Shown: positions 1-64,000 of the stretch, in pieces
Numbering within the stretch: position 1 is the stretch's first letter
How the letters are laid out: each line of letters begins with the position of its first letter
Assembly: GCF_006345805.1 (NCBI RefSeq)
Contig: NC_042997.1
Coordinates: 163,680,001-163,744,000 of the forward strand
Direction of reading: 5' to 3'
Source: Octopus sinensis
Lineage: Eukaryota
DNA length: 64,000 nucleotides
Made by a program: the position numbers and the translations under genes
Notes under the pieces: model-generated
The model's input: only the letters and a program-made list of their open reading frames with translations
Database searches by the model: none
Told to the model about the DNA's origin: nothing

Positions 1-14
1 GCTTCAACACTCAG
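1..14 (+). CDS. SVIL: Supervillin exon, 3' end only (cut by the window edge), encoding ...FNTQ
   Basis: gc TTC AAC ACT CAG|GTATTT donor followed by AT-rich intron. A phase 0 join to exon 17468 gives (R)FNTQ-PVTSEEM, matching the repeated supervillin RxxTQP(I/V)T motif (human RFRTQPITS, RYQTQPVT, recalled from memory). Confidence 0.7.
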
Positions 15-256
15 GTATTTAATATTTAAATTTGCTATTTTTGTTTCCCTTTTTTCAAAACAATTTTTTGATATTTTGATTTAAATTTTAAAAAGAAGCA
101 ATAACTAAGTATAATAAATGATACATGCTGGGGAAGGTATCTGCATTAGATTGTTTCCTGTATGTTTTATGGTTCTGATCATGTAGAAGTGCAAAAGTGT
201 AGAAGAATAACAAGAGTGAGACAGATTCAGCAAATTTATGTTGTATTATTAATCCA

Positions 257-474
257 AAGGCTGTGAGCTGGCAGAATTGTAAGCACGCTGGACAAAATGC
301 TTAGCAGTATTTTGTCCGTCCTTATGTTCTGAGTTCAAATTTCGCTGAGGTCAACTTTGCCTTTCATCTTTTTTGGATTGATGAAAGTACCAGTTATGCA
401 CTGGAGCCAATGTAATTGACTAGCTCCCTCCCTCAAAATTTTAGGCCTTGTTTCTATAGTAGAAAGGATTATTA
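257..474 (+). mobile_element. tRNA-derived SINE (family 2)
   Basis: GAGCTGGCAGAA head and GAGTTCAAATT B-box-like motif; homologous copies on the minus strand at 36260-36835. Confidence 0.7.
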
Positions 475-689
475 ATTCACTGGACTATGGTGATCTAAAA
501 TAGGAGATAGAACCTATTGTTAGCTGGGTATCTGATGCCAGCAATTACATGCTTCATTCAAAAGCACTACATGGTTATAATTGAACTTGGGACTAACTTA
601 GAGTAGCAACATTAGCTATTAATGTTTGTAGATTAGGTTCTTCCCTCAGATTCAGCATTGAACTAGCTTTAGGTTTTGTTGGGAAGAAG

Positions 690-909
690 TTTACTCTTTC
701 AGCATTTAGACTGGTGATATCCAGCTCAAATATTCTACCTATTTTATGTCCAGATTCAACCTCCATGGCTATCCTACAATGTCATTCTAAAAATAAGTAA
801 TCACAATATCAAAATCTCAAAGCTGCAAAACAATGCATCTTTAGTTCAAAACAGTGGGAATAAATAAGCATTATGTTAGACAGAGTAATCTGAATTCTTG
901 AGGATTTAA
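690..909. mobile_element. Degenerate MITE with piggyBac-like ends
   Basis: Ends tttactctttcagcatt ... gaattcttgaggatttaa resemble TTAA-CCC/GGG-TTAA termini; a related inverted partial copy at about 29270-29412 ends in gctaaagagttaa. Confidence 0.4.
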
Positions 910-1809
910 AGAAGTCAAAAGACTAACATTTAGCAAATCTCACACTCAATGGAAATATCAATGAAGAATTTCTTTTCATTTAAAATATTTAACATATTTT
1001 GCCTATTCATTGTAATATTTATATTAATATTTAGATTATACACTTCTTTTTATATTCCTTGAATATTTATAAACATTTGTATTATAAATTTGTTCCCCTG
1101 TTGTACATAATTAGCACATATATTTGTTTACTTTCAATCTTTTGTACTGCATTGAAATTCAAAATTTTTTGTTATCCTTGGTACAAATGAAGAAAGGAGC
1201 ACTGAACTAAATGCCTTATAGTATCTAGTGTCACCTCCCTATGTTCTAGGTTCACATCTTGCTAGGTTTTAGGTTTACTTTCAACCCTTTTTTGTTGATG
1301 TATTCAGCCCAAACAAAAGCATTTCTTTTACTTACCCAAATCTTAAAAAAATTATTTTAGCACATAAAAATTACTTTGGAGTGGTACTCCTTTCACAAAT
1401 AACTTGATCTGAAGTAAAATAATATATATATGTAAAAGGAAATTCCAGTTAACCATATAAAAACACTCAAATATTATTACATTCACTTACATTTATTTGT
1501 TCATAGTGTCATATTGTTTGAAATATCAAAAGGTTTTGTCATCTTCTGCAAAATGATCACTGACACAGTTCATCTATATCACATAGAAAATTGTTTTATT
1601 ATTGCAGGTTATTTGTGTGCGGTCAAATATGTAACTATGTATGTGTGTGTATGTTGTATATATAGGCATGTATGTATTTATATATGTACAATGTATATAT
1701 TCACATTTATGTGTATATATCTATATGCTTATATATGTATGTGCATATATGTATATGTGTTTGCATATGTGTGTGCATGTGTATGCATATAAATGTATAT
1801 TATCCATGC

Positions 1810-1844
<35 letters not shown>

Positions 1845-1845
<1 letters not shown>

Positions 1846-2003
1846 AGGAAGGTCCAACAGGATCTGATGAGTTAGAGGACTGCATTGCACATGATAAAGC
1901 AGACATTAGAGTCACATGCAGTTCTTCAGTATGTTGGATTCGAGGACCATCCAACCCATACCACCAAGGTGGAAGATGAATGTTAAATGATGATGGTGGT
2001 GAC
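1845..2003 (+). mobile_element. RTE-LINE-type 3' tail fragment ending in (GAT)n
   Basis: ccatccaacccat...gttaaatgatgatg end shared with the RTE copies at 37571 and 44077. Confidence 0.55.
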
Positions 2004-2008
2004 ATATA

Positions 2009-3225
2009 TCAGGTTGAGTAAAAAATAAGCAACATTTTGAACCATGAAGAATTTGTACTGGATCTTTGCAGGGTTTTGAATTTAAAAAAAAAATTTTTCT
2101 GAAGTTATCAGATAATACAGACATAGACTTGCCCAAATGCATCAATAAATTAACATTGATATTTTTCTCACTGTTGTTACAATCATCTGAAATAGAACTG
2201 ACAAAGCGCAATCTTTGAACAATTTTGCTATTCAACTTCAAAAAAGGGCATAAAGCAACTGAAACTGCTCACAATATCAATGAAATATTTGGTGAGGAAA
2301 TGCCCAATGAGTTATCAGCTCAAAAATGGTTTAAATGATTTTGCAGTGGAGACCTGAACCTTGAAGATCATGAGCATAGTGGATGCCCATCTGTCATTGA
2401 TGATGTTCAGTTAAAGACGGTCATTGAGAAAGATTCATGTAAAACCACTTGAAAACTGGCAAAAGAACTTCAAGTTAGCCAGAAAACTGCCTACAATCAT
2501 TTGCATGTGATCAGAAAATCAAAAAAGCTCGATAAATGGGTACCACATGATTTGAATGAAAATCAGAAAATGCGCAGATATGAAATTTGCTTGTGACTTC
2601 TCCATAATCAGACCGTTCCATTTCTCGAATGTATTGTAACCTGCAATGAAAAGTGGATTCTGTGCAAACCCAAACACTTCAAAAAGAAGGTTATGGTGAG
2701 TGTTTGGTGATGTACTGCTGGATTCATCCACTATAACTTCTTAAAACCTGGAAAAAAACCATTACTGCAGAAACATATTGCTACGAAATTGTCAAAATGA
2801 ACAAACAATTGCTACTTCGCTGTCCCAGAGGGGTCAACAGAAGAGGGCCAATAATTCTTCATGACAATGCTTGACCACACGTTTCGCTAATGACTCTCCA
2901 GAAATTGAGGGAACTTGGCTACAAGGTTCTTCCCTACACAGCTTATTCCCCAGACTTTTCTCCTACCGACGACCACTTTTTCAAGCATCATGATGCTTTC
3001 CTATGAGAGAAGGAGTTCAAAAATCAAACTGATGCTGAAAATGCATTTAAAGTGTTCATCAGCTCCAGAACTCCAGATATTTATGTTACTGGTATAAACA
3101 AACTTGTAACTCATTGGCAAAAATGTGTTGATTGTAATGGTACTTTGAGGAATAAAATTTCTGCATTGTTGAAATATATGGTGATGAATTTCATGTTTCA
3201 AAATGTTGCTTACTTTTTACTCATC

Positions 3226-3229
<4 letters not shown>
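2009..3229 (+). mobile_element. Full-length, decayed mariner transposon (Tc1/mariner, Hsmar1-like)
   Basis: Inverted termini TCAGGTTGAGTAAAAAATAAGCAACATTTTGAA / TTCAAAATGTTGCTTACTTTTTACTCATCCTGA with TA duplications. Transposase motifs WVPHDL (2537-2554), VTCNEKW, LHDNA and YSPDFSPTDDHFF are present with stops, frameshifts and an ATG-to-ATA change at 2192. Confidence 0.93.
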
Positions 3230-3279
<50 letters not shown>

Positions 3280-3284
3280 CACAC

Positions 3285-3341
<57 letters not shown>

Positions 3342-3382
3342 GCCAGCATATTAAAAAATACCTTTAAAGGTTAAATTTATAA

Positions 3383-3850
3383 ACAACTTATAAACAAGGG
3401 CAAAATAAAAAAATTCTAATGCCAAATATTTTTTCAAAAAAATGTTATCCCATATTAGATGTAAATTTAATAGTGTTCACTTCCGGACTCTCTCACTCTA
3501 TGAGAGTTTCAGTTCGAATCGCTCATGTCTCGAGATGTGCTGGAGATTTTCTATTTTGGATATATTTGGGGTACTTAGGTCTGCTCATGACTTAGTGCTT
3601 GCTTCATTCGTGGGTCTGAGTAAGTATTTCATTTATGTCTTACGTGTTTATCGCTGACGAGGAGAAAATTCTTATGAATTAACTCTGAAATTGGGACCAA
3701 TACGATGATAACGGAATGTTTTAGAAATTTCTGTCGGCTTACTTTGAGATACGAGTTTATAGTGATAAATTATATGGTTATTGACATTTTGTCTATTTTT
3801 GGCATATTTGGCATTAGAATTTTTTTCTTTTGCCCTTGTTTATAAATTGT
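3383..3850. mobile_element. Foldback element with 47-bp inverted termini, carrying a hammerhead ribozyme (Penelope-like or retrozyme-like)
   Basis: 3383-3429 versus the reverse complement of 3804-3850 match at 45/47; flanked by TA microsatellites; no ORF. Confidence 0.7.
3643..3713 (+). ncRNA. Type I hammerhead ribozyme
   Basis: CUGACGA 3654-3660; helix II GGAG/CUCU extended by AAUUC/GAAUU; GAA 3687-3689; helix III AUUG-(GGAC)-CAAU; cleavage triplet AUA (3700-3702); helix I AUCG/CGAU plus further pairs. Confidence 0.75.
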
Positions 3851-3862
3851 ATATATATACAC

Positions 3863-3931
<69 letters not shown>

Positions 3932-3946
3932 AACCATGAGTATGTA

Positions 3947-3991
<45 letters not shown>

Positions 3992-4247
3992 TGTCTGTTT
4001 CTGTAATGTAAAATTGTCAGGAAATTATTTGTCAGGCAGGAAATCTCTATATTATTTTTATTTATTTGTATAAAAATTTTCTTGTTTTTACAGATATAAA
4101 TCTGCTTAAGTTATTTCATTTTTGAAAATATACCTTGTATCACATTGTAACTTTACACATCTTAAAATTTCAGAAATTACTTTGTCGTATAATTTTACAC
4201 ATCTTCACACAATATATTTATATATATGTATGTATGTATCTGTCTAT

Positions 4248-4439
4248 CTGTTCTATATTTAAGAGATGAGGAATTATGTACTTTATTTACATTATTTACA
4301 TTTGATGGATATTTGTCCACATCTTGTTTGTTGTTAACACAATGTTTTGGCTGATATACCCTCCTGCCTTCATCAGGTGTCTTGGGGAAATTTTGAACCT
4401 GGATTCTCATTCCTTGGGGAAATTTCAAACCTGGATTCC

Positions 4440-4498
<59 letters not shown>

Positions 4499-4859
4499 TC
4501 ACTGCCTGGAATCAAACTCAGAATCTTGGGGTTAGTGGCCTGCACTCTTAACCATTACGCCATATACCCATGGGCAATTATGGAGTGAATTTTAGGGCTT
4601 ATGAATTTAATATTTTCCTATTCTTCCTTAATATCAGTTCCCATATGTTATTCATATCTGCACTTGGTCTGCTTAGGGAGGTTGTTGTATCCTAGGATAT
4701 GTGCTGCTTCTTTTAGTTTTTATATTTTCCAATGATGTTCTCTGTCTCTTATTTTAACTTCATCCCACGGGGGGAGGTGGTCTCTATTTTTCCATACATG
4801 ATCACAGAGAACAACTCCCTCTGTGGGATGAAGTTAAAATAATAGACAGAGAACATCAT
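4248..4859 (-). mobile_element. Penelope-like element 3' remnant (GIY-YIG C-terminus and 3' region) with an inverted 5' segment
   Basis: The minus strand from 4803 reads [37 protein letters not shown]. 4823-4859 is an inverted copy of 4732-4768 (36/37). A decayed hammerhead core lies at 4336-4381. Confidence 0.7.
4336..4381 (-). ncRNA. Decayed minimal (dimer-type) hammerhead ribozyme
   Basis: Minus strand GACAC-CUGAUGA-A-GGC...GCC-AAAAC-AUU-GUGUU. Helices I and II are intact, but G12 and the palindromic helix III G appear changed to A, both at CpG sites. Confidence 0.5.
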
Positions 4860-4862
4860 ATA

Positions 4863-4921
<59 letters not shown>

Positions 4922-5400
4922 ATGTATATATGTATATATACATGTATATATGTGTGTATGTATATATGTATATATACATGTATATATGTGTGTGTATATA
5001 TGTATATATACATGTATATATGTGTGTGTATATATGTATATATACATGTATATATGTGTGTATATATATGTATATATACATGTATATATGTGTGTGTATG
5101 TATATATATGTATTATATATATATATATGTATATATATATGTATATATATATATATATTATATATATGTTATATATATATATATTATATATATGTATATA
5201 TATATGTATATATATATGTATATGTATATATATGTATATGTATATGTATATGTATGTATATATATATGTATATGTATATATATGTATATGTATATATATA
5301 TATATGTATGTATGTGTATGTATATAAATATATATATATGTATGTATGTATGTATATATATATGTATGTATGTGTATGTATATAAATATATGTATGTATG

Positions 5401-5487
<87 letters not shown>

Positions 5488-5844
5488 TATGTATATATAT
5501 AGTATGTATATATATGTATGTATATATATATATGTATGTATATATAATATGTATATATATATGTATGTATATATATATATGTATGTATATATATGTATAT
5601 ATATATATTATATATATGTATATATATATATGTATATATATATTGTATATGTATATATATATATGTATATATATATATGTATAATATATATATATTATAT
5701 ATATGTATTATATATATATGTATATATATATATAATATATGTATATATATATATTATATGTATATGTATATATATATGTATATATATAATGTATATGTAT
5801 ATGTATATATATATAATGTATATGTATATATATATGTATATATG

Positions 5845-5909
<65 letters not shown>

Positions 5910-6048
5910 ATATATATATGTATGTATATTATGTATGTATATATATGTATGTATGTATATATATATATTATGTATGTATATATATATATGTATGTATGTA
6001 TATATATATATATATATTATATATATATGTATATATATAGTATGTATG

Positions 6049-6084
<36 letters not shown>

Positions 6085-6309
6085 TAATATATATATATAT
6101 GTATATATTATATATATATATGTATGTATGTATATATATATATGTATGTATGTATATATATATATGATGTATGTATATATATATATGTATGTATGTATAT
6201 ATATATATGTATGTATATATATATATGTATGTATATATATATATGTATGTATGTATATATATATATGTATGTATATATATATATGTATGTATATATATAT
6301 ATATGTATG

Positions 6310-6340
<31 letters not shown>

Positions 6341-6367
6341 GTATGTATGTATATATATATGTATGTA
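4860..6367. repeat. About 1.5-kb compound (TA)n/(TATG)n/(TG)n microsatellite
   Basis: Directly visible; source of the many Y/I/M/C/V pseudo-ORFs. Confidence 0.97.
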
Positions 6368-8414
6368 TAACTTAGAATAACTTAGAAAGGTTTTTGGCCA
6401 GTATTGGCCCAGGCCATGTCTAACTTAATAGCACCACCTGGCGAAGTCTTTCAGTTCAGGATTTGGGCACCAAGGCCCATTCGAGCAGAGAGTTATTGTT
6501 TGCAGAGACATATCCGGGTGTGGGTGGTTTGTCCGGTACTGTTTGAAGGAATTTGTCCAAAGACTTCTTGAATTTTGTGTGGTCAGTTTCTTTTTTGACG
6601 TGTCCTGGTGTAATGTTGAAGAGAGCGGGTCCAATTGAGGTGAAATAGTTGTGCCGTATTGTCGTTATGTGATGCGATTTAGATTTTTGTTGTGGACGGA
6701 TGGCACGTGGTCCAAGCCTTGGATGCATTTTGAAGGTGATGCCAACATCATTCGGACAGTGCTGATGGAATATTTTCCACATCATACAGATAATGTAGCG
6801 TTCACGGCGTCGTTGGAGTGAATACAATTTCAGCTTCTCTAGTCTACCCCAGTAGTCAAGGTCTGACATGCCATCTATCTTTTTTGTGATTGACCTTTGG
6901 GGAGCTTCAATTCTCATAATATTTTGTTTTGTGTAGGGAGACCACAGTGGACAGCAGTATTCAAGGTGGGGTCGGGCAAAAGTGGAGAAGAGAAGGATAA
7001 TAGCGTGGGAATCTCTCGACTGGAAGGTTCTGAGAATCCAGGAACACATTCTGCGGGCCATGTCAACTTTGCTGCTTATATGTGTAGCCCAGCTTATGTT
7101 GTTGTCCACTGTTACTCCCAGGTCTCTGATGTTGTTGGATGCCATGAGAATTTCTCCAGAAGGAAGAGAGTATGGGAGTTTCAGAGCGTCCTCCCTTCCA
7201 AAGTGGATCAGTTCGAATTTGTCTTCATTTAGCAACATGTTATTCTTTTCCGCCCATTGGACAACAGCCAGTAGGTCTGACTGAAGGTTTATTCGGTCAT
7301 CCACGTCATTGATGACCTTCTGGAGCTTGGAATCATCAGCGAAGGTTCTGATGTTGCTGTGTTTGATGGTGTCAGTAATATCATTTATGTAGATGATGAA
7401 GAGAAGTGGGCCCAACACAGTGCCTTGTGGGACACCACTGCTGACTTTGGCTGGGCTGGATTTGACTCCTTCGACTACAACATGTTGGGTTCTGTTAGAG
7501 AGGAAGCACTTGATCCATTGCAGCAGCTTTCCAGTGACACCAATATTGGACAGCTTTCTCAGAAGGATCTTATGATCAACCCTGTCAAAGGCCTTGCTGA
7601 AATCAAGGTAGATGACATCAGTGTTGGAACCCTCTCCCAAGGCTCTCAAAATGTCATCAAAATGATGCAGTAGCTGCGTCAGGCAATCTCTCCCATTACG
7701 GAATCCATGCTGGTTGGGGTTCAGCATATTATGACTCTCAAGGAAGTGAGTCATACGCGATCTCAGAACCCTCTCAAATACCTTGATGATATGAGAGGTG
7801 AGTGAGATTGGACGGTAATTCACGGCAAGCGATTTGTTTCCTTTTTTGAAAACTGGGACAACAGACTGGGATAGAAGGTCTTCTGGTATATATCCAGCAT
7901 CCAATGAGTTCCGCCACAGATTGGCTAGAGGGGGTGCAAGTTGGTTTTGACACATCTTCAAGACACAAGCAGGGAACCTATCGGGACCTACTGCTGAATT
8001 ATGCTTCATTTCCTTTATTGCTGCTAAGACATCAGGAGCGCCAAATGTTATGTCCGATAAAGTGTATTGGGGAGTAACATCACTGATACAGCCCAGATCA
8101 GTCATATCAGGATTGCTGAAAACAGAGCAATATTGTTTCTGCAATATTTCTCCCATGGTTTTGGCATTGTCTTGAAGAGTACCATTTTCATCAATCAGAG
8201 GGCCAACAGTAGAACCAGTGACTCTGTGTTTTTTTGCAAATGAAAAGAACACTTTGGGATTGAGTTTGATCTTCTCAATGGCCCAGGCCTCTTCAGCTCT
8301 TCGCTGACTATTGATGATAGACATCATGTTGTTTTGGAGTTTATGTTTTTTAATCTCTAGCGACGAGATGGCAGTCAGGTTGGTGTGTTGCTGTTGACAG
8401 TATTTCAGCATGTA
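6368..8414 (-). mobile_element. 5'-truncated CR1-clade LINE, young
   Basis: Uninterrupted reverse transcriptase ORF; short 3' UTR with a GGCCA-ATAC-TGGCC hairpin; (TTCTAAGTTA)2 tandem tail at 6368-6387; endonuclease domain missing. Confidence 0.92.
6456..8414 (-). CDS. LINE ORF2 reverse transcriptase and C-terminal domain (partial)
   Basis: Motifs YRPISLTS, QHGFRNGRDCLTQL, YLDFSKAFDRVDH, GVPQGTVLGPLLF and FADD; no stops across about 650 codons. Confidence 0.95.
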   Translation of the reverse strand, partial: YMLKYCQQQHTNLTAISSLEIKKHKLQNNMMSIINSQRRAEEAWAIEKIKLNPKVFFSFAKKHRVTGSTVGPLIDENGTLQDNAKTMGEILQKQYCSVFSNPDMTDLGCISDVTPQYTLSDITFGAPDVLAAIKEMKHNSAVGPDRFPACVLKMCQNQLAPPLANLWRNSLDAGYIPEDLLSQSVVPVFKKGNKSLAVNYRPISLTSHIIKVFERVLRSRMTHFLESHNMLNPNQHGFRNGRDCLTQLLHHFDDILRALGEGSNTDVIYLDFSKAFDRVDHKILLRKLSNIGVTGKLLQWIKCFLSNRTQHVVVEGVKSSPAKVSSGVPQGTVLGPLLFIIYINDITDTIKHSNIRTFADDSKLQKVINDVDDRINLQSDLLAVVQWAEKNNMLLNEDKFELIHFGREDALKLPYSLPSGEILMASNNIRDLGVTVDNNISWATHISSKVDMARRMCSWILRTFQSRDSHAIILLFSTFARPHLEYCCPLWSPYTKQNIMRIEAPQRSITKKIDGMSDLDYWGRLEKLKLYSLQRRRERYIICMMWKIFHQHCPNDVGITFKMHPRLGPRAIRPQQKSKSHHITTIRHNYFTSIGPALFNITPGHVKKETDHTKFKKSLDKFLQTVPDKPPTPGYVSANNNSLLEWALVPKS

Positions 8415-8854
8415 TGACAAATGAGAAATGAGCCGTCAATACATGATGAAGAGGCTCACACTGATGTCAAACTTTCAGCTTCAGGTATACATATATATAG
8501 ATTGTTAGCCACTACAGACATATATGTATATATATATATGTATGTATATATGTATGTATATATATACATGTATGTATATATATATGTATGTATGTATATA
8601 TATGTATATGTTTGTATATGTATGTATATGTTTGTATATGTATGTATATATATGTAAGTATGTATGTATATATATGTATATGTTTGTATATGTTTGTATA
8701 TGTATGTATATGTTTGTATATGTATGTATATATATATATATATGTATGTATGTATATATATATGTATATGTTTGTATATATATATGTGTGTGTGTGTGTG
8801 TATACACACAAACTCACACAATGTATCTGTCTATCATCTCCCTTTCTATCTAAG

Positions 8855-8885
<31 letters not shown>

Positions 8886-8890
8886 ATATA

Positions 8891-8923
<33 letters not shown>

Positions 8924-8968
8924 CATAGAAGTAAATATATGGCCCAACGAAGTACCGATATTTACTGG

Positions 8969-9026
<58 letters not shown>

Positions 9027-9268
9027 TATATATAAATATATATATAGGGACAGTTTACGAAAAAAACAAAAGGCGAAGACAGGTGGTGTACAAAACAAAC
9101 AGATGTATTAGTATAATACATCTTTCTACAGAAAGGGACACAAAAAACAAGGAGATAAAAAATGTCTGTAGTGGCTAACAATCTATATATATGTATACCT
9201 GAAGCTGAAAGTTTGACATCAGTGTGAGCCTCTTCATCATGTATTGACGGCTCATTTCTCATTTGTCA
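8415..9268. repeat. Perfect 107-bp inverted repeat (8415-8521 / 9162-9268) around a microsatellite-rich spacer
   Basis: Base-by-base comparison shows the arms are identical; the left arm abuts the LINE 5' truncation point. Confidence 0.95.
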
Positions 9269-9300
9269 AACATTAATTATGTGTGTATGTGTGTGTATAT

Positions 9301-9650
9301 AGGCACAGGTATAGCTGTGTGGTAAGAAGTTTGCTTTCCAACCCTATGATTCCTAATTCAGTTCTATTATGTAGCATCTTGGGCAAGTGTCTTCTACTAT
9401 AGCCTAGAGCCAATCAAAACCTTGTGAGTGGGTTTGGCTGATGGAAACTGAAAGAAACCCATCTGTATTTGTACCCCACCATCATTTGACAACTGGTGTT
9501 GGTGTGTATATGTGCCTGTAATCTAGTAGTTCAGTAAAGGAATAAAGAAACTGATAGAATATGCACCAGGTTTAAAAAATAGGTGCAGGGCTCAAGATAG
9601 CGCCTCAACATTGCTGCAATCTAATGACTGAAACAAGTAAAAGATAAAAG
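9301..9650 (+). mobile_element. tRNA-derived SINE with CORE-like block (family 1), diverged
   Basis: ctgtgtggtaag head, cttgggcaagtgtcttctactatagcc central block and gaaacaagtaaaag tail. Confidence 0.8.
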
Positions 9651-9949
9651 CTATATATATATATATAGAGAGAGAGATAAATAGATAGATAAATATACAT
9701 ACATACATACATACATACATACATACATAGATAAGTTTTGGCCAGTATTGGCCCAGGCCTGAGGAGATGTAAAATATTGCACCTGTTTAAAATTTTACCT
9801 GATGATGGTGGATTGTATATTACATAACCTATGAATGCAATAATAAAATTCTATTTTTGTAAATTTTAGAAGCTATTTGCATTTATATATATATGTGCAC
9901 AAACACACACTCTTACATATATATGTATATGTGTGTGTGTATGCATATA

Positions 9950-9997
<48 letters not shown>

Positions 9998-10000
<3 letters not shown>

Positions 10001-10215
10001 TCATCATCATTTAATGTCTGTTGTCCATGTTGGCATGGGTTGGATGGTTTGACCAGGGCTAGTGAGCTGGAAGGTTACACCAGTCTCCAGTCTGATTTAG
10101 CATGGTTTCTATGACTGGATGCCTTTCATAATGCCAGCCACTCCAAGAGTGTAATGGGAGTTTTTATGTGCCACTGACATGGGTGCCATTTGCATGACAC
10201 CAGTATCTGGCTTGC
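9998..10215 (-). mobile_element. RTE-LINE-type 3' end
   Basis: (CAT)n-tttaatgtc...catgttggcatgggttggatggtttg, shared with other copies (also about 20050-20300, 23575-23810, 24745-24845, 39935-40165, 46290-46435, 55575-55790 and 60835-60925). Confidence 0.7.
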
Positions 10216-12529
10216 AAAGATACAAAATAGCTGGTGTAAAATTCCAGTGTATTCATCTTGTACTAGAAACATTATTATTATTGATTATTTGTATTATTCT
10301 AGAAATTACTTAATTAAAAAAAAAATGTTTTTGTTTGTGTGAGTCAAGGCTGTGGGCAATTTGAGCTATTATGATAGCCTCTTCATAGTAGAAATGAAAC
10401 ACTTATCTTTGAGGGATTCCTGCTGGATTGGAGGCCACTTCATTGCAAGGTTATCTCCAATTGTTGGTACCCATGTTTTGCTGAGTGGACTAAAGCAGTG
10501 AGAAAGGAAGTGCTTTTCTCAAAGACACAATGCACATTTTGTTCTGGGAATAGAATATATAATCTTATGATCTTGAGCCAACATGCTAACAATTGGGTCA
10601 TGCATCCTGTATTTAGCATTAATTTAGTTTATGTGAATATTTGTACCTAGGAATGTGCATAAACATCTGACTTGAAGATATTGGTGTAAAATATGAAACA
10701 TATTACTTTCTAAACAATATTGTCGTAGAAAATTTTAAAAAATCATGTGGGGAAAAAAGCTAAAATGATATATGTACATGATCAAATTTCATCTTCTGTT
10801 TTAAATTTTGTATACTTACATTTCTTCTAAAGTCATTGAGTGTGGTGTATTTCATTAGGTGCTAACTGATAAAAAGCTTCTCATTAATGCCTGTCAAACT
10901 CCCCAAATTATTTTTATGAAACAGCAATTTTGGGATTATTTTATACTGAACAAAGATTATGTAGATAAAGAATATAATTTGCTATTGAGTCCTTATTACA
11001 CATTAGGAAATTGGATTTATTGGAAAAAAGAAATGAAAACCAATATTATATAAGTAATAAATTATTGAGCACAAGTTTATTGAGTAACTGTATGTTCTTA
11101 AGAAATTAGTAACTAATATAAAACCATTTCACATTATTTATTAGATAAAGAAATGAAAGCTAATTTTATGTAGAAATCAAATATTATTTTGGTAGACTTT
11201 TTAACTGTTCTTATAAAAATAACTGATTAGTATAACTATCTTAACTAATGCTTTGCTTTCACAATATTCCTGTTTTCTTTGCTTCAACTACTTGATAAAT
11301 CAAAGATATATGACTTTAATTAAATTTATTCTTGAGATGTATAAACTTATATTTTTATTTTAGCCTTATTTAATTTACATTTACTCATAATCAGTTATTA
11401 GACTGTGTAATGTGAAGACAGCTGATTCTGAATATCTGGTTTGTGCTTTAAATTACAAACTGTTGAGAGAAAGGAGTACATTCCAGTTAGCTGCTATGCA
11501 AATTAAGAAATTGGAAACTCAGCAGAAGAGATAACTTTTAAGTTATGGTCTGAAAGTTTTTAGGTACAATTTGAAAATGATATTATGTAGAAGAATCAGC
11601 TGTCTAGTACCAGGCAAATTATTATTATTTAGTGTAATAAAATTTAAATACTCTCTGAAAGGATAGGGTGAAAGACTAATAGTTAATAAAATTAGTATTT
11701 TGAGTTGGTCTATGAAACTTATGCATACCTTTTCTAAGATGACTAATAAATTCATATGAGGGTAGTGTTACAGCAATAGAAAAGCTATCTAATTGCAACA
11801 TTTTGTAATGGATATAAACAATTAAAAATGGATTGAAAGTATTCTAGGAAAAAAAACCCAATTCAGTTATATTATGCAAATATAAAAATTTGCAAAGCAC
11901 ATCCTTCCTGAAGTCTGGAGAAATAGATACAAAAAGACAATTAATAATAAAGTATTCTGAATTCGAATATTTAATGCCAAATGTGGCATTTATATATAGT
12001 TCAGTTGAGATGCAGATAGAGCAAAATCTATGAAGATTGTTTGTGAACAATTTGTTTGAAAATTTCCAAATAGAAGCAAACTTAAGAAAGAGGCAAGTGT
12101 ATTTGAGACTTGAAACTATATTGAAATAATGTTATCAGGGTTTTACTCAGAGATTACTGTGAGTTCAATATATACTTTTGTACGAAGGTGCCACATGACA
12201 TTTTAGTGTAATTATCTTGGGCGTATATCTGTAAATATTGTATGAACATCTCAAATCAATAAAGATTTTAGAGAATATTACTAATTATTGTTTTATTTTC
12301 CTGTGTATCAGTTATCAAATAAACATATAAATTATATATTTGATAAGGATTTTTCAGTGCAAAGCTTCAAGATTTGAACAGAAAAATTCTAACCATCACT
12401 ATAACTTTGGCTGCCTCACCATAACTTTTGAAATCACAATTTAACATCAATAACAGTTTTCTTTGCTTTTACTCTCTCTCTTTTGCTGTTTGGATATGAT
12501 CATGCACCACTGCATTTTTCCATTTCCAG

Positions 12530-12553
12530 GCTCAAAAAAATAGGGTTTCTCAG
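12530..12553 (+). CDS. SVIL: Candidate 24-nt supervillin microexon (AQKNRVSQ)
   Basis: tgcatttttccatttccag|GCTCAAAAAAATAGGGTTTCTCAG|gtaact. Phase 0-0 and open; regenerates RVSQ-PVT with the next exon; TGC motifs upstream and TGCATG downstream. Confidence 0.65.
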
Positions 12554-13714
12554 GTAACTGCTTTCTCTCTATTCACAGGCATGTACAAAGCTCATGACCT
12601 ATTTCACTAATTTTAGCTAGCACTGGATGCATGTTTGTGCTTAATTTATGCTCTTCTGTAATGATGGAATGTATTTGACATTACTGTAAGGAATAACATC
12701 TTCAATCAACTCAAATAATGTGATTTACAAGGAAGGTTAATTTGAAGGTTCATTACAAACATGTTTCTTCAAATGACTTCAAATAGAATTGGAATTATAA
12801 ACATATATTACCTTGAATACATTAAATTGTTTCTAAACTGGAACGCCAATGATGTAAAAGTTTTTATATGATGCCTGTAAACAATTATTGTTTTTGTTTT
12901 TCTTTCAACCTGTAAAACAGAGGTGTACTATATATTTACATGTTATACACATATGGCTGAAATATAACCCTTTATTAATAGCTTCAATATTGTCGTACAC
13001 ATCTCTCACATTATTACTATCATCATTATCAGCATCGTCAAAATCTTGTTGTGATTCATTTAACATCTGTTTGTTCATATCTCTGTGAGTTAGGTTACAC
13101 CTATCCTATTATGTTAATAATGTGAACTACAAAAGTGGGGTTGGTTGCTATTTTCAGTTTGATTGATTGAAGCCATGCCCTAGAGTGTAGGGAAGTACTT
13201 GTAGCAGAGTTTTAGATTATTGTTTTTGCACTTAGTACAATAACCACTTATCTACTATGCCTTTATACAATTCTACAAAATGAAAACAAACAACAAATTA
13301 CTTAGTAAATAAAAGAAGTATTTGTAAGAAAGAAATAATTATGTTTAGAAGATACATATGCCAATCGAGAAAGGCTGTTGACAATAATATTAGGAGAGTT
13401 CAGGTTGACTGACACATTCCTTTAGTTATTAGAAAATGAAAAATAAAAAGGGGGAATTTTAACTTTGATAGGAAAAAAATTTGAACAATTTTTAATTAAT
13501 ATGTTGGAAAATAATGTTAATGCATCTTATTAAAGGTCATTTGAATTTGGAGAAGTGTATAAAGTATTTGAGTGAGAAAATTCTATACATCATGAAAGTG
13601 TATTTAGTGAAGAATAATTATATTTAGTAAAATATTACTACTAAGGGGAGTTAGTGAAAGCATGTCTGTTTAATCATGAGCAGATGAACATTGAGAAGAT
13701 AACAACTGAAGGGA

Positions 13715-13885
13715 CAGAGGGCTGCACCATCATGTGCAGCTCTCGGGTACTGATTTATGGCTGTGTAAACTGGAGCAATATGAAATAAAGTGCTTTGCTC
13801 AAGGACATGATGCACCATGTAGAGGAACTAAATGCACAATCTTATAATCGCACGCTTAACCTAACCACTAGGTTATGCACATCCA
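13715..13885 (-). mobile_element. tRNA-headed SINE remnant
   Basis: aagtgctttgctcaagga...taaccactagg reverse-oriented tRNA-like head; related remnants at about 10390-10610, 41090-41250, 54130-54340 and 54490-54690. Confidence 0.5.
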
Positions 13886-16800
13886 CTTCAATTCCATAAA
13901 TTGAAGAGAGCTTAAAATTAGTTAATATAACCACCTTGATTCTTTTGTCATTGAGTGTGTATGTGTGTGTGTGTGTGTGTGTGTTTAAGTAAAATTTCAG
14001 CTTTTAGTTCAAATATATATGTTGAGATATGTATATGTGTATATATTTGTATACCAGAGTTATGTTGAAAATAACAGTATGGAAGACAAAGTGAGAACAA
14101 AGTGTAATTAATATTTTGACACTGAATGAGAGGTAACGAGCGTGCTATTTATGTTTTGAGCTTAAGCCCTTCAAAAAGTTTGATAGTTAGAAGGGTAAGT
14201 GTGGAAATAGGAAAAAGAAATGCAAGTAACTGAGAAGTATATGTTAATTTGTGTCAGGTCATGCTGAAAATAGAGGATGTTGAGTAACAAGAAGGGAAGA
14301 AGAAGAAAGGCACTATCATATGAACAAGAGCTGCTGGGGTGGTTATTGTTAGTCAGTGTGCAAATTATGTATGCATGTGTCAGTGTTAGTGTGCACATTG
14401 GGAATTTAGTATATATATGGACCAGTATGTATGGCTAATGATTGAGTTGAAAAGTGTGTTTTGATAAATGACTTTGATTTGTTTGATGTATCTGCATGTA
14501 TATTTCTTGTGTTTTGTTAAACATGTGCTATGTGCATTGTGAAATTAATATTATGGAGTAGTGTATGGATAGAGATTACTTTGAAAGTTGGGCTTGCTGT
14601 GATGAGTGAGTTTGTCTTATTTAATGTATGTGTGTAGGTTACTGTGTTGTATAAGTTGCTTGAAACTATGTGTGGATATGTCTTTTGTGTTTGTATGCAT
14701 CTAATCTGTGTGTGTGTGTGTGCCTGCCTGTGTGATTGGCTTTATGGGTTATGTGTATGTGTGTGTATGTGATTCACTTTAGGTGTTGTGTGTTTGTGTA
14801 TGATTGGCCTTTTGGGTGTGTTTTTGGAGTAGTGAAAATAATATGACCAGTGTATGTGTCATTGTGGGTATTATTGTTATGGGTATGTGTGGGTGTGTGT
14901 ATGAATGTATGTATGTATATAGACATACATACACACTCACACACACACAGACTGCTTAAAATGCTCCTTTTCTGAGCATTTTAAGCAATAACTAAAGTTG
15001 GTAGAGAAATGTAGATGCAAGAGTTGGTTATGTTGAAATAATTGTAATTGAGTTCAGAAGTTCAATAAATAAGATGATATGTGAAGAAGGCTATGTCAAA
15101 TTTAATTCACAAAATATTGTTCTTTCTCTTACTCACTTTATGAAAATCGTTCACTTTTATTCCCTGTGTGAAACCCTAAGTTATCTTGTTTAGTTTTATT
15201 TCAAAACAGTAGCATGTGTCTATGTTCTACTCATAGGCAAAATAGTTTCAGATCACATAAAACTTATATCATTCCAATAAATGAAAATGCATGTTATTCT
15301 AATTGTTGACACTTCAATAAATTTCAAACACTAATATCAAAAAAATGGTTTCACTTTCACATCCTGATTTCCATTTTAATCAGTTATCATGTTGTTTGCA
15401 TTTAATTTTTATGCAATTTATAATAAAATGATTTATTATTTTGCTAAGATGCATTTCATTTTTAAATGTCAAATTTAAAATGTTGGGATTTGAATATAAG
15501 ATGACACCGAAGCAGCTGTTATGAGTTTTAATAGGGTCTTTTGAATATTTTTTGTATTTTAAGAAAACAAGTAAATTAGTATATTATTAAAAAATTCTTA
15601 TATTTAATATATTTTGTACAAACTAAAAAAAAAAAAGGACTCTTTCAACTTAAGATAGGATCAGTATTGAAAAATGCTGAATTAATTGTCGATGCAATCT
15701 TTTTCAAAGTCTTGTTACTTGTCGAATATTTTTTTACATCAGTTGAAATATTCATTGAAATTTTCATTAACATTTTATATTTCAGGAACAAAATTTTAAT
15801 AGACATACTCATTTCCTTAAGTCTTGATGTAGTGGACATTTAACAACAAAATTAATTGAAAATAAAAGAAAGTAATTGTTTTAAGCAATATAAATATGAA
15901 AGTAAATGACTACCTCAGGATTTAAAGTGAGCAGTAGTAAGAATTTTAGCTTGCATGTAAAATTGTTCAATGTCCCTTTGTATTATAATTTCCATGCATC
16001 AACAATAACAAAGAAGTATCATGCTATAATTTAATAAAACTATGTGCTACAGTAAAAGAGTATGTTGTGAGTTAATCTTCAACAGGCAATGTAAACAGCA
16101 TGATTATGATATGTGTGTCAACCTGGCATTTACTCTTCAAATGAAGAAAGTTATACAATTTTACATTTTGATCAACAAAGTTTGTTGCTAAAGTCACTTG
16201 CAAATTAAAGTAGTAATGTTAACCGGAAGGAGAGCAGAAAATCTTTGTTTAACTTTGACAGTGAAGAAATGACCAGTCATTAATTTACAAAATTGTCTTT
16301 TCTTAAAATGTCTTATGTATAAATAATAACTTAATTGGGTCAGTTTTAGTTTAAACTGTTACTTGTATAATGTCAATGTCAACATTGGAATAACCTATTG
16401 CTATGAAATGTGACAAATGAAAGGAGATTTACAGTCTAGAAGGAACTGATTTATATAATTTCATTTTATATTTGAATTTGAGGGCTTCTTAAAATGATAT
16501 TTTTATGCTAATGTTTGCATTTGAATTTTGGGTATCACATTTATAGTAAACTAGAATGAACTAGTTAAGATTTATTCAAATCTTAATTTTTCAAATAATA
16601 ATCACTTAATTAAAAATCTAAGCAAATTATATGAAGTCATCCTTTACTATATTCTTCAAATAATTTTCACCATCAACTTCTAACAATCAAAAGTTAAGTC
16701 ATTCTCATTGTCAGCATCTTAACATTTATTTTTCCAAGCTGGCATGGATTGGACAGGTTTGTTATATATGTATATATCACAATGCCATTTATTGCAATTT

Positions 16801-17467
16801 CTTAATGTCATGACTGGCCTTGTTTTCCAACTCTAAGTATTTAAATGAACTTTATGGATATTCCCAATATTATCTCAAGTAATATGGTTTATTATAAGAA
16901 TTAAGTAACTAAGTTTAAATAATATCTTAGACTAAAGAATGTGTTTTGTATAATTCACTAAAAGTTTAAGCAATATTACTTATGTGCTGTAATTTAATGA
17001 ACATAAAAATAAACTTGGTTTGAGTTTTTAAGGGATATTTTAGTCTCTGTTCTTTAGTAAACTATAATGACATTATATTTATACTGCTAATATCTATTGC
17101 ATAATTAAATTTACTAAATTAAAATTTAGCTTTAACTTTTTTTTACAGTTTATTTGATAATTTTTATTTTCAGCTACTAATAGTTGACTTAAACTAAAAT
17201 ATTCTAACACTTGGAATAAACTGAAGAAATATTGCATGGATGAAATAAAATGCTTGTTTATTTTTATTTCATGTTTAACTAAACTTAATTTTCTTTTTAA
17301 ATTGTAGCTGTTTATTCAAAAAATATTGTTTATAATTTTTGAATCATTATATTAAACTTTTAGTGAGTGTTTTTTTTATATTCCTTGCATTAAATAGTTG
17401 TGCAAATTAATATATTGTTAATAAAAAGTAATAAATTTTATTTGTTATTTCTATTTTTCCATTTTAG

Positions 17468-17714
17468 CCTGTTACTTCTGAAGAAATGGAGAGTGTGTTT
17501 CGTATTTCTCCTTTGGCAATGAGCCTTGTAAAACCACCAGATCCAGAAATTTTGAAAGGATTGCCATTAAATGCTCAAAGAGAGCTCGTTGCCCAGCATG
17601 CAGAAGCTTGTTTATCTCAACAAGGGTCCAGACCAAACTCACGTCCAGGATCACAATCTGGTTCCCGAAGAGGATCTCTTGAAGAACATGAGCAAAGTAA
17701 ACTAGAAACAAATG
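17468..17714 (+). CDS. SVIL: Supervillin exon PVTSEEMESVFR...KPPDPEILKGLP...SRRGSLEEHEQSKLETN
   Basis: Acceptor attttag| at 17467 and donor AATG|gtattg. 247 nt, phase 0 to 1, open frame (ORF 17486 in the track); RRGSLE motif as in vertebrate supervillin. Confidence 0.9.
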
Positions 17715-18344
17715 GTATTGTATTAATGAAAAATTTATTCTTTCTAAACTTATATTTCAGTTTACAAAATTGAATACATTATATAGTAATGAGATGAGGT
17801 GAATTTTGTAAATTTTAGAGTTGTTGCCTTTCATATAAAGGACTGCTTGAAAGGTTAAAATTCATTTCTTCTCATGGCACACAAAATTTTACAAATTTGC
17901 TAACTTTATTGACTGATTTTTACTGCTGCAAGACTGCTGTATTTTTTGTTTTATACCTTCACTCTAATCTTTAAAAATTTATTTCATTAATTATCTCTGA
18001 ATTGAAAGTTAAATGATCAATATCTCTAAAAATTGGGTTACTTTAAACACTTTCTATATAAACTTAATTGTCTTATTTTCTCTTTTTGCTCTCTTGCACA
18101 ATAGCTCTATTTAAGACCTTGGTTATGGTTATTTAGCTAGTTAGCCTAATTATAGTCAGATATCAACTGATTTGGTAGGCCTATATAATTCTTTAAGTTT
18201 TAGCCTATAAAACAATTCTTCATTATAGTTCAAACCTTCAAATATTAACAAATAGTATTCACTTTATTTAAATGATTTTCTTAATAATAAAAACAGGTAA
18301 TGTTTCACCGATATATTTACTTGCAAAAATATACCTAACAATAA

Positions 18345-18377
<33 letters not shown>

Positions 18378-18957
18378 CATGTATGTGTGTGCCCTCAATA
18401 GCTCTTATATAAAAAATCCACTGTATTGATTTTTTACTTCTATTTTCTATAACAATCAATATCAGTACAAGCAATATTCTTTTTTATATTGCTTCTTTCT
18501 ACTTTAGCCCACCCTTCTCCTTTCTCTTGCTGCTGTCTTGTATTCTATAGTTCAGTGTTATAATTCATTATTATAATATTCATTAGAAAGCATAATTTGC
18601 CAGACAAAATTTAGTTAAGTCAATTGCATAATCAGCTCAGAGATTGACACAGTAGCTTAGACCAAAGGACCCAAATGAAAAGCAAGGTATATTCTTACTA
18701 ATTTTAGATGTTCACACTTCAAGGCAAATTGTAATGGATTATTAAGTTTTAGTAAAGAAAGTTTTGGAGATGACTTTCTATCTTTACAGCTTATTTGTAT
18801 TCAATAATGTGTGAAATTATTTAACACTGTGACTAACAAAAATATTCAGTTACCTTTATATTCAGTCCAATTTTTTTGAGCAATTCTTTTCAAATCTGTC
18901 TTTCTTGCTTTGCTTTGAAGAAGCAAAGTTGACTCATAGACTCAGAATTGTGAAAGT

Positions 18958-19011
<54 letters not shown>

Positions 19012-21505
19012 TGTGTGTGTACATGCATATGCATGGTTAGTCTAATGTTACTAATTGTTATAGCTTATACTAGTAGGGTAAATATTTGGGGCAACAGTCT
19101 AGAAGGTAGAACTAGGCAAAGTGTTTAAAGTATTACCAAAAAGGAATGGCAAAATGAAGTGAATGTTAATGCTGGTGCAATGGAAAACAAGGACATTCAG
19201 AACAGTAGAGGCCATTCTAGAAATAGTAGAAACAGAAATTTATCAGTATGTTAAAGAGTTTGCAATAAATTTGACAGTGTCGTAGGGATGTAATCTCATA
19301 TTATGATTACAGGTATATCATTGTTCTATATGTTGGACATTGTTGTTATTGATGGTCAACTCTGATCAAGCAGGCCAATGATGAAAAGTGCTTCCTTGTG
19401 AACAATTTTTGATATTGTAGGGTATGATTTAAAGGAGATTTGGTTACTGTTTCTTGCTAGTCAAGTGACTGTTTAGAAGAACTCCCCCTCCCTTGTGTCA
19501 TATAGGAGCATGAGTAGTACACCATGGTGTAACATAAATCAACCTCATAAGAAGTAAGAATGTAACTGTTTTGTATCTGTAAAGGTGCTTGGTGTTGGTT
19601 TGGCTATCTTGAAGTCAAGACCTGATGATTTCTCAATTTACTAACAATTGATTGGATGTTCTTATGGAAGAGAGAATTAGTGTAGTTGTACTTAGCATGT
19701 ATAGGAATTTTAAAGGACTTTTTAGTGACTTCACAACATAGTAATGATCTTTTGTAAAGATGAATAATGGTTGTTTTATTTTGCTATGTCTTGCCAGATT
19801 ATAGAAATTTTATTGTTTAACCATCAGTGTTGAATCTATAGGCTGTGTGAATATTATTTGTGATTGCATAGAAAGAAAATATGAAAAATAATGTGGCAAA
19901 GGTTTGATGTTAGAGACACTGATGATGAGATTATGAATGTAGACGAACAAGGAAAAAATATCTTTCCAGCTAGGAAACCCATGTATCTCCTCTTCAATAA
20001 GACACCTATTCCTGTCTCTCTATTATACTTTCATCTCCGTCAATACTACACCCCACCCCCACTCAGTTGAGACGTCTTATCTTGTGAGTTACTTGGTGAC
20101 CTCACTAGTGCTAGTATCATGAGAAAGTACCCAATACACTCTGTAATGTGGTTGGCATCAGGAAGGGCAACCACCTATAGAAATCATGCTAAAGCAGACA
20201 TTGTATCTCTGTACAGTCCTCTGGCTTGTTGGTCTCTGTCAAACTGTCCAACTCATGCCAACTTGGAAAATGAACATTAAACAATGATGATGATGATGAT
20301 TTTTGTAGCTGATGAGTTTTCTGCAAGAACATTGCAAATTTGCATGACTAGGTCAGATTCTAGTTTCTAGTTTATGAATTTAGATGGACATTTATCATAG
20401 TTGTATTTACAGTATGCTTTTATCTGAAGCATCAAAAGGAAACTTTCACATGTTATAGAATTTATTCATACACTGTTCTTTCACAGTTAGTATACATTTT
20501 GTGGGAGGCTGATTAATATGTTTTGCTAAAGTGTAGGATACTGAGAAATATGTCAAGGAGAATTTTTTCTGTAGAAAGTTTGATAGTCTCTAAACATTTA
20601 GCATTAAAAAGTGATAATTATAAACACATGTCTGCATGAGTTAACTATATTTACTTATTAGAGCAAGGGTTCCCAACCTGCACTGCTCACAACCCCTGGA
20701 GCTTTGAGATAGCATTTCAAGAGTGTGACAGAGAGAAAGTATATACTTTGTTAAAATTTTTTTTTTTAATAAAATTGAACTAAATCCTAAAAATAACTTC
20801 ATTCTGTTAAACACACTAAGAACTTTATTATTCTACTTATGTAGTTTTAACCATTAAGAGATTATGATTAAAGAATTATGTCTTAATTCCATTCACAACA
20901 ACATATGTGTGAATCTAGATTTAGTTATCTTTTGTCAATCAAGACTAAATTGTATCTACGAATTGGTTAAATTCATAGGCAGACCTGCAGATCACAATTA
21001 GCAAGAAAGTTCCAGATTTTGATTAGTAATGAATGAGAAGCAGGAACAAAGAAGTCGTTGAATTCTGTGTTCACAATTTTGTTTGATCTCACTGTTACTA
21101 ATTTTTTTAGCCACTCAGTTTACATTTGCATTTTATGCACTGAGTCAAAAGCTTGTTTTTTTGAGTTCAGTTTATTCACAAATAGTATTGTGTGTGTTTC
21201 AAAACAGAAATTAATTATCAGAAAATTGACTTTTTTATCTTTAAATATGATATTGCTTTTGTATGGGATGTGAAAATTGATCTGACATTTCCTAGGAGTG
21301 TGGGGTGTTGGGACATAGAAAATATTGGGAATAACTGTAATAGAATATCCACTGAAAAAAAAAAAAATCAAAGTTGAATTCTGAAAGTAAATCTTTATTG
21401 AATATTAGTGAATATTATCTTTCACTCCATACATCATTATATCATTATTTTGTAAGTTTTGATACTCATGTATTGAGGAGGTGTGGCTTTGCGCCAGTTG
21501 AGATA

Positions 21506-21890
21506 TCTTCTATCTTTTACTTGTTTCTCTCATTAAACTGTGGGCATGCTGTGGTGCCAGCTTGAAGGACTTTTGTTGAATGAATTGACTCCAGTACTTC
21601 ATAGTTTTTTATGCCTAGTACTTATTCTATCAGTTTCTTTTACCAAACTGCTAAGTTATGGGGACATAAATACACCAACTGTGGGGGTAGGGGACAAACA
21701 CAAACTTGAAGACATACATACATACATACATACATACATACATACATACATACACAACAGTCTTCATCTACCAAATCTACTTACAAAGCTTTGGTAAGTT
21801 TGAGACTGTAGTAGAAGACACTTGCTCAAGGTGCCACATAATGGGACTGAACCTGGAACCATGTGGTTGGGAAGCAACCTTCTAACACAC
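21506..21890 (-). mobile_element. tRNA-derived SINE (family 1)
   Basis: Reverse complement of the 25423 copy: gtagaagacacttgctcaaggtgccac and tail cttttacttgttt. Confidence 0.8.
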
Positions 21891-22755
21891 ACACACGCAC
21901 ACACACACACACATGTATCTGAAGCTATAAATATTTGTTGTATAATGCTGACTTCATTTCTGATTAACTTTATAACCTCTATGGTATTAGCTGAAATCTA
22001 TTTGTCTTTATATTCATATTAATTAGTTTAATTATCCAAATATAATTCCAGTACCTTTACAAAGAATAAAATATATGCAACTTTCAGATAATCTGGAGAT
22101 TAATGTTTTTGGAATATTGTAGTTAGATTTATTAACATATGCCTATATTGGTAATTAAATTAAGATTATTATTGCAATCTTTGCTGTTAGTAAAAATTTA
22201 ATTAGAACTAATTTTCAACTTCAATTATATTACTTTAATTTATTAATAATTAAAACATGTTCATGTTTAGTACAGCTTTTTAAAACTAAAAGATTAAATA
22301 AATTGCTTCTCATCATATGTAATATGCTACTTAATGATATAAAATGTAAATTGACTGTTAAGGATTATTTATTAAAATGTATTATAAGTATCTCAATGGT
22401 ATTATTTCAAACTTCCAGCCCAGGAAAATTACTATTCCACAAATAGTTTTTGAAAACAGACATATCATTTAACTGCGACTGCTCTTGCATTAAATCTCAC
22501 TGTCAAAGTTTTCTCCACTGACTGTCCATTTACTGCTTAAATTTCGTTGTTTTAGTCACTTCTTTATCTATATGCTTATGTTTCACTCTCTGAAAGCAGG
22601 GTGTAATGTTGGTAGCAGTAGCAGGAAGTTTGCTTTACTTGCCTGACAGTAAACTGTAGGACATTTCATAGTTATGCTATCAGTCATACTACTTAGAAGG
22701 AAATAGCTGCTTTTCACAAACTACCATATTTTAAGAGGCTTATATTTTTGTTCAG

Positions 22756-22794
22756 TTTCTCTTTGTATAAAAAGGGAACCTGTGGAATTTAGAG
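22756..22794 (+). CDS. SVIL: Possible 39-nt cassette exon (VSLCIKREPVEFR) or end of an alternative 5' UTR exon
   Basis: Strong donor GAG|gtaagt at 22794. Acceptor tttttgttcag| at 22755 gives a phase 1-1 open 39-nt exon, but a competing aaaag acceptor at 22774 would give 20 nt. Confidence 0.3.
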
Positions 22795-25422
22795 GTAAGT
22801 TAGACATGGATGTTTATAACTTTTCTTTAATGTTGCATAGCTGAATAAAGATAGTACATGTTACTATTGGTACTTATATATACATACAGCTAAAAAAAAA
22901 AAACTTTTAAAAATGTTATTTGTCAGTTCATCTCATTGATAGCAAACTGTTGATTGATAATATTTATTTTGAATAGTTTTCGGCATATGTACAGTATGTT
23001 TCAGTACTATATATTATAATTGTAGGACATTAACAAAAGAAAACACTTATAAATTGCTTCCCCTCCCCAAATGAAAATAAAAAAAAAGTAGTTGACAATA
23101 GCTGAAGGGAAAGTAGTTTATCTTAGATTCAAATATCTGTGGTGTATACACACTCAGTGGTTGGCTGATTACTTTCAATTTCCAGTATGACTATAGTCCC
23201 CGCTGCTGATAAATTTACTGTTATAAATCTCATTCAATTAAACTTTACAAGTTTTATCTTTCTTTTTATTTTCTTTCTTTTCTTTTTTTTTTTTGTTAAT
23301 TTGAATTGAATTATCATTTCTCTTCTCAAGTAAATTAGCAGTCTCTGGTTTCATATGTAATTTTTACAAATCTTAAAATTTGTAAAGCACCGTATCTGTA
23401 AATATCCTGTAATAAGTATATATATTAATTGCTATAATAGAAAAGAATAAAAATAATTTTCTTGATTTTCTTATCGAATTATGTTCCAAAAATCATGACT
23501 GGAGAGTGAATATTTAAAAACATCTACTTGCTTTTGTATTTTGATTTTCATATATACGAAATTAAACTATCATCTTTTTTCTCATCATCATCATCATCAT
23601 CATTGTCTCATCATCACCATCAACATCGTGGTGGTGGTCATCATCATCATCATCATCACAGTGGTGGTGAATGTGATGATGTTGATGATATTTGCTTTCC
23701 ATGCAGGCATGTGTGGGACGTACCATTGCGGATTGAGGATTATGTCTTACTCAAAATATTGTTTTTAGAATGGCTTCTATTGACTGGATGCCTTTCATAG
23801 CACCAACTGATTTACAGATTGCTGTGAACAGACATCAGTTACAATTCTAAACTTAGACAACTCTTATTATGCTTCCATTTTCCATTAGTATTTTTTTTGC
23901 AAGTGGTGAGAATGACATTGCACGCGTGTGTGCGCACATGCACACACATACACACACACACATTTTATTGATAATTCTCATTAGAGTCATTTAATTAGTA
24001 CTACGTTCCCTGGGTAATCTACTTAATGATGGAAGTGGCTTTTGTTAAAACAAAGTTGCTAAAGTAAAATATGTGTGCAAGATCAAAGAGCAGTTGCCTT
24101 TACTAACTGTCTACTCATAGTAGAGTAGATTGCTTTCCTTGTGTGGCATAATACTTCCATGAAACAATAATGGCAACAATATCAACGTATTTCTTGTACA
24201 TTATCCGTGAAATGCTTCAAGTATAATGCTTATTCATTTTCCTGTACAGAATTACCAAATGGAAAGTTTAATTTTTCATATTTTTCCTTCATCATATAAT
24301 GTATAAAGGCATTAGAATTAGTAATTATAAAAGTTGTGAGCATGATTGAGTTGTTAAGAAATTTGCTTCCCAACCATGTAGTTGTGGGTTCATTCCCACT
24401 GCAGGACACCCTATGCAAGCTGACCAAAGCCTTGTGAATGGATTTGGTTGATGGGAACTAGGAGAGGTCTATGTGTTTGCTTACATATTCTCTGAATATC
24501 ATAAACTACATGCAGTGAAGCTTTTGTCATTTTTCCTACCAATAAATTGTCTGTTGACATGGGAAATAAGAAATCCTTTATTTGAAAGACAGCCAACTGT
24601 CAAGAAGAGCATCCGACTGTATAACAATGTCTCAATTATACATTTGTCTAATCCATGCTAACATTGAACAAACATATTTGAAAATGAATAAACAAATGAA
24701 TGAAAATATCTTTTGCTTTTAAATTTTGAAAATTTAATTGATCGAGCCTGGTGCAGCCTCTGGCTCACCAGTCCTCAGTCAAACCATCAAACCCATGCCA
24801 GCATGGAAAGTGGGCATTAAACGATGATGATGATGATGATGATGAAATCTCATTATTCACCTTGCTTTATAAATGATGAAAAATGTCAACATTGTTGTAA
24901 GGAGGTGACTTAAGGTTATTTTAATTATTCTTCACAATTCTTTCTCCTAAGAATTTTGGTCCTCACAGTGACTGTCACATTTTTAGGGTTCTAAACTTGA
25001 GTGTAAGGTATGGATATGGTTAAAGTGTTATAATGTATAGTGTAATGTACAAAAGGTCTGCTGTTGTCATTTACATACTGCTTCTTCTTGCTATTAATCT
25101 GAAACCATCCTGTGAGTTTTTTTTGTGTTGCTGTTCTACCATTACTCTGAAATGTTTGTGTCCATTCTGACACAGCAATGCTTTGTCTCCATAGAAAGTG
25201 ACCTCTTCATGGTAAATAAGAACTATTAATTTATCATTTTGCATTCCAATTCTAAATTTTTCGCGTTTAATTTGGCTGCTCCATTAAACTAATTGCTAAT
25301 TACTAGTAAGTGTAAACTATTTCCTGTATAAATATCTAAAAGCAGATGAATTTCATAATTTATATCTAGTTATCTTAACTAACTTTTTCTAAGCATGTAA
25401 ATTTTTAAAGATACATAAAAAA

Positions 25423-25579
25423 TGTGTGGTAAGTAGCTTGCTTACGAACCACATGGTTCCAGGTTCAGTCCCACTGTGTGGCATCTTGGGCAAGTGTCTT
25501 CTACTATAGCCTCAGGCCAACCAAAGCCTTGTGAGTGGATTTGGTAGACGGAAACTGAAAGAAGCCTGTTGTATATATG

Positions 25580-25625
<46 letters not shown>

Positions 25626-25850
25626 GGTGTGTGTATATATTTGTGTGTCTGTGTTTGTGCTCCCAACATTGCTTGACAACTGATGCTGGTGTGTTTACGT
25701 CCCCATAACTTAGCGGTTCGGCAAAAGAAGCCGATAGAATAAGTACTAGGCTTACAAAGAACAAGTCCTGGGATTGATTTGCTCGACTAAAGGTGGTGCT
25801 CCAGCATGGCCACAGTCAAATGACTGAAACAAGTAAAAGAGTAAAAGAGA
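25423..25850 (+). mobile_element. tRNA-derived SINE (family 1), near full length
   Basis: B-box-like GGTTCAGTCCC, CORE-like block, internal (TA)n/(TG)n and (GTAAAAGA)n tail. Confidence 0.88.
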
Positions 25851-28800
25851 TATGTCAATTTATTAAATTGATAAATTAACTAGGATGGGATAATTACAAA
25901 ATCATATGTTTTGTTTCCTTATTTATCTCTATTCTGAAATGTTACCATTATTTAGACTTGTAGAATGTTTTCCTGATCTTAGAATGTTTAATTCTTTTGA
26001 ACCAACTTGCTTGAGACTGTCTTTAGTTATGTTACAACAGTTTTAAACTGTTCATCTGCTTAAGATTGTTTCCTGTATTAGTGGGTATTTATCTTCTGAT
26101 ATTTATCATTAGTTTTATATTTTTTTTTCTCTAATCAACACCTGCAAAGTGGATCTAAGAAGCAGCCCAAACCACTTGTAGCTTTGTAAACATTTACCTT
26201 GACTATTGAAAGTTTTCTATGCAACAAACTATATTGATTTTTTATATATTACTATAGTAAAGTAAGTTGCATTAAATGGTCATCATCATTATAATTCTCC
26301 TTCTCCTCCTCCTCCTTCTTACCACCACCATCACCGCCACCTCTTCTACTATTATTGGAATTCGTGTTTTTCTCTGCTTGCTTGAGTTGAACAGATCTTC
26401 TCTGCTCATTTTCACCTATTATTCAATCTCTGAAGCCAGCATGCTGAGATCTGACCTTACCATTTCTTTTCATGTCTTCATAGACATGTACTCTCTTCAT
26501 CCTGTGCTCATTGTCTCCTCACATCATTCTTTCATGTCAAAAGTCATCAACTATCTTAAAAGCTCATTCACTCTCTCAGTTCTCATATGCTTCACCTTTT
26601 AAATAAATTAACATTCAGTAGACCGTTCTCACCTCATTTCTCATTAACCTCTGAAAAATTTCCCACATTTAATAGCTATGTCTCATTATCATGCAACATC
26701 ATGCTTCATACAGTCCATTATTTGCACTAAAAGAGAAACCTTTTGTTGTCAGTAAAGACAACTGCTCCTTGATCTTGCACACCTATTTTACTTTAGAAAC
26801 TTTGTTTTAACTAGAGCCACTTCCATCATTAAGTAGATTACCCAGGGAATGAAGTACTTATTAACTGACTCTAATGAGAATTATCAATTAAATATAAAAA
26901 ATAAAATCCTCAGATATTATAAAAACAGCTACCGTTAGATTTCTATATTTCTGAGATGAAGTTTTGTATTTGTAGTTAAAATGCATTATTCTATTATCAA
27001 TGTCATCTTTTTATTTACATTATCTTTTGGTCAGTACATTCCCTGGACATCTTCAGATTTAAAGTCAAAAGCCAGTGGTCCTTTTATAAATCACAAGTAT
27101 CAACCGCCACTCAGTAGAATCAATAAAAGCATTGTAAATTGCTTTAAACAGCAGGCAAATCCAACAGCGTCAGTAAAGATTCTTATAAGCAAGAACTTTG
27201 CTATCTAATGGATATATTCCTGAGGCACAAATATCTAGCACATTATATAATGATTGCATTCATTACAAACATGATTCAAAAGGAAAATTCTAATTCCTTG
27301 GTGTTACTTTGTTACTGGTTGGGAAGACACACAGAATCATCTGTGGTTAATAGCTAGCCAAGAAGTGACTGGAATAAAAGTAATCATTTATTCCTCTCAC
27401 TTCTTGATTTTATATCAATGTTTGTGGAAGAGTGAAAAAATAACTTGTTAGGATTTAATTTATAGAACATTAGATAGTTGTGATCAAAGGGAAAATAACA
27501 ACATTGTAACTCGAATATATATGTAGAACATATGGAACAAAACTGAATGTTACATTCTATATGGAATGTGATTTCACTTACAAAGTACCTTAATAGACAC
27601 AAAAACAAAAAAGTTATGGTGACAAAATATATCAAATTTATAGTTTGATCTATAGGTATATTTCACCCTTTAATGAAATTTTTGACTTATTTCTATCCAT
27701 AGAGTATAAAATTGTTGAAAGTCTAATGTTTATTAGATATGTGCATTTAAAAAATGTGTATATAAAAAAGATAGAACTAGAAAATGATTTGACAGTACAC
27801 CCATAAAAATACAGTTTAAATAAAGAAAAAAAAAACAAAAAAAAAACATCTCCAAATGACTAATATTATTATACAACATATAGTGTAATATGTTGTTTTT
27901 ATATATATTCAGAAATTTTTCAATGTACATTTTCCAACTCTGCAAAGAGTGCCGTCTTCATGAAGCCATTTAGCCATAATAAGCACATGTGTGTTGTTCC
28001 AGAATCAGTTGATAGAAATAATTACTCTTATGCTTTTGTAGCATAGCAGAATTTATCAATTAGGAGTTGCTCATAAGAGGAAGCATATGGTGTGTTGTTA
28101 AATGCAATATCGGTATATGAATCGTCAGTATATGAAGGAAATGTATTTTGTTATAGATCTTGTAGTAAAAACGGTAAGGTTTTGTTTTTGCTATTATTAA
28201 ATATTAGTGATTTTTTGATTCCTATTATTGACATTGAAAGTTGTTGCAACTGCTAATTAATGTTTCAAAATGCTGTCATGTAATGTTTAGCTATACAGAG
28301 TTTAGTGCAACAGTTCAAGTATGTTTCATCCACTTTGCTGTCTGGCTAATGTGGTGTGGCAAAAAATTCATTGGTAATTGCAATGGTGGTGGGCAAAGTG
28401 ACTTGGCGAGTGAATGATAGTTTCAAAGCTTTAAAATGTTGTTAACCTTGGAGTTTAGGTAAGAAAAGAAAACTAATTTTATAGTACTTTTGGTGTTTGC
28501 TGAACTTGATTAGTATGGACAATAAGTTTAGCATTGTGGTGAATTAATAATGTTCTGGAATGTTTTCAGTGTGTGTTTGTGGTTCCGGGACTGTGTTGTT
28601 TGCATTAGAGTACATTGTTAGATTTTGAATTCAAGTTCTTTTGCTTTGTTGCATATGTAATCAAGTGTCATAGTGCACAGTTTAATTATACCTACTTATT
28701 ACAATGCAAAGAGCAATCCTTTGAATGGTTCTTTATTTGATGTGATTTGTAGCAAAGATGTGTACTCAAACAAAACTGATAAGCTATCCTCATACTTTCT

Positions 28801-31800
28801 TTATCTGGGCTATTACTCTGTTACTGACTGACTGACTGAATAAATGTTTATGGGAGGTTTCATAAGTTTTGTAATAAGGTTATGTTCTTTGTATAGTGTG
28901 TGAATGACTTTGAAGTGCAGTGAGTGGCACCTAAAATCTTTATGTCTTCTGCGTGCAAATGAAAGATACATGTCACAAAGTATTCTCTATTGTAAGCTAG
29001 CGATGAGTTTAATTGGTATGACTGTTAATGTATATGATTTAGTTTTTATTTAGTATAACTGAAATTGGTGTACAAGTATATATAGTATAAAAGGAAAAAA
29101 TGTGATAAGGAAGTTGTAAGCATATTATATACACATTTTGAGTTGGGATGCCATGCATATAGAGAATATAAAGATTTTAAAAAATTAGACTTCAGGGAGA
29201 TATTTTATTGAATACTAAACATGATCGCTAAGAGGTAGTTGACTAGGTATCTGTTTATCTTGCCTTTTAGAGATGTTCAAAATGTCTTGTAGCTTTGAGA
29301 TTTTGATGATTACATTGTAGGCTAGGTACAAGAGACCAGATTTGGCTAGTTTGAACATATAACAGGTTGAATATTTGGGCTGGATATGGCTGGTTTAAAA
29401 GCTAAAGAGTTAACTGTGGTTATAATAGGATATTCCATTTTAACGCTATTTAATAATGCTGAAAATTTTAGAAGTGGTATAATATTTATTTGAAGAGGTC
29501 AAAATGGTTATGTGAGGATTCTTTACTTTCAAGATGGGATGGAGTGTAGAAGAGTGTAATTAATTTGCAGAAGTTTTCATCTGGTTTACCTAGTTTCTAA
29601 AGTTTCTCTAGTTGAAAATGTTCATGGTTTTTGTTGAATACACTTTGTTATATGTGATCAAGTGTCATAGTGTGCAATTTGATTATACCAGCTTATTCTG
29701 ATGCAAAGAGCACGTCTACAATGATTCTGATGACTTTTGAAGTGTTTTATTACTGTATGTATGTTTTTACTATATTTAGTTTTATTATTTCTCTTTATGT
29801 AAAAAGAAGGATGTTAATTTAAGTTTTACATGAAAGATGCATATGCAACATTTTTATAATCCCACCCTTTTTATGTGGTTTTTGGTGACTGATTTTTATA
29901 GAAATTTTTATCTGATTGTTGGATGCAAATCAACTGTAGGTATTTTTTTGTGCTACTTATGGTTTTGTAGTGCAGAATAGATATGAAGGATTTTTAACAC
30001 TTTGTTAATTGTCTGTTATATTTTTCTTCACTGTTAAATATTTTTTCATGTGTCTGCTGTGTATGTGGTATTAGAACATATTGTACAAGATCTTTTCCAG
30101 TTACTAATAGTTCTAGTGGTATGGTTGGAGTCTTGATGTGCATTTTGTTTCTTAGATATTTCTGTAGTTATTTTGTTGGGTAAGCACACTAGTACATAAG
30201 TTGGTGGCATGGGTTTTTTTTAAGGTCAGTGGAAGTAGTTTTGGCCTCTTTTTAAATCCAGTTCTTATGAAGCTTTTGTATATTTTGCAAGAACTGTCAG
30301 TAGGGTAGTTGATTATATTATAAATGAGATTTCAATGATTCTTGTGCACAGGATATTGGATAACTAGATATAGCTTTTAATCTCCTTGATGTCTTCTTTA
30401 TTTCCAAACTTGATTTCTTCATTAATATTTCTAACATTTCATCACTATATTATTGTTATGTCCTAATTACATACACCATATTATTATCTACAGACTTTGC
30501 ACAACCTGATATATCAACTTGTTAGCCTGACCTTTTCTAACTATATCCTGATTATCTATAGCAGCAAATTACTTGTCTCATACTCCACCCAAGCAGCCTA
30601 AAATATCATACACATCATTGTTATAATGCTCCACTGAATCTCTAAATTCAAAGACCATTAAACATATGTTGCAGTCATGTCTATAAAAGAGAATGCACAC
30701 TCATCACTTCCAAATTGTAATTAAAAAAAGTTCTTTTTTCTGTTTTCCCTATTTTTGCCAATATGTCAACAAAACCCAGCTACCATATCCTGTCATACTA
30801 GTTACTCAATTTGTTTGCACTTCAATCTTCAATCTCTCTAATAAATCTATCAGTTACTCCTCCCTCTTTCTATCTCAGTAATATTCCACATTCTCTGATT
30901 ACAGACAAGCCATTGCTTTCAAACATCCTTCATATGATATCTTTCAAACATTTCAAAACGTGCTTAGAAAACAAAAAGTAACTAACAGACCTCTAATGAA
31001 GCAGGTGTAGACATGGTTATGTGGTTACAAATTTTACTTCTCAACCTCATGCTTTCAGGTTCCATCTTAGTGTTTGGTACCCTGGTCTTCTATTATAGCC
31101 TTGAGCTGACATGTATGTGAGTCAAATTTGGTTGACAGAAATTGCACTGAATCCTGTTTTGTGTGTATAAAAAAATGTGTCTATGTGTGTGTGAGTATTT
31201 GTTTTCTATCTCTTCAGATGAGACCTTATGAGCAACAAGCATATTTATGCCCCCTTTTATCTCATAACTTGGTAGTTGCATCAGTTTTGATGTATGAAGA
31301 CAGTGGAATCGAAAAATATCATACTTGATAAACAAGTGTTGACAACAAGAAGGGCTTCTGGCTAAAAAATGATGATGGTTGTGGCAGCAGTACTGCTACT
31401 GTTGCCATTGCGGCTGCTGCTATCATAGTTGTAAATTTGTACAACATGAAACAATTTTCTATCCTTGATGGCTTCTGATATAGCTTTGCAAAACAAGTTC
31501 ACTGTCATCTTTTACACAAATGGTTTTTAGGAAGATGATTTCTTATATAAACTAATGATGAGCTTATGTTTAAAGCAGTTCATTTTTTTTGCTGTTGCTG
31601 TGTTACATTTTTATATCAGTTGAGGTATTTCAGTAGCTATTAGAATTATGCTTGTATTGTTGTTTGAATTCTAAGATTCAAGAATATTAAAATAGCTGAT
31701 ACTTCCAAACCATTTCTCTATGATTTTTTTGTGTATCAACATACATGCATATTTAGCATAAATGAAATTAATAGAAAATCTTTCTGTTGGGCTTATGGAT

Positions 31801-32076
31801 AATTCTTTTAAGTGCTTTTATTGTTAAGCTTTACTGTCAATAATTTAGTATTAATCATACTTAGTGATGTAGTTATTGATACTAGAAAGGGCTATCTTTA
31901 TCTCTTTTTTTAGTTTTTGGATGAAAATTTCAACAAAAGTGACATAAGTCAATATTGTTTATATAAAAATTAACTAAAGTTTAGTACATTCTTTTAGACC
32001 TTGAAAAATATATTATTCATTGGCAGTAGACATTTTTAAAGTACAGTACTATGACAAACATGATGTTATTATAGTT

Positions 32077-32499
32077 TACTCTCTCTCTTTACCCTCTCTT
32101 TTACTTGTTTCAGTCATTTGACTGTGGCCATGCTGGAGCACCGCTTTTAGTTGAGCAAATCGACCCCAAGACTTATTCTTTGTAAGCCTAGTACTTATTC
32201 TATCGGTCTCTTTTGCCGAACCGCTAAGTTACAGGGACGTAAATACACCAGCATCGGTTGTCAAGTGATATTCAGGGAACAAACACAGACACACAAATCT
32301 GCACACACACATATATATATATATATACATATATACGACGGGCTTCTTTCAGTTTCCGTCTACCAAATCCACTCACAAGGCTTTGGTCGGTCCGAGGCTA
32401 TAGTAGAAGACACTTGCCCAAGGTGCTACGCAGTGGAACTGAACCCGGAACTATGTGGTTGGTAAGCATGCTACTTACCACACAGCCACTCCTGTACCT
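32077..32499 (-). mobile_element. tRNA-derived SINE (family 1), full length, CpG-rich (young)
   Basis: Complete reverse complement of the family, with A-box-like TGGCTGTGTGG and a B-box-like motif; many CpGs retained. Confidence 0.9.
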
Positions 32500-33003
32500 T
32501 AAATATTTCTTGTATGTAAGAAAAGAGCAGATAAAAGTTTTATGTTAAATAGACACTACAACTGATATGCAAACAATGCAACTATAAAAGTTAGAGTATG
32601 ACTGATAATATTAATATGAGGATAGATAATTTAGAACATTAAGTGTGTTAGCTATTTTGATATTTATGACAGTATGAGAAGCTATTAACCAAGGACATAA
32701 AATTCTGTCTGATCTTTCACTGTAAGAAGTAAATAAGTTCTGTTATTCAAGTCACCTAAACTTTGATTGGAGAACTACAAACAGCAAAACTGCCAAGTGA
32801 TTAAGTGCTTAGGGAACTACTGGCCTTACAGAAGCAAAAGAAATTTTAGTCTTTCTTCCTCCAAAATAAGTTTGACTATGTGATGCAAGTCCTTATTATA
32901 AGTGTCATGAAGTTTAAGCGTAATGAAATGTTGGCATTAAGTGTAATAAAGAACAAGTTGAGCAGCAATTGGAAATGATCTTTTAGATCAGAATGTAAGG
33001 AAA

Positions 33004-33184
33004 TACTGTATTTTAACATGTATAAGGAACTCTTTTTAGTCAAAAATTAGGTTAAAAAAATATGGGAGTTTCTTATACATGGATAGAATTATAATCCCTT
33101 ACAAAACTTTTTTTCCAAATTTTAGGCCCCAAAATTAGGGCTTCTTTACGCATGAGCGTTCCTTATACAAGTTAAAATACTGTA
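33004..33184. mobile_element. Tc1/mariner-superfamily (Tc2/pogo-like) MITE
   Basis: About 27-bp inverted termini TACTGTATTTTAACATGTATAAGGAAC / GTTCCTTATACAAGTTAAAATACTGTA with TA ends. Confidence 0.75.
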
Positions 33185-33449
33185 CACTGTTTTGTAGATC
33201 CAACTGAATCATGCCATTATAGGTTACACATTTGAGACAAATAATACTGTGTTAAGTTATATATCATACAGACTACTGTAATCTATTCAAGAATCAGTAC
33301 TCATTGTTATTGTTTTTAATATTCTTGTTGAAAAGTATAAGACTGTTTAAAATATTTTCTTTTGTTTACAGATACAAAAAATAAACTTATAAATATATAT
33401 TCTTTTTGTAAATATTTAATATATATATTTTTATTGTTTTCTCTTTCAG

Positions 33450-33921
33450 AAATTCTCAGAATGGCTGATATCGAAAATACACAAACTGTTGATTCAAATA
33501 AACAATTTAATAAAGAAGTATTGATTAAAAGCAGTATAGAAACAGAAAATATAAGTGTCTTAAAGTCAAAAGAAACAAAGTATCAGGAGACACATAAAAA
33601 ACTTAATAGTGAAGCCATAAGTGTTTCAAAACTTAACAAAACTGACTCTGGAAGTGTTCAAACAACATCAGTCACAAGTACAAAAATGAAAGAACACCGA
33701 AGTATACTTATAAAAGACCAGAATGGAGATCAGCCTCGAGGAATTTTGAAGAAAGACATTAGCTTTGATTATAAAACAGAAGATATTAAACCAAATTTAG
33801 ACAGTTCAGATAAAGAAAACTCAACACCAGTTCTTAAAAAACAATCAATGTCAACTAAAGTAGTATCTAGATCTTTATCTTATGAAGAATCAAAAGCAAT
33901 TGAAAACCAGTCTTTAGAAAG
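33450..33921 (+). CDS. SVIL: Supervillin exon (E)ILRMADIENTQ...RGILKKDISF...ENQSLE(R)
   Basis: ttttctctttcag| acceptor and AAAG|gtaaga donor. 472 nt, phase 1 to 2, matching both neighbouring exons; low-complexity S/T/E/K-rich linker. Confidence 0.9.
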
Positions 33922-34391
33922 GTAAGATATGATTATTATTATTAATAGTAATAACATTGTAGAAATATTAATCACTTACCTTGTTAAAATTTTAGAAATG
34001 AAAACATTTATTTATCTGTATATTTTTTATTAGGTAGTGGAGTAACAGGATTTGTAGCTTAACAGACTTTTAGTTATGTCACTTTACATTCTGAGTTCAA
34101 ATCCTTCTAAGGTTTGATTGTGCCTTTCAATATCAGAGGATGAAAATATAAATAACAATTAATAATAATAATAACTAGCTGGACCCCTGAAAAATTCCCA
34201 GAAAATATAAAAAAATGTAAGCATCTGTAAATTGTGTACTGGTGCTATGGTACAACCAATAACTATATAAGCCAACCAAAATATCTCAGTTACACAAACG
34301 TAAACAAAATTACTATTTAGCCTTAAAATACATCGTACATATTCAAAGAACCTTCTTGGTTTAGTGATACCAGAAGTTCTTCCGGTATTTT

Positions 34392-34712
34392 TTTTATTCT
34401 TTTACTTGTTTCAATCATTTGATGGTGGCCATGCTGAAGCACCACCCTTTAGTCGAAGAAATCGACCCCTGGACTTCCTGTAAGCCTGGTGCTTATTCTA
34501 TCAGTCTTTTCTGCCAAACAGCTAAGTTATAAAAAATGGGGATGGAAACACACCAACATTGGTTGTCAAACAATAGTGGTGGTGGGACAAACACAGACAC
34601 ATACACACACATAAAAATATAATATATATATATATATGATGGGCTTCTTTCAGTTTCCATCTACCAAATTCTCTCACGAGGCTTTGGCCAGCCTGAGGCT
34701 ATAGTAGAAGAC
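34392..34712 (-). mobile_element. tRNA-derived SINE (family 1), 5'-truncated
   Basis: Tail and central block match the 32077 copy; the head is missing. Confidence 0.8.
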
Positions 34713-35234
34713 ATTCTATAAAGTATAGAGTTGAATTTCATGTAGCCACCTGTTGGCAACTTTTCTGCCCTGCCTATTTTGTAGTGGGTGTAACCCACTT
34801 TTCTGGGCTCTTTTTCACAGTTACACCCTGTTCAAAATTTGCACTAGTTTTTGTATGAAAAAAAGGTAGTGGGGGAAGAGGTTTGTTTGTAGTTTGTTGA
34901 GAAAATGTTAAACATGCCTGAAAAAAACATCGTCTTTCCCCCCCCCCCCCAACTAAAAGACAGGAAGAACTATGAAAGAAAGTGAAAAAGGAGATGGGGG
35001 AAAGAACAGAGAAATAACAGTCAATTGTTCTAGAACTCCCAGAATAAAAACATTAACATCTGAAAGACTTTCTCTCTATTCATTACTAAATGTCTTTCCT
35101 TCTTCTTCATTGTTAAAAGTAAAGAAGCTAGAAAAGATGGATTGTATTTCAGTCTAATTGTCAGTGTAAATGACTAAGGCTTTCCTTTCTCTGTCTCTAT
35201 TATTTCACGCCTTTTCTCTATGGTTAAGAGAGTG

Positions 35235-35533
35235 AAGGTGTGTGGCTCAGTGGTTAGGGGTATTCAGCCCATGATTGTAAAGTCATGAGTATGTGTTTTT
35301 GAGCAAGGTACTCTACTTCACCTTGCTGCAGTCCACTCAGCTGGCAAAAATGTTGTAGCAGTAATTCAAAGGGACCAGCCTTGTCACATTCTGTGTGAAG
35401 CTGAATCTCCCTGAGAACTACCTTATGGCATACATATCTGTGGAGTACTCAGCCACTTGTGCGTTAATTTTATGAGCAGACTGTTCTTTGATCAGATAAA
35501 CAGGAATCTTGTTGTCATAACTGATGGAATGCC
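35235..35533 (+). mobile_element. tRNA-derived SINE (family 3), with a partial second copy at about 35850-36005
   Basis: gtgtggctcagtggttag tRNA-like head; the internal segment gctgaatctccctgagaactac is repeated at about 35930. Confidence 0.65.
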
Positions 35534-36259
35534 ATTTTTAAAAAAGAGTGAAAGAAGAAGAGATATTCCATATTGTATGGCAAAAATGTCATGTTTTCAG
35601 AATAAGCAGTGAAAGTTAAGACGAAATAATTGCTATTCTGTGATGTATTTACCCTCGTCTCACACTTAGTTTGATAACAACAGCCTGCATATTGGTGTTT
35701 ATCTGGGGGCTTGGCCTCCAGATCTGCGAGACCCACAAATGCTGCTGTTAGGACTGGATTAACTCCTATAGTGATCTTAATGACTAAAAAGATTTTCCTG
35801 CCCCTATATAGGATCTTTTTTCATTTTCTTCCAACCACTTGAAGGTTTATCTTGCTCCAGTTCACTCAGCTGGTCAAAATGAGTTGTAGTTGTAACTCAA
35901 AGGGTCCAGCCTTGTCATATTCTGTGTGAGGCTGAATCTCCCTGAGAACTACATTAATGATATGCATGTCTGTAGAGTACTCAACCATTTGTGAGTTAAT
36001 TTTATCCTTGTGTGGTAATGAAAAATGAAAGTGACTTTATATTTGCTGTGTATATGTATCTATGTATCAACTTTTCTTTGGATCTATGTATCTACTGTCT
36101 CTCTCACTTTCTCTCTTTCTCTTTCACTTCCCCTGTGTCCCTCCTCTCTCTCACTTTTAATTTAACAATGTGTGTATGTATCTATGTATCTACTTTTCTT
36201 GCAATGTGTTAAACATTTAAAAACACAAAACGAGTGCTGTCAACACTCACTGTCTCTTT

Positions 36260-36835
36260 CACTTTGAATTTGAACTCAGAACATAAGGACAGATGAAATG
36301 TTGCTAAGCATTTTGCTTGGTATCCTAATGATTCTACTAGCTCATCGCCTTTAATAAAAATAATAATGATAATAATTCTTTCTACTAAAGACACAAAGGC
36401 TGAAACTTGGTGGAGGGGACTAGTTGATTACATTGCACACCCCCATCCCCAAGTGTTTCACTGGTACTTAATTCATTGACCCTGAAAGGATGAAACGCAA
36501 AGTCAACCTCGATGGAATTTGAACTAAGAACCTAGTGGCAGCTGAAATACCGCTAAGCTTTTTGCCTGGTATGCTAACAATTCTGCCAACTTGCTACCTT
36601 AATAATAATAATAATAACAATCCTCTCTACTATAGCTACAAGGCCTGAAATTTTTGGGGAAGGAACTAGTCAATTACAGTGACCCGAGTGTTTCACTAGT
36701 AGTTAATTTATCGACCCCAAAAAGATGGAAGGTAAAGTCGACCTTGGCGGAATTTGAACTCAGAATGTAGTGACAGGCAGAATACCACTAAGCACTTCAT
36801 CTGGCATGCTAATAATTCTGCCAGCTCACTGCCAT
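36260..36835 (-). mobile_element. Three head-to-tail family-2 SINE copies separated by (AAT)n
   Basis: Repeated gaatttgaact(c/a)agaa and ctaagc...ctgcca/ctagctc segments at about 36260-36352, 36375-36600 and 36618-36835. Confidence 0.75.
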
Positions 36836-37570
36836 AAAAATGATAATGATGATGATGATAATAATAATAATAATAATGAATTAAAATGACTATGGTTCTC
36901 TCACAAATTTGTTATTTTTGTATATGTAAGAGATCATTTTTTTCTTCCTGTCATCCAATGTTGTATTTATTCAAGAAATTGGAGCAGAGCAGCACCCTCA
37001 AAGGAAGAAAAAAGAAATCATGTTAAATAGGATAAAGTAGCTTTATTAGTGACTTATCTTTGTAACCAAGAAGTTTTACTAAAAACACTTAAAATTGAGC
37101 TTGAAGAAAAACCTTAGAAATCAACTCTAACTTTAAAAACTAGAATGTATAATTCCTTGCAGTAAATACCCCCGCCATAGACATATTGTGACCCAGCAGA
37201 AATCGCATTGTATAGCTGACCTGGTTTACATAGTTAAAAATTCATACTTTTTATGCTTGTGAGGATAATATAGTTGAGAGGAATGACAGTGCTTCAGACT
37301 AAGTGAATTTAGTCAGTCTCACTATGTCTGCAGTGAAGTTCCATCAGGATTACTTATCCTTTGGTAAAATATATACTAGTAAAAGTTTGTGTGCATGTGT
37401 GTGTGTGTGTGTGTGTGTACCTTATGATACACACACAAGCACACACATTCATATACATATGTTGGTAGGTGATGATGCAGAGAGGGGGTACTCAGTACAA
37501 ATGTAGAGTGTAGCAGTACACTTAAGCTGGTCCAGTGCAACAGGCCACTGGATTGGCTTCAATAACTATA

Positions 37571-38265
37571 TCATCATCACCATCATCATCATCATCATCG
37601 TTTAATGTTCACTATCTAAACTGGTGTGGGTTGGATGGTTTGACTGAGGACTGGCAAGCCAGGAGTCTGCACCAACCTGATCTGGCAAGGTTTCTATAGC
37701 TGGATGCCCTTCCTAACGCCAACCACTCCTACAGTGTAGTGGATGCTTTTAGTGTGCCACTGGCACGGGAGCCTGCCAGGTGGCACTGACATTGACCATG
37801 CTCAAATGGTGCCTTTTTACATGCCAACAGCATGGGTATCAGTCAGGCGGCACTGGCATTGGTCACACTTGAATGGTGTGCTTTATGTGTCACCGTCACG
37901 GGAGCCAGTCAGGCAGCACTGGCATCAACCATGCTTGAATAGTGCTTATTACATGCCAGCACAGGTTCCAGTCAGGTGGCACTGGCATTGGCTACGACTA
38001 TGATTTCTCTTGACTCAACAGGTCTTCTCAAGCACAGCATGTTGCCTGATGATTGAAGAGTACTTTTAAATGGGCTAATTAGCAACACTAGCATCAACCA
38101 CAGCTACGATCTCACTTGGCTTGCCAGGTTCTCTCAAGCACAGCATATCTCCAAAAGTCTCGGTTGCTTGTCATTGTCTCTGTGAGGCCCAACATTTGAA
38201 GCTTGTGCTTCACCACCTTATCCCATGTCTTCTTGGGTCTATCTTTTCCACAGGTTCTCCCACCA
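37571..38265 (-). mobile_element. RTE-clade LINE 3' fragment
   Basis: Minus-strand C-terminal peptide GRTCGKDRPKKTWDKVVKHKLQMLGLTETMTSNRDFWRYAV; 3' UTR with about 66-bp tandem units; (GAT)n tail. Confidence 0.85.
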
Positions 38266-38314
38266 CACACACATGCATATATATGTTTATGTGTGTGCCT
38301 AAATATACATATAC

Positions 38315-39181
38315 AGTGAGTGATCAACAATTTTTATGATATACACATTCAGTCATACATACAAAAACCCACATCCATCCATCCCCCACATACACACAAC
38401 ATATATAAACCAAATGACAAACTGATTTAAGCCGGACATACCAGTCATATGTTTGTTCCTGTGTAGGAGTTCATGTGTGCGTGTTTGTAAATGTATGTCT
38501 GTGTTTGTACGAATGAGCATGTATGTTGATTATTCAGCTTGTCACCATGTGAGCAAAGAGATGCTGATGTTAGCATTCCTTGTTAAGGTATTGACCAGTT
38601 GCTCTGGTAAGAGTTGTCAACAGGAAGAACAACAGGTAGTAAAATTCTGCCATAAATAACTCCCCATCTAACTCATGCTATCATGGAGAGATGGAAGTTA
38701 AACAAATGAATGAACTATATATGTTGAATACAGGTGTGCATTTATACATATGCATACACACACACACATATATATACACACATTGATGCAAATGTACATA
38801 TACATTCATTTGTTTAACTTCCATCTCTCCATGATAGCATGAGTTAGATGGAGAGTTATTTATGGCAGAATTTTACTGCCTGTTGTTCTTCCTGTTGACA
38901 ACTCTTACCAGAGCGACTGGTCAACATCTTAACAAGGAATGTTACCATCAGCATCTCTTTGCTCACATGGTGACAAGCTGAATAATCAACATACATACTC
39001 ATTCGTACAAACATGCACACAGGTACTCCTGCACAGGAACAAACATATGACTGGTATGTCCGGCTTAAATCAGTTTGGCATTTGGTTTATATATGTTGTG
39101 TGTATGTGGGGGGATGGATGGATGTGGGTTTTTGTATATATGACTGAATGTGTATATCATAAAAATTCTTGATCTCTCACT
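38315..39181. repeat. About 870-bp palindrome (arms 38315-38712 and 38803-39181, spacer about 90 bp)
   Basis: Arms align end to end with scattered substitutions and one indel of about 20 bp; the spacer is a TA/CA microsatellite. Confidence 0.95.
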
Positions 39182-40370
39182 CATGTTCCTGTTAAGTCTT
39201 TATCTATAGCCCTTTTCCTCTTCATTAACCTTTCTTTATCTCTCACATTCTCTTGTTCACTTTCTTGTTATACCAGGTGGTGTACTACATCACCTGAATA
39301 ACAAAGGCTGGCAGTGGTTCTTCCATATTCAGTCTTCCTTATTTTCACATTCTACCATTCAACCTCTCTTCCAGCATGACACCTGTTTAATGAGAGGTGG
39401 CAATGAATCTGTCCATATCCAACACTCCTAGCACACTACCCTTCTTTACGGCTAGCCATCACTATTCCCTTATTAGCATCTATCACTATCTCCCTATTGC
39501 AATGTCCATATGTATTGCTATTCAGCATCTCTATCTCTGTCTCTCTGCCTCTGTATCTCTCTCATTCATCATTTCCTCCCCTCACAAATTGTTTACATAC
39601 ACCTCTCTCACATTTCCTTTACTCTTTCTTCTAACACCTTCTTTACACTCTATCACTTTGTCCCCACCCACTATTATGCTGCATATTGCTGTTTTTCTTT
39701 TCAATCTCCTTCCCATTAATCAAATAGCTGTCTATCATTGTCCTATTTTATTTTTTCAGCAATCACTCTATCCCTCTCCTCTCTCTTTACTGAACCTGAT
39801 CCTTCTGTTACTGCTCTCTCTTTTTTCACCCATTCACTTTGGTTCTTACTCTATCATCACTTTCTCTTCTCTTCAGCCTCTTATCATATTACCTGGAATG
39901 AACAGAGACAAAGCAGAGTAGAGAAGACTCTTTAGTCTTACAGAGGATAATGCAATCTTTCTAATGCTGGTGCTATGATAAAATGCACTTTGTAAAGTGG
40001 ATGGCATTTGGAAGGGCATCCAGCTAGAGAAATCATGCCAAAAATGGACTGTTCAAGTGAAACTATTGAAAAGGGCAGTACTTTCACACAAGAACTGACT
40101 TGAGCAGTGATGACCTGTCTGACACATACCAGCATGGAAAGCAGATGTAAAATGATGATGATGTTATGCTTAGAAAAATAATTAGAGTTTAAACATTTGA
40201 AATTTAATAGTTGTACAAATTGTGTTTTAGCTGATAGCTGCCATTGTTTTTTGTTTTTTTTACACAACTTTTATTCGTATGTGGAGTTAAAGAGAATTAA
40301 AAGAGAGTGTGTATGTATAGTGATGTAATGACTACTTATGACTTCATAGTTGTAATTTCATTTATATATT

Positions 40371-40765
40371 ACTAACAGTATTGCCCGGCGTTGCTCGGGT
40401 TTGTTTCGACCCTTTAGAATTGGAACTTTTGAAAAGTAAAACTTTTGCATTATGTCGCTTGGTATTCTCTTTAAGTGAACATTTTTCTGGTTAAAATACA
40501 CCGAAAAATGGCGATACAGCAGTAAAAAAAATCATAAAAAATAGGGATTTTCATAGAAAAAAAGCACCTATTTGATGTAAATAATTTTTGGTGTTAACAT
40601 GGTCTGATTTGAATTTTTTCTTCTACGGAAGGAAGTGCAAGCCTTCTTCTATCATACTCTCAATTTTGGTCAACTTGCGCCGCAGGGTCTCGGAGGAGAT
40701 AGTGTTAGTTGAAAGTTACCAAACCTGCCATACACTGACAACTTCAGCTTTATATATATAGAGAT
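40371..40765 (+). mobile_element. Non-autonomous Helitron/Helentron (DINE/HINE-like) element
   Basis: Starts ACTAACAGTATTGCCCGGCGTTGCTCGGG (5' hairpin) and ends TTTATATATATAGAGAT between T residues; CpG-rich relative to the flanks. Confidence 0.55.
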
Positions 40766-41426
40766 TTTCATTTATCAGGAAAGTTATTTGTGATTCTCTT
40801 AGATTTAGAAACATTTGTTTTAGACTATCTTTTTCAGTTCTTTAAGATTTATAATGAATTAACAATATTTCCAGAACTATAAATATAATATCTTGTTTGT
40901 GAAATGCCAATTTCCTATCTGTTAATTTAATGTCTTAAAATTTTACTTTGTTGTTGTTTGTTCCTTCTCAAGCCATGCTTGGCTTATAAGGGCCAGTTTC
41001 CTGGTTTCATTGGTGTTTAGGTTCCCCACCTGGACAGGATGTCAGTCCGTTGCAGGTGAGCTGCTTGATGCTGGAGGAAAGGAGTAAGAAAAAGTGGCGA
41101 AATAGTTAGCAGAAATTTGCCATTACTTTCTGCTGGAGCCACATAGAACTTAGGTGTTTCGCTCATAAACATACACATCACTTAGTCTGAGATTTGAACC
41201 TGCAATCCCTCGACCGTGAGTCTGCTGCTCTAATCTCTAGGCCATGTGCCTCCAAAATTTTACTATTCTTGTAGTAAAATGTAAACAGTTGAAAATATTA
41301 ATTGAACTGCTATCTAATTAATCTGCTTTGGTCCTTTATATCAATTAATATAGTTAAAAGGTTTTAATAATATTTCATAGAAATTTTATGTATGATCTCT
41401 TTTGTATCTATACTGTTTATGTTAAT

Positions 41427-41841
41427 AGGTGTAGGTGTGTCTGTGTGGTAAGAAGTTTGCTTTCTGTCCACATGGTTCCAGGTTCAGTCCCACTGTATAG
41501 TACCTTGGGCAAGTGTCTTCTACTATAGCTTCAGGCTGACCAAGACTTTGTGAGTGGATTTGGTAGACAGAAACTGAAAGAAGCCCATCATATATATACA
41601 CACATAGATATATATGCATGTATGTGTGTGTGTCTTTGCATCTTGTGTTTGTTTGACAACTGGTATTGCTTAACAACAGGTATTGGTGTTTTTATGTTCT
41701 TATAACTTAGTGGTTCAGCAAAAGAAACCAGGCTTAAAGATAAAATAAGTACTGGAGTTGAGCCATTCGACTAAAATTCTTCAAGGCAATGCTCCCAGCA
41801 TGGCCGCAGTCTAATGACTAAAACAATTAAAAGACAAAAAG
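41427..41841 (+). mobile_element. tRNA-derived SINE (family 1)
   Basis: Same head, central block and tail as the 25423 copy. Confidence 0.85.
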
Positions 41842-42070
41842 TATATATGTTTACTTTGGTTATTAATAAGCAATTTAAACTAATAATAAAGCTTCCTCTT
41901 ATTAAACAAATATGTATAGCAATCCTTAATAACTCTCTTCTAATGCAGCAAATTCAGTAAACATTTAAAATTGTTTAGAGTGTTAGTACTAATTTGTGTG
42001 TGTGTATATATATAGATATGTGTGTGTGTGAGTGTATATATATATATATATATATAGATATGTGTGTGTG

Positions 42071-42125
<55 letters not shown>

Positions 42126-44076
42126 AATCTTTGCAGCTGATTGTGTGTTCTCATTTAATAGTCACACACTGACTACTGTAATTGTTAGTGTTGAGGGCAT
42201 CAGATGGGAGATTATGAGTTATTTGCATTTTACACTTAATATGGGGACAGCATCTAAATGCCTGTGAAAGAGGTAGAGAATAGAAAGGGGGGAAAGAAAG
42301 AAAAGGAACTATGTCAGTCCTATACTACAAAATTTCAGACAGTACACTTGTTTACATTGGTGAATTTAATCTACAGTGGTAGTTATATGAAAGGGATTGA
42401 TGTCCTAGCTTTTACGTGCATGCATATATACACCAACTCTGCATATTTCCATCACAAATATATATCAGATATTCTGTCATTCTTTTAGAAAACTGTCTCC
42501 CTGTCTCTCTCTCTCACTCTCTCTCTCTCTCACATGCACACACACTTCCTCTAATACACACTCACACTCTCTCACACACACACACACTCTCTCTCACACA
42601 CACACACACCATTTAGTTACAGCTGGTGGATTGATAAGGTTCCTCTGTCACTTCATTGTTTTCAGCAGCTGAGACATTTAATTCTTGCTGGATCTGTTGA
42701 TTTAGCTGTAAATAGCTAATATAACTAGATACAGCTCACTGCTGTAAAGAAAGGGCAGTAGCACTGTATAAATAACAGTGATATTGTGTTAACTTTCTGT
42801 TCTATGTTCAAGATTTGAATGAACTTGGGAACCTGTTTCAATATTCAGCTTAGGGAGAAGTTCTTTTGCCATTTGTACTTTATATTTTGTATGATAATAG
42901 AATTTATATTTCATTTCCTTTTATCAATGATAAGCCAGAATTAAACAGCAAATGTGTTTACAATTGGGGATGGTCATTCTTTTTGCCAATTATTTTGTTT
43001 AAGTATTTTGTGCAAATATACAAAACCAAAGTACATAACAATAAAAAGTGAATACATTATTTCTGTATTCTTATTGTTGATGCTATCTAAAACTGACAAA
43101 TGACATGAAGGTAACGGTCAAGGGAAAAAACATTTCATCTTTGTGATTGGCAAACTTCTCTATGATTTAGGACTTGAAATGTGTGATTTCTATATTGACG
43201 GAAAAGGGTGTTGGAAGATTTAGTTGTTGCATTATGTAGATGATTTTTAACATAAAAGCTCTGTGATGAGATCAATATACGTTATAATACTGTAGTTTTT
43301 ATATATTTTGTGTAGACTATGTTGCTGGTAGATTCTTGGTTGTTCGTTTAAGGTTGTTTTGGTGTTGTTTATTCCCAGATCAGCCCAGTTGTAGCAGATT
43401 TATGATCAAAAGTTGCTCCAGTTGTGACTATTCTTTTATTTTACACACACACACACACAGAGGTACGCATGCATGTACACATACACCCACACACACACAT
43501 ACACACCTTATGAACCTACATACATACATGCATATGTATATACACCCATAAATACTCTTCTTTCAGTTTCCGTCTACTCTGTCAGATCTGCTCACTAAGC
43601 TTTGGTCAGCCTGGGGCTATAGAAGAAGACACTTGCCTGATAAATCAACTAATTTCTTTTTAGTCCATGTAGCCACTCTTCCTTCTGACTTTACTTTATT
43701 GTTATAAACATTATTTCCCTTCTGATTTACTGACCATGCAACCTACCCATCAAATAATATGTAGTTCACTGATTCAAATGAATACCAAAACACTTAGATA
43801 ACTTTAAGAACCTGGACATAATATATCTTCAGTATGCTTAAGAATGTTCTCTGACATGCCATATATGTTAGAAAACACTTGAAATATGCTTTTTGTTTTT
43901 GTAGAATTACTAGAAGAATATTTACTCTATACATTTTATCTTCATTGTGAATATTCATCATTAAACTAAACAACGGTAGTGAACTGGCAGAGTTATTTGA
44001 GTGTTGCATACAATGCATTGCAATATTTGTTCCAGATCTCTATACTTTAAGTTCAAATCCTATGAAGGTCACCTTT

Positions 44077-45055
44077 TCATCATCATCATCATTGTCGTTT
44101 AACGTCTGTTTTCCATGCTGGCATGGGTTGGATGGTTTGATTGAGGTTTGGAGAGCCAGTGGCTGCACCAGGCTCCAATCTGATCTGGCAGTGTTTCTAC
44201 AGCTTGATGCCCTTCCTAACGCCAACCACTCCGAGAGTCAGTCAGGTGGGCCTTGCATCAATCACATTTGGATAGTGCTTATTACCTGCCACTGGCACGG
44301 GGGCCAGTCAGTGGGTACTGGCATCAGCCATGTTCAGATGGTGCTTTTTATGTGCCACTGGCACGGGGGCCAGTCAGGTGGTCCTGGCATCGATCATGTT
44401 TGGATAGTGCTTTTTACTAACCTCCACCAAGTATATCATATTGCCTGATGCATCAGGGGTACTCTTAACTGGGCTGGACATGCGTGGCTGCGATCTCACT
44501 TTAGTTACTGGGTATTCTCAATCACAGCATATCTCCAAAGGTCTCGGTCTCTTGTCATTGAGGCCCAATGTTTGAAGGTCATGCTTCACCACCCCATCCC
44601 ATGTATTCCTGGGTCTACCTCTTCCACAGGTTCCTTCCACAGTTAGGGAGTCGCACTTCCTCACAGAGCTGTCCTCATCCATACGTAACACATGACCTTA
44701 CCAGTGCAATCGTCTCTCTTGCACACTACACTTGATGCTTTTTATGCCCAACTTTTATCTCAGGGTGCTCACACTCTGTCATGTATGCACACTGACATTA
44801 CACATCCAGCAGATCATACTAGCTTCATTTCTTTCAAGACTACGCATGTCCTCAGCAGTCATGGCCCGTGTTTCACTGTTGTGTAGCATGGCAGTTCACA
44901 CACATGCATCATACAGTCTACTTTTCATCCTGAGCAAGATGCCCTTAGTTGCCAGCAGAGGTAGGAGCTCCTTGAACTTTGCCCAGGCTATTCTTATTCT
45001 AGCTGCTACACTCTTAGAGTAACCACCCCCACTACAGACTTGTTCGCCTAGTGTT
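44077..45055 (-). mobile_element. RTE-clade LINE, 5'-truncated and decayed
   Basis: The minus strand reads ...SVAARIRIAWAKFKELLPLL...RLYDACV*TAMLHNSET...GRGRPRNTWDGVVKHDL with stops; same 3' UTR repeats and (GAT)n tail as 37571. Confidence 0.88.
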
Positions 45056-45198
45056 TATGTTCTTGTTCTTTAGTGTTTATTGCCTCTGTGCATCTTCCAC
45101 ACACAAAAACTATTTTCCTGGTTAACCCTCCTTTGATATCACTGCAGCTTTTATGTGTCTATAGCTTACACTGGGTACACCAGGTCTCTCTCTCTCTC

Positions 45199-45239
<41 letters not shown>

Positions 45240-46750
45240 CATAAATTCTTCTATGTTGAAGACATCAAAATGCTGAAATATATCATGACAGAAAGCAGAT
45301 GTAATGAGATTAAAAGTATTGCCCTATCTATCTATCCGTCTGTCTGTATATAAATATATATATATATATTACACATATAAATAACGAAATAAATATTTTT
45401 AAATGGTGAAACTAAGAATTTCCCTGGAATCCCTGAAGAAACTTTTTTACTAAATGCATTGTATTGACAATTATTTAATTATTTGTACTAACCTAGAACA
45501 GTAGACTAGCAGGACTATTTGAGAGTTCAGCTAGATGGTATATGTTCTGGTTGTTTGGAATCTGACAGTAATGCCTGTAACAACACTGATGCCAAGCTTT
45601 AAAAGCCCAAGCTGGTGGCCTTTCCCTTGTACTGGCATAGGTGGTATGGAGAATGGAAACTTACATACATGGGCAACTGAAAATCTCCCTCAAAAACTTT
45701 TGCCCACTCAGGCCTGCATATATATATGTAGATGCATGATCTAAGTATTTCAAAATACATCAACTTGAAGTATTTTTAATACTGTCACATAAAAACCTTC
45801 ATTAAATTTCCTGATAAGTACATACCAGAAAGCAAATATATGAAGTGTGAATGAGTGATTAAATTTGATTATCATACTGTATTGCTTTCAGCTGTTATCT
45901 AGTAGTACATAGTTATATATTAAGATAAGATGAATTAGGTATTAAGATAAATTTATCTAGTATAAATTTTGTGATTATGGAAATTGGTGTGAAGGGTAGA
46001 ATGTTACACTAGTTGTATTCATATGCTTTCAGTGTTGACTTTGATATTATCCCCATGGGTCAACAGAATAGGCACCAGTAATATACCAAAGTTAAATTAT
46101 AATATCGTTATATCCAACTAAAATAAATAGATGTTAACTTATATTAATGTCAGTTTGTTTTAGTTTATTCATCAAGGATATTTAATATTATATTTTATAA
46201 ATACCTTGTCTAAGCACAGTCATTTTATTTCTATATTGTGAATGCTTATTGGCTTCTAGATATTCTTTAGGTATTTTTCATCCTGTAAAGTGGTTGGTGT
46301 TAAGAAGGGCATCTAGCTGTAAAACTATGTCATAGCAGACATTGCAGCTCAATCCAGTACTTGGACACGTTGGATCCGGTCAAACCATCCAACTCATGCC
46401 AGCATGGGACATGGATATTAGATAATGATGATGATTTTTTTTTACATTCTACTGTACGAAAATAATTTTCTTATCTGCTAATCAAAAACATAAGTTTTGT
46501 GAGTTTAAATTTTAATATGCAAAGTCATTGCATTTCTTTTTTCTACAAGCCATATTAGATATGCTTATACTCTGAAGCTACAAACATGTAGATGGTTATC
46601 AGAATACAGATAAATTAACTATCGTACAAAGTACAATTAACATTTGCATCTTCATATAAAATAATAAAATAAACACTTCAATATTCTGTTTAATTTTTAT
46701 TCAGATTCAGTGATAAATATTGAAAATCCCCTCTTTCTTTTTTAACACAG

Positions 46751-46924
46751 GTCAAGTCAACCAGTTGCTGAAATACCAACTGATAAAACTCAATCTACTC
46801 CACGTAAACAACAACATTATACTAGTCGTCACCACCTTACTGAACCTGTGACTTCTTGTGAAAAGCAAGAAGCTTCAGAAGGCGTTGAAACTGTTGTTAA
46901 ATTAAGCGGATCTGTTGCAGAAAG
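46751..46924 (+). CDS. SVIL: Supervillin exon SSQPVAE...RHHLTEPVTSCE...SGSVAE(R)
   Basis: ctttctttttaacacag| acceptor and GAAAG|gtaaat donor. 174 nt, phase 2-2, open (below the ORF-track threshold); contains a further RxxTEPVT motif copy and the start of SVAERL. Confidence 0.9.
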
Positions 46925-49900
46925 GTAAATTTATAGTTATTTTAATTTCACTTTATATAGATAAAAGTTTAAAAAAATATATCACATACTAAAAGTTAAA
47001 AATTTTATTAGGACCTTTAAAACAAATTTTAAAATAGTTTTCCTTCTCTATGAAGCATACAAATGCACTTAATCATGTGTGTGCATATTATTCAGTAAGT
47101 TTTGTATATTTTATGAAAATATTTTATCAAGGTAATGAATGTATTTAAGGTAGAATTCATTTTGTTCCTTTAAAATATAACAAAGATCTTTTAGATTTCA
47201 GGACATGGTAGTCCAGAATTAGATAACAAAATGCATTTTATTTCAGCTGCAGCTCTAATAATCTTGGTTGGTTATAAAAGTATCCACATATCATAATTCC
47301 CATGTGTTGCTATTTATTCACCTATTTAGAAGTTGTAGTATTTCTGTGATGAATTTTTGGAACAGATGCAAAACTGTTGTGTTTATTTTATTGCTTTTAA
47401 AATGAAATTATTACATATTATAACCTTTACAATGTTTGACTTGTCATTATGCAACAGCTGCATATGACAAACTAGTTGTAACATTTTCAGTAGCTGAAAA
47501 CTTTGTTGGTTTAGAGTGTCAGATATGTGATGTCATATTTACTCATTTTGAGAATATTTCTTCCTCTATGATAACATTTATCTGGCATTATATTTAATAA
47601 TTTTATGAAATAATTACTGTGAATTTCAAACTTTCTATCAGTTATATCATGCATGTATTTATAATTATAAGTAAAAGCACAACAGTTTCTAAATCCAGTT
47701 CCTCTTCAATATCTTGACTCCTATAGAATAAGAGATAAATTGTTTAAATATAGTTTCTAATCAAAGCAATTTGTATTTTTGCAATTAGCTGTTTATTCAT
47801 TCTAAATAGTTTAGAGATTTTTCCACTCATAACAAATTTTATTTTTTATTTTTCTAATAACATTATGCATACTATTACAGGTTTTTAGGCAATATGCAAA
47901 TATAGATGAAAAAAAAAATGAAAGGTTACAAAAAATAAATGTATAAATGAAAAATATAAAATATTCATAGAAAAGGAAAGTTTTCATACAGTTGGACTGA
48001 TATTTAAAAATTTTTTTAGGATTGTATTCTGTGTCAGAAAGAGAAGGGAAAAGTGGGCAAGCATGCAGACATAAAGCATGTGAGCTATGTAAATATTGGT
48101 GACACGGAGTTGAATGGAGCAGGTAGTAGGAACAATAGTGTTGTAGTTTACGTACATAATTGAAGTTATTGAACTAAGGAATTCTTTTCTCTTTGTAGTG
48201 AGAAAGATATTCAGTTTGTTGAAAACAAATTCAGTTGTCATAATAACATAATCTTTCCAGACTAAACATGTAGGGTTGTTTCTTTGAAGTTCTCAGCCCG
48301 CTTCATTGACTATAAAGTGCAACTGTATTCTAAGAGACTGTAAATTGGGAATTTTAATGTTCTTGATGATAAACCTCAAAGTCAAGAAAGTTCAAGGATT
48401 CATTTTACAAATTTTTTTTGTAAATAGGATGAACATGACAGAGTCAGCTATTGGGGAATACTGAGGAGACTTAAAATAAAGAACTTTAAGTAGAACAAAG
48501 CTCATGTCAATCTGAAATCAGTATCTCCATATGAACAAGATATCTTGTAGTCATTCTGAAATAAGAGATGCAAGTAGCAAGCATTACAATCTATTCACAA
48601 TAATAAATTGCTAGTAAGACTTGATGCAATAAATTCAGAGCATGTAAGAGAATATCTGCCAAATTTATGAAAACTAACGGGCATCTTTTCTTTGAAGAAG
48701 AAGAAAAAAGGCTCGCCAATATAAAATGGTTGTAAAGAAATTAAGCAAAATGTTTTAATGTAGATTAATTATACTTAATTAAATAGTATGAGTTATATAC
48801 TTAAGTAGCTGTATGAGATTTCTATATATGTGTGTGTGTTATATGTAAATGCGCACATACATGTATATATACATATACAACACATGTGTTTGTATGTGCA
48901 TGCACATGTGTTTGTATGTGCATGCACATGTGTTATGCAGATATACAGGAGTAAAAGTACGAAATACATATAAGCAGAATTTATTCATTCAAAGTGAATG
49001 AGTCATGCAGTGACAATTCTTAGTTTCTTGTGAGTATGCATTATGTGACGAAGGAATGAATAATTAAGGAACATGACTACTATCCTTCTTAGGTTTCATT
49101 GGCCAGCTTTGGTCTGATGTTTATCTGAGTGGTATTGTATAACAGCATAGATTTTCAGGATGTTTTTAGTTGGGAGAGTTACCGTAGCAATTCTGCTGCT
49201 CTCTCTCATATAGGTTCTAGCAAATGGACATCACAGGGGTAGAAAGTTTATTTATTTATTATTTTATATTGCTGTATTCTGAAGGAAAGCTCTATTGGTT
49301 ACAAGCTTTCAAGAAGCCAAGTACTCGTTTAATGTATTTCAGGCAGTAACAAGGAAGTGTCTCACATGATGTGAAGGACTTAAGTCTGTCAAACACTGCT
49401 TATTGGGTTTTCTTGACTTTGCGTTTATCCTGTACATATGAAGCAGTGAATGTACATACAAACATAAATACACGTGGATAGTGTGTGCATGCATATGTGC
49501 GCACATGCCCACACACACGCACAAATATATTTTGAGTTTTGCATAGTCTCTAGTGACCAAATTTTGCTATCAAGGATAAGTCATCATAAAGCTAAAGTAT
49601 AATACATGCCCTAAGTGCTGTGGTGTGGGTTTGAACCCAGAGTCACATCCATACCTAGTACAATGTGCATGTTAGCTATAGCTTAGCCATTGCCAGTACC
49701 CCGCAAGGGTGGAATATGGTTATTCCTTCTGTATTTGGAAGGTGTATTGTCAGTAATATTTATTCTCATAAACAGGTATATTTAACATTTCTTAGAAGAA
49801 CCATTAGACACAAACATGTTTGTAAGTGGGTGGTGTTAGAGTATGCACAAGAGGGTTTACTATAGTTATTTGGGTGAAATAAAAATAATTTTCACATCAA

Positions 49901-50563
49901 TTTAAAAAGTAAAGCATTGCTTTCTCAGTTTTTCTTTTGGGATTCATTAGTCCTTCAGAATTTGGATTTAGTATTACTTTGTCTTTTTAGATTTTGAATT
50001 TTCCTTATAGTTTTTAAAAATAGTACAATGTAATATAAGTTTGCTATATAATGTTTGAAACATTGCTTTATAGATTTTATCTTTTTTGAAAATATATATT
50101 GAATAAGCTTAAATATGGTGTTTACACAAAATGCTAATATTGCAAATTATCTATCTTTCTTTTGAAAAGCTATCTCTAGATACATCTATATCTGAAACAG
50201 CTATAATAATTAGTTTAAAATTTTAGCAATATAATGCTTAGTTCTCTTTACAATTCTCTCTTATTCTGTCTTTCTCTTTATATGTATTCATATTTATGTA
50301 CAGACACACGTCATGCCATTGTACTTCTTTATTAAAAATTATTGTCATTTGACATCATATGCTGTAGGTAACAGTACTTTAAAACTAAAAGTAAAATTTG
50401 AAGTGTCTTTCGTTAATCAATCAAAATCTGATAATGTTAATTATCCTTTGTATGTTTTTCTTGGTAATGGCCATTTGGGTTGTTGATTATTTTGCCTTGT
50501 CATTGTCTTTGTTTTGTTCTGTACTACTGTGAGAAAATGTCAACTAATTTGTTGATCTTCCAG

Positions 50564-50614
50564 AGATAATTCTCCTCAGATGTCAGTTGATGATCTTGGC
50601 TTACCAGCCAACAG
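50564..50614 (+). CDS. SVIL: Candidate 51-nt cassette exon with GC donor (DNSPQMSVDDLGLPANR)
   Basis: actaatttgttgatcttccag| acceptor with CTAAT branch-point match, and AACAG|gcaagt (optimal GC-AG donor). Phase 2-2, open in the supervillin frame. Confidence 0.65.
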
Positions 50615-51661
50615 GCAAGTTACTGCGTATGACTAGAGTAGTCGATGCACTAGCACACCAGCTATGAAAAATCATTGCACATGCTGATTTATCCTATTAA
50701 TTTGATCAGCCAAAATATAAATTGATTGTATGCCATAACCCATACTTATTTCACTCAGTCAAACTGGTTTGTTCTTGCTATCAGTAGAAGTCAGTATACC
50801 AGTAATGTTGTGTGTTGTTTGTTATCTTTCTTATCTCATACCTCTTTCCTTTTGACTTGTTATTTTAAATCCTGTTTTTGTATTTCCAAGTATGAATGTG
50901 CATATCTGATTCAAGGAATGAAATAGAAAGCAGACACAAGAGATACAAAACTATGTGATGATCAGAGAAGTTTCAGGTCTATAAGCTTATAAAGAATAAA
51001 TACTAAAATAAACATTGACTTATCACAGCCTTTTAACATGGAATTAAAACCTATTTTAATGTACATTTAGTATATCTATATAAGACATACCAGTTTATTA
51101 TATATAAAAGGTGAGAGCACTCAGTAATGGGTTGAAAGAGTTGAATGCAATACAACTAAGTTTTAAAATTAGCTATGAATTATTTCCTTTAGTTATGTCA
51201 TAATGACATGAAGCATTTGTTGCACCTCTGGAAGAAGGAAAATGGGGAAAGATTTGGCCCAAGAATACAGGGCACTAGATATTCAAGGAAAGCCTCTAAT
51301 GCATGAGAACCAACTGGGCAGAGTTCAGAAGGATTACCACAGACTGATCTTATTAAAGAAAGCCTACTGCCTTATGCACCTCACATGTGCATATATGCAT
51401 GTATATATGCATACGCACATACATGTATTTGTGTGTGTGTCTGTTTCTACCATGCTCCTTATGGTAGTAATTTATGGCTGGATGCCCTTCCTGTTGCTAA
51501 TTCTTACCTGCTTTTCAAATAAAAGACTTGTTTATTCCATTGGTATTCAAAATTGAAGAGAAACTGACCATAATGTTAACCAGGAATGTAAACATCATGT
51601 CACCATTTCACTCAGTCAAAGCTGAGTGAAGGTGTAGAATGTCAACACACACACACACACA

Positions 51662-51822
51662 CTACAAGCTTTTTTCAGTTTCTTCCTACCAGTTCTACCC
51701 ACAGACTTTGGTTAGCTCAGTGAGGCTACAGTAGAAGACACTTGCTCAAGGTGGTATGTGCTGGGATTCAACCTGAAAGCGTGGTTGCAAAACGAACTTC
51801 TTAACTACACATCCATGCCTGC
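51662..51822 (-). mobile_element. tRNA-derived SINE (family 1), 5' half
   Basis: gtagaagacacttgctcaaggtg block and a reverse-oriented head. Confidence 0.65.
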
Positions 51823-52724
51823 ACATATCATAATCACATATATATGTATGTAAATATGTATGAACTATTAAAAATATCTCATAACTTTGGGGCCTTTTCT
51901 TTAATCGACTTTTGACCACAGCCAGAAACTGAAGATGTATGAGGTGTAAAGTTAAATGTTACTGACTTACTTAATCAGGTGTAACTGTCATATAATATGA
52001 CAATTATATATGTATGTGTGTGTATACACACACACATAATATACACACATGTACATACACACGTATACACACACACATTATGTATGCATATATAACTATA
52101 TTTACATATGTGTCATGTATGTGTACGTACATATACATAGGTGTTATATATATGTGTGTGTGTGTGTGTGTTATATATATTTATTCATATGAATTATGAA
52201 TATGTGTGTTTGTGTATTTATTTAGTCATAAGTAGATGTTTGTATCAAAGAATATATGAGTCAGACATACATGTACTGAAATAATATATTCTGACCAATG
52301 TTATCTCAGGTGTAATATCCTCAAGTACTCAAAAAATGGTTAGAAATAAATAATGAATTAAGATAATTAGAATCACGACTTTTGTGTACATACTAAATAT
52401 ACAGAATGAAAAAGCTCAGGAAAAAAACTAAGTCAAGTATATGTAGATACTTATTTTACAGTGTTACACTTTTTTTTTGCGTGCTTATAAAACCAGCAAC
52501 TTGATTCTTGATCCATGTTTCATTAGATATGGCAGTAGTAATAGTATGATACTAAGTCAAGGACTCTATACAGCATTTGATTGGCTGTCATTTTGAATGA
52601 ATTCAAATACAAAATAGACTAAAGAAATATATAAACGTTTTGAATTTGTTGCTAATTTCTTAAGGTAAAAATACTTTCAGAGAACTCAGTCACATGTTAA
52701 AAAAAAAGATTAGGCTTTGTATAA

Positions 52725-52766
<42 letters not shown>

Positions 52767-53949
52767 ACAACATTCTGACTGATTTAATCTAGTATCTCTG
52801 TGTGTGAAGGTGTGTTTGTGTATATGTGTGAAACAATTTCTCCTTTTTAATCCTATTTATTCATATCTGTTTATCTGTTTATACTTGTTATTAGAAAATA
52901 TAACATAATGGCCATTCTCGGTACACATAGATATTCTATAAAATAAGTTATAGTATATTTACACCGAAACAAAATGCGAGCTCTTGTAATGTCTGCAACA
53001 GTTAGTCACCTGCTTCAAGTATGGAATAAAGCCAATCCATACTAAATTAGTAGAATATCACACACCATCTCAGATCAAGTCTTTTTTTGGAAAGAGTGGT
53101 TTATGTAAGACATATGTAACTAACTCTAAACAACCAAAATGTTCAGGTTGCTTAGTAACAGCCAGCTCTTACTTGTTTCTTTGTACTCATATACTATTTT
53201 CACAGAACTCTTTGTTGATACATCCATTAACTTTCGTATCTACTTTCTTATGCTAATATGGATTTATAAATGCAAGTTATAGTCATATGAAAATATATAA
53301 ATAGATCATGTGCAATTCTTGTATTCATGTGTATGATATTACACATTTAGAAAGAGAAAACATGTGTTGTTCATGTTATTTTCAAAGTCGTTTAGCAGTG
53401 GAAGTGAAGCGCAACACACTAGGAAATGAAACCAGATTGTCAATGACTTGATGCTTACTGTGTGCGTCTATTTCATTATCATGTCCTGCGATAATATAGA
53501 TTGAGTTTCCCAAAAGTCACTATAAGTCCGAACATCTAATAGCATTTCTCTATGTTAATTATTTAAAGTTAATTTGATTAAAGGTATTTAAAATTTGATA
53601 TCCTTTGTGACATTTGAGACAGCTGCTGTGTGTGTGTGCGTGTGTGTGCATGCGCACAGATGCGTGTAGCTGATTAAGGGAAAGTGACAGGGGGGAGAGA
53701 GAGAGAGAGAGAGAAAGAAGAATCAACCCCAGTACTTGTATTATATTTATCAACCTTGAAAAGATGAAAAGTGAAGATGACCTCTGAAGGATTTCATCTG
53801 TAACAGATACCATAAGGTATTCATTCTATCTATCACGCTAATGCTTCTACCAGTTTACTGCAATACACATATATATATATAGATAGATATATATACAAAT
53901 GTGTATAACTAGATACACACACACACATATGCTCACATATAGTTTATAT

Positions 53950-53991
<42 letters not shown>

Positions 53992-56900
53992 TGTATTTGT
54001 GTGTATGGTTGTCATTTATAAGCAACTTTGACTTGGTAGTATGCACCACACTTTTGGTAATTGTTTTAGGTGCTCATCTATTGAGCGTAGACATAGGTGC
54101 CCTCTCAGTCATCCTACTTTTGAACCAGCAGAACCTCCAGTATGCCAGCTGGAGAGAGAGAGAGAGAGAGAGAACAGTGCATCAGCTCTTTGTTGGTGCT
54201 CATTCCATCTGAGTAGACTGGAGTAATATGAAATAAAGTGGCTTATTCAAAGGCACATTGCATTTCTTGGTTCAGAAATCAAACCCATCGTCTTAGGAGC
54301 ATAGCCCAACAGCTCAGTATCTTTAACATCTGTAACTACTCAGTGATCTGCTATGGAGTTTGTATGTGTTTGTGTGTGTTTATATATGTGTATGTCTCTG
54401 TAACAGTGTATGAACCAGACTATCGGACACTGTTATACACCACTAGTCACAATGCCTTTCTTTGCATTGTTGTAGCTTTTGAATGATGCCACCCTGCTGG
54501 CTAGGCAGGCTAACATTCTCCCTGAATGGAATGTCAGTCTATCATAGAGTTACCCATTTACAGCTGAGTAGACTGGGGTAATGTGAAACGAATTGTTTTG
54601 CTCAAAAATACAACAGACTGGTCTGGGAATCAAATCCATGATCTTGTGATCATGAGTGCAACATCCTAAACATTAGGTCATGTACCTTCTCATTTATAAA
54701 TGTGTGTGTGTATATATATGTGTATGTGTATACACACACATGCACACATATATACATATACACATATACATGAAATGTTCAGGTTGCACATAATTAGCTT
54801 AAGTAAATTTTTATTGAAGCTTTTTTGTTTTACATTTTAAAAGATTGAAATAAACTGTTTATTAAGATAGCCTCTTTTGATTGATGTTTACTCCTAATAT
54901 ATTTTTGTATTTGTTTGGTTCACTTCTTTTGCTTAGCTTTATTCTTAAACAACTCGGATACTAACCAAATGTTGAGAGTAAATAATGAAGACCATTGATA
55001 TCACATGGTATTCAAATAGTTTCTTGAAATAATTTTTTAGTATTTATATCAGAATGAAATCTGATGATTTATGATTTTTAGTTGATTTATGATTTTTAGT
55101 TGATTTCAACATTGTGTTCATTCATTGTCCCTTTTCATATCTGAAATGATGTTGCATATTTGTTTTCGGTAACTAATTTCAAAAACCTATTGAAACATTC
55201 CTCAATATATGCTTAGTTGAAATTCAGAGTTAAATTGACCAATGGTATGTGTTCTTTCTTAAGTAAGCTCATGTGAATTCTCTGTGTCTTGTTTAAGACC
55301 TGATTATATGCTGCAAAGAATACCACACTTTTGGGCTTGTAAATTCAGTGCCATTTATGATGATACTCTTAAAATCTCTTTTGAGGTTACAGTTGCAAGA
55401 ATATGCAAATCTCACCATAGTTTTAGATGCATTTTGTAGTCCAGTGGTAATTTTTCTTTTTATTTCTCCCAATTGTTTCTTTCCTTCTTGTGGTTAATTT
55501 CCTTAATTGATAATTAATCATACTGAAGACAGTAACTGTTTTTAGCTAACATTTAATATTTATAAAACAAAAGAGTTCAGGCCCATCATTGTCATCATCG
55601 TTTAACATCCACTCTCCATACTGGCTTGGGTTGGATTGTTTGACATGGAGCTGGCTAGCAGGGAACTGTCTGAACTCCAACTGTCTGCTATGGTACAGTT
55701 TCTTTTGCTGGATGCCCTTCCTAATGCCAACCACTTAACAAAGTGTGCTGGGTGCCTTTTACGTGTCACTATCATGGGTGTGTTTCATATGCAAGCTAAC
55801 CCATTTATATGAAATCTTTACAATGTTAAGTAAGTGTTTACTTAACCTGTTTTATGACTCTATACTACTAACATTTAAAATGGTCCTCAGGAACCACAAT
55901 AGAGGATAACTAAGAATATCTTTGATGTAGTGTTTTCTTAAATTAAATAGATATTTTTATATGTTCTGATGATGATAATGATGGTGATGCCAAGTGATTT
56001 AAGGTATTTGTCAGTTATATTTGTATATTACTATATATGTGTACAAGTAAAGTTAAGTTTTTTTGCCCACAAATTTACTTCAGATTTACCTAAACTAACA
56101 TCAAAGTGGCCAAGAAAAAGTATCTTAAAAAAATGAATAAACATGAAAAACCTTCATGATTACAAAAGAATATTCTGTTATCTCACTGTTTATCTAGAAT
56201 AGCCACCTATACACACATTAATGTGTGTGATAGTGTTGCATGATGGATTCTTTTGAAGTGATCTTACTAGGTTAAAAGTTGATAATGTATGCAACCTTGA
56301 AATTAACATTTATAGAGCAAATTATTACTATCAATGTTATATGTGCTAAGTGATATTTAAAACATTTTTGATGATTTTTGTGTCATGTGAAATTATGTAT
56401 TTTAACACCAGTTGTAAAAACAACTATGTTACATAAATGGTGTGCTTTTTTTTGTGTTATGTTTTGAAATGTTTTGCAAATGTTCTGTTTGTCTTGAAGC
56501 TTTTCTGTTGGTTAGTTTTTAACATTACTAATGAATAGCATTTTCAAAAGAAATTTTAACAACTGGAAATTACTAACTTTGATGTTTTGACATTTTGTTT
56601 CAACTGTTCAAATATCATTTTAAAAATGATACCTTTTTCGTTGCATTCAAATGAACCACAATAAAGCAAGAATGTAATATTTAGAGCTGATTTTTAGATC
56701 CTTTCTGAATTCAGTTTTAGATAGAAATGTATTTGGTCAATAATTTTAATTCAACAACAAAGATAGAGTGATTTTCCCTTAGTTTGTTAATATCTTGTCA
56801 ATCCCTGAACTCAGTTTTATGCCAAATTTAAGAAGTCTTGTAGTTAATGCAATTTCTTGTGTTAAATATTTTATCTTTGAAATTAAATTTTACTGATTTG

Positions 56901-59900
56901 TCTGATGGCATATTAAAACAAGTGTAAAACTATGTTTTTTTCAGAAAAAAATTAACTACATTTTATGACTTTTAAACCTCTATTAAGTAAAGCATGAGAC
57001 ATTGTTGTAAGTCCATCTGTTATAATTCAATAACCTTTCTGATGGACCAAGTAAAGTAGAGAAATATTTATTATAGTAAAATTTGAAACCAATTGTGGAG
57101 GATTTTATCTAATGAGCTTTATATTTTTAAACTGCACTTTTTATGTTGCAAATTTTGACTGAACATTATTAACTTTTAGGTCAATAATATGTTGTGTTTA
57201 GTAATGGGGGATTCTATGTGCAGTCACCCAATTTGCTAGAAAGAGTGACCAAATTTTCCTTAAATTACATTTTTCATCACATAATATCTGGTCTTGAAAA
57301 TGGGAAAATATTAAGTAATGTGATTCTAGATACATTATTTTTTTGATGGGGAAAAAATGAGAAAATGATAGAATGGTTATGGCAGGAATTCCTTTGGGTA
57401 TAGGTTTGCTCAATCAGAGCTGACTAGAGGTTAAACAATAGCTTGTTTTAAAAGTGAAAACTACTTATTATATCCTTAACATCATGTTAAAAGTTTGAAG
57501 TTTATTATTATAAAATGATTCACCCCAACTTCTTTTTGAAAGAAAAGCATATTTCTTTGTGAACATCTTAATCATTATAAACTAGCTGTATGATTGAATA
57601 TACATCTATCCTCATTTATCATGGTGGTTTGGTTCCAAAAAAACACCATGTTAAATAAATAACACATGGGGAAAACAGTCTTTAAACACGCATAATGATA
57701 CTGTTTCATAGTTGGAATAATATTTAGAGTAAAATTTAATAATATATGATTAATAAATAATAATAATAAATTAGCTGAAAAATGTCATTACTGACTTGTA
57801 TTATCACAGATCAATTTGTAATAAGCACAACATAGTTCACAATTGGCTGTATCATGATATCCCAGATCAGTGATGAATGAATTGGTGATAAATGATGAGG
57901 ATAGATGTACTGTCAAAAATGTTATTTTACATGGAGATACACCAAGTAGAGAAATGTGTATTTTATAGTAAAGTTTGAAATTGTGACCATAGAGATTTTG
58001 CTTACTTAAATGCTCATATTAACCACTTTTATAAATATTATTTCATTTGTGTTAGGAAATAAAGAAAAAAGTCTTATAAATTATGTTTTTGTGTGACTTT
58101 GCTATTGATTAATTCATTCCGTTTTATGTCTTTGTTTTGGTGAACAACTGTTAAACTCTCAAATATTAAGATTGAATTTACTTTTTAGAAACCAAATAAC
58201 TTGACCAAATAAGATTATAATAGATGTTACTTTTCATTAGAAACTCTGTTTTGAGTAGACTATCTAAAAAAAATTTATTAAAAAATTTTATTTTGTACTG
58301 ATTGGTTCAAGTTTACATTTCTATTGGACAATTTTTATTAGTAGAAATTACTGTGTTGGAGTAGAAAGTATGTTCTGTATATTGGGAAGAATTCTGTGTA
58401 GAATTTCAGTAATTTAACTTTTCAAAATTGGTATCAAGGTATTCAGTGCCATAAGGCAGCCCAACAATGGGTACCCCCTTCAACTAGTTGTGACTGTTAA
58501 CAGGATATGGCTGGAGAATAGCTTATAATATATAGTGAGCAATATTGTATCACATTTTTTGTCTTTTCTGGCACTGCCAAATAGTGCAGTGTTGGCCTTG
58601 ATTACGTTTTACCAATGTCATCAGTATCTTTTATGGACTATCTTAGTAAACTTTTAATATATAGTGCTCATTTTTTGTTGGAACTAAGACAGCTGTTAGA
58701 ATGTTTCTATTTTCCAATTTGACTACACTACATTTTATCATTGGTCTGAAATGGCAACACTCTTTCGATATCACAAAATATTAAGTGTACGAATGAGTGA
58801 TTGTATGATCATATACTGGTAGTTTTCAATATAGAAAACTATCTTGAAATATAACAAGTATTAATTACTGCTTCTAATAAGAAGCAGTTTCTGTATTGTT
58901 CATTGACCTGTTCACTGACACAGCCAAATCTCTCTCTTCCATCACATAACATCTGATCTTGAATTTGTAGGGTAGTATAGCTTACAGTAAGGACAACATG
59001 AATATTGAGTTACACACTGGTATTTAAGGGTATCTCAAACTGACATGGGCTATTTCATATCCTATACTTGTAGCTAGCTTCTAATTTTTCAGTTGTCTGT
59101 CTACTACTGTACCAAGTGAAGCTAATTAAACAACAGTATGTATTATATTATTATACAAAAATGTCAAAAGTGGATAAATAGTTGAAAATTTATTGTAAAG
59201 ATATATTTGGATGATTAATTAGCTAACTTATGAAGAAAAATTTAAACAAATTACCATATTTTATCAATACTGGAGAGTATATCAAGACATGATTTTAGGC
59301 AAATGATTGTAAAAGGCAAGACCAGTGTCAGTTATCAGTTGCTGTTGAAGTTCATCGTAATACATTGTATATTTTTACATTGATTAGAAAATGTTTATTT
59401 TAAAGTTGTTGAGCCTGAATGTTTGTATCTGTTAAAAGATAGGTAGATGAGAGCTAGAATTCTGTAGAACATATACCAGTTTTAGAATAAATAAACAAAT
59501 GGTAAATTTTCAGCTTAAGAATTGTAATTTTGAATTACATAAACTATTAAAAGTATGATGTAAATATTTTAATTGTAATAATTTTTTACTATTGTTAGTT
59601 TTAATTATAACATGTTCCATTTTAGCATTATATTAATTTTTTTCTTATTATGCTGAGATCGCAAATTCAAAAACATTCGCATGGATATATGACAAAGATT
59701 TTTCTTTTACAATGTGTCTTTCCTAATGCTTATCACTAAGCTATACTATGGGCATATTACTTAATTTTTTTAGCTATGTAGATGCAAACAAATATAGTTA
59801 TCCATTTATAGTGCTTAAAGCAACATTCCATGTGTGTGGTCTATTTTAGGTTTCTAGAATGTTTAATTAATTGAATGTTGGTTTCTTATCACCAGTTAAA

Positions 59901-60293
59901 ATGATTCTTAAATATTGTAACCAGCTTCGTTTTCTAAATTACAAGATGTTTTCTAGATTAAAATTGATTTTATTTTTAAAAGCATGAGATTGAATATTCT
60001 GAATATTAGACTATAAACCTAATGGATTTTTTAAAATTATATTTTTGAATTCATTAGGTTTGACTACATTTAAATTAATCAACTAATCTGAGTCGAATAA
60101 CAACCAGTAATAAGTTGTTAATTAGTCTATTTCCCCTCAGATATATTAATTTTTCCTATATGTTGTAGTAATTTGGTTTAACTTCGTAGTTCCAGTTATA
60201 TAGTAATTTATTTTAATAAAAAAATGCAACAAAGCATTCATTGAAATTTGTAAACATACTTTAATATTCCTTTGTTATTGTTGCAACTCTCAG

Positions 60294-60547
60294 GTTGTCA
60301 GCTCTTAAGAAGAGTGGTGAAAACGATTGGAAGAAGCGAGTCTACAAACCAAGTGATAGTCCCAGTTCTAGCCCGGATAGAGAAATGATTAAAGCAAGGT
60401 CCCCTAGTCCTTTTAGTACACCAGTTCGGCCTATTAATCTTTCTGAAAGAATGTCTCAGTTAAAATCTTCACAGACATCATGGAAGACTAGAGTTGAAGA
60501 GAGTGATGCCCAGTTATTTACTGTTGCAGGCAAGCTGAGTAAATCAG
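60294..60547 (+). CDS. SVIL: Supervillin exon LSALKKSGENDWKKRV...WKTRVEESDAQLFTVAGKLSKS
   Basis: Matches the recalled vertebrate supervillin segments ERLALLKKSGEEDW and WKTRG...DSTQFTVAGRMVKKG. ctcag| acceptor, TCAG|gtgagt donor; 254 nt, phase 2 to 1. Confidence 0.93.
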
Positions 60548-61593
60548 GTGAGTTAAAGATATGTGAGAGGCTTTTCTTCTTTTTTCTTTCTGATAATAAC
60601 TATTATTCTTTGCATGAGCAACTCATAATAAAATATTTTTGTAACAAAATTCATCACTTTAATCTGGAAACCTTTTGAAAATCTTCAGCTAAAACTTTTA
60701 GACTTAAATTGTTCAATGTTTCAATAGCTTTATTTTTGTAAGCTATGGTAATTGTGTTTAGTTTTCTACTCAGTGCCCCTGCAGTTCTTGTCTACTTTCA
60801 AATTCTATTTCTTATATGTCAACAGTTTTATGTCCTTATCATTTAACATCCGTTTTCTATGCTGGCATGGGTTGGACAGCTTTGCAGGAACTGGCAATGC
60901 CAGGGGCAGCACCAGGTTCCATAGTTTTATAGTTACAGCTTTAAGAGAAATAGGGAGGGTAGGTGGGTGTAGGATAAAAAGAGACATTTTAGTTTCCAAG
61001 TGTTGGCCTTATTTTTGTAACTTAAACCTGATTTCCTTCCAGAAAAATTAACCTCATATGCCTCTGTTTAAATCACATTCATTTATTGAGTTATATATTT
61101 TTTAATAGGCAGCATTAATTAAGCTTGAATTTAAACTAAACTCTTCTGAGACCTTTTCTTAGTTTCAGTTTCTCTTGTGTTAAACATATAAAAATAAATC
61201 TCTCTCAGGGTAGGTTAATCTAGCACAAATATCTTATATTGCATGAGAGGATTTGAATTCAAAATACAATTCAAGAATGTAACAAAATTATCTGTATAAT
61301 GTCTACAACCATCACAGGTGAATTATAACATGCACAACATTTACTTAGAGGAAAGTAGATACAGCTATTGGAAGATAAGTGTTTTTGTCAAAAACATAAG
61401 ACAGTTTGATATGGGCTTCAAATTTCTTGACTGAATGTCCTGTATATAATGTGCACTTTGCATTATTTGTAACAATGCTAAATTTATTATTTTACAAGCC
61501 TGTGTATTATTGGAATATCTTTTGTAAAATATTTTTGTCTTTTTAGGTTTACACTTTTTATATCAAATTAACATTTATTCTTTCTATGTTTAG

Positions 61594-61650
61594 GTTGCGT
61601 CGTTAGAGAGAAGACTGTTTTGGCTCAAATCAAGCAGAGATCATTCACAG
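61594..61650 (+). CDS. SVIL: Candidate 57-nt cassette exon (GCVVREKTVLAQIKQRSFT in phase 1)
   Basis: tttattctttctatgtttag| acceptor and ACAG|gtaagt donor. Length is a multiple of 3 and the exon is open in phase 1, fitting the flanking exons. Confidence 0.7.
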
Positions 61651-62478
61651 GTAAGTTACTTCTTTTGACATCAATTGTGAAGAAGTAGAGTTAAATCATA
61701 TATAATTTTTCATTGTTTCTAGTTACTAGGATTTAAAGAAAGAGTTGTTAACCACAGAGATCTACTTGGAAATAGAGAAAGTCAAAGCAAATTTTTTATA
61801 AACTGATATTAGATTTCGAAAGTATAAGTTGTATTTTGATGTAACCACAATTATTGTTCATCTCTTGGGTCAGAAATTTCCTGCCAAATTGCTTCATCAC
61901 AACATATGCGAAAAAATTCTTACTCCACTCTCTATTGTATCTATTTTCCTCCTCTGCATTAGTAATCCTTCTGTCACTTCTAATACACATTCATCTGCAT
62001 ATGGTACTACTCTTCTTTCCTCCTTTCTACCTGCAGTTTGCTATCCTTTCAGAAACCTCAAAAACATCCGACAAAACAGCTGGTCATATCTTAATCTCCT
62101 TCAATAGCACCAAAATACAGTCACTACATATGTGAAGGAAACAATATCAACACCATATTTATTAACAAAATACAGCTAAAACCTTTAAGCTAGCTGTAAG
62201 TTCTAGATCTCACACCACTGATGATCTGTTGTGATCATCTCGAATATAAAACTGCATGCTAAAAACTAAACTTCATTAGAGGTAGAAAATACTTCAGGCC
62301 TCTCACTAATCAGTTACTAAGCCTTTGCAAAACACAAATATGACTCATTTTTTGTAAGAATAAAATATTTATTGTAATATTTTAAGTTTAAAGTAGGTTT
62401 TACTTAATGATATTCTGAATTAAATATGAATGTGATATTTTATTTCAAGATTATCATGCAATTTTTTTCCCTTCCTAG

Positions 62479-62568
62479 AATCAGATGAATCTGGTGGTTT
62501 AATTTCACCCACCTCACCAACAAAGACAGACTGGAAAATTCCAAAACCTACAGAAATTATTTCATCTG
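62479..62568 (+). CDS. SVIL: Supervillin exon ESDESGGLISPTSPTKTDWKIPKPTEIISS
   Basis: tttttttcccttcctag| acceptor and TCTG|gtaata donor. 90 nt, phase 1-1; GLISPT resembles the vertebrate GLASPT that follows the FTVAG motif. Confidence 0.85.
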
Positions 62569-63301
62569 GTAATAGAATTTTTCAGAATTTTATCTATTTT
62601 TATTTTGTATTTTTGTCATGATAATAAATTTGTCAACGGAGGAAGCACTCCTTTTTGACTTCTTTCCACCCTTGACATTGTAACCACTAATGTTATCTCT
62701 AAGTCCATCTCTGGCACTAATTATATCAAGAATGTAGTGACCATTTCTACATTTGAGAAGTCCTTGGTCTTTAATTTATGGCAGCTTTTACTATTAAGTT
62801 ACTTTAGTACATTTGAAGTTCTGGTTTCCTGTCGATTCTGAAAGCTGTTCTACTCCTTATATACATCAGTTATACATTGTTGAGTTTCTTTTTCCTTTTC
62901 TGCAATGTAAACAATGTTATTTCTCAGTTACTTCTGATTTTTTATCAGTACTTAATCTTATTCTCAGTAACCTCCATATTTTTTGAGTGCCTTTCATCTT
63001 TTCTAGTTTCAAATTTAAGTATTTTTGTTCACAATGCTATTCAAGTTGTTGGCATATATAAAATGTTCTCATTGACATTCAGTCTTTAACCACCCTGTAA
63101 GAGTAGAGGGCCGATCCTGATCTTGTTTTTAGCCTCATCATGCACGGACTAATTTTCTCCAGATTTAGAACATCTTGTTTGAAGATGTTTGTCTGCATAC
63201 AAAATGTAAACTGTTAGAGACATAATGTATATTGCAGTGAATTATATGTAGCAAATTAAGGGGACCTACAGTTAAGTGGTGAATAGGAGAATCCTTTAGA
63301 A

Positions 63302-63541
63302 TATTGGTTTTCAACCATTTTTTGCCTATGAACCCCTTTGATTCCTCTTCTCCTCTACTGGATTTTCATAGCCATTCGATGTGTATATAAAAACATCCCC
63401 TACTGCATTTTTATAATCAAATATTGTTAGGAATTGTATAAAGAAATTAAAATATTTTGCGTATTGTAGAAGTATAAGCAATTTATTGCACATAAATTTT
63501 AACAAGAAAAATCTTATATGGACCCTGGTTGAGAACCCTTG
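63302..63541. mobile_element. hAT-superfamily MITE
   Basis: Termini TATTGGTTTTCAACC / GGTTGAGAACCCTTG flanked by an 8-bp near-duplication CTTTAGAA (63294-63301) / CTTTATAA (63542-63549). Confidence 0.8.
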
Positions 63542-64000
63542 CTTTATAAATTAGGTTGAAAGGAAGACTGAAAATAAGTAAATTGTAAAAATAGCTGTCT
63601 GTGCATTGGAAACATTGACTGGAGAAATGAATATACTGTAGAAACACCAGAAGAAAAAGTGCTGGGATTAATTAGTAGCTGTTCATAAGAAGATTTAACT
63701 TAAATCTGAGATCATTAAGCTGCACAGAAGGTACATTGTGCAAGGCGAGATTGTAAATCTAACCAAAATGTATTGTACATGAAGTCAATATACATTAATG
63801 GGGGAGGTTAAACAGTGATAAATAAAAGGCATAAGATTGAATGTCTACAGGAATTTTCTGCACTGAAATGATCTAGAATGTAAGTTATGTTTCAGCAATT
63901 TTAAATGCTAATAAGATACTATTAAACTGGTCAAAAACATAGGATAGAGTATATACTTTAAATAGTTTGACATTAAAACATGTTTGCCATTAGGAAGTTA

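What the first reader, a model, noticed from the sequence alone, without database searches (positions are those of the whole stretch)
12500..12635. 24-nt microexon that splits and rebuilds the supervillin RxxTQPVT motif
Seen: the upstream exon ends ...FNTQ| and the downstream exon starts |PVTSEEM, so the conserved motif straddles a 17.4-kb intron. Inside that intron is a perfect AG/GT-bounded 24-nt exon encoding AQKNRVSQ. Inclusion destroys (R)FNTQPVT but recreates RVSQPVT, changing the acceptor residue from Thr (R at -3) to Ser (R at -2). TGC triplets at 12503 and 12511 sit just before the pyrimidine tract; ACTAAT (12606) and TGCATG (12628) lie downstream. Established: upstream UGC marks Srrm3/4 (eMIC)-dependent neural microexons, downstream UGCAUG is an Rbfox enhancer, and ACUAAY is bound by QKI/How. 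Inference: a neural or muscle splicing switch that rewires kinase specificity at a supervillin motif.
Basis: partly seen in the sequence, partly recalled or inferred. Interest (0 to 1): 0.78.

Follow-up and report, generated by a model that had tools for sequence, protein, structure and literature searches.

The report
Likely neural microexon in octopus supervillin
A 24-base mini-exon with unusually good splicing signals sits in a long intron of an octopus supervillin-like gene. If used, it would insert eight amino acids into the middle of a highly conserved short motif, but no RNA or cross-species evidence could be obtained here.

Summary
The sequence facts are all correct. The upstream exon ends FNTQ|GT at 14/15. 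A 24-nt AG/GT-bounded open exon (12530-12553) encodes AQKNRVSQ. The next exon starts PVTSEEM at 17468.

The candidate is a statistical outlier. It is the only one of 594 in-frame candidates in the intron with even moderate splice scores. It is also the only one of its quality on either strand of the 64-kb window.

Its acceptor region matches the published signature of SRRM3/4 (eMIC)-dependent microexons. That signature is a distal CUCUCUCUCU tract, three UGC motifs and a 71-nt AG-free zone. Two GCAUG motifs lie within 80 nt downstream.

The gene is a supervillin-like gene: the Argonauta ortholog is 3342 aa with gelsolin repeats and a supervillin-type headpiece. R-x-x-T-Q-P-[VI]-T-x-[DE]-E is a real motif, usually present five times per protein.

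However, "rebuilds the motif" overstates the case. R(-3) and T(0) are essentially invariant in 34 instances, and the included form (N-3, R-2, S0) breaks both. No annotated homolog has an insert, and one non-cephalopod mollusc has no such exon.

Transcripts and close-relative DNA were unreachable. Verdict: probably a real, lineage-specific, neural-type microexon (about 0.6). The kinase-rewiring idea remains speculation.

The parts
3..14 (+). Last 12 nt of the upstream coding exon (TTC AAC ACT CAG = FNTQ). The donor is CAG|GTATTT at 15. The exon ends in phase 0.
   Evidence: It matches ...KNRKVASRFNTQ|PVT... of the Argonauta ortholog P0011.
12468..12472 (+). UUUAC, the only yUnAy branch-point-like site inside the AG-free zone, about 58 nt upstream of the acceptor AG.
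   Evidence: That it acts as the branch point is inferred.
12472..12481 (+). CUCUCUCUCU alternating pyrimidine tract. It is the distal half of a UCUCUC[N1-50]UGC-type intronic enhancer and also a PTB-type site.
   Evidence: The signature is described.
12484..12513 (+). Three UGC motifs (12484, 12503, 12511) between the CU tract and the acceptor AG.
   Evidence: Three or more TGC in the 50 nt upstream occurs at about 2.2% of AGs in the window.
12457..12527 (+). AG exclusion zone of 71 nt upstream of the acceptor.
   Evidence: A zone of >=70 nt occurs at 181 of 7106 AGs (2.5%).
12514..12529 (+). Proximal pyrimidine run and acceptor: auuuuuccauuuccAG.
   Evidence: Acceptor PWM is 8.87. Confirmed exons of the gene score 1.7, 4.6, 6.9 and 9.2.
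12530..12553 (+). Candidate 24-nt cassette microexon GCUCAAAAAAAUAGGGUUUCUCAG, encoding AQKNRVSQ. It is phase 0 to phase 0 and has no stop.
12554..12559 (+). Donor CAG|GUAACU, matching the CAG|GUAAGU consensus at 8 of 9 positions.
   Evidence: Donor PWM is 5.01. Confirmed donors of the gene score -2.8, 0.6, 2.9, 6.2 and 9.75.
12579..12583 (+). GCAUG, 26 nt downstream of the donor (Rbfox-type pentamer).
12606..12611 (+). ACUAAU, a QKI/How core or branch-point-like sequence. No UAAY half-site lies within 20 nt.
   Evidence: It occurs by chance downstream of 5.6% of GTs.
12628..12633 (+). UGCAUG, 75 nt downstream of the donor (Rbfox hexamer).
   Evidence: Two or more GCATG within 100 nt downstream occurs at 1.0% of GTs.
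17468..17714 (+). Downstream constitutive exon, PVTSEEMESVFRISPLAMSLVKPPDPEIL...KLETN(G). The acceptor is cauuuuAG and the donor is AUG|GUAUUG.
   Evidence: It is 95% identical at the amino-acid level to P0001 and 86% to the Argonauta protein P0011.

Best explanation
Window 12530-12553 is most likely a genuine, lineage-specific (octopod or cephalopod) alternative cassette microexon of a supervillin-like gene. It is built like the SRRM3/4 (eMIC)-dependent neural microexons.

Proposed mechanism:
- A distal branch point (about 12471) is followed by a CUCUCUCUCU tract, three UGCs and a 71-nt AG-free zone.
- This would make the 3' splice site poorly usable by default and open to PTB-type repression.
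- It would become usable when an eMIC-containing Srrm protein is present.
- The near-consensus donor and two downstream GCAUG (Rbfox-type) sites would help define so short an exon.

Skipping gives the ancestral ...SRFNTQ|PVTSEEM... . Inclusion inserts AQKNRVSQ exactly between Q and P of the fourth of five repeated R-x-x-T-Q-P-[VI]-T-x-[DE]-E motifs. The PVTSEEM half is then preceded by KNRVSQ instead of SRFNTQ. R(-3) and T(0) are essentially invariant in natural copies. The included isoform therefore most likely disables or re-specifies this one copy and leaves the other four intact. It does not faithfully rebuild it.

Shown: the sequence, frame, relative splice-signal strength, rarity by chance, motif conservation and gene identity.

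Inferred: that the exon is spliced at all, tissue specificity, factor dependence, and any effect on phosphorylation or binding.
For: - Exact AG/24 nt/GT structure, phase-preserving and stop-free.
- It is the only one of 594 in-frame candidates in the intron passing acceptor >=4 and donor >=0. It is the only one at its own scores on both strands of the window.
- None is comparable in about 22 kb of introns from other molluscs.
- Markov simulation gives 0.025 candidates per 64 kb at relaxed thresholds, and 0 of 907 windows with all features.
- Only 2 of 7106 AGs combine UCUC...UGC, an AG-free zone >=70 nt and acceptor >=6. The other one has no donor.
- These are the features published for eMIC-dependent exons.
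- Two GCATG within 80 nt downstream, seen at 1% of GTs.
- The region is single-copy in the window and shows no similarity to any known protein, so it is not an obvious transposon piece.
- The insertion point lies in a conserved short linear motif of a cytoskeletal scaffold, which is typical of microexons.
Against: - No transcript or junction evidence of any kind was obtainable.
- The only annotated octopod ortholog found (Argonauta hians GAB1597773.1) and all eight other homologs read across this junction have an uninterrupted SRFxTQP[VI]T.
- A non-cephalopod mollusc whose whole 1.7-kb orthologous intron was read has no such exon.
- Conservation in close relatives could not be examined.
- Splice scores come from generic PWMs, with thresholds chosen after seeing the candidate. 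Markov shuffles understate real sequence heterogeneity.
- Strong pseudo-exons do occur in long introns.
Confidence: 0.6

Rival explanations
1. Chance pseudo-exon: a fortuitous pairing of a good acceptor and a good donor in a 17.4-kb AT-rich intron that the spliceosome never, or essentially never, uses.
For: - No transcript evidence.
- Absent from the Argonauta protein model and from every annotated homolog.
- Absent from the orthologous intron of another mollusc.
- The peptide's resemblance to the motif is weak once the donor-forced CAG (Q) is discounted.
- The candidate was picked by a reader who was looking for exactly these features.
Against: - The expected number of such pairs by chance is about 0.007 per intron at relaxed thresholds and about 0.0006 at its own acceptor score.
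- None occurs elsewhere in 128 kb of real sequence.
- Independent flanking features each occur at 1-2.5% of control sites: UCUC...UGC, the 71-nt AG-free zone, and two GCAUG.
Confidence: 0.25
2. The exon is real, but not an eMIC or neural switch. One possibility is a young, low-inclusion exonisation with no selected function. The other is a muscle or glia-type exon driven mainly by Rbfox and QKI/How, echoing the muscle-specific isoforms of vertebrate supervillin.
For: - Downstream GCAUG x2 and an ACUAAU core.
- Rbfox and QKI act in muscle as well as in neural tissue (general knowledge).
- No sign of the exon outside cephalopods, so it may be young.
- The included peptide breaks the invariant motif positions, which would be tolerable if inclusion is low.
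Against: - The acceptor architecture is the one described specifically for eMIC-dependent exons.
- The QKI bipartite element is incomplete.
- A near-consensus donor and a strong acceptor are not expected of splicing noise.
Confidence: 0.13
3. Recursive-splicing or decoy exon, used only as an intermediate to remove the 17.4-kb intron in two steps and not retained in mRNA.
For: The intron is long, and the strong acceptor lies about 12.5 kb into it.
Against: Recursive sites need a 5' splice site regenerated at the junction. Here the junction would be CAG|GCUCAA, which is not a donor. The exon is in frame and open, which an intermediate does not require.
Confidence: 0.02

Closest known systems
SRRM3/SRRM4 (eMIC-domain)-dependent neural microexons of bilaterians
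   Same: - Length of 24 nt, within the 3-27 nt class, and a multiple of 3.
- Distal branch point and pyrimidine tract with alternating UCUC, and UGC motifs between that tract and the AG.
- Long AG exclusion zone and a near-consensus 5' splice site.
- Location inside a conserved short motif of a cytoskeletal protein.

The signature is as described. Its presence here is shown.
   Different: - Inclusion, neural specificity and Srrm dependence are untested.
- Many canonical microexons are deeply conserved. This one is absent from a non-cephalopod mollusc and from all annotated homologs seen.
- The proximal pyrimidine run next to the AG gives a fairly strong acceptor, whereas fly eMIC exons have very weak ones.
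Rbfox-enhanced cassette exons (downstream (U)GCAUG)
   Same: A UGCAUG at +75 and a GCAUG at +26 downstream of the donor. That is the position from which Rbfox promotes inclusion (general knowledge).
   Different: There is no evidence of binding or of motif conservation. One hexamer within 100 nt occurs by chance at 5.4% of GTs, and two pentamers at 1%.
Tissue-specific isoforms of vertebrate supervillin (archvillin, smooth-muscle archvillin)
   Same: Same gene family: long N-terminal region, gelsolin repeats and a supervillin-type headpiece. The N-terminal scaffold region is altered by alternative splicing. From memory, the human R-x-x-T-Q-P-[VI]-T copies lie in or near the muscle-specific inserts. 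This is a lead only.
   Different: The vertebrate alternative exons are large cassettes, not microexons. None is known to me that splits a TQ|PVT junction. Not tested here.
MYPT1/MBS inhibitory phosphorylation motif (RRS-T696-QGVTL)
   Same: The supervillin motif R-x-x-T-Q-P-V-T-L-E-E-[IV]-Q-E-A-D resembles MBS ...SRRSTQGVTLTDLQEAEK. In MBS that Thr is a Rho-kinase site, and the phosphopeptide inhibits PP1. This supports the idea that T(0) with R(-3) is a phospho-acceptor.
   Different: This is sequence resemblance only. Supervillin has P where MYPT1 has G. No phosphorylation or PP1 data were found for the supervillin motif. The microexon form (R at -2, S at 0) departs from both.

Membership tests
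eMIC (SRRM3/4)-dependent microexon | Exon of 3-27 nt that preserves the reading frame | tested here: met
   24 nt, phase 0 to phase 0, no stop.
eMIC (SRRM3/4)-dependent microexon | UGC motif(s) close to the 3' splice site, between the branch point or pyrimidine tract and the AG | tested here: met
   UGC at 12484, 12503 and 12511. Three or more in 50 nt occurs at about 2.2% of AGs. The feature is as described.
eMIC (SRRM3/4)-dependent microexon | UCUC-rich pyrimidine tract displaced from the AG (bipartite UCU_CUC[N1-50]UGC enhancer) and a long AG exclusion zone | tested here: met
   CUCUCUCUCU at 12472-12481 and an AG-free zone of 71 nt. Only 2 of 7106 AGs combine these with acceptor >=6.
eMIC (SRRM3/4)-dependent microexon | Neural-restricted inclusion that depends on an eMIC-containing Srrm protein | not testable with these tools
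   No RNA-seq or perturbation data are available. No transcript-derived protein spanning the junction was found.
eMIC (SRRM3/4)-dependent microexon | Conservation of the exon and its flanks in related species | tested here: inconclusive
   Absent from the 1.7-kb orthologous intron of a non-cephalopod mollusc. DNA of close relatives at this site was unreachable.
Rbfox-enhanced exon | (U)GCAUG in the proximal downstream intron | tested here: met
   GCAUG at 12579 and UGCAUG at 12628. Binding and conservation were not tested.
QKI/How-regulated exon | Bipartite element ACUAAY-N(1-20)-UAAY | tested here: not met
   Only the core ACUAAU at 12606 is present. The next separate UAAY is at 12642, more than 20 nt away. 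The core alone occurs downstream of 5.6% of GTs.
Recursive splice site / RS-exon | A 5' splice site regenerated at the junction of the upstream exon with the start of the exon (AG|GURAGU) | tested here: not met
   The exon starts GCUCAA, so the junction CAG|GCUCAA is not a donor.
Supervillin (villin/gelsolin superfamily) | Long N-terminal region, C-terminal gelsolin repeats and a villin-type headpiece closest to supervillin's | tested here: met
   - The ortholog P0011 (3342 aa) has Gelsolin at 1.5e-28 and VHP at 2.1e-14.
- Its headpiece best matches supervillin 2k6m (1.4e-16), against villin at about 1e-8.
- The window exons 17468-17714, 33450-33921, 46751-46924 and 60294-60547 are collinear with P0011 residues from about 1985 to about 2380.
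- The C-terminal domains themselves lie outside the window.
MYPT1 Thr696-type kinase/PP1 motif | R at -3, phospho-acceptor Thr, then Q-G-V-T-L. The Thr is phosphorylated by Rho-kinase-type kinases and the phosphopeptide inhibits PP1. | tested here: inconclusive
   Only sequence resemblance was established. No biochemical data on the supervillin motif were found.

The most novel reading that the evidence does not exclude
Supervillin's five R-x-x-T-Q-P-[VI]-T-x-[DE]-E repeats are MYPT1-Thr696-like modules, that is, Rho-kinase-family phospho-sites that can engage PP1/myosin phosphatase. Octopods would then have evolved a neuron-specific microexon that switches off or re-addresses one of the five. 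That would give neurons a differently wired actomyosin scaffold. It would be a cephalopod-specific addition to the ancestral bilaterian microexon programme.
Probability: 0.1. Interest if true: 0.7.

Novelty: new member of a known kind. Interest (0 to 1): 0.42.

Why it matters
If the exon is used, it would be a clear case of a lineage-specific microexon that cuts a deeply conserved short linear motif exactly in two. That would be useful for asking how cephalopod nervous systems expanded the ancestral Srrm/eMIC splicing programme. It would also give a natural "motif-off" isoform with which to probe the function of the supervillin R-x-x-T-Q-P-V-T repeats, for which I found no description in the searchable literature. 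If it is not used, it is a good example of how convincing a pseudo-exon can look. It would then be a caution for sequence-only microexon calling.

Tried and rejected
1. Transcript-derived proteins across the junction. A query that included the microexon returned only single-exon genomic ORF fragments. A long query timed out. A 530-aa query was swamped by low-complexity word matches.

2. Relatives' DNA at the microexon.
   - All six-frame open frames from 11.75-13.35 kb, concatenated as one query, gave no hit.
   - The window's own ORF is not on record.
   - A relative about 90% identical exists in Logan runs SRR11869384/391/394, but only a 1.4-kb contig around the PVT exon is indexed.
   - A degenerate-codon pattern scan of the metagenome contigs found nothing.

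3. Microexon search in other molluscs' introns found none.

4. A second acceptor with the same UCUC/UGC/AG-free signature, at 39877, was rejected. It has no usable donor and lies in pyrimidine-rich, repeat-like sequence.

5. Recursive-splicing reading was rejected, because no donor is regenerated.

6. Transposon origin. There is no second copy in the window and no protein similarity. A non-coding repeat cannot be excluded.

7. Literature. Nothing was found on octopus supervillin, LOC115211517, or a TQPVT motif in supervillin. Run accessions could not be tied to species.
Full report
**1. What is in the sequence**

- The window opens in the last 14 nt of a coding exon: ..TTC AAC ACT CAG = FNTQ, with donor CAG|GTATTT at 15.
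- At 12530-12553 lies GCT CAA AAA AAT AGG GTT TCT CAG (AQKNRVSQ). It is preceded by ...auuuuuccauuuccAG and followed by GUAACU.
- At 17468 the next exon begins CCT GTT ACT TCT GAA GAA ATG (PVTSEEM...) after cauuuuAG. It ends at 17714 (AUG|GUAUUG).
- The intron is 17,453 nt.
- TGC at 12503 and 12511, ACTAAT at 12606 and TGCATG at 12628 are all present.

**2. Gene identity and exon structure**

- An exhaustive HMMER search with the PVT exon found a 3342-aa protein, P0011. This is GAB1597773.1, "LOC115211517 isoform X3 [Argonauta hians]".
- It is 86% identical over the exon. It reads ...KNRKVASRFNTQPVTSEEMESVFRISPLAMSLVKPPDP....
- P0011 has gelsolin repeats (1.5e-28) and a villin headpiece (2.1e-14). 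The headpiece is closest to the solved supervillin headpiece 2k6m (1.4e-16). So "supervillin-like" is justified.
- Collinearity with P0011 fixes four further window exons at 17468-17714, 33450-33921, 46751-46924 and 60294-60547.
- A relative 95% identical in protein (about 90-93% in flanking intron) exists in Logan runs, so the window is from an octopod.

**3. The motif**

- In nine lophotrochozoan homologs there are 34 instances of [ST]-x-P-[VI]-T, usually five per protein.
- R is at -3 in 33 of 34. T is at 0 in 34 of 34, although S was allowed by the search. E is at +7 in 34 of 34.
- The copy at this junction is always SRFxTQP[VI]T and is never interrupted.
- The phase-0 intron between Q and P is shared by a second cephalopod and by other molluscs.
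- Copy 1 of the motif (e.g. WRRRTQPVTLEEIQEADS) resembles the MYPT1/MBS peptide SRRSTQGVTLTDLQEAEK. The Thr in that peptide is a Rho-kinase site, and the phosphopeptide inhibits PP1. I found no paper that describes the supervillin motif.

**4. Is the microexon more than chance?**

I scored sites with generic metazoan donor and acceptor matrices, typed from general knowledge.

| Site | Candidate | Confirmed exons of the gene |
|---|---|---|
| Acceptor PWM | 8.87 | 1.7 to 9.2 |
| Donor PWM | 5.01 | -2.8 to 9.75 |

- Of 594 in-frame, stop-free AG..GT candidates (3-60 nt) in the intron, it is the only one with acceptor >=4 and donor >=0. It is the only one on either strand of the whole window that reaches its own scores.
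- No comparable candidate exists in about 22 kb of orthologous introns from other molluscs.
- In 907 simulated 64-kb windows (3rd-order Markov), 23 candidates of <=27 nt reached acceptor >=6 and donor >=5. Two reached its acceptor score, and none had the flanking features.
- These numbers are approximate. The thresholds are post hoc, and Markov sequence is smoother than real sequence. Even so, they put the chance expectation well below 0.1 per window.

**5. Flanking architecture**

The literature describes eMIC/SRRM3/4-dependent microexons as follows:
- a strong branch point and pyrimidine tract displaced from the AG;
- a bipartite UCU_CUC[N1-50]UGC enhancer;
- a long AG exclusion zone;
- a strong 5' splice site.

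Here the layout is UUUAC at 12468, then CUCUCUCUCU at 12472-12481, then UGC at 12484, 12503 and 12511, with no AG for 71 nt.

Frequencies among the 7106 AGs of the window, both strands:

| Feature | AGs |
|---|---|
| AG-free zone >=70 nt | 181 |
| UCUC...UGC | 114 |
| Both features | 7 |
| Both, with acceptor >=6 | 2 |

The other site with all three features, at 39877, has no donor.

Downstream there are two GCAUG, at +26 and +75. That occurs at 1.0% of GTs. The ACUAAU is an isolated core with no half-site in range, and it is weak evidence (5.6% by chance). The 700 nt around the exon are single-copy in the window and hit no known protein.

**6. What inclusion would do**

- The spliced product reads ...FNTQ-AQKNRVSQ-PVTSEEM....
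- The Q is the CAG of the donor consensus, and PVT belongs to the downstream exon. The real coincidences are therefore only S at 0 and R at -2.
- Measured against 34 natural copies, the included form lacks both invariant upstream positions (R-3, T0).
- I therefore read inclusion as disabling or re-addressing this one copy, not as rebuilding it.
- Whether T(0) is phosphorylated rests only on the MYPT1 analogy. It also rests on the fit of R-[F/Y/S]-x-T-x-P to basophilic-kinase and 14-3-3 mode-1 consensus motifs, which is general knowledge and was not tested.

**7. What could not be done**

- No transcript-derived sequence across the junction exists in the searchable protein sets (one search timed out).
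- Relatives' DNA at the microexon could not be fetched.
- The Argonauta model lacks the insert. It is, however, a single model named after an Octopus isoform, and annotation pipelines often miss microexons, so this is only weak negative evidence.
- A non-cephalopod mollusc with a fully read 1.7-kb orthologous intron has no such exon. If real, the exon is therefore lineage-specific.

**8. Verdict**

- The best explanation is a genuine, eMIC-type, probably neural, alternative microexon (confidence about 0.6).
- The main rival is a chance pseudo-exon (about 0.25).
- A further rival is a real exon that is non-neural or functionless (about 0.13).
- The functional story about kinase specificity is a hypothesis only.
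- It is a new member of a known kind, and interest is moderate.

Noticed in passing
P0011 residues 1678, 1749, 1858, 1983, 2246, and the homologs P0015-P0024. Window exon 46751-46924 holds the degenerate fifth copy (SRHHLTEPVTSCEKQEA).: Supervillin-like proteins of molluscs and other lophotrochozoans carry, in most cases, five copies of R-x-x-T-[QLM]-P-[VI]-T-x-[DE]-E-hydrophobic-x-x-A. Copy 1 closely resembles the MYPT1/MBS Thr696/697 Rho-kinase/PP1-inhibitory peptide (RRSTQGVTLTDLQEAEK). No paper describing this was found.
   Followed up: partly
window 6459-8435 (- strand): A 659-codon open frame with a reverse-transcriptase domain (RVT_1, 2.6e-31) lies antisense in the same intron. It is probably a fairly young non-LTR retroelement insertion.
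   Followed up: partly
window about 2219-3003 (+ strand): Frameshifted remnants of a mariner/Mos1-type transposase (HTH_48, 2.2e-12) in the first part of the intron.
   Followed up: partly
window 4858-6369, also 3229-3340, 8520-9046, 9945-9998: Very long, imperfect (AT)n / (TATG)n microsatellite arrays. The largest is about 1.5 kb with about 765 copies. They produce the many spurious YIYI.../CVCV... open frames.
   Followed up: yes
window 15, 17715 (donors); 60293 (acceptor): Several constitutive splice sites of this gene are weak by generic matrices. The donors CAG|GTATTT and ATG|GTATTG score 0.6 and -2.8, and the acceptor before 60294 scores 1.7. They are weaker than the candidate microexon's sites. 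Either octopod consensus differs from the human-like matrices or these exons rely on other signals.
   Followed up: no
window 39760-39877 (+ strand): A 115-nt AG-free, CU-rich stretch with a strong acceptor-like AG at 39875-39876, in the intron 33922-46750. No usable donor follows. It is probably part of a repeat and not an exon.
   Followed up: partly
window 12606-12617: ACUAAU is followed directly by UUUUAG. This looks like a branch point plus a 3' splice site about 55 nt downstream of the microexon donor. It could be a decoy acceptor or just chance.
   Followed up: no
L006 and L007 (ENA ERZ25084518, two contigs): The same mollusc assembly holds two contigs with an identical PVT exon and identical near flanks but different upstream sequence. 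One has an RT/endonuclease insertion. These are probably haplotypes or a recent duplication.
   Followed up: no
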